DNA of 62,475 nucleotides, the filler included, from Hausera hauseri (Eukaryota), in the NCBI GenBank assembly GCA_046269625.1. It is 10 parts of 10 records of this genome, joined end to end, with 100 filler letters (N's around TTAATTAATTAA, not from the genome) between each part and the next. Parts side by side here need not be neighbours in the genome. Positions count along the whole stretch, not along the records: positions 26,020 to 36,812 come from JBJURY010152199.1; 9 more parts are not named here. The stretch is one strand, 5' to 3'. The notes beneath the pieces are model-generated. The model made no database searches. It was given only the letters and a program-made list of their open reading frames with translations, and was not told where the DNA came from. Shown in pieces: positions 1 through 62,475 of this stretch. Numbering within the stretch: the first letter of the stretch is position 1; each line of letters opens with the position of its first letter. A program made the position numbers and the translations under genes.

Positions 1-8
1 CAATGGCA

Positions 9-220
9 CAAAAAAATTTAAACAAAAATTATGAGGACTAATTTCGGATTCGCCCAATCGGAAAATAAGTACACATTCAGACATTGGAACAAAAAAATTT
101 AAACAAAAATTATGATTACTAATTTCGGATTCGCCCAATCGGAGGATAAAAAATGAGCACTCAATCCTGGATACTATATAATCACGGATTCACCCAACCG
201 GGGGATAATATACAAGTACA
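9..220. repeat. ~80-bp tandem repeat (2 copies plus a degenerate third), part of a dispersed terminal-type motif
   Basis: aaaaaaatttaaacaaaaattatga..actaatttcggattcgcccaatcgg at ~9-62 and ~89-143; cggattcacccaaccgg at ~185. Confidence 0.8.
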
Positions 221-1852
221 TCAATTCGTGAAATTCACTTTTGTTTAAACGCATCAATTTCTTTCCCTGGGGGGGTGGGGGTCTTGGTGCCATGTCCTCA
301 CTTCCTCCTACTTGTGATAAAAACTTACTCACGCAATTGTACTTGTACTATGTATGCTTATGATTCATGTAACTTTTTGATTGTATTTCTTAGTTTTTCT
401 TATCTTATTGTATCCTGAGATATTTTGTAATTTATTGACGATCATTAAACCTTGTTTGTTAAATCACGCTTTTGATTTTCGATAAACAAATACGTTTTGT
501 AATGAGGTTATTATTAGAAAACAAAACTAAGACCCACTTTTCTTTTACGATCATAAACAACCGTAGAACCACAAAAGCTTATAACTAGAGGGACGACACT
601 AGTGTTCCTCCCAATGTTCGAATTCACTAAGAATAAATAATCTATTATGCAGACCCACAGACGGCTTCTAAGATTGAATAAAAATTCCTCTTGGCTTAAG
701 TGAAGGAAGAACCTCAAACCATATATATAGATTTAAATAAGTATAAGTTTGAGGTTGAGAAACCCAAACTTTTCTAAACCTTTTAAACTCATCATGTGTC
801 CAACTTGAAATCTTAACACTGGTGTCCCGAGTAGGGGGCACGCTGGCTTTTGTGCAGATCCTAATAACGTACACGAAGCATACAACGCATATAACGCCGT
901 ATAAAATTTGTATTTGAAATAAAAATTAATCAATTCAATCAATTTTCCTTTTGCCTATAGCAATTATCATTTATTTACAATCACTAACCATATACAAAGT
1001 TTCATACACGATGGATCTCGAAGCGTATCATGATTTTGACCGTTCTTTTCAACTTGATTGTTAAAACATTCTTTTTGACAGGAGGTCTTGACAGATGAGG
1101 GGTCGTTGTGAGATATGCTGACATATTCGGAGATAAATCGGAATTGAGATGATTTTGATTGACGTCATTTGTAAATATTGTATGATTGTTTAATTGAGAT
1201 GGTATCGTATAAAGCATCGGGGTGTATTTATAGTCGTTCAGCATCATTAGAAGAGTATAGTTTGCTGTTTCGTCGTTAAGGAAACACGTTTCTGTATTTT
1301 CTTCATTCTTTGTCGATAGACGATCCTTAGATAGTCACATGTTCGCTACATACGGTGTCATCGAGCTCTTGTTTAGTGTGAGAAAAAAACACCTTTCTCC
1401 TCGTGACTCAATGTATGAAAATCCGAATCATAATATTGTTTCTACCTATGACTCAACCTGGTATTTATACTTGAAATGTTCAGCAATCCTTTTGGTTGCA
1501 AATGTTGTAAAAAAGGTCATTGTAGGAAGAATGTCACATGTCGGGGATAGTCTCTTCAAGATTGCTACCGCCGCTTAAAGTTGGATTGTCACCTCTGTTG
1601 AAAAATTATCTGCTCTTCTGTCGTACTGAATGAAATAAATTTCGAGATAGACGACTGCTGTATTCACTCAACCAGCATTTTGGTGAGGACACGAGTTGTG
1701 TCCGCGACCGCGGTACCACACTGGCTTCGTATTCTTTACGTAATAAACGTAAAGCACACGCTACTAACACAACCTCTGCTACAGATTCGGCAAGGAGCAA
1801 TTCCGAATCAGACGAAAACTCTCATCCTCAAATAGAAAACCAGAATCCAGAA

Positions 1853-2410
1853 ATGTCCTCAGGACTTGGACCCAGCTTAGGTAGCAACCTAAATGGAACC
1901 ATGGTGCTGCCTATGGATAAATATGAAGCTAAACCAGATTAGGACTACAGCGAATTCATCATGCAGTACGAAATATACTAGGAAAGTTTCAGTTGGACTG
2001 GTGAGCTTAAGATGAAGCGCCTTCCATTGCATCTTAAAGGTATCGCACTCAGTGCTTATACTCCAATAAAAGATGAAGATGACAAGGCTGATTGGGCTAT
2101 CCTTAAGGACGCCCTGGAAGAAAGACTCTTAGTAAACCCGTCAGGAAAGGGTCGAATGGGAGAGTTTAACAGGCGACGTCAAAGAAAAGGCAAAACCGTA
2201 CAAGAATTTGCATGTGCCCTTCAGAAACTGGTTCAAAGAGCCTACGCCGATGATGACATAAGGGAAGATGCCCTCCTGGCTCAATCTTGTTACGGTGTTA
2301 ACAGAGAAATTTAGAACTACATTATTGTCGCTGATCCGAATTTGTATAAAGAAGCCGTTAGTAAGGCTAGAAAAATTGAAGTTTGTGAGGAGGAATTTAA
2401 GCAAATATTA
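1853..2410 (+). pseudogene. gag: Retrotransposon gag (capsid) remnant
   Basis: MDKYEAKPD*DYSEFIMQYEIY*ESFSWTGELKMKRLPLHLKGIA aligns by eye with RYSGETTEFDDFMLVY...WNDKEKIKRLVAHLEGIA of the 1844-aa ORF. Confidence 0.8.
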
Positions 2411-4589
2411 ATGTTTAAATTTAATTCAAAGTTAAATCAATAAAGAGCCAATATAAAGTCAGGAAATTCAAGAAAGGATGAAAAGAAGAATCATTTAGTG
2501 AGTGAAGGAGACAATTGTTATATCAACTTTTATAATAAATATCTTATGGATAATTCAACTTTTCAATCATCAAGTGATGTAGAAGTCGGGATGGTAGAGA
2601 CGCGATCTACTTACAAAGTTAATTATGAGAGACTTAAAAACACAAAAAAGCATCCCAAAAATGGTAATAAAAAGCCAAAGAATTTTCAGCAGGAGAAAAA
2701 TTTTCAGAAACCCTTTGAAAAATATCAGTCAAACAAAGCAACAGCAGAAATAGTTACTTGGCAAAAGCAACCCAAGAAGCCGTCAATAAAAAGGCATCCG
2801 GTTAACCCAGATGGAAAACCGTTGAGTTTCGCGTGTCAAGAAACGGACACATGGCTCGTTCTTGCCATAATCAGGCACAATCCAGTCAAAATAAAAAGAA
2901 TGTGGGTATAATCGGAAACATATCTAATACGGATAAAAAACACGAAACTACGGATACGGAACCCAAAGATGCAATCTAAAAACTTCAGCGGAAAATTACA
3001 GCCAAGCTTAGGGAAAGCAAAACCAATGCAGTAGATGATGAAGATAAAGTGGCCGAGTTGAAACAGCTATATTTATCACTAAAAGAGCAGCAAACTTGTG
3101 AAAAAAGAAATAAGATGCTGAGTAAAAGCTCCATCATTACTCCAGTTGATAGACCCAAAAGTCTCCTGAGTCTGAATCAGAAACTGAAAAGAGAAGAGTC
3201 AAGAGAAAAGATAAACCTCTTGTACAAGAAGAGGAATTAAAAACTCACGAATTAAATTTACCTTCCGAAAGTGAATTTGCGAAAAGTGAATCTAGCAAAA
3301 TATGAACCAAAGGAAAGTTGAAAAGGATAAGAAGAAGAAAAGTAAAAGAACAGTCACCATAGTTCGACAGTTCACCCACAAATTTAGATCAGGACGGCAT
3401 AGAAATAGTTCAAAAAATGTTGAGCTACGCCAACCAAGAGTTAATTGATGGCACTCAGTTCAGACAGGACTTTTAGATGTTACTGTCACCCACAATTAGC
3501 CATCAACAATTTTCTAACTTATTGGACTTGCTGCTGATGTATGCTGCTGGCACAAGTTTATATCAAAATATTGTACGATACATAATTTACCGATATGCAG
3601 ATAGAGTGAGAATGGTTAAGGAAAATCCTGAAATAATAGGTACTCTTCAACAATATAATCAGGATTTCTGTGCGTTAAGAATGAAATCGTTGGACACGAT
3701 AGATGCATTAGAACATAGAGTTAATAAAATCAAACAGTCTCAGAAGAATTAGAATTACGTTTCTACAGACGAATATTGATGGATTACGAAACCTTGTGTG
3801 AAGTATGCATGTGGAAAAACAGGTACAATCCTGTATGTATTACCCATAGACAATCTGAACAAGCGATAGTCAATGAAATTATAACGAATGTTAGACGGAA
3901 AGAAATACAAGAAGTTGAACATCGGCATGAACCCAAACAAATGAAAGCCGGAGAAAATATTCCTATATATGAACAAATGCAAACAGACAAAGAACACGTG
4001 GAAGACTAAAAGGAACGACGAAACTCTATAAATTGAAGGGCAGAAAAGCCAAAGATGATGAAGGTGTTCGGCGATTGTTAACAACGGAAGATGAATATGA
4101 TGTAAATAATGTATCATTGACAACATTGCTACAAACTTTGTTAGCAAGAATGCATAATGCATTCGTTGAGTTTAATACTAATCTACGAATATCAGACTGA
4201 TTAATGCAAGTTATAAGGAATGAAATTACAAAGATTAGTGAGCAATTTGCAGACATCCATACGGACGACAGGATAAATGAAATCCAAGAGAGGGATATTC
4301 TGTCAAGAATGATGAAAACTGGCATATCTCGAAGTAAAATTGTAACAGTTATGTCCTATCTCCTGTATAAAATAATGGTATTGAACGCTGTTAATCCGAA
4401 CCAAGATGAGATAGCGAAAAACAGAAATTTTTACGAGAGCACTTAAGGCTAATGTTGAAGGATAGGTGAAATGCAGGGATCGGTGGATCAATAATCTAAT
4501 TCAGGCTACTATACCCGAATCGGTTACAGTGAGACAAATAAAAAACCCCCCACTCATCCAACAAGAAAGACAGCGAAACCAACAACCAA

Positions 4590-5213
4590 ACCTTGATCTG
4601 TCTTGGTTGGTTAAAATTATGCCCATACTCTTACTCTTCAGCATGATGCCAAAAACACTCAAGAATTACTTCTTCCGATTCCAGTCATGCCAAGGGGGCC
4701 CAATATATACTATATTAGATCTACAAAAATGTCCGCATGCCAACCCGACATCATTAACTACGATATCTAATAAAGAATTTTATGTGTACCAAGAATATGA
4801 ATTTGTGAAAACCAAAGTGAAGGAATGTCTTGTGTGGGAAACCACGTGCACTTCATCTGTTGTTTCTGGTGCAGAAATTCAGCCATAGTAGAACCAACGA
4901 CTCCGTTCGAACCACTTCCAATAAGTAGGCGGACGTGCATGGAAGCATTTGTTACAAAACTAATTAAGATTGGAATTATCTAGCTAAAGGCTCAAAAAGG
5001 AAAAATTATTAATAAAAGAATTTTTGTATCTGGCTCAGTCCACAAAACAGGATACTGCAAGGGAGAGTCATATGACATAAACGATGAAATACTGGACAAT
5101 GTGGTAGCTATTGAAGACTATCAAGTTGAGTTAAGGAAATACGATGCAGTCTTCGAAATATCATCCGGACAGATGATGAAATTCCACGAATGTGACTGTA
5201 GTGTCACGGTCTA
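4590..5213 (+). pseudogene. env: Envelope glycoprotein remnant (chuvirus G / class III fusogen-like)
   Basis: Hydrophobic DLSWLVKIMPILLLFSMM, then YTILDLQKCPHANP...FYVYQEYEFVKTKVKECLV; after a frameshift, GSVHKTGYCKGESY...LDNVVAIEDYQVELRKYDA. Confidence 0.7.
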
Positions 5214-5989
5214 AGTCATGGCCCTCCATTTCTGGCAACAGAGTCACCGTTTGGTCTATATTTCGTTTAGGAGACAAATATGGCACATTAGTGTCAAATA
5301 AAATCAATATTCGTATTTAGCTACTTCCCAGACTACCAATTATTCTGCCTTTTAAAATTTTACCGCCTATTACGTAATCGGCACTGAAATGCCTAGAGTT
5401 TAATTTGAAATTAACGAATGACAATACAAGCCAAACTAAAGCACTTACAGTACATAAAAAATATATATACATACCCATTGAATTTATCGGCCCTACATAG
5501 TCCTGCAAAATAAAAAATACGGAAGCTAAATTAAGTTCCGTAAAATTCCTAGATATTTACGGAAAAGAGTTTGACATGTGTCATTATCNNNNNNNNNNNN
5601 NNNNNNNNNNNNNNNNNNNNNNNNNNNNNNNNTTAATTAATTAANNNNNNNNNNNNNNNNNNNNNNNNNNNNNNNNNNNNNNNNNNNNAAAACAAAAATG
5701 AAATGTAATATTTACGTTTTTCAACAACAACAAAAATGCATTTTTTTTAAGATTAAAAAAATAAGCAGGTCAATCTTGTAAACATCTAAACCGTAGAAGG
5801 ACGGGTAACATAAAGTTTGATACTTCTGCACTATGACTGCTAAGTTTATTAAACGAAAACGAATATCCTACTTCAACAGGAACAAAATATTTATGATATC
5901 TCTAACACTGCCTTTTTTCAGTTTCAGAAATGCCAACTTACTGCAACATACAGTACAACGGAAATAAAATTCCAAAGCCACCATATTTT

Positions 5990-6285
5990 TTTTTTACAAA
6001 ACTCTATTATCATAATCTTACTAAGCAGATTAAACAATACCTTTTATGAGCTATATCGTTCCTATTATTATTACTAATAAGCCCCATTATGAATAGATCA
6101 GTCTGAAGTCGACGCCAATCCTTAAAAGAAACTACCATAACTCCATGACATCAGGTAGACCGGCACCTACTCCAGACTAATCTATGGAAATGGGGCCTAT
6201 TTGTAATAATAGTAGGAACGATATCTCTCATAAAAGGAATGTTTTAATATTCTCAGTAAGGTTATTCATGATATTGTTTTGTAAT
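5990..6285. mobile_element. Foldback/MITE-like long imperfect palindrome
   Basis: ccttttatgagctatatcgttcctattattattactaataagcccca (~6040) is the near reverse complement of tggggcctatttgtaataatagtaggaacgatatctctcataaaagg (~6191-6237); pairing extends outward. Confidence 0.7.
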
Positions 6286-7943
6286 AATATATAGGCTTAT
6301 TATTTTTCAATTTGTAGCGGTTTTTGAAGTCAATATATATATATATTTTTTTTTTGTTAAAAAGTTATTTGTTTTTCACTTTTTAGTAGGTTTTTTATTA
6401 AAATCAAAACTGTCTATTAAAATTACAGTATACTAATGTATTTTTATTACTTTTATTGGACAGCTCCATATGGGATTTTTAAAAATCAAATAATCTTATT
6501 ATTTGTTACAGTTCTTTTTTTTGTATGGCACTATCCTTTTTTCAGGAGGTATCTTTTATATGGTGGTATTGTTTTTTCAAGTATCTTTTTTTTATCATTA
6601 TCCTTTATCAAAAACTGGAAATACAGACTGTATTAGTAGCCCATTCTATATTTTTATGTAAAAGAAATATAGCATAACTAAATTGATATTATTTTTATAG
6701 TTCCAAAATTTGGAATGGAAATACCATAGTATTAGTTTTCATACAAAGACATATCAAATTAAGTGTTTATATGTCAGAGATTATTTTTTTCACATACATA
6801 AAAGAATTATATGCCGGCATAATTAGTATTATATTATGAGTTAGAAACGAGGTCGTAAAAGTTCCAGTAGCACTCAAAACACTAGGCAAATGTAAACAAA
6901 ACAATTGCCTTGCCATAGCAACGAAGATGTTTTGATTACATTTGCAAAAATCTAACTCAATTTTGTAAAAACTAATAGAAAAATTCTTATAACTAAATCA
7001 ATACACATTATATTTTTAATTTAAAAAAAAATATGGGACCAATGTGCGGGTTATAAGCTTTGAAATGAAGCAAGAATCATCAAAATCGATGCTCATATGC
7101 CAAAGTTATGCGTGTGTCCATACAGGGCTGAATTGAGCACCTCGTTTTTTGAAAGTCCGCAAAATTGGAAGGGTATTCCTTGCATATATTTCAGAGAAAA
7201 TAATAAACAAATCTGCAATAACCCATTTGAAATAAATGAAACGCTGTTTCTCTTGTGGTCGTTCATTTTTACCAGCATTTTATAGTAATCCTACAAATAG
7301 TATATGTGAGATTTTTTTTACATATGTTGCACAATATTCAGTACTGATGTGTTGTATAAACTATTCTATTTGCTTTTATTCTTCTAAGTATGTTTTATTG
7401 TTTGTCACTTTTATTGGTCATATATTCTCCATTTTTCCTAATTTTGTAATACTAGAGGGCACAGTTTTATCCCTTTATTTTCTGATTCACTGCTAGGCTA
7501 ACTAAATTTTTACTAAAATACGAAATATTTAAATGATGTATATTTTTTTTGAAACTTGTTTAAGTAAAATCAACAAATTTTGGTTAAACTGTTTTTGGTT
7601 TCTCTGATTGTAATAATTTCTTCTGTTGGTCTCCATAAAGCTCGAATAAAAAAATTGTTCGAATTTGACACCACCTGACTTGTGGTGTGTGGTCATATGT
7701 GAAGTAAATATTTTTCTGTTGATCTGTAAATAATATGTACTCCTATATTTGCGTATTACATAGAGAAATAAGGATTTTGTCCAGGAATTACATCATAAAG
7801 ATATAAAATCGACAGAAGAAGAAATGATGATATATATAAAAAAGAATGCGACGAAGGGAATGAATAAAAGATAAATGGAAATGGAAAGTTTGACAAAAAA
7901 AAAAAAAACATAAGTTAGGTGACAACCAAAATTTAAAAAAAAA

Positions 7944-8062
7944 TGCCAACAGCACGTGGTGTTCCTAAGCGGTCACCCATCCAAGTACTAACCACGCCCG
8001 ATGCTGCTTAACTTCAGTGATCAGACGAGAACTGGTGTATTCAGCATGGTATGGCCGTTGGC
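7944..8062 (-). rRNA. 5S rRNA
   Basis: 119 nt GCCAACGGCCATACCATGCTGAATACACC...AGTACTTGGATGGGTGACCGCTTAGGAACACCACGTGCTGTTGGCA followed by an oligo-T Pol III terminator. Confidence 0.97.
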
Positions 8063-8995
8063 AACAGAATTGTACCTAATCAGTTATTTTGTATCACTTT
8101 AAACCAGGTATACCATCTGTAAACAATACAGATTGCTTTATATTATTTTTAAATTGAAATTTATTTGTTGGCTACTTTTCAGAGAAAATACATATAATAT
8201 GCATACAAATACACATTCGTCTAGAATGGAATATTTAAAATAAGCAAAAGAACAAATTCTTTAGTTGTCGTTTCTTTTTTAAGCATAATTATTTCTCATA
8301 TATCCTTCAAATTGTATTTGATTTTGTTAGGTAGGCTGTATAACATGCAGTGTCAACGTATTGTCTATAAACAAATATCGTTTTTAAAGTTTTCAGCGGT
8401 CATCCTTCCTTTCCATTTTCCATTTTTGTTATTTTTTAATGGGGTAGGTAATCCTCCCAGAGGGCAGAGTTTTATCCTTTTATTCTCTAACTGAATGCTG
8501 GATCATCATTTTTACTCAAATAAAAATTATTTATATGGTTTTCGTTGGCTGAAACATGTTTAAGTATAATATGAAATTTTGATCAAATATTTTTTGTTTC
8601 ACTAATTGCAATAATTTATGGCGGTGGTCATTACAAAATCTCAAGTTTAGACACCCTTCTACATATACATATTTCTATAGAATAATTGGGTTTCCTCGTC
8701 AAAAAATGTGGTTGAAATTTGACGCCACCTCACTGATTTGTGATCTAATTGGAGGTGATTTTTTTTTTGTGTACATCAAAAAATAATGTATGCTCGCACC
8801 ACCATAAACATATTTTCGGCGAACTACACCAAACAGATAATATTACAATTTAAGAAGAAATAATAATATATAAACGAATCTGACAAGGGAATGAAAAAAT
8901 TGAAATAGAAAATTAGAGAAAAAAAAATTTTAATCCTGATACATAAAGTTAGGCGACAATCAAAATTTATACCAAAAAAAAAAAGTAAAAGGAAA

Positions 8996-9114
8996 TGCCA
9001 ACAGCACGTGGTGTTCCTAAGCGGTCACCCATCCAAGTACTAACCACGCCCGATGCTGCTTAACTTCAGTGATCAGACGAGAACTGGTGTATTCAGCATG
9101 GTATGGCCGTTGGC
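8996..9114 (-). rRNA. 5S rRNA
   Basis: Identical 119-nt copy. Confidence 0.97.
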
Positions 9115-9405
9115 AAGGAAATTACATCTAAACGTTTTCTTTATATCACTTTTAAGCAAGGAAGCCATCTATAAACTATACCAATTGCATATATCTTTTA
9201 AAAATTGAAACATATTCCCTGTATATTTCAGAGATAATGATGTACCCATGCAGAATGAAATAGCCTATTCAAAATAAGGTCCAAGTGAAATTCTCTTGTG
9301 TTCCTTCTTTTTTAAGCATAATTGTTTTTATTCATATACTCTGAAAAATGTAAATGTGATTTTAGGCAACTTTTGTTGAAAAATCTACATACTGGGGTCG
9401 TTCCC

Positions 9406-9448
9406 ATTATTATTATTATTATAATTATTATTATTATTATTATTATTG
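9406..9448. repeat. (ATT)n microsatellite
   Basis: attattattattattataattattattattatt. Confidence 0.9.
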
Positions 9449-10388
9449 TTACTATTGATCTTTACCGAAAAATTTCTTCACCGTCTTTGCCCCCTGTGAT
9501 TAAAACCTCTTCCTGTCCAACAGCTTACATAGTTTTTATGGTTTATATAGTTTTTCACTACCAACCCTAATAGCAGGGGTATCATGAGTTAGGCTCGAGA
9601 GGTCCCTAGGCATTAAACAGATGGGGTTTTGGGTCAAATGAACCACTAGTCATAAAAGTATTCGGCGACAACTACAAAAAAGGTCTCTTGAAAGATTGAA
9701 GAAAATGTGTTTTCTTGTTTAAAAATATTATTATTCAAACTTGACACTACCTCATGGATTTGTGATCTTCTTGGAAGTGAATCGTTTTTTTTTGTGTTCA
9801 TCAATAAATAATGTACGCTCACATATTAGCATACCTCCAACCGTTATAGAAATATTTTCCCGGATTTAACCATACAGATAATATTATGATTTAAAACGAA
9901 ATGATGATATATAAATATATATATTTTTTACATATATAATATTAATTTATTTATTTAAAAAAAATCATATAGTCATTCGTCTAGATGTTGTCTACTCGGA
10001 TGAATGTCTGGTTCATTGAAACAAAAAAAAATCACCTCAAAGAACTTCAGATTTTATTTAGCTCTTGACATCTGCGAGAGAGTCCTACTTCAAAAAAACC
10101 TTCGCCAGAGCTTTCAGGTGAAGCCTACCAAGAAGCGGGCTCTGTTTTATATGAAGCTTTAGCAACCAGCCTTAGAAATAAGGCATGGTGGGCTTCGAAG
10201 GAAGCACTGGATAGGATAATTGTCAACTGATTGCTGAAAACTAGATTTTGGGGTCCTCAGTAGGCCCTAACGATGCAAAAAATGCAACAAAGAGAATGAA
10301 TAAAAAGGAAGTTAAAATGGAAAGTTTGAAAATAAAACTTAAAAAGTGATACACACGTTAATGACAATCAAAATTTATTTTAAAAAAA

Positions 10389-10507
10389 TGCCAACAGCAC
10401 GTGGTGTTCCTAAGCGGTCACCCATCCAAGTACTAACCACGCCCGATGCTGCTTAACTTCAGTGATCAGACGAGAACTGGTGTATTCAGCATGGTATGGC
10501 CGTTGGC
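10389..10507 (-). rRNA. 5S rRNA
   Basis: Identical 119-nt copy at the contig end. Confidence 0.97.
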
Positions 10508-10609
10508 AANNNNNNNNNNNNNNNNNNNNNNNNNNNNNNNNNNNNNNNNNNNNTTAATTAATTAANNNNNNNNNNNNNNNNNNNNNNNNNNNNNNNNNNN
10601 NNNNNNNNN

Positions 10610-12693
10610 GAAATTTTATTCAGACTTCAAAATTAGCATTTTAACGGATGCTTTGAAGTTTTGTCATTCGTTTCAGGAGAAACCGCGCATTAGATTGAGA
10701 GTAAATGCCACAAAATTACGATTGAACGAAAAAGCCGTCGAAATTATTTTGGAAGTACATGGTCATTGTATTCGATAAATAGACCCGAAAGATGGGCGTA
10801 TTCCTTCGGTTTATTATTACAAAGATATTGAAATGATTTCCAGTGTCCGATGTCAGTTACGGGTTTATTATTGCATCTGATGGATTTGGTCGAATGCACA
10901 TGTTCTCTGTCCAAACCGAGATGCATTCATTCGTGTAGCAGCCGAAGAAGCAATGAACAAAATCGGCTGTACATTACACGAATCTAAAGATCCATTGTCC
11001 AAGGATTATTTTCTAGAATAGCGGATGGGTAAATACAGCCAAGACGAATACATCACTTCACATGCGTAATTTTACGTTCAAAAAGTGGTTCCTCACAAAC
11101 ATGGCTCAGATAATTCCATACAGAGGCTGCTGTGTTTGACAGAAACATGCCTTGTAGAACAAGATCCATAAACTTATATCCTCGTTACTCTGAGACCGTT
11201 GTGCGATATATTTGCCTTAATTCGTAATCCAGAAAAACCGCAAAAATTCATTATCGAATACGTTCAAGGAGTGGCTAGAACATACTTATCTACAGATCGA
11301 GATTCACTTTTAGCATCTTTACTTGTTGGTGCTCGTTCAATCGGTAATCGCGATGTATGTGTTGAAATGAAACCCACCGAACGTTGGTATCGATTTGGCC
11401 CGTTTATTGTGCCAGTTGAAGAAGAGGTTGAATCGCGGCATATGAAAATGATTCAACAAAAACCGGGGACCTTCTGCTTGTCAGGCACGCTTCAACAAAC
11501 ACCGTGTGGAATGAGATTCAGTGAGGCGGTCAACAAATTCAATGCCAACATACCACACAATGGACAATTGAATGTCGTTACACAAGAAGGTCCGTTTTCG
11601 AAAAATAAAGAACGATTGATAAAAGGAGCTTTGACAGCACTTATCAATAGAGAAGGCAATCAACCTGAGATTTCAGCGCATGAATTAGAAGCTCAATTTC
11701 ATTCCGTACGACGGTTGACAGCTTCGAAGGCTGGTTTCCAAGCATTTACACAAATAAATAAAATGTGCGAAACTCTTAGCAGGAAAGTCTTTCTGGCACT
11801 TCGTAGAAACGATGAAGCCGTTGCTCACTCTGCCATAACATGATCAATTCACTGATACAACTCATGCATGAAAACTATGATATACGACAGGAACAACTGA
11901 ACAAGGCCAGTATTATGTCAAGCGATGAGTTTTTAGAAAGTCTCATGGACATTTTTTCGCTTCATGTGCTACGTGGAACCGGCGCTTTGGATATCAGTGC
12001 AATGCTGGACTTTTCGACATTCACAATTTGACCACCATACTGTGAAACGTCCGAAGGTGACAGCTTTGATACTTTGCTGAAATTGGTTTCTGGTCGTAAT
12101 CGAGTTTTGTTTCGATTATTTCATCATCCGAGTATGGCAACTATGAAAGGTGTAGGTCTGATCATCCAAACTCTCGTTGATAAAGCGGATTCGGAAGTTG
12201 GAGATTCATTGCAAAGACTTACATTAGCAGAAGGCGTCTTACCGCAGCATTTATTGAGTTCAGTGTTTGCAAGAAGCAATGATCATCGTAGTCTGGCATT
12301 TTGTCAACTCAATCGTCAGCTTCTTTCATTATGGGTTTCTGGAAATATCGAAGCCTAAGACTTTTACGACGCGTTTTACCATTTTGTTTGACTTATCACT
12401 TAGACATTACCGATGAACCACCGATGTCATCGATTGACTATTTGTTCGTTAGAGATAATCTGTAAACAGCACCGGTGCATTGTTTGGAAACACAAAAGAA
12501 AAATGCCGAAGCATTACGAGCATTGGAAAAGAAATTAGATAACCTTTTGATGCACTGGCGATCAAAAATTGGTCTCAATATCAAACCAGTCTGTTTGAGG
12601 AAGCGACGAAAGCGCATAAAAGTCTAAGGTAATTGGAAGCTGTTCTTTTATGGCTTTTATCAAGATCATGCAAAACCCAATTTGATTTGGAAT
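10610..12693 (+). pseudogene. DNAJC13: RME-8/DNAJC13 N-terminal fragment, intronless, with stops and frameshifts (processed pseudogene)
   Basis: RLLCLTETCLVEQDP, STDRDSLLASLL, GNRDVCV, VRRLTASKAGFQAFTQ, YDIRQEQLNKAS, GTGALDISAMLDF, FRLFHHPS, LAEGVLPQHL all match RME-8; in-frame stops at ~11170, 11841, 12029, 12356. Confidence 0.9.
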
Positions 12694-15484
12694 ATTGTTG
12701 GTGTACAGGGGCCTTGTGATGACCTTAAATCGTACGGTACATGTATAAAAGTTTTCTTTCTCTCTGAAGGTGAGTCCGGTGGTGGTTCGGTTACAAGTAA
12801 CCTGCACCTATTCCCATTGTCCTAATTACTATATTCCACTTTCCACAATCCTTCGTGGTGAACTCTGTACACGTTCTTATTATCTTACTTAATTCTCCTG
12901 GGCATCCTTTCTCATCCTTTATCCTATTAAAATTCGTTCCTTCCATATCCAAATTCATTGATTGCTTCAACACTATCAACACTAATTCATACGTTTATTA
13001 TCCTCTATCTTTATTGATGGCTAAGATTTATTATTCTTCAAGTTGTATATAAAGTATTATATATCCGAATGTATACCTTCCTAAATTATTTGACATAATA
13101 CATCGTGACACTTTATACCATAGATTATTCACTGTCATTATCTTCACTACTGAGAGTTCATTCTTCATATTTGATCATCCTCCTGACTTTTAGGTCATAG
13201 CCGAATTTTGCAGGGTATGTCTAATATGTTTACTTGCATCATATATTTATTACACCGTGAATTATTGTTCCTTTCTTATGCTCTTATTTTTGCTTTTAAT
13301 CTCAGTTCTGTTTCTTGTAATCCTTCGCTGCGAACTCTAGTTCTTACCTTGTTATATTACCCAACAAATTATTTAATCACTTTATTGTTCTATTAGTATA
13401 CATCTCCCTTATTATTATTGTAAAACTTATTCACTTCTCAAAAAATATATATGATACAACCTTAGTGCATATGTTTACTATTAACCTATGGTCAATGACA
13501 GAAATCTATATATATCCCATCAACAACATGTAATATAGTCTTCATTTTTTCAAATGGTCGTGATTTAGTCTCAATCATCATGGGTTTCGTTACAACCTTT
13601 GAACATCCGCCAACCTTTATAAATATAACAACTTTTACTATTTTATACCGTTTACGGTCATAACCATTAGTTATTCATCTAAATCATCTGATCCGTTGTC
13701 GGTTCTACGGTTTCTTATCTGTTTCCTGTCCTAAAAGGTAGTATTATCCAAGTTGAGTCCTCTTGAGTTGAGCGTTCGATTAAATTCGCTCTTACTTCAT
13801 GATATATTAAATGGCTATATATACTATCGTATGTAGAGAAAATAAGACGAAACAACAAAATTTAAAATAGATTCCGATATTCCTTCTCGGACATGTTTTA
13901 CTATGGAGGAGTCTTCCTCTCAGATATTTCTAAAATTATAATAGAATTAACTTAACCGATCATTTTCTAAGAAACGTTAATAGAATCACACGCTATTATA
14001 AATGACGACCATCAATAAATATTTTTGGATCAACTTTCGATCATTCGTCTCTATCAAATCATAATGCTCAGAATCATTCATCTTCAAAGAACTAAAAATT
14101 ATTCATCCGATAATCGGTGACCTATGTTTACTTACTCGTGTACGAATTTTGACTTAACAAGTCCACGACACACTAGTTCGACATACCATAATGACAAATT
14201 ATCAGATGAATATGATTCAAATGCTGATTAGAAAAAATGAGAAGATAATGTACATTGGGTAGAGAGAACTGTTTCTTTATTGTTTCGTTTGCTAAAGTCT
14301 CTTAATGTTATTAATCTAAACAAAAATATGGAATTGTATACCATTTCTCAGTCAATCCCAACATTCTAATTTATAAATGTTTTAGTTAAAATAAAAAATG
14401 TGTAAGACTGTACTGTGTTTATCTAATAGATAAAACATTAAAACCGAAACTTATTGATGCTTATAAGAGAGTTCAGCAGCATAATTTATCATATTCATGG
14501 ACATTTGTCTAAAAAGCCATTACAATTATATTGTTATGCATTTGCAACCTCAGATAAAACAAGATCTGCTAAACTTCCACCTTCTCCTAATCTTAAGCGT
14601 GGCTTAATAGAGTTTTGATTTTTGAAAAGGCATTTTTGATGGGATTAAGCATATAGGAATATGGAGACAAGAATTTGTACTCAAATACAAAACTAGATGC
14701 AATTCTTCTAATATCCTCTAACTTACCTAAAGTTGTGTTCATAAATACATTCTTAAATAGCTGTGAAAGTCAGTCAGAGAATAGATTTGCATTAACTGTA
14801 GAATTTGAGATTACTTTTGAATAGCTCATTCTACTAACAGACATGCTTGGTATTAAAGATAAAACAGCCTCTTACAGTAGGAATTCTGAAATTTGCCCTT
14901 GTTCCTCTTCCAGATCTTGCTTGAGTCCTTTGAAGATATAGGTTAAAAGAGGATTCATAGACAAAAACAACTCGGACATAATAATCTAGAAACCTATTAT
15001 TAAATCAGAGTGCATAATCCTTTCTATTAGACATTTGCTTTGGAAGATTAACTTCTTCCAACTCTCTATGATAGAGAATTCATTTCGATGTGATATTTCA
15101 CGCTTACTTTTTACTTCCTTTAAAGTAATATAGGGTATTTCAGAAACAGTATCTTCTATCTCTGATTCAATTTCAGGTAGAAGTAGTCTTCGTTTATTGG
15201 ATGTTGGGTGAATGGCAAATTTTTCTTAGTTGACATAAAGCAGGAAAAAAAAGAAACTTCGCCGACATTTTGGGGTGTTGCAATCAATCCCCAGCATATG
15301 AGAGTTGCAACACCCCGGATTTTGCAATGTTTGGAAGAATGGGATATATAAAAATCTGGGCCAACAAAAACTGCATTCTGTATCCTCTCCAAAAGGAAAT
15401 AATAATATCAACGATTTGATAACGTTACAAGAATATAGAAATTAAAAACGACAGTTAAAATGAAATTACTGTTGCCGAATTTAA

Positions 15485-16555
15485 CTAAATTGATAAGAAA
15501 AAAATGACAATGAATGGTTTGTTTTTTTTCATGGCTTTTTCTTCTATATTAATGCCGCTTGCTACCGCCACCCCATTTGCCAGGGCTTCTTCTAGCGTAG
15601 CCCCTTTTACTATCTTGGTAATAGCGGAGTGCTTCTTTGGCTGCTCTTCTACAAAGGCTTCTTCGGCGATCTCCTCTACCACGGCTTTGCCAGCTTCCTC
15701 GGACTCCTCTGCATCTTCTTCCGCTTCATCCGGCAGCGCCCGGCTGACCGCTTCTGATACGGATTCCAGTTCTGCTTCATTCAGCGGCGTATCGCCTTCG
15801 ACCTCTTCCGGCTCCTTTTCTGCTTCCTCTTCATCAGTTTTGGCTTTTTCTGCCACAGCCTTGACTGCCGCCGCTGCTGAATCTGCCGCAACTGCAGCGC
15901 GCCTTGCCGCCTGGCTCTTAACGGCAGCCGCCTTCTTCGGCGCTCCCGGACGATTGTCATACTTCTCCTGCTGAAGCGGTGTCAGCGGCTTATACTTCAT
16001 CTTAAGTTCCATCGCCTGATAGACATACTTGCCTTCACTGAACCAAAGGATCAGGTCATCGCATTCTTCCAGACACTCTGCAGTCATGCCCGCCTCATGA
16101 TACAGCTTCGCCAGCTCATACGCCCATTTTTCGACATACTCGGCTTTCTTAAAGTCTTCCAGCGCTGTGATCTGCTCTGTAAGCGGCGCGCCCTGCGCCT
16201 TCAATATCTTATACTTTAATATAAACTGGTTCGGATCTTTCGGAGCCAGTTTTACAAACTCTTCATAACAGTCTGATGCTTCCTCTATATCATCAATCTT
16301 CAATGCCAGCGTTCCCAGCCGGTATACAATCTTCCTGCTCCCGGGGGAACGGTCAAATGCAACGAATAAAATATCCCTGCTCTTCTGGAATTCTCCATTG
16401 TACTCATATATCTCGCTGACCGTATTCAGCATTGATGCATTTTTTACCCTTCGCCAGTCTATAGTATCTGCTATCTCCATAGCCTTTTTATACTGCTTTT
16501 GCTCCATGTGCTCGAGCATCTGCTCTGTCTTTACCCTATATTCATATTTATCCAA
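15485..16555 (-). CDS. Bacterial (Lachnospiraceae/Clostridia-type) TPR-like protein, 3'-truncated at a chimeric junction near 15530
   Basis: Intact ORF, much higher GC than its flanks; MDKYEYRVKTEQM...ADTIDWRRVKN...ECDDLILWFSEGKYVYQAMELK; GAGGTG Shine-Dalgarno 6 nt upstream of TTG at 16555. Confidence 0.85.
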   Translation of the reverse strand: MDKYEYRVKTEQMLEHMEQKQYKKAMEIADTIDWRRVKNASMLNTVSEIYEYNGEFQKSRDILFVAFDRSPGSRKIVYRLGTLALKIDDIEEASDCYEEFVKLAPKDPNQFILKYKILKAQGAPLTEQITALEDFKKAEYVEKWAYELAKLYHEAGMTAECLEECDDLILWFSEGKYVYQAMELKMKYKPLTPLQQEKYDNRPGAPKKAAAVKSQAARRAAVAADSAAAAVKAVAEKAKTDEEEAEKEPEEVEGDTPLNEAELESVSEAVSRALPDEAEEDAEESEEAGKAVVEEIAEEAFVEEQPKKHSAITKIVKGATLEEALANGVAVASGINIEEKAMKKNKPFIVIFFLSI

Positions 16556-16615
16556 ATCGCTCACCTCAAATTATTTATTCAAAAACTGATGTTATCTTAC
16601 ATTTTTACTTATATA

Positions 16616-16644
16616 AGTTTAGCATAAGGCATGGCTATTGTCAA
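16616..16644 (-). promoter_or_regulatory. Bacterial sigma-70/sigma-A promoter
   Basis: TTGACA - 17 nt - TAAACT with an extended -10 TG, upstream of the TPR-like gene. Confidence 0.8.
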
Positions 16645-16756
16645 AATATACGAACANNNNNNNNNNNNNNNNNNNNNNNNNNNNNNNNNNNNNNNNNNNN
16701 TTAATTAATTAANNNNNNNNNNNNNNNNNNNNNNNNNNNNNNNNNNNNNNNNNNNN

Positions 16757-17110
16757 GATCATTGTAATATTAGTTCTCTAGCCTTGTCTCGAGGAATTGA
16801 CTATAGGGATAGATATAGAGTAGACTTTGAAAAAAATGATTTTACTGAGGCATATTATCGGTCCATAATACTAAACATGGGACGTGAATAAAAATATGAA
16901 TAACGTCGTCATCATGGATGAATTCAAAGGAAAGTACCCCTTTTTTACATTTGTCTTGGCACCGTACTTTAATGTTTATCGGCCACAAAAGCCATGAACA
17001 GGCAATTTGAAATTAGATTTAATATTCCGCAAGGCATTAGAAAATGCAGTTGCAATGTATGTATATAGAGTTTTCGATAGTGAAATACAAATTCGAAAGA
17101 TGGATTAATT
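16757..17110 (+). pseudogene. Polinton major capsid protein C-terminal remnant
   Basis: VDFEKNDFTEAY...EFKGKYPFFTFVLAP...TGNLKLDLIFRKALENAVAMYVYRVFDSEIQI. Confidence 0.65.
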
Positions 17111-17199
17111 ACGGCATAAACAGTACCAGTAATTGTTGTTGGATATTGATATGAAGTAAATTTTTATGGAATTATAAATTTTATACATGTAGTACATTT

Positions 17200-17570
17200 C
17201 AGATTGAAGAGGCCTTGGCAGACTCCGAAATTTCTGTGGAGTATATCCTTTGGATAAAGTTCCAGACTATGTACACAATGGAGGATATGCGATTAATACA
17301 CATTCTGCTAATTTACCCAGAGAAAATTGGATTGAAATACATGTTTCGCCAGATCGTATTGAAGTGTTTGATCCATTGGGCATGTATTACCGATCAGCCT
17401 TAGTGACGAAATTGGACGTATGCGGCAGCCTGTCACATACAATGACATTATGTATCAACATCCATTGACGTTTCTATTCGGTAATTATTATGTGGACTGG
17501 GTTAGACGTCCGTGTATATAAAATTGTTATAAACGTTGTTGTTGTGTTAATAAATGTTTTGTTGAAATAA
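17200..17570 (+). pseudogene. Polinton adenain-like cysteine protease remnant
   Basis: YAINTHSANLPRENW...IEVFDPLG...YQHP; catalytic His and Cys appear lost. Confidence 0.65.
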
Positions 17571-18054
17571 TGTCTGTCTTGTTTATTGACTTGGAGAGAT
17601 TTGTGGATAATAGTGATGGATGCATGATTAAGGAGTTGTGTATAATGCCCGTGGATGACATGTTTAATCAACTACATTATGTATTTGAGTAAGCTAATTT
17701 AGTATTGCTAAGGTAATTTAGTCAATTAGTTCCCAAATACATTGTTGTTCAAACAAGGCTCAAATTAAAAATTCCTATCTTACTCAACATGGGATGAATG
17801 CAATATAAAGTTTTGCAAAGACTGTTTAATGCAAGATATTGAATCGATTTTCGATATACGTGAAGCCTTGTTCTCTCAGGGATAGAGATTATAGGCGAAA
17901 AAAGAATTTTATCAATTCTACGTTACCAGATTTGAAATTATGCATTTATAAATGCGGGAATTTAATGACTATTCCGAAGAACATTACTTGTATTTTTCGT
18001 GAAGATGCTTCACATTGTTTAGCGTTTTGTCAAAGTTATATTGATTTAAAATAA
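17570..18054 (+). pseudogene. Polinton accessory DEDD exonuclease-like ORF remnant
   Basis: FIDLERFVDNSDGCMIKELCI; its C-terminus KNITCIF...HCLAFCQSY recurs at ~62310-62400 (minus strand). Confidence 0.5.
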
Positions 18055-18117
18055 ATGCTGTTTTTTACTTGAACTCAATAGAATTTCGTAACAAAAAATT
18101 TATTAAAAATAACAAAA

Positions 18118-18405
18118 TTACATAACTGTTGCATCACTGTCAGTATCACCATCACTGTCGGTAAGCCATACATTGTCACTAATATTCATTTTCACTATGC
18201 ACCGCACAATTGTCACAAAAATCATTTCATTGTCGACGTCTTGCACGACAACATAATCACATTCTGTCCTGCACGTGAGGCAGCACATTTTGCGACGTAA
18301 CCATTCCTTCAGGCAGTCGATGCAAAATGTTTGCTTCTCGCAACTCGCCATCCTTATGTTTTTCCTCGTAATGTCTTCCAGACAAATTGCTCACACGCTG
18401 ACCAT
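18118..18405 (-). pseudogene. RING-finger ORF (first Cys codon mutated to TGA)
   Basis: MVSV*AICLEDI...CEKQTFCIDCLKEWLRRKMCCLTCR. Confidence 0.7.
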
Positions 18406-18674
18406 TCGGATTTTGAAATTATGAAATGTTACAAGTAATGAAGCACTGCATCGATTATTGATTATTAGGCGTATGTGTGTAAATTACTTGGCCTTATATG
18501 CTCTTTAGTTATTTTTACTTGACCTTAACCTATATAATATTAATTAGTTTTAATTGGCCTTACTCCACCAGCCCCACGTTACTTTATCAAAAGCTGGAGA
18601 CAATTTTCATAACAAATATTTATTGACATAAAAATCCAACTCATGTCAAATAAGTACAATAACAATGTGCATAT

Positions 18675-20150
18675 TTACATAAGTGCAGCATGTCCATGAG
18701 GCAACGCGCTGATTCCGTCTTCAAGAATGTGCCTCTTGTCATCGAACCAGTCGAGGCTTTTCTTCCGCAGCGAAACCGTAGCAATCTGATGTTCTCGGAA
18801 CTGGATCCTCTTCATCTCACTGACTATATGAATTTGTTCCCTCAACACTCTGTCAAAATCTGCAAATCTTATGTTTTTGACTAGTGTGGTCCTTTGAACT
18901 CCCCTGGCCCGCTTCTTTACCTGGCCACATACATCGATGGCGTACATTTTGATCTCAACGCTACGAAACGGGTGATGATCTTTCCATTTACCTCGTCTTT
19001 AAACTTCCTGGGGACTTCTTATTGGCGGTTGAATAACTTGGATGCTCCTTAGGATAGTCCGAGGTATTCATGTGCTGTGCCAATTGAGCAAAGTCCGCAA
19101 ACAGATCTTCCGTATGGATCTGATACATTAATAAATAAGAATCAATGTACATCAGCTACAGATCCTTGAACTTGGGAACCATGATGTTGTAATGAAAATC
19201 ATACATCAGGGTCTTTGACAAGTCCAGGATTGACATATCGACATAGATCGGCTTGTTAAACTCCAGGGATGTCTTCAGCATATGTATGCTCACAAGGTTT
19301 TCTGCCTATATTGTACTGGAATGGAAGTAGGGCTTGGAAATGAGCTCCTTTGCCCTCTTCCAGTCGCACACCAACTGGATATTTGTCCTGTTACGCATGT
19401 TTTCCATCGTTCTGCCTAAGACCGAGTTATTATACAACTTGAATTAATCCTTTTCGAAGCAATTTTTAATATTGGCCCTGAGTTGCGTGTTGAAGTCTAT
19501 GTAGGGTTGCAACCACATAGACTGGCCAAGTGAAAGGGCTCAATGAATCCCTGTAACTTTGACACCATTCCTCATAGCCTGCTGGAGATTTATATAGTGG
19601 GCTACATACTTCTCCCGATCATCCAAGTGACAAAGCAACTTTTTGTGTTTTCTATTTGGTAGTTGTTTGTTCTCGGGAAGAAAAGGCAGTTGTTTATGCA
19701 TTGAATAGATGCATGTATTCTCCATCACATACAGCCTCACATCCTCGGCAAATAAAATATTGGATCCTATTGAATTTGTACCCATAATAGCTNNNNNNNN
19801 NNTGTTGTGTATTGCACATATGCAATACACGTATGAATTGCATCTTTGATTTGGATTAGGCATTGAAGTAATTATTGGCATAGTGGTATTGATTATTTGT
19901 TTTTCGACTTGGGGAAGGAAATCAGGTGTTGTTTATGGGCATTATAAAAGTCTTCATATTTGGTCTGACACAATACCTCACATGTAAGGCATATATAATA
20001 CTCAGTCCTGCTGTATATATAGCTAAAGTATTTCTGCATAATGTTGTTGCAATTTTCAGGCCCGTAGATTTGAGCCAAGCATTCTTTGTATAGATTGTAC
20101 ATCTAAAAATCAACCTATTATTTGAGAAGCACAAATAAAAATCTCACCAT
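18675..20150 (-). pseudogene. Protein-primed DNA polymerase B remnant (internally deleted)
   Basis: KKRARGVQ...SLDWFDDKRHIL...LPHGH; QLPFLPENK...KKLLCHLDDREKYVAHYINLQQA. Confidence 0.85.
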
Positions 20151-23100
20151 TCATGTAAGTAATTTTGTAAATAATGAAACATCTAGCCATATCAACGCAT
20201 ACTGCCTCATTTATGGGTTTTTAAAATTTTGAATTTTCGAACATCCCAGACCACATTGTTTTAATGCATCAAATAAATTAAATGCACTTGCGTGCCAAAC
20301 AGGTTTTCATGTAACCTATTGGAATGATCAGATTGTTCCAATAATGCATGCTTAGACGAATATTATCGAACTTTTCAATGTTTTATTGATTTCGAGACAC
20401 TTGTAAATACTTTGAACATCCTATTTTTGGTCTACAAAGGTTTTCGGATAAGGGGAATCCGATGGTACTATTTGAATATTCGAATTCGATAGAAAAGTCG
20501 GCTTTCTATTTAAGCCTCTTTTGGAATATCTGACATCATATTCGGATTCTCCATATGTGGGTTTCTATTCCTCTAAGCTTTCATATTTTTTGATTTTTGC
20601 TTCTATTTGAATAGAAAATCAATTATTCGAAAAGTTCGACTTGTCTTCGAGTTTTCGAATATCTGACATCACAATCGGATGGAGCACATGTTAGTTTCTA
20701 TGTGTGTACGCTGTTATACTTTTCGATTTCCACTTGTTTGTGTGCTAAATTCAACTTTAAAGGTTTTATCGAAAAACAGTTATTATTGATTAAAGCACAC
20801 TTGCACATGTGCGACACATCTGCAAAGTGATATATAGATGCATTAAGACATGGGGAATCAACTGACTCTCTCAGATTTTTCAAAAACTTTATGGGCGGCA
20901 AGACACTCGATACTATTTGATGAAAACCGATATTTATTCGAGTTGTGCACCGAATTTCGGAAATCTGAGATGGAAGACCCGGGTTACAATGTGGCAATTC
21001 ATGTCTGTTTCCGCTTAAACATTTATCGAATTTTGCTTCTTTAGGGCCTAAAACACCTATGCAGGTTCTCCTTCAGTTAAACTTGGCACTCACACTATTC
21101 AAAAACTATTCGAACCATTTAAATTCTCAGTGCACAGTGTTGTAGCCAATCAAAAATTCTTTGGAACTGCGCTTTCCAAATGTGCTAATCATCAATATTT
21201 GAGTGATCGGAAATCCGATATTATTGATTTTTGCACACTTGCACATGTGCAGCACGTTTGCACTATGCACTAATCGATGGGCCTCGAGTGCACTATCGAT
21301 TAGCACTTTATCCAGATTAATTCCAATCAATACTGCACCGTGCAGCGATAAATTGTGAAAAGTGCAAAAATGTGCCTAGCAGCGGTGCCATTGAGTGCTT
21401 TAACAATCAGATTACGTATGCGTGTATAGTTATTTTAATCTATTTTACCAATAGTTGCATGTAAATTATCCAAAGTTCAAATATTGGCTGAATTATGTAC
21501 TCACGCCTTTATATACACAAGCTGAGCACAACTCATCACTCACAAAACTCAGCTCATTACTCATAAAGCACTGCCAGAAAACAAACTGTACTTAAATAAG
21601 CTTCCTGTAACCGATCTAAGAGCTAGATTGATTCAAATCAGATATCGAATGATAGAGCTCGGAAAATACGACTACAATGCCGGAAAAATCAGTCCGATAC
21701 ATGGATGGATTTGGAGTAATATTCACAACAAAATATTTNNNNNNNNNNNNNNNNNNNNNNNNNNNNNNNNNNNNNNNNNNNNTTAATTAATTAANNNNNN
21801 NNNNNNNNNNNNNNNNNNNNNNNNNNNNNNNNNNNNNNTTGTTGTTGTTGTTAGAAACTAATCTAGAAGATTCTACACGAATTACCCGGTTGTGCCAGGC
21901 TTAGGTTGGTAACAGAGCGTATAGATATCTTGCCGGGAACGTCATCTTTCAAATAAACATATAATTATTTTCTTCGCCGTATCTACTTCTTTCAGTCTGC
22001 CAAGTGCCTTGTTCTAATATTTGTTTATTTCATTGTCTTGACTTGAGCATCGGGTATCACCCTTTATTTACATATCGTTTTATTTGTTTCAGATATTCCG
22101 TCCTCTCCAATTTCCTATGGGTTCAATTCGTTTAACGTACTCACATTTTGCCGTTTTCATCCCATCTGAATTCTGACAATGTTGACTTACAATATTCTAT
22201 GTGATAAGATTCTTTTATAAAATTTGTCATTTCATCTCATGTTCTCTTTAGTCCAGAAGATTTTCACCTGAAGTCTCACCAATTTTTTCCTTCTTGCTAA
22301 CCTTTCTGTTCTCTGTGGATTAGATTGTAGAAATAATGGATCTGATGGTCGATTGTGGAATATCTAATTGTCGGAAAATATTGAATGATTTGGAGTTTGG
22401 ATTATTTTCAAACAGAAGAGAAAAGAAGTTCTAAATGAGTGTGCACAACTGTGTAAAACGTATAAAAGCAACTAGATGGAATTGTGTTACAGAATAAACG
22501 TTCAGAAAAAAAGGCGAAATAACGAGACAATTTTTACCGTTTGCAAAATACAGAACCATTTCTGATGAACCAATGAAAATAACAAAATAACAACAAAATC
22601 AATGGAATTATTGATTTTTCAAGATTTCTCAATACAGAAAAATCTCATAAAAAATGCAAATTCTGAGAGATAAAATATGTACGATTAATTAATTAATTAT
22701 ATTTTCTATGCAATATTTGCAGGAAATAAAATTGATTTAATTAAGTACAACTTGTGTGCAATTTGTGTTTATTAACTTTACTTAAAGAAGAAAATATACT
22801 GAACACTATAATATATTCCAATAACAAATTTTTACCAACAACTAAATAAACAACACAGAAATATAACTTGATAAATACTTACGGACTAAATAAATCAAAA
22901 TACAATTCCTCGAATTTCTCGCTGTTGCTTACTGTTGCCTATTTCGTTCTTACTTTTTTGCGTTTTTTAACTGATTTCTGCTGAACTATTTATATCAGCG
23001 ACACAGCAAATAAATTCAGCGCCGGCGCGAAATAAAAAATTCCAACAAAATTAAATTAGCCGCGCGCAGAATTATCAAATCAAGGTCATCAAAGAGTCTA

Positions 23101-25177
23101 GACATTTTGTACTTTAGCATAATACAACAGAATGTTACAAATTCAGGAAAGTAAAACGTCGCTGCAGAATAATATTGGAATGTTTTCAACAATTATGACA
23201 ACAGCGTTTTAAATTGTGGATAATTTATCAACGGAATAATTTTTGTTGGATTTGAAATTAAGGCAAAAATCACTGCTGATAACTTTGTTCTTTCTTGGAG
23301 TTTTATTTTGTGGTCGATAATGGTGAAATGTCGGATTAATTCTTTCCTTTTTGTTTGTAAAATGGGTGGGTACATTAAAATGGGGCATGAGGAAATTTGT
23401 GAAAGGATGAACTGGTTGTATGAGATGTGTATGACAGTGAGTCATTATTTAGTAGAATTGATTTATGACCGTTGTCATGCGTCAATTATAAGGAAATTGG
23501 AAATGAAGTTCATTTGTTTGCAATTTGCCGGAATGACTTTTGTGTTTTATTGAAATTTTAATGAAACTGTCTGTTTACGTTGTGATTTATGACAACTAGA
23601 GTTGGTTGATGATGATGATGGAATTGTCATTGGTTGGCTGGCTTTGTGGTGTTTGGATGCTTTGCCAGAATTTGGTCAGATTGGCTTGTTCCTTTGGACT
23701 TGTGTTGCATGCATTTGGAACTTCAACCACCTGTGATTACCGGTGATCAAAGGCCTGTTCGTTTTTCATTCCGCGTATGTCACCAACACAAATATAATTC
23801 TATATTCTAAATTGGTAAGTTCGATAGCGCTACGATATAACTGGATGTTATCTGCGCTTAGGAAATTAAAGTTATTGAAAAATGTCTCATCTCAATTATG
23901 ATCAATAAATAGACTTAACCTTGCCATTAATGAGTATAAGTAATTTAGATTGAAATTAATATTGCCGCGGTTCGTTGCCATATCTGTCCAATAGTTACAT
24001 TATATCACCATAAGTATTTATTCCCGACATGCAGACACTTTGTGATAGTTCTGTTGATGAGCTCTATCGGCGGTACGGTAATACAAGATTATCTGCGCCC
24101 AGGTAGGGAACATAATCAATTCGAACAAGTGGAGAAAGTTCGGCAATTCTTATTTCTTTATTTATACGTTAAATATTACCTATAAGGTTCTAATGACGTA
24201 ATGCTTGGTTATGATATCGTTTATTTTGCCCATTGAGAGTCGAGATGAATGATTACTCGATACACTATATTATCCGCCCCAATTCCTGAATTTTCTTCCT
24301 TCCATAGGTCATGTCAGATAGGTCTAAAAGGTAAGGGTATAATTTCTTATGCTAGGTAATTAACAACTAAGGAGATGTGGTCTAATTATGCTTCGGAGAA
24401 TCAACTGTGACTGACTAAATATGACCATGCTATCTTGCACTTAGGTAGGCATCTACTTTTGTTAACCACCATACGATAAACGTGATGTGCTTCGTCTGCA
24501 CTGATAATCAATATCAAGCACTACCTTTTCTTTATCAAGTACTATATATATATGGAGGCCTCAGTGTAACAGAATTTGTGCTAATTCCTTCATTAAGAAT
24601 CTTGCTGATTCTTCGATTTTTTTTATGCATTTGCTGTGCAATTTCAAATCACCCACCAAACTAAATGAATCTGAGAATTTCGGTTAATAGTAGCGTTTAT
24701 TATACATAACTTGGTTTTACCTGCCTTCATTCCATTCCCTGCCCATAGACTTTATAATATGACTCGGTGTAATTCCTGCTACTTAATCGCCCTATTACAA
24801 ATTTGCCGTATATGGAGAATAAAGTATTTTACTCTAATCGGTGTCAGAAGTGCATAAGTCCAGGGCATCTAAACTTATGATTTACCTCTTTATAAGCTCT
24901 TCCTTATTCCTTGGAAATCGACCATTGACACCAATTTTATGATGCAACTATTCCATATTTATTCTCAATGAACGTGTCATAAGATTTTGTTAATATCCAG
25001 CTGCGGCATATCATCATCATTTCAGCACATCATCGTCGAAATTGATTTCAATTTCATTTTCGGAAGTATAAAACCAAACAATCTTCCATGCTTCACTTAT
25101 CATCAGTAGTAACCTCTGGAACACAATCATATTTCTCCTCCATCTTGTTTATAGTGTTTAAGTATATCCTAACAAAT

Positions 25178-25919
25178 ATAGGGTTGCCTCATAAGTTTGA
25201 ATATTATTGTATGAATATTAAAATACAATAAAATATAAAATATTTTATCAATCGTCCACGTCATGCAAATGTGAAAAGTAGTCTCCATTGTGCTCAATAC
25301 ATCTCAGCCAACGTCCAGGGAGGCTGCGTATCCCATTTTGGAAAAAATCATGCGGTTTCATGTCAAACCAACGTAGAAGATCTTCGTTGATATCGTCGAC
25401 ACCGCATAATTCTTTCATCTAAGTGCACATTTCATTGGAGAGAATAGATAGTAGTCAGATGGTGAGAGATCGGGGGAGTATGGTGGATGTGGTAGTACGG
25501 TGAATCCAAGCGCATTCAGCTTGTCCTTGGTCTTAGCAGCCGTATGCGGACGAGCATTATCGTGGAGATAATGAACATTGCGGTTTCCTCCATGGAGCAA
25601 CCGTCTGCGCCTCTGCTGAACGGCGATAATGAGACGATCCAGCTGAGCACAGTAGACATCCGCATTGATTGTAGCATTTGGAGGTAAGACATCTAACAAG
25701 AGCAGTCCTTTACTGTCCCAAAAGACGGAGGCGAGATGCTTTCGGTTTGTCAGTCTTCGTGCCGGTGTTGCAAGTGGGTTTTCATCCGATTTTCTCCATG
25801 ATCTATTGTTGAAAGCGCCTTCGTTGTCCCAGTACACCCATATCTCATCGCAGGTGATGATTTGGGACAGGAAATCATTCCGATGATAACTATCCAATAG
25901 CTGTTGACAAATTCTTTTG
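25178..25919 (-). mobile_element. Mariner (DD34D) transposase 3' half with probable terminal repeat
   Basis: ITCDEIWVY, HDNARPH, HPPYSPDLSPSDYYLF; continues in a shifted frame to GIRSLPGRWLRCIEHNGDYF. Confidence 0.93.
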
Positions 25920-26019
25920 NNNNNNNNNNNNNNNNNNNNNNNNNNNNNNNNNNNNNNNNNNNNTTAATTAATTAANNNNNNNNNNNNNNNNNNNNNNNNN
26001 NNNNNNNNNNNNNNNNNNN

Positions 26020-29000
26020 TCCTCATTGATTGTGTGATAATTTATAGCGTTTACGGCCGCTGCTATTTCAACTTTGTTATTTATTTTTAATTTTCCCTTC
26101 TTCGCCGCATCTCGGCATTGATCCATTGTTAATTCATGTGGTTCGTTCGGGGTGGCCATTAAAATATTTGTTGAATGTCGATGCATTTTTCCACAGTGCC
26201 ATTTCTTTATTTGCTTAGTTAACTTACATTCAAGTGCTTTCACTCGTATAAATCTATTTTCTTGATATATCCTATAATTTTTAGTACCTTCGAATATAAG
26301 TTTATCAGGCTCTGCATCTGGACATTTTTCTAGGTCTACAAGGGAGTACGAAGCTCCAACCGCTGGATAATCACAGTCATATGCTCGAAAACCATGGGTT
26401 CCTCGACACAAAATTACAATAAGTATAATTAACCATGTTAAATCATTAGTTCCTTGTCTAGGTAATGTACCACTAGTTAACCTTTGTACTCTAGTAAACA
26501 ATTCAGAAAGTTCATGTTCCCCAAGTCTATCTGTTCTGCTTCCCCTTTCTGATATTTTATTTTCAGTCTTTTGAGGCTTGTCAAAATTCAACAAATCATT
26601 CCATCCTCCAATTCGGTTTATATCTGGAGATATGTGTGTTTTTAAGATTTCTATGGCTACATCAAGGCTACTTTCTCTTTCTTCAATTGTATCCGCCGAA
26701 TTTTTAATTCTCATTGCCAAATATACTAAAATAGTAATAACTCTATCTTTTGTTAAACCTCCCGTCTTAATCCACTTTTGTATTATTTCACTATCCTCTA
26801 TAGGGTCTATCCGTCCTGGTAATTGTTCATTTTTCACTACTGTCTCTAATCGAACCAACGTTCGCTTTAAGTGACTTTCAATATCAAGAGTGAATGGCTC
26901 ATCCATTAATAGGTCATTTTCTACTGGAAATAGGGAATTATAAATTCTCCATAGAATGGGTTTAATTTGCCTTGTTTCAAGATCCATTATTCGAATTTCA
27001 CTTTTTCTTAGTGCTTTGGTTAGAGTATCAACTTTAACTTGCTCCCAAAGGTTTTTTCTTGGACGACCCTGCGGTCGCTTGTCAGTTTGAGTTGTTTCTT
27101 GTCTTGCTTGAAACATATCTAATATATCTTTTACATTAGCTTCATTAATTAAGTTTGATTGTTCTGTTTCTTGTAAAATATCACCGATAATTTGGCTTTC
27201 TCGCACCTTCAATCCTTCTGCCCGAACTGCTAGTTCAGGGACTGGTTGATCAATTTCCATTCTTTCTTGAGGAACTGGTGTCTGCATTTCTTCTTCAATA
27301 TCTAACCGTCGGATAGCCTCGTTTGATCCCAACACATTCTGTATGCGTTGTTCTAACTCTCTTTGCTTTAAATTTTCTCTGTCTGTCCAATTTTCTAAGT
27401 ATACTATAATAATTTCAGTTGGATCCATCCCGTCCATAATTCCTAATTCTATCCATGATTTTTCATAATTTAGGACAGTACGACCCATAAATGTCACTTG
27501 TTTTATTTGAATATTCTCGTCGTCATATTGTAATCTTATCGCTTCGATAGTTCCAACCATTGGTTCATCAACATTTATAGTAACTTGAAACTCACTAGTT
27601 TTATTTCTATATTTACCATATATATTTAGTTGCACTATTTCATTTTCCTCTAATTTTCTATTACTCATTCTTCTTTGGCCATATCGTTCCAATATTTCTT
27701 TTGCCATACTTGCTTCCAGTATGTGATCTGCGGCTTGTTTTACTAAAAACTTACGTATTCGAAGAAATCTTTCTCTGTCTTGGATTAACCAGTTCATAAT
27801 TCTATGCATCTTGTTTAGAACGAGTGTACAAACGTTCTCTTTATCACTGTTATTTAATAACATAGTTAGGTAATACTCAAACTGATCTTCCTCTGTTCGT
27901 ATCTCTTCGATTTCTACACCCGGACCAAGCATCATAATTCGAGGCATTTCTATGGTATCTCTCCCTTTTTGGCTCTCGTCGCCGTAGTTTTTATCAATAA
28001 TATTATTACCTTGATTATCATTACCAACTACGGGTTCATCGTAATTTACAAACCACGTATACATTCCTTGTATTCGTTTCATTTTATCCATCTTTACTTT
28101 GGTATTATTTATCAATCCTTTCGAACATTCTTTATTTTTTGTTTCATCGGCATGAACTTCTAAAGCATATTTATTTTCTTGATTTTTAACTAATACTGGA
28201 GACACATTTTCGTTGTCTCCACCTATCACATGGTAATTTTCTTTGGGTCGTTCCTGATTAACTAATGGTTCTTGAGTTGACCTTAATTTTAATTGTCTCT
28301 CTATTATTGAACTATCTATTCCATATCTTGTTAACATCATCCTTTTATCAACCTTCTCATACTCACTGTTTTCTTCGTCTTTTTCCGACTGAATCCAGTT
28401 ATCTAAAAATATCTGATATATCGAACTATCCAATCGCTCTAATATTTCTCGTAATTTTATAAGTAGCACCATCGATATTTTCATTTCAAATTTTATATTT
28501 AATTTATTAATACCCAGCATTCTTTTTACACATTCAATTTCTATTTCACAAACATTATTAAATCCTCTTAAATGTCGAATTCGTTTAACTTTTAATACAC
28601 TAAGTTCTTTACTCATGGGTACTTTTCTAAATTCGTTTATCGTCTTAATTATTTCATCGAAACAGTGACTACACTTATATCTTTGGAAAGTATTAATAGA
28701 TCGTCTGACCTTCAATCGTCTTTCTATTTCACTTTCCTCTTCTACATTTTCATTCAAACCACAACTTTCTGTTTTTGAAATTTGTTTCAGAAACGTTTCT
28801 AACTTCACTTTATTTATCTCAGTACTAGCCATATTTATCTGCGTTTCCGCATTCTCTTTAACTAATTTCGCGTCACTCACAATTTCATAATTCTGTAAGT
28901 CAACCTTTTTTGATAATTTTTTTGGATCCTTTAACTTCTCCAATCGTTTTCTTAAATCATGTTCCGATTCGTCTTCAGATTCTTCATCTTCTACCTTATC

Positions 29001-31502
29001 TTCTTCTCTAATCATTAAATATTGTTTTCCAAGCGCATTTATTTCGTTACAACCCACATTTTCAGATGTTTCCAAAGTGTTGACATCTATATCCTTCACG
29101 TTATCATACAATTTTATTCCTAATCCATCTGGTATACTCGCCTTTCCATTTATATCTATCTCATTAGCTTCTAAACATTCATTATTAATTTTCATCCGAT
29201 TCAGAACTTCCAATTCATTACTCATTTCTATATTTTCGATTTTAATCTTCTCAATTTTTCGAGGTACATTTAGAATATCAAGAGCCTCAACGCTCGATTC
29301 TTCCGTCAATTCATTATCGTCCATCCTTTTACTGGATTTAATGTAATTTCCAGAATCCGATTCTTCACCCGTCACTACATCCAAATTCATATTTGATTCT
29401 ATATTAATCAAAAAACTTTCGACATTATTTTCACTTTCCAATATTACCGTGCTTAAATCGGATTCGATAATCACATTTTCATCGTTTCCACTACTAAAGT
29501 CAGGGGATGGTGCATTTAAATGGCTTTCATTCAAATCATCTACAGTACAAATACTCTCATTTTTCAACAAGTTTTCAACATCCTTTAATATTGACACTTC
29601 GGTCAAATTTATTTCAACTGCATTTAATTCAACACACGGTTCATTTTCATCATCTTGACAATACCAGTTACTACAACTAGCTCCTTGTGAGCAATCACCA
29701 TATTTGCTTATAAATTTCCTCTCTTCAGATTCCCAAAATTTAAATGTTTCAACATCATCATCGCCATCCTGATTGGATTCTTCTTCTAAACAACCATATT
29801 CGCGCATCATCTGCTTAATACTTTTTATCTGTTCTGGATACTCGATTTTCCTGCAACAAGTATCACTCTTAGGTTTTTTCTTCAATTTCTTATTCTTTAC
29901 TCCAAACATACTAGCTTGATTTTCGTGTAATACTTTCAACCTATCTAATTGGGTACGCATCTCGTCCCTTTCGGCTCTCAATTGTTTCAATTCGAATTCT
30001 ACGTTTACATTATTCGAATTCTGGTAATTTTCAACATTGCTATCATAGTTTCCTCTTTGATTCCATGAATTTTCATAGTACCCATAATTCTCATAGTTCT
30101 CCGAATCATTCAATTGTGTTTCGGAATTCTGGTTATTTTGCATAAGGGTTAATTTATTATAAGTCACCAACAACGGACATTTCTTCCAAATATGTCCGAT
30201 TTGATTACAATGATAGCAAAATCTATTTTCATTCATCGTACTTACCTGAGTTGGACAGGTTCGAGCTACATGTCCCCATTGTGCACAAATATTGCATTGC
30301 TTAGGTTGTTGAATATAAGGTGGCATTAATACCGGCATTCTTTTAACCTCTGGGCAAGACTTTGCAACATGTCCAAATTTCTTGCATTGGTTGCACTGGA
30401 TTGATCCTCTGTAATTAACTTTATCCCTTTCTAACGCCATTGCTTGTTGTGGTGTAGTTTGTGATCGAAGAGGGTATCGTTTTTGCTGTTCTGGAGGGTT
30501 GATCCATTGTGTTCTATTCAAATTTGCTCCAGCGGCCATGTCTTTAACAGGGGTACTCATTCTTTGTGGTTGTAAGTTTGCTCTTATAGGTGATCTTACG
30601 GTATTTGGGTCAATATTAGGAAACAAATTTTGATTTACGTTCTGGTTAGTGCCAACATTCCAACGAGGCGGGCCCCAACGTGGTATCGAGGGAACTTGCC
30701 AACCGGCCTGTCCATATGACCACGACGGAGTCCGCCACGCTTGGTTAGTCGTCCTGAAATTTCGATTAGGGTTTTGCTGTCTAAAATTACTATTTGAAAT
30801 TTGGTTGCTATTAAGGGAGTTTTGATTAATTTGGTTTAGTTTATTCTCTACATTTTCAAAATTTATGGCTTTTCTTATTAGTTCACTCAGAGTAGAGACG
30901 TCACTTTCAATCAATTGTCTCTGTAGCTTGGGGCTATTAAGTCCAGTGATAAAACAATCTATTAAGATAGGCTCCAATGCGAAAACCTTAGGCGCACCTT
31001 TATCTTCTTTAGCAGTATCTTCCTTCTCCAGTGCTTCCTTATAACGTTTACCAAGTAGTTGAAGGGCAAAAGCAAATTTATTAACAGATTCTCCCGGCAG
31101 TTGGACTCTGGACCGTAAACTTCTTAGTTTTGCATTTGAAGATGGATCGGGATCCAAGTTCTTTCTAAATACATCGACAAATTTATCCCAACTCATTTTC
31201 TCCTTTTCCTCAATTTGTAGATAGGCTTGTAGAGCGATTCCCTCCAAATGTGCAACCAACCGTTTAATTTTCTCCTTATCATTCCACTCTAATCCGTCCG
31301 CTTGCGCCGCGTATACTAACATAAAATCATCAAATTCCGTAGTTTCCCCAGAGTAACGTCCTAAATTTAGGTTTGCAAAAGTGGACATCCTCTGTACTTG
31401 AAAATGTTTAAGCTCTTCTATAGGGGTAATAGCACTATTTTCAGTAACCTTTCTTATAATGTTTTCACTTACTACTACCTTTTCGTCCAGTGGCCTCTTC
31501 AA
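26020..31502 (-). CDS. Gag-Env fusion polyprotein (>1820 aa, cut by the contig end): capsid, 3 CCHC knuckles, acidic/coiled-coil region, ubiquitin-like domain, AT-hook, internal signal sequence, chuvirus-G-like ectodomain
   Basis: Uninterrupted ORF; first ATG at 31388; CNQCKKFGHVAKSC, CNICAQWGHVARTC, CYHCNQIGHIWKKC; KRPQGRPRK; WLIILIVILCRGTHG/FRAYDC...YSLVDLEKC...IYQ...ALECK...HCGKMH. Confidence 0.88.
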
Positions 31503-31542
31503 CTTATTAGCCAGACCAAGAGATTTTAAATTTGAAAATCAG

Positions 31543-31560
31543 GTCCTGGCGTGGTCGCCA
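31543..31560 (-). promoter_or_regulatory. Primer-binding site (probably tRNA-Arg)
   Basis: TGGCGACCACGCCAGGAC, 18 nt complementary to a tRNA 3' end (...GUCCUGGCGUGGUCGCCA), just upstream of gag. Confidence 0.8.
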
Positions 31561-31568
31561 AAATTTTA

Positions 31569-31996
31569 TGTTGGTTCTGACTTATTTATTGAACTTCCCT
31601 TTCTTTTTTCTTATTTGTATCCAAAGACAATGTAATATTATTATACCAACCCCTTTTTTACGTAGCCAATTCTTTTATTTTATACTTGCAACAAAAGGAA
31701 GTGAGTCTGTACCTCCCAACCAACTTATATAAACCTCAAGATTCACTAATCAAATTAACTTAAATACAACCGACTGGAAAAACGAGAACTCCCCAATTAC
31801 GTTTAACGGATATTGTAAAAGTGGAGCACTCGATCAACCAATGTCGTTTTAGGACTCTAAATAGAACTATGAGAGCTGAATACTTCTCTGACAATAGTGC
31901 GATTACAGTACGAAATGCCTCAGCACCCTTTTTTCCTTTTACCTTTATTCTTTGCCACACAATTTAGACAAAACTCAAACTATCTCGTACCCAACA
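31569..31996 (-). repeat. Candidate LTR (distal boundary uncertain)
   Basis: Ends ...CCAACA 8 nt before the PBS; a possible TGTTGG start at 31996, or an alternative start near 31926 after a purine tract; no second copy in the window. Confidence 0.45.
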
Positions 31997-32720
31997 CGAG
32001 AAGTGCAGAGTAAACAGACAACCGTAATATCAGAGGTCCACTTAAAAACAAACAAAGATAGGATTTTATCAGCTATCCTAAAAGTTTAACAATCACAATT
32101 AGGAAATCGTGGCAATTGGACGAATAGTCCACGATTTCTCTAATAGCACGCAAACGATTTTTACAATCAAGCTATTTAGGACCCTGGCCTCTCTTAGCTA
32201 AAAAAATGACAATTAAAATATCACAACAACAAAAAAATATAACGAAGAAAAATTAAAACCCACTTGAAAGCAAGATCAATAGTCGATAGTTTCAAAATGG
32301 TTCGTGGATGTCTCGTTTAAACTCTTTTCGCCCGAAAATTTGTTTTAACAAAGAAAACACTTGTAGCACATATTTATTCGCTAGGATTATATTTGTTGTG
32401 TCTCATATACATTCTACGCAGCAATATATACGACACCTTTAAAAAAATGTTACAATTATAGGAGATAATTAACATTCCTTATTATCAACAAGCAATTATA
32501 GATGATAGTCATCATATAGATTTCACACGAAAGGAGGCAGCTATTGCAATTAAAATCAAGGAATCAATGTCACCTGTTACTGCTCTCACCACATTACAAT
32601 AACAGTTTATTCCCCGCACTAACAAAAATCCGCGACTGCTGAGAGTGAAATTAATCATTATGCTCACAACAAAAAGGGGGGGTCACAGATATCGTCTGCC
32701 ACTGACGATGGAATCACAGT

Positions 32721-34595
32721 TCATGGTGAGTCTAATATAATTTGATTAGTCCAGGAAGAAAAATCGTCAAATAAGGATCGGTTGGGTTTTGGTGCAGAAG
32801 CGGGTTTCTGAGAGCATCTACCGGGTGGTGAGGTATCCATATCCGGGGTATCGCTTGTTTTTGATTGGCTTGATAGTATAGAATCTGAAATGGTGGTATC
32901 ATCTGCACGTAATAAGTGGTTAGCACTGATCGTAATTTGAGATATCTGAAGGGTTTTTTGTGCTTGATGGTGAAAAGCATTGAGTGGTAATAATTTCATG
33001 TCGGGGCTATCAGCATCCGTCGGTACGCGAGAAAATGACAAGGGATAATCAGATGGTGGATTTTCGAGGAAAGAAAGGTGCTCCCAACTGCATTGTGGAA
33101 TTGAAGATATGGATGTATGCGGTAGTGTAGTTACCAAGTTAGACAGGGCTTGTGGACGCCACGGAGGTAGGAGCCAGTTAAAACGGCGTCTTTCCTTGTA
33201 GATATCGTGGACTATGAATATCATGTTTTCAGCGTCCATTTTACCTGGTATAAAATATTCAATTGATTTGTATATTACGGAAAAGGGTTTAAAGCCATTC
33301 TGGCTATAGTTAAGGTCAATATATCCTAGTAATAAGTTGGGTGAAAGGTGCCAAAGGTTTAGGAAGTAGAGTGGATCGAAAGTAACCAATATTCTGCCAT
33401 ATATGGCACGTTGAACATGAGCTCTACAAAGAGCGAAATCTGGTGCGTGTTCCAGATCATCTAGAGATATACTATGGCAATGTTTGTCCACATTATCGAT
33501 CTTTTCTCTAGGACGAACAAATGTCTTGTATTTTATTTTAAGTGGTCCATCAGGATCGACATTAAGATCACCCAGGTAGATGTGAATTAATACAGGGAGG
33601 CTGCCAGAAAATGCTACGGCATAGCCGGCAAAAATAATTCCCTGGATAGAGTATGAATAAGGTGTCCGAACATAGGAATGTGTGGAAGGACTCGGGGGTT
33701 GGGGAAGCCAGTCGAGCTCATTTAAGGACATTTTTCCATTAATTGATGCATCTAGGTAACGGCGCCAAGCTGGAGTATCTACATATTCTAGTTCTACATA
33801 CGTAACCGAATTCTCCCTCATTAGAATAGTAAAGGTATGTGAACTCCAGACATCTGCTGTCAAAAGAATAGATTTGAATGGAGATAAGTATACTTTAAAT
33901 ATGGGTAGGGGTGGTCTGTGGATCTCTAATACGATAGATCCTTTAATAACCGACACGAGCATATCTTTTGGTTGCGATGGGAAGTTCTGAATGGAAAATT
34001 GTTGGTCTAAGATTTGTCGCATGGGGTATGGCCCATAATTGTGTGACCAATAAGAAATTAATATGCAACGGTCTTGCAGGCTATTATTTTTGAATTTATT
34101 CGGGATTGTGAAGACAGAGGGGTATTTAAGTGTAGTGTTACGAAGTGATATATCGAAGCGTATAGACCGATACGTGGATCTAGAACGTAAGACCTCAAAA
34201 AGGAAAGGAATAGATAATCCTTTAGGCAAAGAAATGGGTAAACGTGGCATTTGTTGAAGATTGGCAAATTGAATACTTTGTCCGATATTACGGATCGGTG
34301 GGGCATGCATTAAAAAATAGGAAGTATTGGGATAAGACGTAGAAACGAGAGGTAAAAGAAGTAAGGGAGAACGGATTGTATCCATAGTTTGCTCGACGGA
34401 TGCTTCATCACTCTCAACACGGATAATGGACTGCACATAGGTTGCTGACTGGGAGGATATTGATGTCATACGAGGATATCTGTCTTTACGGATACAATAA
34501 TTTACTGGAATCACCTTGATACTTGATTGAACTAAAAAAATAAAGTGGGTGTTAGACCATTGTGCCCAAGCCTGAAAGCAATAGGCCGTGGCCAA
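32721..34595 (-). CDS. Retroelement-associated protein of unknown function (624 aa; first ATG at 34469)
   Basis: Long intact ORF immediately downstream of the 445-aa ORF and integrase; no recognisable motif. Confidence 0.65.
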   Translation of the reverse strand: MATAYCFQAWAQWSNTHFIFLVQSSIKVIPVNYCIRKDRYPRMTSISSQSATYVQSIIRVESDEASVEQTMDTIRSPLLLLPLVSTSYPNTSYFLMHAPPIRNIGQSIQFANLQQMPRLPISLPKGLSIPFLFEVLRSRSTYRSIRFDISLRNTTLKYPSVFTIPNKFKNNSLQDRCILISYWSHNYGPYPMRQILDQQFSIQNFPSQPKDMLVSVIKGSIVLEIHRPPLPIFKVYLSPFKSILLTADVWSSHTFTILMRENSVTYVELEYVDTPAWRRYLDASINGKMSLNELDWLPQPPSPSTHSYVRTPYSYSIQGIIFAGYAVAFSGSLPVLIHIYLGDLNVDPDGPLKIKYKTFVRPREKIDNVDKHCHSISLDDLEHAPDFALCRAHVQRAIYGRILVTFDPLYFLNLWHLSPNLLLGYIDLNYSQNGFKPFSVIYKSIEYFIPGKMDAENMIFIVHDIYKERRRFNWLLPPWRPQALSNLVTTLPHTSISSIPQCSWEHLSFLENPPSDYPLSFSRVPTDADSPDMKLLPLNAFHHQAQKTLQISQITISANHLLRADDTTISDSILSSQSKTSDTPDMDTSPPGRCSQKPASAPKPNRSLFDDFSSWTNQIILDSP

Positions 34596-34604
34596 CTTTA
34601 ATTG

Positions 34605-35969
34605 TCATAATATAGTTGTATAAACACTATCGGTTTGTCTATTTACAATCTCGCCGGGCACGAAATAATTCAAATTAAAGTTAACATCATATTGTGGTAC
34701 ATTTTCATATTCGTTTAAGTGTTCTATATAAAATGTCTCATTGGATTTCTTAAGATACACAGCAAGTGAAAAGCATATTATGATTGCTATACCTGAAATT
34801 ATGATTACGACCACCCATATATAAAAGAGGGCAATTGAAGTTTTTCTTAGGTCTACAAACGTACTAGTTGTTGAAGTAGGCATACGTGTAAAGAAATAGA
34901 AAGTGAACTTTTGTTTCCAGTTTGAAAAATTTGGAAAGAATGGCATGGGCTTCTCCACAAGTTTAGTAGTTATAAAATGTGTTACCTTATTCCCTTGGAT
35001 AGATAAATTTAAGGGGAATTGATTAGATACAGATTTAATGGTTGTAGTCAAACGATTTAATTTCGTAGATATATGTTGTAAGTTTAACGTGGCAACTTTT
35101 GGTTTTATCCAGGGTGATGACCTAGAAGAAAATAAATGCTTCAAATTTATGGTAGTATTAATTATGACACGATGCGAGGGATCTATCAAAACAACAAACT
35201 GGATCCTACACACAGAAGGTCGAAAATGAATATCTTCTTTCTTTAATATTATAAGTCGAGGGGATGAGGGTCCCACAGTCACCAACCAATGCTTCCCTAT
35301 ATATGTAGCTTCCAACACTGGGGGGTTCCATCGAGTTCGTAAAGTATCAATAAAGGAATAAGGGATTGCTTTCCACAAAAATGATCCTGATGTATATAAA
35401 GATTGAACAGGGGGAATTAACCAGTCGTGTATAAAATATACATTCGTCTCAGATATCGGAATAGTAATTCTGATCCATGTTGGCTTGTTGTAGGATATTG
35501 GAAAACGTGGTAAATCAAGGGACAATTTTGGGGTAACTGTCCTTCTAGAAAAATTTAATCTGATTCCTTCAATTTGTACCAAGACTCCAGATTGTCCCTC
35601 AGTCCATAAATACTGATAAGCCAAGAATGGTTCTCTGAAAATTCGAAACGAAGGTGTTTGTAAAGGTGGTGTTTCCCACCTATCAACTATTGTCGTTGAG
35701 TATGGATCAAGAAAGGCGAAGGTTTGCTGCACTGTAGGTTTGTCCACGGGGTAAAAACATGCTCCACCAGGCGATTCAATTGTACAAAGGCCAAGAAATT
35801 CTATTGACCGGTTATTCCAGATATGAAATATTAAAATTTTAACAGTATTAGTTGTATGAGGAATATTTGTATGTAAATAAGTTATCTGGTTTTGATGTCT
35901 CCATCCCATATATATCGCTGGTCGACATTCGTAAATTTTCAAGCAACAAATTAGGGTAAAAAATGTTGC
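34605..35969 (-). CDS. Type I membrane protein in the env position (~450 aa)
   Basis: Signal-like ATFFTLICCLKIYEC with no ATG, N-glycosylation sequons (NRS, NFS, NTT, NLS), TM segment IALFYIWVVVIIISGIAIIICFSLAVYL, Tyr-motif tail. Confidence 0.7.
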   Translation of the reverse strand, partial: ATFFTLICCLKIYECRPAIYMGWRHQNQITYLHTNIPHTTNTVKILIFHIWNNRSIEFLGLCTIESPGGACFYPVDKPTVQQTFAFLDPYSTTIVDRWETPPLQTPSFRIFREPFLAYQYLWTEGQSGVLVQIEGIRLNFSRRTVTPKLSLDLPRFPISYNKPTWIRITIPISETNVYFIHDWLIPPVQSLYTSGSFLWKAIPYSFIDTLRTRWNPPVLEATYIGKHWLVTVGPSSPRLIILKKEDIHFRPSVCRIQFVVLIDPSHRVIINTTINLKHLFSSRSSPWIKPKVATLNLQHISTKLNRLTTTIKSVSNQFPLNLSIQGNKVTHFITTKLVEKPMPFFPNFSNWKQKFTFYFFTRMPTSTTSTFVDLRKTSIALFYIWVVVIIISGIAIIICFSLAVYLKKSNETFYIEHLNEYENVPQYDVNFNLNYFVPGEIVNRQTDSVYTTIL

Positions 35970-36019
35970 CTATGAGATACGATTTTTAAATCATATAGAG
36001 CAGGCTGGTAGATTAATAT

Positions 36020-36812
36020 CTGTTACTTTTTTATATCTTTCTTTCTATCCTCCGGTTGTGTTATTTCTGGATTTTTGTTTTTCGATATAGGTTGAGAAGC
36101 CAATTTACACCATTCTGCTGCTAAACAAACAAGTTCATTACGTTTCCCTACATTCTTTTTAATAAAAATATTGTTATCTGTAACTCGCTCGACCTGGTAT
36201 GGTCCTTTCCATAGATTAGTTAGCTTAGGTAATAAACCTTTTTTGTTACATGGTTATAAACCATTACCCAATCATCTGCTTGAATTTTGTGGGGTCTAGA
36301 ATATTTATCATACTGCCTTTTATACGGTTTTTGATAATCTAATGTCAATGATTGAGCTAAGGCCCAAGCTTTCGTTAATTTTTCCTTTAGATAATTTACA
36401 TAATCTGGTTCACTTTTTGTCAATGCTTCATTTGGTATAAATTCTAAATCTATGGGTAGTAATGGTTCTCTTCCGTACATCAAAAAAGGAGATTTATGTG
36501 TTTCCGTATGTGGTGCAGATCTCAAGGCAAACATGCAGGCTGGAATAAATAGGTCCCAATCATCTTGTCAATCGTTTGTTACTGTTGCCAACATTGATAA
36601 TAATGTTCCATTTAGTTTTTCTACCATTCCATCTGTTTGTGGGTGATATGCAGCGGTTTTAAGTTTATATATCGTGAACAATTTGCACACTTCTTCAAAC
36701 ATGCGATTTATAAATTCTCTTCCTTGATCAGTTAATATTTTTCGTGGAGCACCATACCGAAAAACTATTTCTTCAACAAACAAAGCTGCGACGGTGAATG
36801 CCGTCTTATCAG
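36020..36812 (-). pseudogene. pol: Ty3/Gypsy integrase C-terminal part
   Basis: RYGAPRKILTDQGREF, YHPQTDGMVEKLN, SPFLMYGREP, WKGPY; in-frame stop at 36568 and a frameshift near 36240. Confidence 0.92.
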
Positions 36813-36913
36813 NNNNNNNNNNNNNNNNNNNNNNNNNNNNNNNNNNNNNNNNNNNNTTAATTAATTAANNNNNNNNNNNNNNNNNNNNNNNNNNNNNNNN
36901 NNNNNNNNNNNNA

Positions 36914-37100
36914 ATTCAGGAAAGGTGACGACGTGGAAAGGTTCATTAAAGGCTGTGAAAAATTCTTCAAATATATGAACACACCGGCGACGAAACGGGA
37001 AATTATGGTTGAATGCCTCTTGGATGAAAATGCACTAGAAAGATACGAGGCAGTAGATTCAAAGGTAAAGGATACCAAAACCGACTACGGAAGGCTTTCG
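36914..37100 (+). pseudogene. Short gag-like N-terminal fragment
   Basis: FRKGDDVERFIKGCEKFF...LLDENALERY pattern. Confidence 0.4.
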
Positions 37101-37499
37101 CACGACCATCAACGACCAAATCTATATTTGTACAGGAAATGACAAACAGTTCATAATATGAAATTTTGTATATTTGGTTGACCAACATTTAATTATATAA
37201 TTATATAGTTTTGTAAGAATGTTGACTAATTTAGGTCAAATCGGTTAAATCAAAAATGAATTTAGGTAGTTCAAAAAGTTCACAGAAAAATTAATTTTGG
37301 CAAATTGTTTTGTTTAATGAATTGTGAGATGTAACTAAAATGTACTTATATTTCAAAATGTACCTTTTAAACGTTGTATTTTAAACATTCACTTTTTAAT
37401 ATGTTATTTATAAGATGAAGGCTGAAAAATATTGAAATAAAATTTACAGAATGTGAAATATGTAGTAATAGTTTTAGATGAGTTCGGTAGAAAATATTT

Positions 37500-38360
37500 C
37501 AAACACCGGAATGCGTATCAACATTAAATTTATGGTACCAATGAGCTGAAATGAGAAGGAAATATCAAACAAAATTACCCAAGTAAATGGAAATACTGCA
37601 TATCGTAAATTGGCAATATATAAATGGATAAGGAGATTTTGAAGTAGTCTGAATGATGTTAATGATGGCACACACCACTAACATCTATTTCAACTGAAAT
37701 GATACGGTCGTTCAGAAATTTAATTGAAAATGATTGGAGAATTCCTGTCAATGTGATTTGCTCGTCATTAAATATAACAATTTGGGTCAATGGAAACAAT
37801 CCTCATAAAAAGCACTGAAATTAAGTAAATTATCATCCAGGTGAGTGTCAAAGTTATTGAATGCAAACCAATTAGAATTTCGTAAACTTTGTGTTGTTCA
37901 GTTTATCGAAAACTTTAATTCCTATCCAGAATTATTTTTAAACAGAATTGTAACCGGTGTCGAAATTGGGATATATTTATATGACCAGGAATCAAAACAA
38001 CAATCAAAGTAATGATTTCCATTTGAATCCAAGGGATGTATAAAGCAAAATCAGAAAGACCTACTACAAAAATCATGGCTCCAAATTTTTGGGACGCTGC
38101 AGGAGTCCTGCAGATTCATTTTCTGGACAGAAAGAAGAGTGGCGCCAGCATTTTATAAAACTGTCTTGCTAAAACTAAACCGATAAAAGGCATCAACAGT
38201 TACAAAGCAATATTTTATTCCATCACGATAACACATCAGCTCACTGCTCTAATCCTGTAATGGAATTACTTGAAATATTTTGCTGGGAATTATTAAATCA
38301 CCCACATTACAGCATTGATTTGGTACCTTCTGAGTTTTCTTTTCCGTTTTGAAATCTGAA
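37500..38360 (+). mobile_element. Degenerate mariner transposase
   Basis: IVTGVEIGIYLYDQESKQQS, FWDAAGVL, HHDNTSAH, HPHYSIDLVPSEF. Confidence 0.8.
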
Positions 38361-38572
38361 AAAATATTTATTTTTGGTTGTCTGACACAGAATCCGTAAA
38401 ATATTCCTAACAAATTCCTAACTCCATTATTGATTGAATTAGATACGAAATCCTGATGACATTATTTATGTACATGAATATTTTCATGATTGGTAGTTTG
38501 TTACTTCAATGACAGTTTTTTTGTAATTCTTTGAAACATTTGCTGAATTTGACAAAATCGATTTTTATTTAG

Positions 38573-39109
38573 ATGAAAGCATTGCATTATGCTGCTGAAA
38601 ATGGACAATTGGATATTGGACAAATGCTGTTGTCTCATGGTGCTGATGTTCATGCAGTGGATCTGGTTCTTAATTACTGCATTGTCATTATTGATTACGT
38701 CATTTGTAGTATGGACGAACACCATTGCATGAGGCAGCAAGGAAAGGTGATGACAAATTTGTAAAATTGATGATAGAAAATGGTGCCAATATTGAATGCA
38801 CTGATTATTTCGTAATTACCATTTTTATTTTGTTTGTTTTCAATGATGGATTTTATTCAGATGAGACGACCTGTACATTTTGCATATAGAAATGGCCATT
38901 TTGGTGTATTACAACAATTATTGACTGCTGGTTGTCAAATTGATGTAAAAGATAAAGTTAGTCATGTCCATTTTATGGCAATGTTGATGATGATTACGTC
39001 ATTTGTAGTATGGACTAACCCCAATATTTTGTGCAGCACAAAGTCAATGCAAAGAAATGTCACAATTCTTGTTGGATGGTTATGTCAACCTAAGAAATAT
39101 GAGAAATGA
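38573..39109 (+). CDS. Ankyrin-repeat exons, copy A (spliced; may be a pseudogene)
   Basis: [23 protein letters not shown] / [13 protein letters not shown] / [13 protein letters not shown] / YGLTPIFCAA, separated by ~44-52 nt GT-AG introns. Confidence 0.8.
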
Positions 39110-39169
39110 CGTAATCTTATTGTTCATTGGATAAATAGGATAATTTCATATTTTTAATGTAACAAAGAA

Positions 39170-39770
39170 ATCTCTACTTATTTATACACAAGATAATTTT
39201 ATTCACTGAATTCAAATATGTGAATTATTTTTACCAACATCCGCACATTTTTGAGTTTCCAATGGCAATTTTTGTATTATCGATAATTTTTGAATAAGTA
39301 ATTTCCCAATTTGAAATCAAAAATACACAAAAAATCATCAAGGTCAAATATTACATAGAATTTTATATTTTGAAAGTATTTTATTTCGATGGCAGAGATT
39401 TGTACATTATTTCGAGTTTGATTTTGAAACAATAACAAAAATGGGAAAATCATTTTACTTATTCATAAGTGACTTATCGTACATGAATACAAAAATTTGC
39501 ATAGACAAACAAATTTATAATTTTGTTTTACTTGTTTCAATATCAAACTGGAAATAATGTGCAATTCTTGTGCCTTTGAACTAAAATACTTTTGAAATAT
39601 AAAATAGTTTTGTGTTAAGTTGTGTGTAATATTTGACCTTGATATTTCATAAATAAAAATTATAAATCGATTATTAAATTAACCAATTATTTACAAATTT
39701 GAATTCCGTGTATAAAATTACATTTCTATACAGATTTTCGTCAAAATCTGAGTGTATAAGTAAGTATAGT
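39170..39770. mobile_element. MITE-like long inverted repeat
   Basis: aaggtcaaatattac...aaagtatttta...acattatttc.agtttgat.ttgaaacaa (~39340-39435) mirrored at ~39525-39643. Confidence 0.65.
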
Positions 39771-40763
39771 TTCCTTGTTGGATACATTTCCCTACTGTAA
39801 TTGACACCATCTCTTCAGTTTTGAAAATTGAAATAATTTAAACAAATTTTCACAGCATTTTTAGTACAGACTGTTGCAATACCAAATTGTTACTTAAAAT
39901 ATCAATAAAATACTGTATTATTATTATTGATTAAATAAAATTAATGTTTTAACAAAATCTGTTTGTCAATTTAAATTTTGATTAAATTTTATAATACAAA
40001 TCGATTCTGTTGTTTTCCTAATTATATGGTACATTACGTTACGTTTTTAAATTTAAATTTTTTCATAATGTTTTTATGAATTGATTTTGTACCTTGTCCA
40101 TTAACATGTTCTCCAACTGCTGTATAAAGATGACAGGTAGTCTCATCGAAGTATGACGAATTCTCCTCATGACATTCAAAATGATAAATTAAATTTGAAA
40201 GTAATTTTTGACAGTTTGAAATTAAATCAGTGCATATTGATTTTTCAAATTTCTATAGTAACACTGATGTTTCATCGGAATGAGTAATTTTTAGCATCAA
40301 ACCTATTTATTGATCTGTTCTATTTTTATTATTGGCATTTCGCATCATTGGTTTCATTGGAGATTCTTTGGTTTTTTTCGGATTTATAAAATTTTCTAAA
40401 TGATTTTTTTTAAAATTCTGCAAATCAAATTTTCTTTACAGTCATTTAATTTATGACTTTTGATTGACATATTCAAATGATGCATAGCATTTTTGAAGTT
40501 TAAATATAAACGCCATGTTCTGTGTTGAATAATGACAAAATCAGACCTTTTTTGTATTTAACGTAGTAAAAGGTGTTTATAATGGTGCAGAATCCAATGT
40601 CTGTTGTATTATAATATGTGAATGTGTGGCAATTTGCATTTTTCTTTTTGATCAGTGCATTTGATTATTGAATAAGTCAAGGTATTTGACTTCTCGTCTG
40701 TTTTATTTTTTTGTGTATTTAATTTTATTTTATTAATTTAATCGTATGTATTTTTTAACATCA

Positions 40764-41440
40764 GGATTATCCACTACATATTGCTGCAATTTTGGACAGA
40801 AGGGATGATGCAGAGTTTTTGTTACAGAATGGATTTGATGTGAATTGTAGGCATGCATGGGTCTGTAATATTTTATTATCTGCGTCATTATGGGTTATGG
40901 TAGAAAGGACAAACCCCATTGCATTATGCTGCTGAATATGGACAATTGGATATTGGACAAATGCTGTTGTCTCATGGTGCTGATGTTCATGCAGTGGATC
41001 TGGTTCTTAATTACTGCATTGTCATTATTGATTACGTCATTTGTAGTATGGACGAACACCATTGCATGAGGCAGCAAGGAAAGGTGATGACAAATTTGTA
41101 AAATTGATGATAGAAAATGGTGCCAATATTGAATGCACTGATTATTTCGTAATTACCATTTTTATTTTGTTTGTTTTCAATGATGGATTTTATTCAGATG
41201 AGACGACCTGTACATTTTGCATATAGAAATGGCCATTTTGGTGTATTACAACAATTATTGACTGCTGGTTGTCAAATTGATGTAAAAGATAAAGTTAGTC
41301 ATGTCCATTTTATGGCAATGTTGATGATGATTACGTCATTTGTAGGATGGACTAACACCATTGAATTCCCTTGTATATTGGACACGAATCAATAATCAAA
41401 ATTATGAAAAATGTCGTCAGCTTATTGATTATACGCAGGT
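40764..41440 (+). CDS. Ankyrin-repeat exons, copy B; likely the 5' part of an ANK-kinase gene
   Basis: [10 protein letters not shown]...; [16 protein letters not shown]...; 40917-41345 is nearly identical to 38580-39008. Confidence 0.8.
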
Positions 41441-42241
41441 GTGTATCCATTCTTGATTTTACATTTGAAATATGACAGTAAAATTAAAATTTCCTATAGT
41501 TACAGTAGGGAGGGGTTTTGTCCATAAAGTACATTAGTTGTTCCAGTGTTATTGATGAAGGACAACAGCATCAGTAGTCAATCTATAAGTGGTGCTTAGC
41601 AATGATCGGTGTCATAGAAAAGTTTACAAATGACTTTACAACAGTGTAAAAGTCTTAAACTGTTATAGAAATCTAACAAAAGAACTATGATGTCTTGTGG
41701 AACATGAATGGTGACGTGTGTATGTGTGCATATCATATTTTAACTATATACATTCAAAATTCAGCAAAATTTGTATTACATTCTCGTTATCTCTCCATTC
41801 ACCAGATTTTCATCCTCAGCACATTCTGATTGTAGATACGAAATCCTGATGACATTATCAATGTACACGAATATTTTCATGATTGGTCATTGGTCATTAC
41901 AATGATAGTTCACTTGTTAAAATGAAGTCTATGAATAATCGAGGAGACTAACGAACCATGGGAAAAATCTTAAAAGTGTGCCTAGTAACCGTTTTTCTGT
42001 CCAATTTTTACAACAAAATTAATATTCATTTAAATTCATCCAATTTATTATCATGTCAGAAAGAAAGGCAGACAACGGAATTCCAAATTATTCATTGGCC
42101 AACATACTCAGTCATCTGTAGAAAATACAAAATATACGATTATGCAGAAACCATCAAAGTTGTTAAGAAAAATGTCATTCCATGTAACAGACCAGCAGTT
42201 GTGTCTGATTTAATGGACCTTTTAAAGTAAGGCTATGGAAA

Positions 42242-43253
42242 CAGTGGCGTAGCGAGTTTTAATGCCGCATGAGGTGGGTTTGGTTTTACCGCCCTTATTT
42301 TTTCCCTTACCCTTACACTTTTCATTCTTCTCCTCCCATTCTCTTTCCCATCCTTTCCCATTTTTAACCCAAATAAGAACAGTTTCATGTAATGGTTTTG
42401 TGTCAATTGATTTGAAAATTATGGACCAATTTAAGACAAATGATAATAAAAAGCGTGTTAAACAGTAAACATCAAAAATTCAAATAAGACGTCTCATCGC
42501 AAAATAACCTTCAGTGCCTTGCCAAATGCATCTTTTTGGCTTTAGAAACAACAAAGTCTTTGATGGCTTCACTAAAGTAAAGTTTCACTGCTAACTCCTG
42601 TCCGATTGAAATTAGCACAAGAATGGAAAATCGAGATTGGCTCATCTGTGAACGCAAGTCATTTTTGTTTAGTTTCAGCTTTGAAAAGCTGCATTCGCAT
42701 GTTGCAACTGAGATGCAAGCTATCAAAAAATTTCTAAGTGTGACTATTAAATTTGGTAGATTTTCCGCAAATTTCCATTTAACAATCCATTCCAGCAATG
42801 ACAGCACCGTGGAGGTTCGATTCAGGACTGGATTCCCGTGGCATTGTATTGATGGAGACAGCAGACAACACAATCGTCATATGTCGAGTTTCATAATTTG
42901 TACATCAATTTCGTAATACAGAATTGACAGTTCATTCACTTGATCATCAATTTTACTGTCATTCCATAAATCCAATAACTGGGAAAGATGCAAAAATCCA
43001 AAACGATTGTTCTCAACGTCACTGTATTTCATTTATTTGCCGATCCACTGTCTCCATCATTTCTCCTCAAATTTCATCCTGAAATGACAATCCAACATCA
43101 GTGGCCACTTCATCATTCATTCTCCTCTTTCTCCATACCCATCGTTCAATCTGCATGTCCATAACCCTTTTTACAGTTACTTGAACAAAGTCTGCCAAAA
43201 TGTCCCACCGCCTACTAAAGTCCGTCCCCTCTGCCTCCCTCGCTACGCCACTG
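42242..43253 (-). mobile_element. Internally deleted hAT DNA transposon
   Basis: 15-bp TIRs CAGTGGCGTAGCGAG / CTCGCTACGCCACTG; 8-bp TSD tatggaaa / tatagaaa; hAT dimerisation motif ISVATCECSFSKLKLNKNDLRSQMSQSR. Confidence 0.92.
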
Positions 43254-44291
43254 TATAGAAATAAACATTATTGATTGTATCAGGGTCATTCCACCAACAC
43301 AAATGGCAGTGAGATTGTTGTCAGATCGACTGCAGTACCATGAGTACATAATTGTTGGAGTAGATGAAGACAGACATGCAGTGGAATACAAAATACAACA
43401 ATTACGCCAATGGCATGTTACCATATCGATTGATGACAATCCACTGAATACCACGGCATCCGTTGCATTTGACAATAGAACTCCAGTTCCTTCAAATTGG
43501 AGGTTATTCATCCATTTTATTCGATCATTTATTCATCACCAGTGAACATGGTCATATTCATCTGTCACTGCAGCACGAATCATGTCAGTCAGTACCAGTA
43601 GGGTCTGTGGACATCATTGTATCCAATGGTATTGCAGTTGACATCATTAAACAAACATTCATTGATTTCATGGCACTTACTTATCGTTATGAAATTGTGA
43701 CAAACATCCTCAGTGATAAAATTGATGCAGACCTTGTCGAATGTTCCATGAAAAAGTATTGTTGCAATGATTAGCATCAATCATCAAGTTGTTTAGCATG
43801 TTGATGATGAGGAAACAATTGATGATATTTTATGATGAGGATGGACGAAAATTCCGCATGCATAGCAACAGTAACCCAATTGAATATATCAGTGTGACAG
43901 TCGTACAGAAGAGAGTGGGTAACATGGAGTTTGTACCCTCCCTCATAGATGTAGATTGCTGGAGTAAAGAAACCGTATTTGAACAGTAATTAAATTTGAG
44001 TCAATGAAGTAATTTTGTAGCATCTGGAGGCGATACATTTTAGTGCGGTGCATCACAAATGATGAATTTGCCATTGCAGTGCATTGTGATGGATGTTCTA
44101 CGGCAGGGAATGTGTTGGATAAAATAATTGGTCATATCAATGAGTCTGGTCGAGTTGAATTGGTTGGCAATGACGGAATAATTAGTCGTGATGTTGTCAT
44201 TGGCAATATTGATGACGTCATACATTACGCAATAATATCTTCACAGTCAGTTTCCTGTGTTAAATGTCGTTATTTATTTGATTTTCTGCAG

Positions 44292-45272
44292 GATGGATCA
44301 GATTGATAAACAAGAAAAACTTGGCAAAGGAGGATTCGGTACTGTTTATCTTTGTTACGTGGACCAAAAGAAATGCGCATTGAAAATGATCGATGGAGAC
44401 CAAAAAGAGTCAATTAAAAAAGAAATTCTAGTTGCCTCACGAATTGGCAATCACAGTCGAATAATGAAATATTCTCAATTTTTTGAAAATCAATCCTCAT
44501 TTTTCATTCTGATGGACGCCATGAAGGTTGCCAATGAACGTTTGTTGTTATCTTATCATTCTGTAACTAGCAATCCCTCAGTGGCCGTTTGCGTGACCTG
44601 CATCATTCCTTCTCAAATACTACAGTTCATCCATTGGGTGACAGGAAAATTGTTCGTTTTGCATCAGACATTTTGATTGGTCTGAAATATCTCCATGACC
44701 ACAAAATAATTCACAGAGATCTTAAATGTGATTAGATTTGTTTGTGCATTTCAATAAGTTACGTCATAATGAAGGTGCAAATGTGCTGCTGGATGAGAAT
44801 GACAGATGCAAATTGACTGATTTTGGATTGAGTAAATGTTTGAATGTGGACAGTAACAGGGCAAATTATTCTGGATGCACCAGTGGAGTTGGAACTTGCA
44901 GATGGATGGCACCAGAAATAATTAAATCGGAGTCACAGCATCCGTATGGACTAAAAGCAGATATTTGGTCATTTGGTGTATCCATTACAGAAATGATCAC
45001 CGGTTTTTAGTTTTATACAAATTTGTTTGTATTGATTATCAAATGTAGGATCGCCACCTTATCCTGAATTGCATGACTGTGCCGTTATTTGGAAAATTGG
45101 CAACGAAAAGACGATACAATACAAATTCCCATCAACACTTTCTGATAATCTGCAACAATTTGTAAATTTGTGTCTAAATGGTAACCCAGAAGAAAGACCT
45201 GATTGCGTAGACTTATTACGCAATCAGATATTCAAAATGACAGATAATGATGATCATCAAAATATAAGTTGA
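44292..45272 (+). CDS. Ser/Thr protein kinase domain (MAP3K/STE-like), 4 exons
   Basis: GKGGFGTV, ALK, HRDLK|ANVLL, DFGLSK, GTCRWMAPE, DIWSFG, PEERP; short GT-AG introns; probable upstream exons at 43283-44270. Confidence 0.9.
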
Positions 45273-45688
45273 CTATGAAATATGTCAGTCACTAATTTGC
45301 AAAATTCATTTATTAAATATATTTCTTATAAATCTGTCACTTACCCATTTTCAAAATCCCAACAAAAGCACTCCGATAAAAATCGCCAATTACGTAATCA
45401 CCGTAAAAATTTTAATATTTTCTATTCATTTGTAACAAATTCCAAACATTAAATGTAACATATCACTCAACAAGTTCGTAGAATGACATGTACTACTGTG
45501 GACAAAAAGTAATGAGAATGCATTTATAAAAAGTACGCATGTTGAATATCGATGTGTATATTTATTTGGTACGGTGGTATGACTGTTGTGAACAGCTGAC
45601 AGAAATTTCATGACATTTGCTTTGGTAGGTTGGAAATTACAGCGTCTTTTGTGTTTGAATAAAATTGTTCTCGGTGACTTTGTTTAAT

Positions 45689-45780
45689 ATGGATAATTAT
45701 GTGGAACAAAGAATTTGTATCAAATTTTGTCTAAAAAGTGACATTTCTTGTTCTGGTCCATTGAAAATGTTACAAAAGTG
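45689..45780 (+). mobile_element. Mariner transposase N-terminal remnant, interrupted
   Basis: MDNYVEQRICIKFCLKSDISCSGPLKMLQK. Confidence 0.6.
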
Positions 45781-47112
45781 TAGAGGAAAAATGGGAGTTC
45801 TGACACAGGTACACAACTTCATCCATTAATTAAATTGATGCGTTAAAACAAAAGTCAATTTAATGATTGGGTGAATTGGAATTGATACTTATTTGCATTC
45901 CCCCTTGGGTGAATCGGAATTTATTCGCCGTCACATGAGGTCATTTAAGGATTATGAACAACATATTTCGAACAACAATATTTTCGTAGTGTTTTATAAA
46001 TGTCCTTGGCCGGTAGTTGAATTTGAAAGTGCTGAAATGGCTTTTGAAAATTTTCTTTTGTTGAAAAATTTTCACTTTCTTGTCATCGTTCCTGGGATGT
46101 TTATTTACATTTTCCAATCTTTCATAATTGACTACAATTTTCCTGGCTTTGCTGACAGCTTCTTTATAAGTGACAGGATCATAACAATCATATAATTCTG
46201 AATTTCTGAGGTTACTCCATAACATAACTAAGCTAAGGGAGCGTGTTCTCTTATGTCTTTATCTGCGTAAGCTCTCTGAACCAACGTCTGAAGGACCCAT
46301 GCATACTGTTGCACGGTTTCGTCTTTTCTCTGACGTCTCCTGTTGACTTTTCCAATTAGACCCTTTCCTGACGGGTCTACCTAGAGCCTATCCTTCAGGG
46401 CCTCTTTAAGGCTATTCCAATCAGCTTTATTATCTTCTACTTGTGTATAAGCACTGAGTGCTATTCCTTTAGGATGAAGTGGACGGCGTTTTATACTGAG
46501 CTCGTCTGTCTATCCGAAGCTTTCTGAGTATATTTAGTACTACGTCAGGAACTCCCTATAATCCTGATCTGGTTTGTCTTCAAAATTGTCCATTGGTAAA
46601 ACCATTGTTGCACGTAGCTTGCTACCTAAACTGGCACCCAATCCTGAACTACGCATTTTTAGATTTTCTTCTGTTTCAGAGTCGCATGGGCTTCTTGCCG
46701 AATCCGTATTCTCAACTCTATTATTTATAGGGTTTCATCTACTTTGTAAATGATTCATCAGCGTACCTCGTCACTCACGACAATGGATCGAGAAGAAAAA
46801 GTGTGGCCTATGAACATTATTGTATTAACTGTAAATATAACAATGTATATATTATTGATTTCCTTATATATTTCTACAAATAAATATTTTACTCTGTCTT
46901 ATTTTTTTATCTCCATTGGCCTTGACATGAAATGATCTCATGTGACGGAGGGATGGAGTAAGTACAAGTTCCGAATACGCAAATCGGAGGAAAAGGAATA
47001 AGTACCAATTCCGATACACCCAATGGTCAAATGAATTTTTGTTTTAACGCATCATTTTAATTAAAAGAGGGGTGGGGATATGGGTTGATACCATGTCCTC
47101 CTATCTAACTAC
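45779..47112 (-). mobile_element. Gag fragment bracketed by ~170-bp imperfect inverted repeats
   Basis: Gag pseudogene at ~46040-46710 is a close relative of 1771-2410; the repeats share aaatga.ctcatgtgacgg...ttcc.at.cacccaa...tttgttttaacgcatca. Confidence 0.7.
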
Positions 47113-49059
47113 TCCTTTGAAAACCTAGAAGATGCTATAATGCTGTGTTTGGGACAAATACATTTGTATGGTAAAGAGGTAATTGCATTCAACCATTTTC
47201 AACAGAATACAGAAATAATCCAAAATAGTATTAAAGTTTATTCTCAAGAGGAATTATGACGCAGAATAAATTTAGATGAAAGTATAGTTGTCGAATCAAA
47301 TGTAAAAGTAGCCAGAAAACAAATGTCGCAATTTTCACAAATATTTATGTCAGTAGAGAATAAAACTAAAATTACTACTGATGAATTTGTAAGTAGAGTG
47401 ACATTCAATATGAAAATATAGCATAAATTTGGTCATTAAAATTATGGTGTAGTTACTGAACAAGTTCCGTTACGATGATAAAATTCTAATTAATGAAAAT
47501 GACATAAAATAAGAAATTTTTTGTCATATTTTCCTCTATTTATGTTAATAATTTGATAGAAAATATTTGTAAAAAATATTTGTAGTTGACATTTTCATCA
47601 TTATTTTTATTTCCTGATCAATAAACTGACTCATCCTTTATGCACGACGATAACATTGCTAGTACCAGCAAATTATTGATTATTTTTTGTTGTATTTTAT
47701 AATTATGAAAAATTTGAATATATAAATAAAATAATAATATTTTGTTTGTGTTTAATTTATTTCAATTTGTTTGAGAATTACTACTAAAATTCTAACAAGG
47801 AAACGACTTTTACTGCAAATCTGGTGGTTTATTGTTATAACAAATGGCACTTATTCAAATGTCCCCCACTAGGTTTAGAAAATTTGAACTTTAAGAAAAT
47901 TTGTTCCTTTTCTCGAGCTGATATATTTTTAATATTCGATTTATAATGTTTTTATTGATGTTCTGACTATTGCATGAGTGACGACAGACTATATTCGATG
48001 GGTATTTTTTATTTTGTCAGAACATCATGGAAACGTTATTAATCGAATACTAAACAAACAATAACTCGAGAAAAGGAACAAAAATTTAGTGGGGAGATTT
48101 GAACAAGTGCGAAATTCTGTCACATTTGAAATGTCCAATCGAGTTATTTTTACATTCATTAACAAAAAGTATTTTCATATTATTAATAAGCATTATATTT
48201 TGGTCGTATTTGATCATTTCTTATAAAAACAAACCCTGTGTGACAGTTAAAAATGTTCCTTTGTTAGCATTTTTGAATGGGTTGAAAAATCCAACTTCAA
48301 ATAAAAATCCTCGCACTCTCATTGGTTATTTTTATGTGCAATGGTTATTACATCATCAATGTCGACAACAGCTTATCGCGACAGAAATTTTACGGTTTAT
48401 CCTATGTCAACGTACATGGGTAGTACTGTAATGAGAAAATATTATGCAAGCAAATCTAAAATTATGAAATAATGTATTTTTCAAATGTTACGTCATTTCG
48501 CACATCAATATTGTTAAGATGACAAAACTTTCGCCCGTTCCGGATGTTCTGTTAAACTATTAAACATCCGTGTATAATATTTTGCTAGTAATCTCTAATC
48601 GCCAAATCATTGTGTAGTGTTTAAATTCTAGGGGATACTGTAGAAAGTACACAAAATATTGTCAAGTAAAAATTTCATTTTCTACATAATCAACAAATCT
48701 TAATCCCTATGTTTAAGGGAAAATTTTAAATAATTTCCCGAAAAATTTCGGAATCTTTGATAATTAAATTCATTAAACATATTCCAAAGATTTCAAAACT
48801 AACGCAATCACTTTTCGATAAAACTAGTTACAAAAATCAAAATACTTACCGTTCGACCCCTCAAATTGTGAAGACGCAATTTATCTGTCACTTCGGCAGC
48901 GGACATAGCATTTGGCAAGTCCTGTTTGTTTGCAAAAACNNNNNNNNNNNNNNNNNNNNNNNNNNNNNNNNNNNNNNNNNNNNTTAATTAATTAANNNNN
49001 NNNNNNNNNNNNNNNNNNNNNNNNNNNNNNNNNNNNNNNAACTTTGACATAACGCTAAA

Positions 49060-49400
49060 CACTTTTTAGTGTGTGTGTGTGTGCTTATCTGTGCTTGTAA
49101 AATGTAAGTAACCTGAAAAATGGATGACTAAGATATATTGCGTGCTTGTGTGCACGTCTGTGAATGTAAAGTGCAACTAACCTGAGAAAAGATATATATC
49201 AGGTATATGTCAGTGTGTGTGCTTGTGTGCATGTGCATGTCTGTGCGTTCAAAGTGCAACTAACCTGAGAAAGCGTATATCTCAGGTATGTGTCAGTGTG
49301 TTTGCCTGTGTGAGTGTTTTTCTGTGCTTCGAAAATGTAAGTAACCTGAGGAAATGTATAGCTCAGTTATATGTCTGTATGCTTGTGCATGTGTGTAAAA
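49060..49400. repeat. Degenerate ~70-80 bp minisatellite
   Basis: aa(a)gt(g/a)..(c/g)taacctga.aaa recurs at ~49101, 49170, 49251 and 49332 with GT-rich spacers. Confidence 0.65.
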
Positions 49401-49592
49401 TACAAGTAATATATAGCTAATATGAGTAATATGCTGGTAATATAGATAGGGTAATATATGGAAAATTTAGGTAAAATACAAGATAGATCATTTATATCAG
49501 ATATGTCGGTAATTATTCAATAAATCAATACAATGCGCCAATACATTTATAAATAAAACTAAAACTTGTATTACTCTGTCATTATTTAAAAA

Positions 49593-52500
49593 ATGAGCAG
49601 TACATGTCCAATTTGTCTCGAAGATAGGAACCATTTCAATGCAAGAACGCTAACATGTAAAGGTCTTTCTTATTGGCAATTGAATAGCTGGGATGATCCT
49701 TCGGATAGTCCGACGTACCCATATGTTGGGCCAACTGGGCAAAGTCCTCATAAATATCCTTTCTATGGATCTGATAGATGAAACAGTCAGTATCCGTGTA
49801 CATCAGCTGCATGGACTTGAACTTGGGGACCATTATATCGTAATGGAATCTGTACATTAGGGACTTTGATAGATCCAATATTGCCATACCCACATATATG
49901 GGCTTGTTCAATACCAATGCTATTTTTAGCATATGAATGCTGACCAAGTTCTCGGCATATATGGTGCTGCTGTAAAAGTTGGACTTGGCTATTTGCTTCT
50001 TTGCCCGCTTCCACTCAGAGACCAATTCTATGTTGATCCTGTTGCGGATATTTTTCATGGTCTTGCCAAAGACCGAGTAGTTATAAAGCTTGAATTGATC
50101 CTTCTCAAAGTTGTTCTTGGCATTAGTCCGCAGCTTCGTATTGAGATCTATGTATGACTGCAGCCACATGGACTGGCTGAACTGCAGAGCTTTATGGATC
50201 TTAGTAATACGAAGTCCATATCTAACTGCGTGCTGGAGATTGATACAGTGAACTACATACATCTCCCTATTACCCAGATGGCAGAGCAACTTTCTCTGCT
50301 TTCCATGGGGCGGAGGCCTGCTCTAGGGAAGGAAAGGCAGCTGCTCATGCCTTGTGTGGATGGAACCCTGATTTTCCATATCTACCTCCAATATATATCC
50401 CGTATCTCCAGTGGTATCTAGGTCCAATATAGGGATGTTTTCAGGATTCTCGACCCATTTGAAGTTATCATATGGCAATTGGGCGCTCATTGTCCGTCCA
50501 TACAAGTTGTTGGCATCCATGTATGATATATATGAGGATTCTTTTGTTGAGTCGTATTCGGCCATATACTTGTTGAGGGCCTCACTATACCCATGAATGA
50601 CCTGGCATATTCCACCTTTAATGCCTCTCTCGATCATAAGGATCATATCATAATCCTTAATGATCTGCAGCCTTATGCCGGTATATCTCAGCATTGCTGC
50701 CCAACTCATTCATGGAGCCGTAAAGAAATGAGCCGGATCCAATGCATGGCTCTTCATTGTAACATCCTGAAACTCTCAAAGACACCTGTCAGCAGCAGCA
50801 CATCTGTGAGGAGATATATCACTATATTCCCCTATTATCCTGCATTGGAATGCATGCCAGACGTTCTGAGCATGCTGGTAGTCAGAATCACTGATATCTC
50901 AATCAGAGAGGATATTGTAAAAGTCCTTCTGGGCCGGCAATGAGGTCTCATCCAGTGTTTCCAATGAAGTTATATAGTCATAGGTAAACACGCCTTTCCT
51001 TTTAACCAGGTCAAAGGTAGTGGGGAAGAATCGTTTCGTCTTCTTGAGTTCTTCTGCCGGGAGGTTCTTCACTAAACTATCCAGTGAAGACGACATGAAG
51101 CGGAAACTGCATATGAAGAGAAGTGGAATTTTGCCAACATGCTTAGTGAAAGTGATATATTTCTCCTCACTGTTTGGGATCACATCAATATTACCATCAA
51201 TGTTGTCTAATTCTCGGACTATGAAATGGGAATCATAGCCACTGAGATTATGAAACAATACAGGTACATATGTGCATGTTTTGTAGCGAAGATTGCAGTT
51301 GTTGCATGCTGCCCCTCGATATGCACTTGTAAAATGGCAGTGATCCTTGACTTTCCTATTTTCCTTGGTGAAGGACTTGTAGCACAAGTAACATGTTGTT
51401 GCCTTGCGACATTCTTCTTCTTGTTTCCACGACATGCTCATATTATCCTTATGCCGCTGAAGCATGTTTTCAAGCTTATGAGCCATGTCTTCAAGTCTCT
51501 TCATGAAATGTGTTGCTGCACCTGGACCCCTAAATAGAAATGGTTCACTGTCCAGTCCTTTGGCATATATGCAATACGACGAGAATTCATGGTATTGGTA
51601 TGCCGTTGTGCTACTATGTTGAGGACTGGGAGTGCAGTCTGAACTGGCCTGAGAATAGCTTCAAAGTCGCAATAGACGACAATTGGGACCTTGAGATTTT
51701 TCTCGAACTCTTTGAATTCAATATAGTCCTCCTTGGGAAATTCTGGTTTTACACAATAATTGTTGCTGCAGTACATCTTGTTTCCTGCAAGCCTGTCTAC
51801 TGGAGTATCGCCGCTAAAATGAGACAAGCATCGCTTACAAATCTCAATTTTTCCATGATGATTTGCAATTTGGGATCTTATTAGACGTTCAAAATTCTTT
51901 ATTCATACGTAATGTTTCTTTTCCCCATCGTCTAGTAGGAGCAGATCCATATGATCTTCCAATTCAACATCGCATATCTGTAGGGGATAGAATTTGTCTT
52001 CATCATACAATCCAATGATGTTGATGGATATATTGTTGATTTGACTCAACTTCTTTACTTTATCTATGGATGGCGAGAATTTAATACATTGGAATTCATA
52101 GTTATAATGCACATCCTTATATAGTCAAACTCGTGAAGCATTATTTTGATCCCGTACGAGTTTTGATAAAATGGAATACATGAAACACATGTTTTCGTTA
52201 TTGTGGACATTGACACATGCTTTTTATTAGCGATCCAATCAGGAAGCTGAATATATGAACGATCCCGCATGGGGGAGAATCTGTGCACATACACAAGCAA
52301 TCTCTTGATAGTTGTCAGAGTCCATCCGCTCTTCTTACTCTGACGCTCATCGGCTTCAGTAATAACCTTCGCATGCTCTTCATTCAGCCTGCTCTTCAGC
52401 ATGCTCTTCAACATTGACGTACGTGGCCTCAAGTTTCATATTAACCTTAAGGGCCTTGAGCTCAGCTATGTTGTCTTGGAGAATCCATATTGTTTCTTCC

Positions 52501-53961
52501 TCTGTGCACTCCAGGAACTCCTTGATGGTTGTTTGACCAGCTGCATCAATGACATATTTGCGGACATTTCTCTTTAATGCTGCAGCATTAACTGGCCTCT
52601 GTCTTTGGCTTTTTCATGGAGCCGCTACGCCTGATGCGCCTGATTTGTTTGATGCACGTTTTAGTCCAGCATCTGGCTGTGGCACTGCAGCCTGTGCTAC
52701 TGCAACTGGCTTATGTTGATTAAAGATAATCTTTTTTGACTTTGATGTGAAGTCAGTCAACTGATGTTTGTAATCTTCATAAAATTGTATGCATACTTCA
52801 TCACATACAGTCTCACATCCTGGACAGATATAACAGATGATCTTATTGAATTTGTATCCATTTGTATCCATCTTTGATTTTCCTTTGGCACAAAAGTAGT
52901 TATTGTCATATTGGTGCTGAATATTTGTTTTTTTCGACTTGGTGAAGGGAATTAGGTCCTGTTTATAGACATTGTAAAAGTTTTCATAATTGGTTTGGCA
53001 CACTACCTCACATTCACGGCATTTATAATACTGAACCCTGTTGTATGGATGGCCAAACTACTTTTTCATAATACTGTAGCAATTTTCAGGCTCATGGATT
53101 TGATCCAAGCATACTCTGTAAAGTTTGCACATTTAAAAATCAGCCAATTGTTTCAGGAGAACAATTAAAAAACTCACCATTCGTTGAAGTGATTTTGGAA
53201 ATAATGAAAAATATATCCATATCACCATGTACTACCTCGCTTATTGATTGGTTTTAATGCACTTTTGTTTCAATGCATCAATTAAATGCATGGTGGCGCC
53301 AAATTCGATTAGGTTTTCATATATGGGGATTCGAATGACGCTATTAGATTCTTCGAATAATGCATTCTTGGCCGAATATTCGAGTTCGAATAGCTAAATA
53401 TTTGACTTGAAAGCTCGAATTCAAATATCTAACATCATATTCCGATTCGGCATATATACTTTCTTATCCAGCCCCGCTATTAGATTTATTGATTTTCGCT
53501 TCACTGAGCTTTAAATTCGCATTTTGCTTAATTCGAAATATTGATTTTGCATCTATATAGGTCACTTTCATGGATTAATTTTTATACATTAGGAGGTTTC
53601 CGTATATGGAGAATCGATTGCCGTTGTTAGATTTTTCGAATAGTTCGAACTTTGATATTCGAGCTCGAAAATATTCGAATTTCAATTATCTGACTTGAGA
53701 TTCGTGATCGCCATATTCGACTTCTAATTTGTCCGTTTTAATTATAATATCTTATTTTGAGTGCTTTGACCAAATAAAACTTATGGGCATTCGCCCTCAG
53801 TTACACTTTGGATCGATATTATTCGAAAACTAATCGAAAAATTTAAATTCTAACTGCACATTCATATACTGCACCATGTTTGTTTTCGAATGCACCAAGT
53901 CAAATGTCCTAATAATCAATATTGGAAATATTCGAAAACCGATATTATTGATTTTTGCACA
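49593..53961 (-). mobile_element. Polinton/Maverick decayed copy 2 (pPolB pseudogene ~49660-53180 plus non-coding flank)
   Basis: KVKDHCHFTSAYRGAACNNCN, FHNLSGYDSHF, RKGVFTYDY, YMDANNLYG, KLYNYSVFGKT, YTDTDC. Confidence 0.92.
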
Positions 53962-54090
53962 NNNNNNNNNNNNNNNNNNNNNNNNNNNNNNNNNNNNNNN
54001 NNNNNTTAATTAATTAANNNNNNNNNNNNNNNNNNNNNNNNNNNNNNNNNNNNNNNNNNNNCGGCACATGTGCAAATCGATTTATCGATC

Positions 54091-54110
54091 CAACCCCCCC
54101 GGGGGGGTTG
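54091..54110. repeat. Perfect 20-bp GC palindrome
   Basis: caacccccccgggggggttg. Confidence 0.9.
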
Positions 54111-55324
54111 AGCCAGAAGCGGTATTTTCCCCCTACTAACTGATATCCTTAAATGAAGCAAACACATCTCGACGAATGAGTTTTGGAACGTTCAATAAAT
54201 TTAACTGATTACCATTTTCAAAATCTGATATATTTTTTTTACATATTTTTTCATCATTAAATTGTTTTTTAGTTCCATAAATTCGCTGAGATATAGACAC
54301 AGAAGACATCTCCAGCGTTATAAATCCCAAATAAACCGTTTCATAATTTTGTATTTGTTTCTGTAAATAAAACGATTGGGACATTTTTAATCGGCTGTAT
54401 TTCTGAGGCTTCTCCTGGCCTGAATTCTGCATATTTTTTGGTGAGAAGCCAAAGGTATGGCCCTCGGATTTGCCCGCATCTATTGGCATCTCTTTTCCGT
54501 TAAATTTATTACCCATTTCCATAAAAATTAACGTTTCCGATTTTGTCCGTAACAGGACTTTGTAAACGTTAATTACAAATTTCATAATTTCAGTTCTAAT
54601 TGCAATCCATTTTCATAATCAATATTTATTTAGTTCATCCTTGGCATTTATTGCCATGTATATTTCTATATATATACATATCTATTTATATAATTATATT
54701 GACAATTGACTAATGCTTAATTAAAGGCCAAACATTACTTTTTCTTGACACAAAAACAATATACACAACTTTTCAAAGTCACTAATTAATATCTATTTTC
54801 TTTCTGGTATCGAGATAGTCTAATTCCTCATTTTCCTTATACATAGACCACATTTTTCAAGTTCCTTATTATATATGTTGTGTTCAAATATATATGTTGT
54901 GTTTTTTCATATCCCCTTTTCGGAATTTGAGTAACAACGTATGTACCATTCGAGCTTCATCAATCAAATAATTTTTGAAAACACGTCCTCGAACGAAAGA
55001 AGGCATATTACTAATATGTGCTTTTATTTCATCTCTAAGAAGAGCATCGCTTATTTCCTTAATACGCTTATACAAAGCCTCTTTTTCCAACTGGCGAATG
55101 AAGTATAATTCCTTTATACAAATACATTTCCCAGCAGCCATGGAATTTGAGCGACACAAGTTCCGTGAATGCACGATAATTTGTCTCAGGGACTGAATTG
55201 AGAAAGGCAATTGTCCTGAGAAAAAAAATTATAGTTCCGTGTGTAATTTTCGTTACATTCGCAGAGATAGAATAGATCAATGCCAGATTGCATTATTTTA
55301 CTACTTATACATAGATTTCCTCGA

Positions 55325-55850
55325 CTAACCACACGCAGTATTACCAGCCAGTTTTCCTCTTACTGGAGAAGCACAAACATTAATCATATGTTGACATTTA
55401 TCTCCATAGAAATTTTTCTTACATTTACAATGATATTTTCTACCCTCTGAATAGACTATTGACATAGTTCTATTCCGATAACAACCCATTGATTCGGGAT
55501 TCTTTAAAGATATAAGGACAGCACAATTTCTTTCGTGATGTCGCCAAATATAGCCCGGTTTGCAATACACATCTAAATCCGGATTCTTTGGTGGATAATA
55601 ACTTATCAGCTTCACATTCTCCACTACTTGTATTTGGTAAACTTTGACAAAATATCGTTCGATTGTAACATGGATTTGGATAATACCCTCGGCCATCATA
55701 ATAAATTGTATTCTTTTCATTTGTTCCCATCATACAATAATGATAGACGAATGTGGCTGTTAGTTGAGTAGTCGTTAGAATTAATTGAGGAAATCCCGTT
55801 CTAGCTAATTTTAGAAGTTTGACAAATTCTAAAGCAACCATGTTAAACAA
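55325..55850 (-). pseudogene. Cysteine-rich protein with an EGF-like motif (two overlapping frames)
   Basis: CYRNRTMSIVYSEGRKYHCKCKKNFYGDKCQHMINVCASP. Confidence 0.5.
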
Positions 55851-56519
55851 AACACAATTAATAGTAGAATCGCGAGCAACTGTACAACATGTTTTTTATC
55901 ATCTTTTGAAAATAATGGTTTGTACCATCTAATTGGACCATCTGATTTAAACTGCGAAGCTATAATGGACAAAGCATAATAACTACCAAAGAAACCCCTG
56001 GAGAAACCACCGATTAGCATACTTCTAACCTCTGGAAGTAGGTCGTTTAGTGGTACAAGAAACCTCAAATCTCTTGCTTCAACCGTAATGACTTCATGTA
56101 ATAAACAAAGTTTATCATGAGAGTAAAATGATTTCCATTAATTTTCCAAATCGAAATGATGGTAGGTGAACATGCAATTATAAAACTATAATTTTGTAAA
56201 GACCATCTAACGACCTTCAACTCTCGGTGAGCTATGATTATTCTCGCTGTCCAGTTTTCCGAACCCTGCTAGGGGTCATGCATCCATTATTTTGCACACT
56301 CTGTTTTTATGTCACGCACACTCATTCAACAATCTAACCTTTAACAACCCGATTTTTAATACAACCATCATGCACAATGCAACCAACATATGAACACACA
56401 TACATTTATATACATACATACACATATATATATACACTATATACATCCCGTACCCCGTTATCTTTCTCATGCTTTCCGGATTACCCAACTAGTCAGTCGG
56501 GTTCCAACAATCTTCGAAT

Positions 56520-58223
56520 TCACACTTTTCTTTCCTTAATTCTTCGCCACCTGCACAGTGTAAAAGGTTCTTTCTTGTCCTTTAGGTGTACCTTTCTTGG
56601 ACAACGAATTATGAGCATAATGGAATTTCTCCCCACATCTACAATTCCCCTTCGTATACTACATGCAAACTCGCGCTTTACTGTTCCCTGCATTAACATG
56701 TAGGTATTTGCATTTGTTTCCGAACTTACAATCTTCGTTTTTCTCAAACTCCCAGCATATTTGGTTTTCGGTTTTATTCGTCGGTTTAATACTACTCCCT
56801 TTTTCCTCTTCGTTAGGAATTGATATTCCATTCCTGTCGACATCCTTGTTTACATAGAAACTTCCTTGCGGTTTTCTTTGAAATTCATACCTTTTCGGAG
56901 ATGCATGATTTTTATTATGAACGGGGAACCGTTTTTCAATTGTAGATTCACTTTTACCGTACGTCCTATCAGACTCGTAATCTATTCCTGAGTTAAAAGT
57001 GTTTATACCCCTAACTCTTTCGATTGTGTTCCTCCGAACGCTCGCTTCTAATTCTATCCATGTTTTCAATTCTCCAACCGTCCGATCCAACCTCCTTTCA
57101 GTGGCATGTCTCTCTCATAACAATACTATAGACTCTAAGAATTTCTCTACAAGACTTTGGTATAATAACCCTCCAACTAATTCTTTTTTCCTTCCAAAAT
57201 TTCGCAATCTTACTGTTCTGCCATCCAACAATGCAACGAATCGATCCAGACCTACGATGTCCTCTTCCCTAATCGGTTTAAAACGCATCACCTCAGTCAT
57301 AAAGGCGGCATAACACCGTTGTTCCACACCGTAGTAGGAGTCAAGCTTTTCCATGGCAGCTTTATAACCCTCTTCTGATAAATCAAAGTTCTCAATCAGC
57401 CTTTTCGGTTCTCCATAAAGACACCTTTCTAACTGTAGCTGTTTGCATGTGGTAGACATTGACGTTTTGTTTAAACACGTGTTAAATGTCTTTCTCCAAC
57501 GATCATATTCAACTACTACTCCACCAAATTGTGGCAATTTCAATCTTTGTAACTTCGGCAGATTTGATTTTTCTTTTATTTCACTCTCCACTATCTTTTT
57601 CGTAGCGTTGGTGACCCATTTGTTGTCTTTTAGGCTGCGTTCATAAATTATCGTGTTGATTTTTTCATTTTGCTCATCTAGCCTCTCCATCTCGTTTTCC
57701 AGTAACGTTATATTCTCTTCCTTTTTCAACTTTCTGGCTGCAGTAGTCAGCGAAAACAATTTCTCTTGGACACTTGCAAAAACCCTCTCGTAACTTTGAA
57801 AATATACTTCATAGTCGTGATCATTCAAATTAACATCCATTAGTTTCCTTCTAATTGAAACTAACTCATTTATGGGTCGTCGCCGTTCAGCAATGCGTTC
57901 TTCAAGCGCTTCCGCAGTCAATTCACTTCCCCCCTTCAGCTGGAATGTTAAATGAAGTGTAGCGCTTTGCCTTAAACTCTTCACTGCTCCGTCGATCCGT
58001 AGCGATTTTCCGGCATGTGGTAGACTAAATTCCTCGTTTATTCTCAAGATTTTCTTTATAGTCACCTTTAGATCGTAATATGACTGAATTTCAGTTAAAT
58101 CTACCATAAAATTACATCCACCACAACGGACAATTATCTGTTTTCTTGTTTCTTCGGTTTTCGTAGCTACCTTTTTCCTTATTTTCCTTTTATTCACCCT
58201 TCCTATTTCATATTGTTTCCATT
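56520..58223 (-). mobile_element. gag: BEL/Pao-type gag (DUF1759-like) with an N-terminal ubiquitin-like domain and C-terminal CCCH fingers; 5' end cut by the contig edge
   Basis: LQRLKLPQFGG...CLYGEPKRLIENFDLSEEGYKAAMEKLDSYYG; ATLHLTFQLKGG; ICWEFEKNEDCKFGNKCKYLH. Confidence 0.8.
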
Positions 58224-58599
58224 NNNNNNNNNNNNNNNNNNNNNNNNNNNNNNNNNNNNNNNNNNNNTTAATTAATTAANNNNNNNNNNNNNNNNNNNNN
58301 NNNNNNNNNNNNNNNNNNNNNNNTTTGGTATTTTCTTTGAACAAAATTTGTTATGAATAGAATAAATAAATGTATATAGGCCGCCTTATTTTTTATACCA
58401 CATATTTGTTTAATAAACATTTGTAATTCTGAAAATGAAGGTGCAGATGAGCACAAGAGTTTACAGAACCACCGTCAAACCAGCCTTCAGATAATTCACT
58501 CAGAATATAATGCTGATTAATAAAATTAAAAACCCCGAGACTCAAAATAAAATGCTTACAGAAAATTGTTACATTACGAATAGTGAGGCACTTATATTT

Positions 58600-61500
58600 C
58601 AGCCATCTTTACAACAGGACTGAGTATTATATATGTCCTTCATATGAAGTAGTGTGCCAAACCAATTATGAGGACTTTTACAATGCCCATAAACAACACC
58701 AGATTTCCTTTACCAAGTCTAAAATCAAATATTCAATACCAGTATAACTTTCATGCCTAAGAAAAATCAAAAATGCAGTTTATATTTGTATTGCACATGT
58801 GCAATACAGAACCTTCAGAACTGCCTTAATACCATGAGGAGCTACTATAAATAAAAATTCAACAGGATCGTCTATTATATTTGCCCAGGATGTGAGGCTG
58901 CATGTGATGGAAAATACGTAAAGTTTTATGAGGATCATATTACCCATTTGACGGACTTCAAGTCGAAGTCAAAGAAGGTCATCTTTTACGAGCAGCATAA
59001 GCTATATGTAGCAGTACAGCCTACTGCGGCAGGAAAGCACGATGCAGAACTAAAACACATAGCAGCAGCAGTAGATCCTCCACTAAAAAGCCAAACACAG
59101 AGGCCAGTTGATGCTGCAGTATTAAAGAGAAAAGTCCGCAGATAAATTATTGATGCATCTGACCAAACAGCACTCTATGAGTTTCTGGAGTATACAAAGG
59201 AAGAGACAGAGGGAGTTCTCCAGAACAATATGGCGGAGCTCAAAGCCCTTAAAGTGAACATGAAACTGGAGGCCACATACATCAATATTGATGGCGAAGA
59301 ATCCAATAGGTTCTTCAAGACCAAAAATTGGCCTATATTAGAAAACATCGACATTTTAGAAAGGCTGCATGAGGCGCACGCGAAGCTGATACATGAAACC
59401 GGAGACAGCCAGGATAAGAAGAGCGGCTGAATTCTGGCTATCATAAAGAGACTGCTTGTCTATGTGCACAAGTATTTCCCCTTGCGGATCAGTCCATATA
59501 TAAGGCTCTCAAAATGGATCATTAAAAGAAAGACATGCATTAGTGTCCGTAATTATGACAAGTTGTGTTTCATGTATGCCATTCTATTAAAACTCAAACG
59601 GATCAAAATCATGCTTTACGTGTTTTGCTATATAAATATATGCACAACATCTATGACTTCCAATGTATCAAGTTTCCTCCATCCATAGGTGAAGTCAAAA
59701 TATTTGGAAAAGTCAACAACGTATCCACCAATATCTTGGCATTGGATGAAGAGGACAAATTCTACACGCTGCAGATATGTGACGCTGAACTGGAAGATCA
59801 TAGGGATCTGCTTCTACTAGACGATGGAGAAAAGAGACATTATGCTTGGATAAAGGATTTCGAGCGTCTAGTCAGATCCAAAATTACGAAATATCATGGA
59901 CAAATAGAAATATGCAAACGATGCAACACAAAATGTACTGCAACAAAAATTATTGTATTAGGCCAGAATTTCCCAAGAAGGACTACATCGAATTTAAGGA
60001 GTTCGAGAAGATTAAGGTCCATGTAGTTATCTGTTGCGACTTTGAGGCTATTCGGCGCCAAGTTCAGAGTTGCAGCCCTAATTCCCAACATAGTAGCACA
60101 ACGGCACACCAACACCATTAATTTCCGTCATATTTTATATGTGTAAAAGGACTGGAGAGTAAAACATATTTATTAAAGAGTGCAGGGGCAACAGCTCATT
60201 TCATGAAGCGACTTGAAGACATGGTTCATAGGCTTGAAGATATGCTGCAACAGTATAAGGATACAGTGAGCATGTCGAAGAAACAAGAAAAATAATGGTG
60301 TAAGGCAACAGAATGTTACTTGTGCGAAAAGTCCTTCACCGTGGAGAATTGAAAAGTTAGGGATCATTGCCATTTTCCAGGCACATATCGAGGCGCAGCC
60401 TGCAACAATTGCAATCTACGTTGCAAAACATGTACATGTATACCTGTAGTGTTCAACAATCTCTGTGACTATGATTCCCACTTCACTGTTCAGGAACTGG
60501 AAAACATTGAGGAGAACATTGATGTGATTCCCAATAGTGAGGATAAGTATATCGCACTTACGAAGCAGGTTGGAAGAATCAGGCTTCGCTTCGTAGTAAG
60601 TTTCCGTTTTATATCGTCTTCACTTGACAGCTTAGTGAAGAACCTCCATTCAGAAGAACTCAAGCAGACAAAGCGATTCTTCTTTACCACATTTAACCTT
60701 GTCAAGAGGAAAGGCATGTTTCCGTATGACTATATAACTTTATGGGAAACACTGGATGAGGCATCATTGCCGTCTAAGAAGGAATTTTACAATATCCTCT
60801 CCGATTTTGATATCAATGATATAAACTACCAACATGCCCAAAATGTCTGGCATGCATTTCAATGCAGGAGACTTTGGGGAATACAGTAATATATACCTCA
60901 ATACGGACGTGCTGCTTCTGAAGGATGTCTTTGAGAGCTTCAGAGATGTTACGATGAAGAGCCATGAATTGGATACGGATCATTTCTTTACGGCTCCAGG
61001 GATGAGTTAGGCAGCAATGCTGCGCTATACAGGTGTCCAGCTGCAAATTATAAAGGATTATGACATTATCCTCATGATCGAGAGAGGCATTAGAGGCGGA
61101 ATGTGCCAGAAGATTCACCGATATAATGAGGCCAAAAACAAGTATATTGCCGAATACTTTTCCAGCAAAATTATCCTATATACCAAAAACATACATGGTT
61201 GGGCAATAGATCTCAATACGAATCTGCGGGCAAGACGATAGAAAATAACCGCAACAAGATAACACAGATTTACTATGTGAGTGGAAGCGAGCAAAGAAGC
61301 TTATTGCCAACACCAACTTCCGCGGCAACACCATATATGTGGAGAACTTGGTCAGCATCCATATGCTGAAAACATCCTTGCAGTTTAGCAAGCCCATATA
61401 TGTGGCTATGGCAATACTGGACCTGTCAAAGACCTTGTCGTACAAATTCCACTACGACATCATGGTCCCAACATTCAAGTCTATACAGCTGATGTGCATG

Positions 61501-62475
61501 GATACTGATAGTTTCATCTATGAGATCCATACGGAGGACTTTGTTAAGTTGGCACAGCATATGGATACGTCTGACTATCCAATGAATCATCGAAACTATT
61601 CAATTACCAACAAGAAAGTCCTTGGAAAATCCAAAGACGGTGTGAATGGGGCAGTCATCTCGCGATTTGTAGCTCTTCGATCAAAAGTGCATGCACTTTA
61701 TGTATGTGGTCAAGTAACAAAGCGGGCCAAACGGGTTCAAAGTGCGACCTTAGCCAAGAAGATCAGCTTCGATGACTACGTGAGAGTTCTGCATGAGAAA
61801 ACTCACATCATATCAGAGATTCGAAGGATCCAATCAATGGCTTATAACATTGAGACAGTAACATTACAGAAAAAGCCTAGATTGGATGTATGAGAAGAAG
61901 CAGATCCTGGGTGATGGAATAAGTACAGTGCCTCACGGACATGTGGCATTGTAAATATGTACATATTGTTATTCTTTGTTTAATAAATCTTGTATAGAAA
62001 CATCGTGTTGTCTTTTTGATCAAGTAATGTGGAGTATAGATAAGGCCAAGTAATTAAATACTACATAGACCAAGTAAATAAATCAATAAATTTGAAATTC
62101 AAATAAAAAAATCAATTCCGTGTGTCATTTACTTGCCTTATTCTGACGTTATTTCTAAATGGCAAAAATATGNNNNNNNNNNTGTCTTCAGAAATGGTTA
62201 TGTCGCAAAATGTCCTTCCCAATATGCAGGACACTTTTGATTATGCCCTTATACGAGATGAAGAAGACGAGTGTTGTACATGTCGTGGGTAGGGTGTCTG
62301 ATAAAGACATAAGAACATAACTTTGACATAACACTAAACACTTTTTATAAGCACAATGCAAACCATGTTCACAATAAATGCATGTAATATTCTTTAATAT
62401 AGCTACCAATTTACCACATTCATGTGTAGATGTTCGCAATTCTGAAAACTTCTGTTAAATATCTTCTTTCGCCCA
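58600..62475 (+). mobile_element. Polinton/Maverick decayed copy 3 (pPolB pseudogene ~58600-61954 plus convergent accessory ORF end)
   Basis: HYAWIKDFERL, DHCHFPGTYRGAACNNCN, RKGMFPYDY, ERGIRGG, CMDTDSF, FVALRSKVHA, VPHGH. Confidence 0.92.

Follow-up and report, generated by a model that had tools for sequence, protein, structure and literature searches.

A window of 62,475 nucleotides, joined from ten records of the Hausera hauseri genome assembly, contains two diverged elements, A and B, in which gag is followed by a stretch X and then by env. This locus raises the question of whether the gag–X–env order, without pol between gag and env, is an inherited layout, and of what X is and where pol belongs. 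A and B very probably are 5′ pieces of Burro-type Ty3/gypsy elements (Metaviridae) from two divergent families, elements that encode one giant gag–env–pol polyprotein.

Two colinear elements with gag, X and env

The family of the decayed element A is represented by P0004, an unbroken database protein of 1130 residues, which is identical to A in 695 of 1019 aligned residues distributed over 7 HSPs, and relative to which A carries 11 stops. The B ORF encodes, in order, Gag (PF03732), three CCHC knuckles, a long spacer, a probable SUMO-like domain, an AT-hook-like motif, a predicted Bcl-2 fold, a signal, and the start of env. It was originally described as 1844 residues long, but this count starts at a TTG at 31502 and extends into the TTAATTAATTAA contig spacer, where it meets a stop that is not a natural end. 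Since the stop falls in the artificial spacer, the end of B is open, and its sequence breaks off ~120 residues into env.

Families A and B are ~21–33% identical. The B ORF matches A in the capsid (1943–2428, E 2e-13) and in the signal and env start (4580–4828, E 4e-8), and P0004 aligns with B in a single HSP from residue 275 to 938 (E 6e-30). The original prediction that A is colinear with B holds for the capsid, the middle block at the end of X, and the signal with the env start, each of which matches significantly, so that the similarity extends well outside the capsid; all of the quoted peptide pairs are present. It holds in part for the knuckle, of which a remnant is present in A, but the knuckle-containing segment does not match B significantly (30 of 200 shuffles reach the score). 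A weak match of B 1293–1339 to A 2489–2629 (1 of 200 shuffles) is out of order and was dismissed as chance. The distance from knuckle to env is 3.7 kb in B and, as predicted, ~1.7 kb in A, and there is nothing pol-like between gag and env in either element. The part from gag to env is short in family A, 810 residues in P0004. Because the gag–X–env layout is common to two families with ~21–33% identity and to further database relatives, it is older than the family split and not a one-off deletion.

The gag of B matches PF03732 (E 9e-6) and continues into three CCHC knuckles, whereas family A has a capsid and one knuckle only, recognized in P0004 by PF00098 at residues 197–212 (E 2.5e-4). The extra stretch of A between the capsid and the knuckle is partly common to C, a third copy (blastn, 2617–2716 to 46133–46035). 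Candidate primer-binding sites precede both gag genes; that of B is presumably tRNA-Arg-like, and the window contains no tRNA gene. No long repeat pair (LTRs) was found around A or B within the contigs of 5.6 and 10.8 kb, and neither LTR ends nor a polypurine tract was identified. In a collapsed-LTR test of the B contig, which used contigs only, the non-coding stretch before gag had low, not doubled, depth and there were no clear loose ends.

The hydropathy peak at the position of the env leader is also present in P0004, B, and eight of ten further long relatives, and hydropathy places a leader ahead of env and an anchor behind it. In B and P0004, env shares its reading frame with gag; its position upstream of a protease was seen in relatives only. 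In the env tree, A and B belong to an unresolved group of 18 rows (84/85).

Table 1 Features of the elements and their surroundings in the window.
Feature	Position	Strand	Basis and remarks
A, decayed element	1856-5211	+	Contig 5.6 kb
A, candidate primer-binding site	1681..1695	+	Starts TGG, after ATTT as in B
A, Gag capsid, decayed, 3 stops	1856..2428	+	E 2e-13 to B; 80% to P0004 residues 4-187
A, extra ~370 nt from capsid to knuckle, absent from P0004	2408..2775	+	Gap between HSPs
A, single frameshifted CCHC zinc-knuckle remnant	2822..2870	+	Three-frame translation; coordinates approximate
A, helical domain, then probable ubiquitin/SUMO-like domain (~3630-3800), decayed	3390..3800	+	Coordinates mapped from P0004
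A, position of AT-hook-like motif, altered in A	3994..4014	+	Motif count
A, predicted Bcl-2-fold domain (middle block)	4117..4500	+	Interrupted by stop codons and a frameshift
A, hydrophobic env leader (internal signal sequence)	4595..4660	+	Comparison with B; hydropathy
A, N-terminal third of chuvirus/gB-type env, decayed, cut short	4661..5211	+	PF24664 E 1.3e-6, profile positions 95-201 of 653
B, unbroken ORF from first Met	26020..31388	-	Contig 10.8 kb, open at contig end
B, env leader and first 120 env residues	26020..26450	-	PF24664 E 3.9e-16
B, predicted Bcl-2-fold domain	26577..26966	-	Single-sequence model
B, probable SUMO/ubiquitin-like domain	27369..27686	-	ESM Atlas
B, candidate primer-binding site	31545..31560	-	Just upstream of gag; sequence only
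627-aa ORF	34604-32721	-	ORF
454-aa ORF, C-terminal membrane helix	35969-34605	-	ORF
Decayed integrase end	36810-36104	-	42-43% to P0008, P0022, P0048; PF00665 E 6.5e-5
C, third, shorter family-A capsid copy	46035..46650	-	74% nucleotide identity to 1859-2382; 66% to P0004

Position of pol

Neither copy can show the absence of pol, because the match of A stops within env and the B ORF ends on a spacer stop. The similarity of A to env is lost at ~5200–5211, and ~380 nt of unrelated DNA lead to the contig end. No pol was seen on any sequence of family A or B, and P0004 itself ends inside env. Word-indexed, insensitive searches with the env half of P0004 (lengths 621–1978) matched only P0004, and those for the 3′ part of B matched none of 1216 candidates.

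The likely position of pol can be read from relatives. A phmmer search gave 46 hits; Pfam was run on 22 of them and on 2 cluster members. The other 24 hits have at most 370 residues, and one of them (P0023) was also scanned. Env and pol domains occur together in 9 of the 24 scanned proteins, and pol is downstream of env, in the same frame, in all nine and upstream in none; P0006 and P0048 fall in one 90% cluster, and the protease of P0007 is below the cut-off. Gag or a knuckle, env and protease are combined in P0007, P0010 and P0044. Five of the nine (P0008, P0022, P0025, P0044 and P0048) contain RT, RNase H and integrase in the Ty3/gypsy order PR–RT–RH–IN, with no match to dUTPase; none of the five belongs to family A or B, and the window shows only an integrase end, which was the sole match of pol queries from four relatives. 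P0005 contains a Bcl-2-like domain, env and protease in this order. Since the Bcl-2 profile has no match in eight of the nine pol-bearing relatives, the link from Bcl-2 through env to protease rests on P0005 and the literature. We infer that A and B had pol after env, hidden by truncation in A and by the contig end in B. The reading of the layout as an old lineage trait stands, and it can be extended: X is identifiable, and what is seen most likely represents the leading part of a gag–env–pol element. Pol between gag and env, which had been named as a finding that would overturn the original prediction, was sought in the wrong place; both copies end inside env.

The integrase end and the two ORFs upstream of B, on the same strand (32721..36810), probably form the 3′ terminus of another Burro-type element. 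A leader and membrane segments follow the integrase in all four relatives with a long tail there; the 454-aa and 627-aa ORFs have no sequence match to these tails. The 627-aa ORF has what we take to be the look of a DEDD exonuclease, and it matched nothing in Pfam or PDB.

Alternatively, A and B may be truly pol-less gag–SUMO–Bcl2–env elements of high copy number, for which a helper would supply RT and integrase; this could be the integrase-bearing element positioned head-to-tail before B. Together they would form a two-part endogenous retrovirus-like system, in which the capsid, SUMO-like, Bcl-2-fold and fusion proteins provide particles and protection from cell death, and which is copied in trans. 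We consider this unlikely. It agrees with the lack of pol sightings in families A and B, which is uninformative for the two window copies because both end inside env, and with the Bcl-2–env proteins P0003 and P0012, which stop at or shortly after the env anchor, but whose ends may reflect breaks or the limits of contigs. Contigs that are 85–100% alike (run X1) cover the B region to great depth, which does not give a copy number. P0005 runs from Bcl-2–env into protease, pol follows env in every relative that has both, and Burro consists of exactly such a front half with pol (PMC6431247).

Relationship to Burro and other env-bearing elements

The published layout of the planarian element Burro/GYPSM1 is Gag–CCHC–SUMO–BCL2–Env–PR–RT–IN in one ORF, with three CCHC knuckles, a SUMO-like PF11976 domain, BCL-2, an in-frame env, and PR (PMC6431247). 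The elements described here resemble it in Retrotrans_gag, CCHC knuckles, the BCL2-like domain and env in one frame, and probably in a SUMO-like domain (PF11976); the env of Burro/GYPSM1 matches mononegavirus-type fusion proteins, and decayed copies are known there too (PMC6431247). Of the features that define Burro/GYPSM1, retrotrans_gag with two to three CCHC knuckles is present in B, family A having one knuckle, and a BCL2-like domain is located just before env. Further defining features are PR–(dUTPase)–RT–RNase H–IN after env within one ORF of ~5000 residues, an element of more than 25–30 kb with paired LTRs, a place in the Burro clade by RT phylogeny, and a triclad host; the window contains no RT. 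Differences from Burro/GYPSM1 are the short gag-to-env part of family A, pol not seen in the A and B copies, and MATH, BIR, RING, ankyrin, SMC and dUTPase, which were not seen in A or B. MATH, BIR/RING and ankyrin had no Pfam match in B or P0004 and may lie in the missing part; such accessory parts vary among Burro elements (PMC6431247), and ankyrin is present in the relative P0048. Relatives contain several protease domains (up to six stretches in P0048) and, behind the integrase, a membrane module, neither of which is mentioned for Burro in section 7 of PMC6431247. The odd gag–Bcl-2–env order is real yet already described, and A and B are divergent relatives of known planarian elements. A specialist aware of Burro would not be surprised, since the gene order is published, and the primary Burro papers may already describe these points.

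GAG–ENV–POL order with HSV/gB-type env is reported for errantiviruses of Nematoda, Bryozoa and Platyhelminthes in the accessible part of PMC13524379. The likeness extends to env before pol, a class III env, and motifs shared by the family-A env with the S. mediterranea 'C1a' rows; a difference is that the main text names neither Bcl-2 nor SUMO nor Burro and leaves the gag–env interval undescribed (PMC13524379). In the available rows of the eLife env supplement, the P0004 env motifs YQES and TGES occur in S. mediterranea only (4/4 and 3/3 occurrences), in elements that span 14.5–18 kb; this comparison was made by eye and motif search. Anakin-type BEL/Pao elements are also LTR elements with a chuvirus-type glycoprotein, here PF24664, as far as the accessible text of PMC7642597 describes them, whereas the gag and pol here are of Ty3/gypsy type and env is in frame before pol.

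It is very unlikely that A and B acquired their Bcl-2-like gene and their env of chuvirus type independently, outside the Burro lineage. Such convergence would suit the non-monophyly reported for GAG–ENV–POL elements in the accessible part of PMC13524379, and an RME-8 piece of the window that is closest to scallop (57%) and 40% identical to the sole flatworm among the matches listed. However, the RME-8 tree does not settle the branching among window, scallop and flatworm (67/74) and includes no planarian, and the piece is on another contig. The order of the probable SUMO-like domain, BCL-2 and env is as in Burro, B has three knuckles as in S. mediterranea (PMC6431247), and the P0004 env motifs are common only to S. 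mediterranea among the supplement rows available.

X ends in a predicted Bcl-2-fold domain

The middle block at the end of X is a Bcl-2-fold domain according to structural models. Residues 1522–1611 of the B ORF match window positions 4120–4374 with a Smith–Waterman score of 72 (z 6.5), which none of 200 shuffles reached. A profile built without family-A sequences found two places at i-E <1 in the six frames of the window, B itself and A, the latter at 4222–4413 with i-E 3.7e-5. In a Foldseek search with the B model, all rows belonged to the Bcl-2 family (best E 4.9e-3), and in VIA its best 25 rows had the Bcl-2 fold (top Z 8.7, rmsd 3.5, 111 aligned). The best eight VIA rows of the family-A model were Bcl-2 family members (Z 9.6, rmsd 2.9, 110 aligned), and unrelated helical rows reached up to Z 8.6 on a different part of the model. 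For a domain built of helices, such scores are modest (Foldseek E >0.001). Profile A2 matched Bcl-xL best in PDB, across BH1–BH2 (E 2e-4), and PF00452 gave sub-threshold matches at the corresponding position of P0003, P0018 and P0024 (E 7.7e-5 to 2e-3) and P0023 (E 0.012). The chance that the middle-block match arose at random among helical, biased sequences, X being unrelated filler, is negligible: the quoted 18-residue piece alone is within shuffles (21/200), and the B block alone, as a single sequence, matched nothing in Pfam, PDB or ESM Atlas, but the 90-residue match exceeds all shuffles, the family-A-free profile finds A, seven relatives keep the block and its GW directly before env, and two independent AlphaFold models give Bcl-2 folds.

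X probably also holds a SUMO-like domain. The B segment has no Pfam match; its third-ranked ESM Atlas match, after two unnamed ones, is the PF11976 cluster, with a score of 0.90 and 131 of 256 features in common. The P0004 stretch that aligns with this segment is modeled as strand-strand-helix-strand-strand, a partial beta-grasp pattern, with pLDDT <50 in the second half. The SUMO-like domain is absent from the listed fold-search rows for the two-domain model. The GRP core of the motif that we take to be an AT-hook, a label with no library match behind it, is present in P0004, B and four further relatives.

The BH1 motif NWGR is required for BH3 binding. Aligned with Bcl-xL, none of the seven rows that cover this column has NWGR. 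In the BH2 motif W-x(4)-GGW, G and W are invariant in all eight rows, the GGW being kept in P0004 and B, and the first W is present in seven (D in B). The domain appears to have a Bcl-2 fold that does not match the canonical pro-survival type at NWGR, and BH3 binding is putative. We regard it as a captured module that these elements can do without, and its most likely effect would be to dampen host cell death or innate signaling during particle formation; since NWGR is not kept, an anti-apoptotic role in particular is predicted with even chances. The best structural matches of both models are viral Bcl-2 proteins (ASFV A179L, canarypox CNP058, KSHV Bcl-2, EBV BHRF1 and iridovirus GIV66), from which the domain differs in its position inside a retroelement polyprotein, the lack of BH1 NWGR, and its predicted anchoring by the env leader. 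A literature search for Bcl-2 domains in LTR elements, which most subscription papers lay outside, gave the Burro review only.

Proposed topology and implications

The analysis supports the gag-to-env order for A, B and P0004, the assignment of the Bcl-2 fold and of the env family, and env followed by pol in relatives. Based on these, the polyprotein may be ordered as Gag, CCHC knuckle(s), variable spacer, SUMO-like domain, AT-hook-like motif, Bcl-2 fold, signal, class III Env, membrane anchor, protease(s), RT, RNase H, integrase, and often a second leader/membrane module. Such a polyprotein would be threaded through the ER membrane. The internal signal would direct Env into the lumen, and the C-terminal helix of Env would halt transfer and place the protease, RT and integrase back in the cytosol, so that no frameshift or splicing would be needed. 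After signal cleavage, the leader may stay as a C-terminal membrane anchor 40–60 residues behind the Bcl-2 domain, resembling the tail anchor of cellular Bcl-2 proteins.

The membrane-threading model is offered for gag–env–pol polyproteins. The compact, divergent families indicate that the SUMO–Bcl2–env cassette is old and was kept across families that are only ~21–33% alike, and sister families that dropped the Bcl-2 domain provide a natural series of gain and loss. Fold-level support for Bcl-2, together with the loss of NWGR, makes the idea of interference with host apoptosis (PMC6431247) testable on a small unbroken domain; in the accessible part of PMC13465017, an IAP part of Burro1 is linked to the same idea. 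The same part reports Burro as planarian-only. It is possible, if somewhat doubtful, that the Burro-type elements with a Bcl-2 domain found here belong to a non-planarian host; in that case, the reported range of Burro would widen.

Colinearity of elements A and B

The window is made of short animal contigs linked by N-TTAATTAATTAA-N spacers; two of the contigs carry the decayed element A and the long open reading frame B (Table). The colinearity of the two elements, correctly spotted in the original prediction, is real and represents the front part of a known type of giant element. All the peptide pairs quoted for A and B are present. The capsid of A matches that of B with an E-value of 2e-13, and the signal plus the start of env with 4e-8. 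The middle block, which is the C-terminal domain of the region between gag and env, matches over about 90 residues (ORF residues 1522-1611 versus window positions 4120-4374; score 72, z 6.5, 0 of 200 shuffles), whereas the 18 residues originally quoted, taken alone, were reached by 21 of 200 shuffles. When the last 425 residues of B were compared with 1.84 billion representatives, 46 matches were obtained, among them P0004, an intact 1130-aa protein of the family of A. P0004 is identical to A in 695 of 1019 aligned residues (7 HSPs, 11 stops in A) and aligns to B in a single HSP (residues 275 to 938, E 6e-30). This HSP and the matches of B to A show that the two elements do have their domain order in common.

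Pol queries from four relatives had no match between gag and env of A and B, in agreement with the predicted lack of pol in this gap. The predicted 1844-aa ORF starts at a TTG, and its stop lies within the spacer; hence, B is open at the contig end, which cuts its env (about 620 residues in full) after about 120 residues. In A, the similarity to env ends at approximately 5200-5211, and the DNA beyond this point is unrelated. Since both copies are cut inside env, neither reveals what comes after it.

Features of the window
Feature	Position	Strand	Remarks
Element A	first contig, 1-5588	+	decayed
Reference ORF B	contig 26020-36812, first Met 31388	-	
Two long ORFs after the integrase end	32721-35969	-	454 aa with C-terminal membrane helix; 627 aa
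RME-8/DNAJC13 match	10611-12693	+	~690 residues; intronless, frameshifted; not on the contig of A or B
361-aa ORF	15485-16570	-	unbroken, higher G+C, bacterial look
Three repeat copies	18675-20200, 49636-53230, 58594-61893		decayed, 75-84% alike
Transposase fragment, presumably mariner-like	25415-25963	-	
Transposase fragment, presumably hAT-like	42511-42876	-	
BEL/Pao gag	57115-58221	-	PF03564, E 4e-12

Domains between the knuckle and env

The AlphaFold model of the middle block of B, calculated from a single sequence, has confident helices. All the Foldseek matches listed for it belong to the Bcl-2 family (best E 4.9e-3), as do the top 25 rows of a wide structural search (best Z 8.7, rmsd 3.5, 111 aligned). 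The model of the family-A stretch also resembles the Bcl-2 family (Z 9.6, rmsd 2.9, 110 aligned). For a helical domain, such scores are only moderately high. The sequence evidence agrees with the predicted fold: four relatives have Pfam Bcl-2 matches below the cut-off, each at the homologous position; the best PDB match of an eight-row profile was Bcl-xL (E 2e-4, spanning BH1-BH2); and the only matches in the window of a profile built without family A are B and, at 4222-4413 (i-E 3.7e-5), A. The GW of BH2 is invariant in the aligned Bcl-2-like rows. The NWGR of BH1 is not kept in them, which makes classical BH3 binding uncertain, with the chances about evenly balanced as judged from this motif.

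Upstream of the Bcl-2 fold, B probably contains a SUMO-like domain, which is a lead only. The ESM Atlas places this segment with the PF11976 cluster (0.90), a Pfam scan of it gave no match, and the aligned family-A stretch has a partial beta-grasp pattern in its model. B, P0004 and four relatives contain a GRP motif ahead of env, which we take to be AT-hook-like. The env of both A and B is a chuvirus-type fusion glycoprotein (PF24664).

Position of pol in related proteins

The Pfam scan covered 22 of the 46 matches and two cluster members; the remaining matches are at most 370 aa long. Nine of these 24 proteins combine env and pol domains, with env ahead of pol in every case, and five (P0008, P0022, P0025, P0044 and P0048) contain reverse transcriptase, RNase H and integrase. 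In P0005 a Bcl-2-like domain is followed by env and protease; the Bcl-2 profile had no match in the eight other pol-bearing relatives. Like this lack of Bcl-2 matches, three further observations speak against a simple picture: the Bcl-2-env proteins P0003 and P0012 stop close to the env anchor, a search for A- or B-family sequence extending into pol found none, and the env tree does not resolve the branching among these rows. A reading of A and B as the pol-less part of a two-part system is nevertheless very unlikely.

The related polyproteins P0048, P0008, P0010 and P0005 have repeated aspartic-protease domains and a C-terminal leader plus membrane module. P0048 contains six protease stretches, some C-terminal to integrase. 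By eye, P0025 residues ~110-290, before env, resemble an exonuclease fold, at the place that SUMO and Bcl-2 take in others; Pfam gave no match there. In the database protein P0016, a mitochondrial ribosomal protein L47 domain is fused to the beginning of an env of this family, probably a gene-calling chimera.

The contig of B also contains, upstream of B and on the same strand, the decayed end of an integrase that shares 42-43% identity with pol-bearing relatives. Toward B it is followed by the membrane-protein ORF, the 627-aa ORF, 1.15 kb of non-coding DNA, a candidate primer site and gag. Because the relatives also have leader-plus-anchor modules after integrase, this region has the appearance of the 3' end of a comparable element arranged head-to-tail with B. 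Contigs aligned over that of B did not prove a shared LTR. The 627-aa ORF contains a stretch that, we presume, resembles a catalytically dead DEDD/REX4 exonuclease; it had no match in Pfam or the PDB. DEDDy exonuclease ORF3s are described from rotifer LTR elements (PMC5408684).

Probable relationship to Burro and proposed mechanism

According to PMC6431247, the front of Burro/GYPSM1, giant gypsy-like elements of planarians, comprises retrotrans_gag, two or three CCHC knuckles, SUMO-like PF11976 and BCL-2, followed by in-frame env and then PR-RT-RH-IN in an ORF of ~4,900-5,100 aa; a third species has decayed copies. GAG-ENV-POL elements with gB-type env, described from nematodes, bryozoans and flatworms in PMC13524379, are not monophyletic according to that paper. 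In its env table, two P0004 env motifs occur in S. mediterranea rows only (4/4 and 3/3 occurrences, others being possibly masked in gapped rows), and these rows resemble P0004 along their whole length by eye. We infer from their size that they are Burro elements. Burro1 is cited as planarian-specific and anti-apoptotic via its IAP part in PMC13465017. A and B would work like Burro and are likely members of it, as judged from features other than pol, LTRs or a tree.

A single polyprotein would be cut by its own proteases and signal peptidase. In most long relatives, hydropathy indicates a leader ahead of env and an anchor at the C-terminal side of env. Env would pass into the lumen of the ER while pol would return to the cytosol, and the cleaved leader would tether the Bcl-2 domain to the membrane; cellular Bcl-2 proteins attach through a tail anchor. 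The domain would be an optional accessory that most likely counteracts cell death or innate signalling in the host.

Other contents of the window

The RME-8 piece is probably a processed pseudogene. With a scallop it shares 57% identity, compared with 49-54% for insects and crustaceans, 47% for fish and 40% for a parasitic flatworm. In a tree from a set without planarians, insects and crustaceans form a group that excludes the piece (98/93), and the piece, scallop and flatworm form an open fork. A planarian host is compatible with this tree and, in view of the env, likely. The 361-aa ORF, presumably TPR-like and of gut Firmicutes type, shares one contig with animal-like DNA, which points to contamination, chimera or transfer. 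The three repeat copies presumably represent a Polinton/adintovirus-like family-B DNA polymerase region. An apparent ubiquitin-like stretch precedes the BEL/Pao gag.

Follow-up and report, generated by a model that had tools for sequence, protein, structure and literature searches.

A probable Burro-like GAG-ENV-POL Ty3/gypsy element of Hausera hauseri, with a chuvirus/gB-type fusogen in frame with Gag

What kind of element carries Gag and a viral fusogen in one open frame, with no pol between them? The question is raised by a 10.8-kb contig (positions 26020 to 36812) of the window, i.e., the whole 62,475-nt stretch of joined Hausera hauseri parts analyzed here. A sequence-only reading of this DNA had left two answers standing: either pol is placed elsewhere in the element or the unit is pol-less and perhaps domesticated. 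In our analysis, the locus is very probably the 5' half of a multicopy, Burro-like GAG-ENV-POL Ty3/gypsy LTR element, whose ORF, past the contig end, likely runs on into pol. The frame in question is laid out as follows.

26020..31538, minus strand: ORF1, 1,839 codons, truncated by the contig end, containing Gag, a cargo-bearing spacer, a signal sequence and the fusogen start
30843..31373, minus strand: Ty3/gypsy capsid domain, aa ~56 to 232
30177..30395, minus strand: three CCHC zinc knuckles (nucleocapsid), starting at aa 382, 415 and 441
27435..27815, minus strand: probable helical plus ubiquitin-like (Ubl) module, aa 1242 to 1368
26574..26882, minus strand: Bcl-2-fold domain, aa ~1553 to 1655, with BH1-like and BH2-like (GGW) motifs
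26391..26441, minus strand: internal signal sequence, aa ~1700 to 1716
26020..26390, minus strand: chuvirus/gB-type class III fusogen, first 123 aa, truncated by the contig end

ORF1 is free of stops from 31538 to 26020 (first Met at codon 51), against a longest ORF of 130 codons in 200 shuffles, which bears out the earlier claim of a stop-free frame of more than 1,820 aa behind a primer-binding site (PBS). The Gypsy capsid and three knuckles of that reading are present as well: the capsid matches Retrotrans_gag (E 3e-7, aa 95 to 200) and Ty3_capsid (E 4e-6), is 28 to 33% identical to Gag of relatives P0005 and P0007 and, with the CCHC nucleocapsid, has the composition expected of a Ty3/gypsy (Metaviridae) LTR element.

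The ~1,250-aa middle of the frame, described as devoid of pol, indeed yielded no protease (PR), RT or RH, but it is not empty. No [YF]xDD motif occurs anywhere in ORF1, and its single DSG (aa 728) lies within an acidic stretch. The sequence-only reading had allowed for a protease or RT hidden here; tblastn with the PR, RT and RH of relatives gave no significant match in the window, where the integrase (IN) alone was found (36810 to 36134). Pfam returned no match for sub-regions of aa 460 to 1240 and neither MATH nor BIR in the available part of this incomplete element. What the middle does contain is a Bcl-2-fold domain and a probable ubiquitin-like module. For the former, the profile matches Bcl-xL (E 2.5e-5), the domain scores 33.9 bits versus 7.2 for shuffles, and the structural model has a pLDDT of 72 to 85 across aa 1577 to 1646; in VIA, its top 10 matches all belong to the Bcl-2 family (Z 7.2 to 8.4, rmsd 3.1 to 6.6 Å), with the caveats, for the window's own sequence, that Foldseek gives E values of 0.25 or above and that the tool rates Z scores of 7 to 8 as common. 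An Atlas search with this region gave no usable match. The second module was misaligned with its relatives by MAFFT, and profile scoring was therefore used instead: it scores 13.1 bits on a profile of eight relative segments, where none of 500 shuffles exceeded 6.0, and in the relatives the module matches ISG15/ubiquitin-like chains (best E 2.5e-4). For both domains, the scores of the window's own sequence are modest, and Pfam found no match to either. As in Burro-like elements, a BCL2-like domain stands immediately before an in-frame env; the Ubi/SUMO-like domain expected ahead of it is clear in relatives and modest in the window copy.

Beyond the Bcl-2 fold, the predicted internal signal sequence and the chuvirus-type fusogen in frame with Gag were both upheld. 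Hydropathy peaks at aa 1700 to 1710, relatives have a comparable hydrophobic stretch ahead of the YDC motif, and signal peptidase is predicted to cleave before aa 1717. Residues 1697 to 1839 match PF24664 with 58.6 bits (cut-off 27; E 3.9e-16), and the model of the full-length relative P0003 folds like both chu-like G (E 2e-36) and HSV gB (E 2e-12), in agreement with the similarity to chuvirus G and herpes gB that had been suggested for checking. The locus thus has an HSV/gB-type (chuvirus-like) env with a signal peptide, its transmembrane (TM) segment being seen in relatives only. Sequence matches of the fusogen fragment in the PDB were all spurious, a word-indexed protein search gave nothing for aa 1690 to 1839 or, among longer proteins, for aa 1200 to 1839, and the viral contigs searched contained no relative; a full HMMER search, however, did recover relatives (37 matches).

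These relatives indicate where pol belongs. PF24664 was present in all 19 of the 37 matches that were scanned, a protease domain followed it in 7, and 3 of those 7 continue through RT, RH and IN, as does P0039; in none of the relatives scanned does pol lie ahead of the fusogen. L002 (3,703 aa) and L004 (2,693 aa) carry Gag/CCHC, PF24664, PR, RT, RH and IN in that order in a single ORF, L001 has the same order in a single ORF from the spacer onward, and env precedes pol in P0009, P0020, P0023 and P0039 as well; P0003 and P0012, as called, end at or just past the fusogen TM. The nematode NERVs, too, are said to have one continuous gag-env-pro-pol ORF. For env between gag and pol, gag to env is seen in the window and env to pol in L001, L002, L004 and the four P relatives just named; none of the sequences analyzed spans position 26020 into the element's own pol.

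Could the frame instead be an assembly chimera, or the product of an in-frame loss of pol from a gag-pol-env element? The window is built of short joined contigs, and no single run contig spans ORF1, but the same gag-spacer-fusogen order recurs in P0005, P0007, P0010, L002, L003 and L004 and in a second family, a decayed copy of which lies on another contig of the window. With the integrase, moreover, following the fusogen in relatives, we consider this explanation very improbable. Of the two branches that had been left standing, pol placed elsewhere is in all probability the correct one. Since the frame of relatives stays open past the fusogen through PR-RT-RH-IN and the family is multicopy, a pol-less or domesticated unit is unsupported, apart from a small remnant of the idea to which we return below.

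The remainder of the contig, read from its other end, runs from the end of an integrase through two further ORFs and an LTR to the PBS, gag and the fusogen start.

36026..36812, minus strand: integrase core plus C-terminal GPY region, of the same family, truncated by the other contig end
34605..35969, minus strand: ORF A, 454 codons, predicted type I membrane protein
32721..34604, minus strand: ORF B, 627 codons (first Met at codon 46), ISG20/DEDDh-type exonuclease homologue
31569..32671, minus strand: likely LTR, 1,103 nt, TG...CA, with a 5-nt terminal inverted repeat
31549..31560, minus strand: PBS of tRNA-Arg(UCG/UCU) type, 8 nt past the LTR end

Besides the contents of the middle region, two points had been missed by the sequence-only reading: position 26020 is a contig end adjoining an artificial 100-nt linker, and the integrase lies on the same contig, 4.7 kb upstream of ORF1. 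Because ORF1 runs off the contig end and this integrase precedes a 1.1-kb LTR-like repeat, the contig likely reads through one LTR, which would be common to both element halves. Each predicted LTR end is supported by one contig: a run X1 contig matches 32207 to 32671 and a run X2 contig matches 31603 to 31568, each diverging from the stretch at the predicted end. There is no second LTR copy within the window, and the terminal calls thus come from a single copy. No polypurine tract is found before the predicted LTR start, where the sense strand reads C7T4 and the join may mix copies. The PBS (31560 to 31549) matches the last 12 nt of tRNA-Arg(UCG/UCU) at 11 of 12 positions, as given in a supplementary table of PMC13524379, and is identical in L004; neither the window nor the relatives' loci contain tRNA genes. 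A TG...CA LTR followed by a tRNA PBS is as expected of Ty3/gypsy (Metaviridae) elements, here with a single LTR copy present.

Whether the two halves are neighbors in the genome is a separate matter, which leaves the identity of the element unchanged. In a true tandem, an older, broken copy upstream and a younger one downstream would share one LTR, and the broken integrase and open gag-env could then belong to copies of differing age; the two X1 contigs on the flanks of the LTR start share just 23 nt (32649 to 32671), so that run X1 does not exactly reproduce the join. On the other hand, short-read assemblies usually join copies through an LTR that these share, and one X1 contig departs from the stretch at precisely the LTR start, the behavior expected of a 5' LTR inserted in host DNA. 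We therefore regard a tandem as rather unlikely.

The halves do appear to derive from one family. The integrase is 35 to 45% identical to the IN of seven fusogen-pol relatives, and the window's fusogen start and integrase rank these seven alike, with L001 at the top (38% for the fusogen start, 45% for the integrase) and L004 lowest (22% and 35%). The order PR-RT-RH-IN is seen in relatives, the window having only the IN end with its GPY motif. This integrase is broken, with an in-frame stop at 36570 to 36568 and a frame change near 36240, i.e., at least two lesions in 843 nt, compared with none in 8,768 nt of the other ORFs (~0.008 if two lesions fell at random), and hence this copy may not be autonomous; to this limited extent, the pol-less idea survives. 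One might extend the point to a whole nonautonomous subfamily, in which gag-env, ORF A and ORF B persist while pol decays; its copies would provide enveloped particles but depend on intact relatives for RT and IN. The clustering of lesions in the integrase, with three other ORFs open, would fit, as would the share of synonymous variants, 15 of 25 in ORF1 versus 2 of 7 in IN among sites chosen for listing by the tool. These counts are small, though; many integrase-bearing X1 pieces cover the IN region, the fragment retains the catalytic D and E motifs within its span, and lesions near the contig end of a many-copy family may stem from one old copy. Such a subfamily has, in our view, an outside chance of being real.

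Similarly, the long intact ORF1 and its synonymous-rich variation might suggest a domesticated host gene making virus-like particles from Gag and fusogen. That the LTR-like repeat and PBS are retained, that the layout matches mobile relatives and that many divergent copies exist (6,811 X1 contig pieces spread over the whole contig, up to 41 of which differ at one site) makes this reading extremely doubtful.

Past the integrase, the Burro-like element carries cargo that is less known. ORF A, with a weak N-terminal hydrophobic stretch, a TM at aa 384 to 400 and a short tail, lies where other members of the family have their post-integrase membrane protein, a second such protein following IN in seven of the eight relatives in which the IN end is present. 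It has no sequence similarity to the relatives' versions, scoring below shuffles on a profile from six of them, or to any library searched; Atlas gave leads below 0.8 only, and the word-indexed protein search gave nothing. Fibronectin type III domains were considered for the post-integrase protein and found to be unsupported, with no PDB or Pfam match. ORF B matches ISG20L2 by profile (E 3e-10) and L002 ORF3, which also sits after IN, by tblastn (E 1.6e-5), it scores 11.8 bits versus 1.5 for shuffles, and an exonuclease ORF is present in two of the three loci that reach past IN; in the alignment, the catalytic acidic residues of ORF B are replaced.

How might such a polyprotein work? We propose that a single polyprotein would be synthesized at the endoplasmic reticulum, with Gag, the Ubl module and the Bcl-2 fold remaining cytosolic. 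The internal signal would direct the fusogen into the lumen, and signal peptidase would cut before aa 1717. The fusogen TM helix would place PR-RT-RH-IN on the cytosolic side again, and another surface protein would be exported by a second signal located after IN. The spent signal may stay as a C-terminal anchor ~45 aa behind the Bcl-2 fold, like the tail anchor of cellular Bcl-2; the products of the Gag side and of the Pol side would thereby be tethered alike to the fusogen-carrying membrane, from which the protease would free them during budding, and the Bcl-2 fold would likely delay the death of the producing cell. More tentatively still, we picture a complex enveloped invertebrate retrovirus in which one polyprotein would yield two surface proteins: a gB-type fusogen that is conserved and, after the integrase, an attachment protein that changes fast. 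It might carry three host-control cargos, namely, the Bcl-2 fold tail-anchored by the fusogen signal peptide, the ubiquitin-like module and a dead ISG20-like nuclease turned RNA-binding protein, possibly countering small-RNA silencing.

The arrangement itself is not new. The sequence-only reading had set it apart from the known gag-pol-env order; Gag and a class III fusogen without pol between them are already in print, with env placed between gag and pol in published accounts (PMC6431247, PMC13524379). The planarian giant Ty3/gypsy elements Burro/GYPSM1 (Arkhipova and Yushenova 2019, PMC6431247; Grohme 2018 and Lee 2026 as cited there and in PMC13465017) encode in one ORF gag, two to three CCHC knuckles, Ubi/SUMO-like and BCL-2 domains, a mononegavirus-like env and PR-RT-RH-IN. 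By that description, the window element shares the order Gag-CCHC-BCL2-env, with a probable Ubl module before BCL2 and pol following in relatives, but no MATH, BIR or RING was found before the fusogen; its complete relatives measure 9 to 15 kb rather than 25 to 30 kb, and the published section mentions no post-IN membrane protein or exonuclease ORF. Burro in the strict sense is marked by giant size, MATH/BIR/ankyrin cargo, a triclad host and its pol clade; as an incomplete element likened by published description, the window element is filed as Burro-like, not as Burro. Chary and Hayashi (2026, PMC13524379) catalogue GAG-ENV-POL "ancient errantiviruses" with an HSV/gB-type env from Nematoda, Bryozoa and Platyhelminthes. 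These resemble the window element in gene order, in a gB/chuvirus-type env with signal peptide and TM, in being multicopy and in their tRNA PBS; the main text of that paper lacks the terms "Bcl," "ubiquitin," "exonuclease," "fused" and "single ORF," so that cargo and in-frame fusion appear untreated there. We found no description of the post-integrase membrane protein in the literature searched, although the figures or sequence repository of PMC13524379 may show one. Env also precedes pol in the nematode NERVs (Sacco et al. 2022, cited in PMC13524379). Anakin (Dezordi 2020, PMC7642597) is described as carrying the same class of captured chuvirus glycoprotein, but on a BEL/Pao backbone, in contrast to the Ty3/gypsy capsid here and the gypsy-type pol of relatives. 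Bdelloid Juno/Vesta (Rodriguez 2017, PMC5408684), as published, likewise have ORFs for an exonuclease and for TM proteins after a gypsy-like pol; their exonuclease is DEDDy with intact catalytic residues, whereas the one here is ISG20-like (DEDDh) with these residues lost in this lineage. Identity with Troyka was rejected on its reported CG termini (PMC12440569).

For the Burro-like GAG-ENV-POL elements, the locus is a divergent addition, given 35 to 45% integrase identity to the nearest relatives in this comparison, and it shows that their 3' cargo, a post-IN membrane protein and an exonuclease ORF, recurs. Should the second protein serve in attachment, binding and fusion would be split between two proteins, as in herpesviruses and paramyxoviruses, and such a split, if true, would bear on whether enveloped retrotransposons move from cell to cell in non-fly invertebrates.

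A sequence-only reading had proposed that this retroelement joins Gag to a chuvirus/gB-like fusogen in one ORF, with no pol between them, and this arrangement is real. The element lies on one of the short contigs, joined by 100-nt linkers, that make up the window (contig 26020-36812), where three ORFs concern us:

31538-26020 (where the contig ends), minus strand: ORF1, Gag to fusogen start, 1,839 codons without a stop
32721-34604, minus strand: ORF B, an ISG20-like exonuclease homologue
34605-35969, minus strand: ORF A, a predicted type I membrane protein

The longest ORF in 200 shuffles had 130 codons, against 1,839 in ORF1, which encodes a Ty3/gypsy capsid and three CCHC knuckles. Upstream of it lies a predicted LTR of 1,103 nt, which begins with TGTTG and terminates in CAACA, followed after 8 nt by the primer-binding site (PBS) that had been recognized ahead of the long frame; it matches tRNA-Arg at 11 of 12 nt, judged by the supplementary table of PMC13524379. 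The polypurine tract expected just ahead of the predicted LTR is missing; at 32672-32682 the sense strand shows C7T4, as a typical tract would look on the opposite strand. Since variants in the 50 codons upstream of the first Met (31389-31538) are mostly synonymous (four of the six listed sites, mostly in third positions), ORF1 translation may start upstream of this Met, at a non-AUG codon.

The class III fusogen assigned to the C-terminus of ORF1 also stands. Residues 1697 to 1839 match PF24664, the Pfam family of the Monjiviricetes fusion glycoprotein (E = 3.9e-16), and a full HMMER search with residues 1200 to 1839 matched 37 proteins, with PF24664 found in all 19 of the first subset scanned and in five more scanned later. 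Because the window holds just 123 aa of the fusogen, one of these relatives, P0003, was folded instead (identity of 33% across 255 query residues; alignment of 22 rows). The best matches of this model (mean pLDDT, 69.5; pTM, 0.42) were chu-like virus glycoproteins (E = 2e-36) and herpesvirus gB (E = 2e-12), so that the predicted fold points clearly to the chuvirus/gB type; the TM-scores reached no more than 0.4 of the query, which is low and means that the domain arrangement is poorly modelled.

The spacer between Gag and fusogen had been read as lacking pol motifs. No RT motif was found in ORF1, and the protease (PR), RT, and RNase H (RH) of three relatives, used as tblastn queries, gave no significant match within the window. 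The spacer is not empty, as it carries a Bcl-2-fold domain and, probably, a ubiquitin-like module. For residues 460 to 1240, Pfam gave no match. Just ahead of the signal sequence, P0003, P0017, P0021, and P0022 showed Bcl-2 matches below the Pfam threshold; a profile that combined seven relatives with the window matched Bcl-xL (E = 2.5e-5), and among the matches listed for it, 60 of 60 rows were Bcl-xL or Bcl-2 constructs. On a profile built without the window, ORF1 residues 1576 to 1651 scored 33.9 bits (best of 500 shuffles, 7.2). In the model of this region (pLDDT, 72 to 85 over residues 1577 to 1646), each of the top 10 VIA matches was a Bcl-2 protein of cellular or viral origin (Z = 7.2 to 8.4 over ~100 residues); Foldseek ranked two viral Bcl-2 proteins first, though at E values of 0.25 to 0.41. 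This cargo is patchy, since several relatives (e.g., P0006, P0009, and P0010) have no BH2-like GGW ahead of the fusogen. The helical and ubiquitin-like module is clear in L001 to L003 (loci from a metagenome scan), P0005, P0010, P0012, and P0020 and modest in the window (residues 1242 to 1368; 13.1 bits versus 6.0 for the best of 500 shuffles).

Where, then, is pol? A pol-less unit had been one option, and P0003 and P0012, which as called terminate at the fusogen transmembrane (TM) segment, count against an onward pol. However, in 7 of 19 scanned relatives a protease domain comes next after the fusogen, in a continuing frame, and three of the 19 (P0009, P0020, and P0023) read on through RT, RH, and integrase (IN), as does P0039 from the later scan. 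The metagenome scan yielded at least four relative loci among at least 594 candidate stretches: L002 (3,703 aa) and L004 (2,693 aa) encode Gag, CCHC, fusogen, PR, RT, RH, and IN within one ORF, L001 has the same single-ORF order from the spacer onward, and L003 stops inside the fusogen. The PBS is identical in L004 and the window. Moreover, the window's contig opens, on the strand of ORF1, inside an integrase 35 to 45% identical to those of seven relatives, which the fusogen start ranks similarly (Spearman 0.73 over 28 non-independent pairs). Downstream of this integrase follow, in order, ORF A, ORF B, LTR, PBS, and gag, and contigs of two sequencing runs depart from the stretch at the predicted LTR ends (32671 in X1 and 31568 in X2; one contig each, among the loose ends listed). 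On the simplest reading, the contig leads out of the element's 3' end, across one LTR, and into its 5' end, and the remainder of env and most of pol would lie in the unassembled part. We therefore favor the other option, a pol placed elsewhere in the element; the element is real and its fusogen correctly assigned, but it is probably not pol-less.

Two further readings, a domesticated unit and an assembly chimera, are unlikely, because the element has many divergent copies and a second family shows the same order. The stretch is partly represented in five runs from five studies, and two of these cover at least half. X1, from which the window may derive, has 6,811 contig pieces across all 30 bins, mostly 85 to 99% alike, with up to 41 contigs carrying another letter at one site; its summed depth does not equal copy number. 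Among the best-supported variant sites in ORF1, to which the list is confined, 15 of 25 are synonymous. The second family, whose copy comprises gag, spacer, Bcl-2 region, and fusogen start, shares the window with other features:

1856-5262, plus strand: second family of the same kind, a decayed, frameshifted copy, 59-80% identical to P0005
46135-46650, minus strand: gag fragment
11172-11843, plus strand: 223 codons similar to the N-terminus of RME-8 (E = 4e-73), possibly an exon or a fragment of a captured gene
19016-21262, 49636-53961, and 58594-61893: a set of three related copies (71-85% alike), for which matches to endonuclease VII and protein-primed polB suggest Polinton/Maverick-type elements
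56659-58275, minus strand: BEL/Pao-type DUF1759 with CCCH finger
25415-25919, minus strand: mariner-type transposase fragment
15485-16570, minus strand: ORF with TPR and weak VRR-NUC

In the element of interest, lesions are limited to the integrase, which within 843 nt contains both a frame change and an in-frame stop; across 8,768 nt, the other ORFs stay open. A broken integrase beside open ORFs leaves room for a non-autonomous subfamily.

After the integrase, seven of eight relatives (L001, L002, L004, P0009, P0020, P0023, and P0039) continue in frame into a signal-like hydrophobic segment followed by an ectodomain and a TM helix; the eighth, P0040, stops soon after IN. ORF A has the topology and position of this membrane protein but is out of frame with IN, and no similarity to the relatives' versions was detected; among six of those, just L001 and L002 align well. 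ORF B aligns with the exonuclease ORFs of L002 and L001, whose profile matches ISG20L2 (E = 3e-10) and ISG20 (E = 2e-9). Since the DxE motif kept in those two is replaced by A and Y in ORF B, the latter is likely inactive as a nuclease. Exonuclease ORFs located behind pol are described in rotifer elements (PMC5408684). Small ORFs adjoin the exonuclease ORF in relatives (L002:11375-12040 and L001:12250-12680). Among relatives, up to seven protease-like repeats, ankyrin, and C2H2 domains also occur. Additional hydrophobic segments lie between fusogen and RT (L001:4754-5310; P0039, residue ~2095), and some members may thus have a third membrane protein inside pol.

A Gag-fusogen layout without pol between is already published. 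The giant planarian Ty3/gypsy elements termed Burro have, in one ORF, gag with two to three CCHC knuckles, a Ubi/SUMO-like domain, BCL-2, a mononegavirus-like env, and PR-RT-RH-IN, described there as the first case of an in-frame env between gag and pol (PMC6431247), and GAG-ENV-POL elements with gB-type fusogens are catalogued in nematodes, bryozoans, and flatworms (PMC13524379). Like Burro, the window's element has Gag-CCHC, a Bcl-2 fold, and a fusogen in one frame; we call it Burro-like rather than Burro, the comparison covering layout.

From the observed domains and their order, together with what is generally known about signal sequences and viral polyproteins, we infer that alternating signal and TM segments would split one polyprotein between the cytosol (Gag-cargo and Pol) and the lumen (fusogen and second protein). 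The spent signal would anchor a Gag-side product bearing the Bcl-2 fold, and the protease would free the mature parts at budding. Burro1 carries a different cargo, RING-BIR, reported to protect stem cells (PMC13465017, citing Lee 2026); for the Bcl-2 fold, a putative anti-apoptotic role is proposed.
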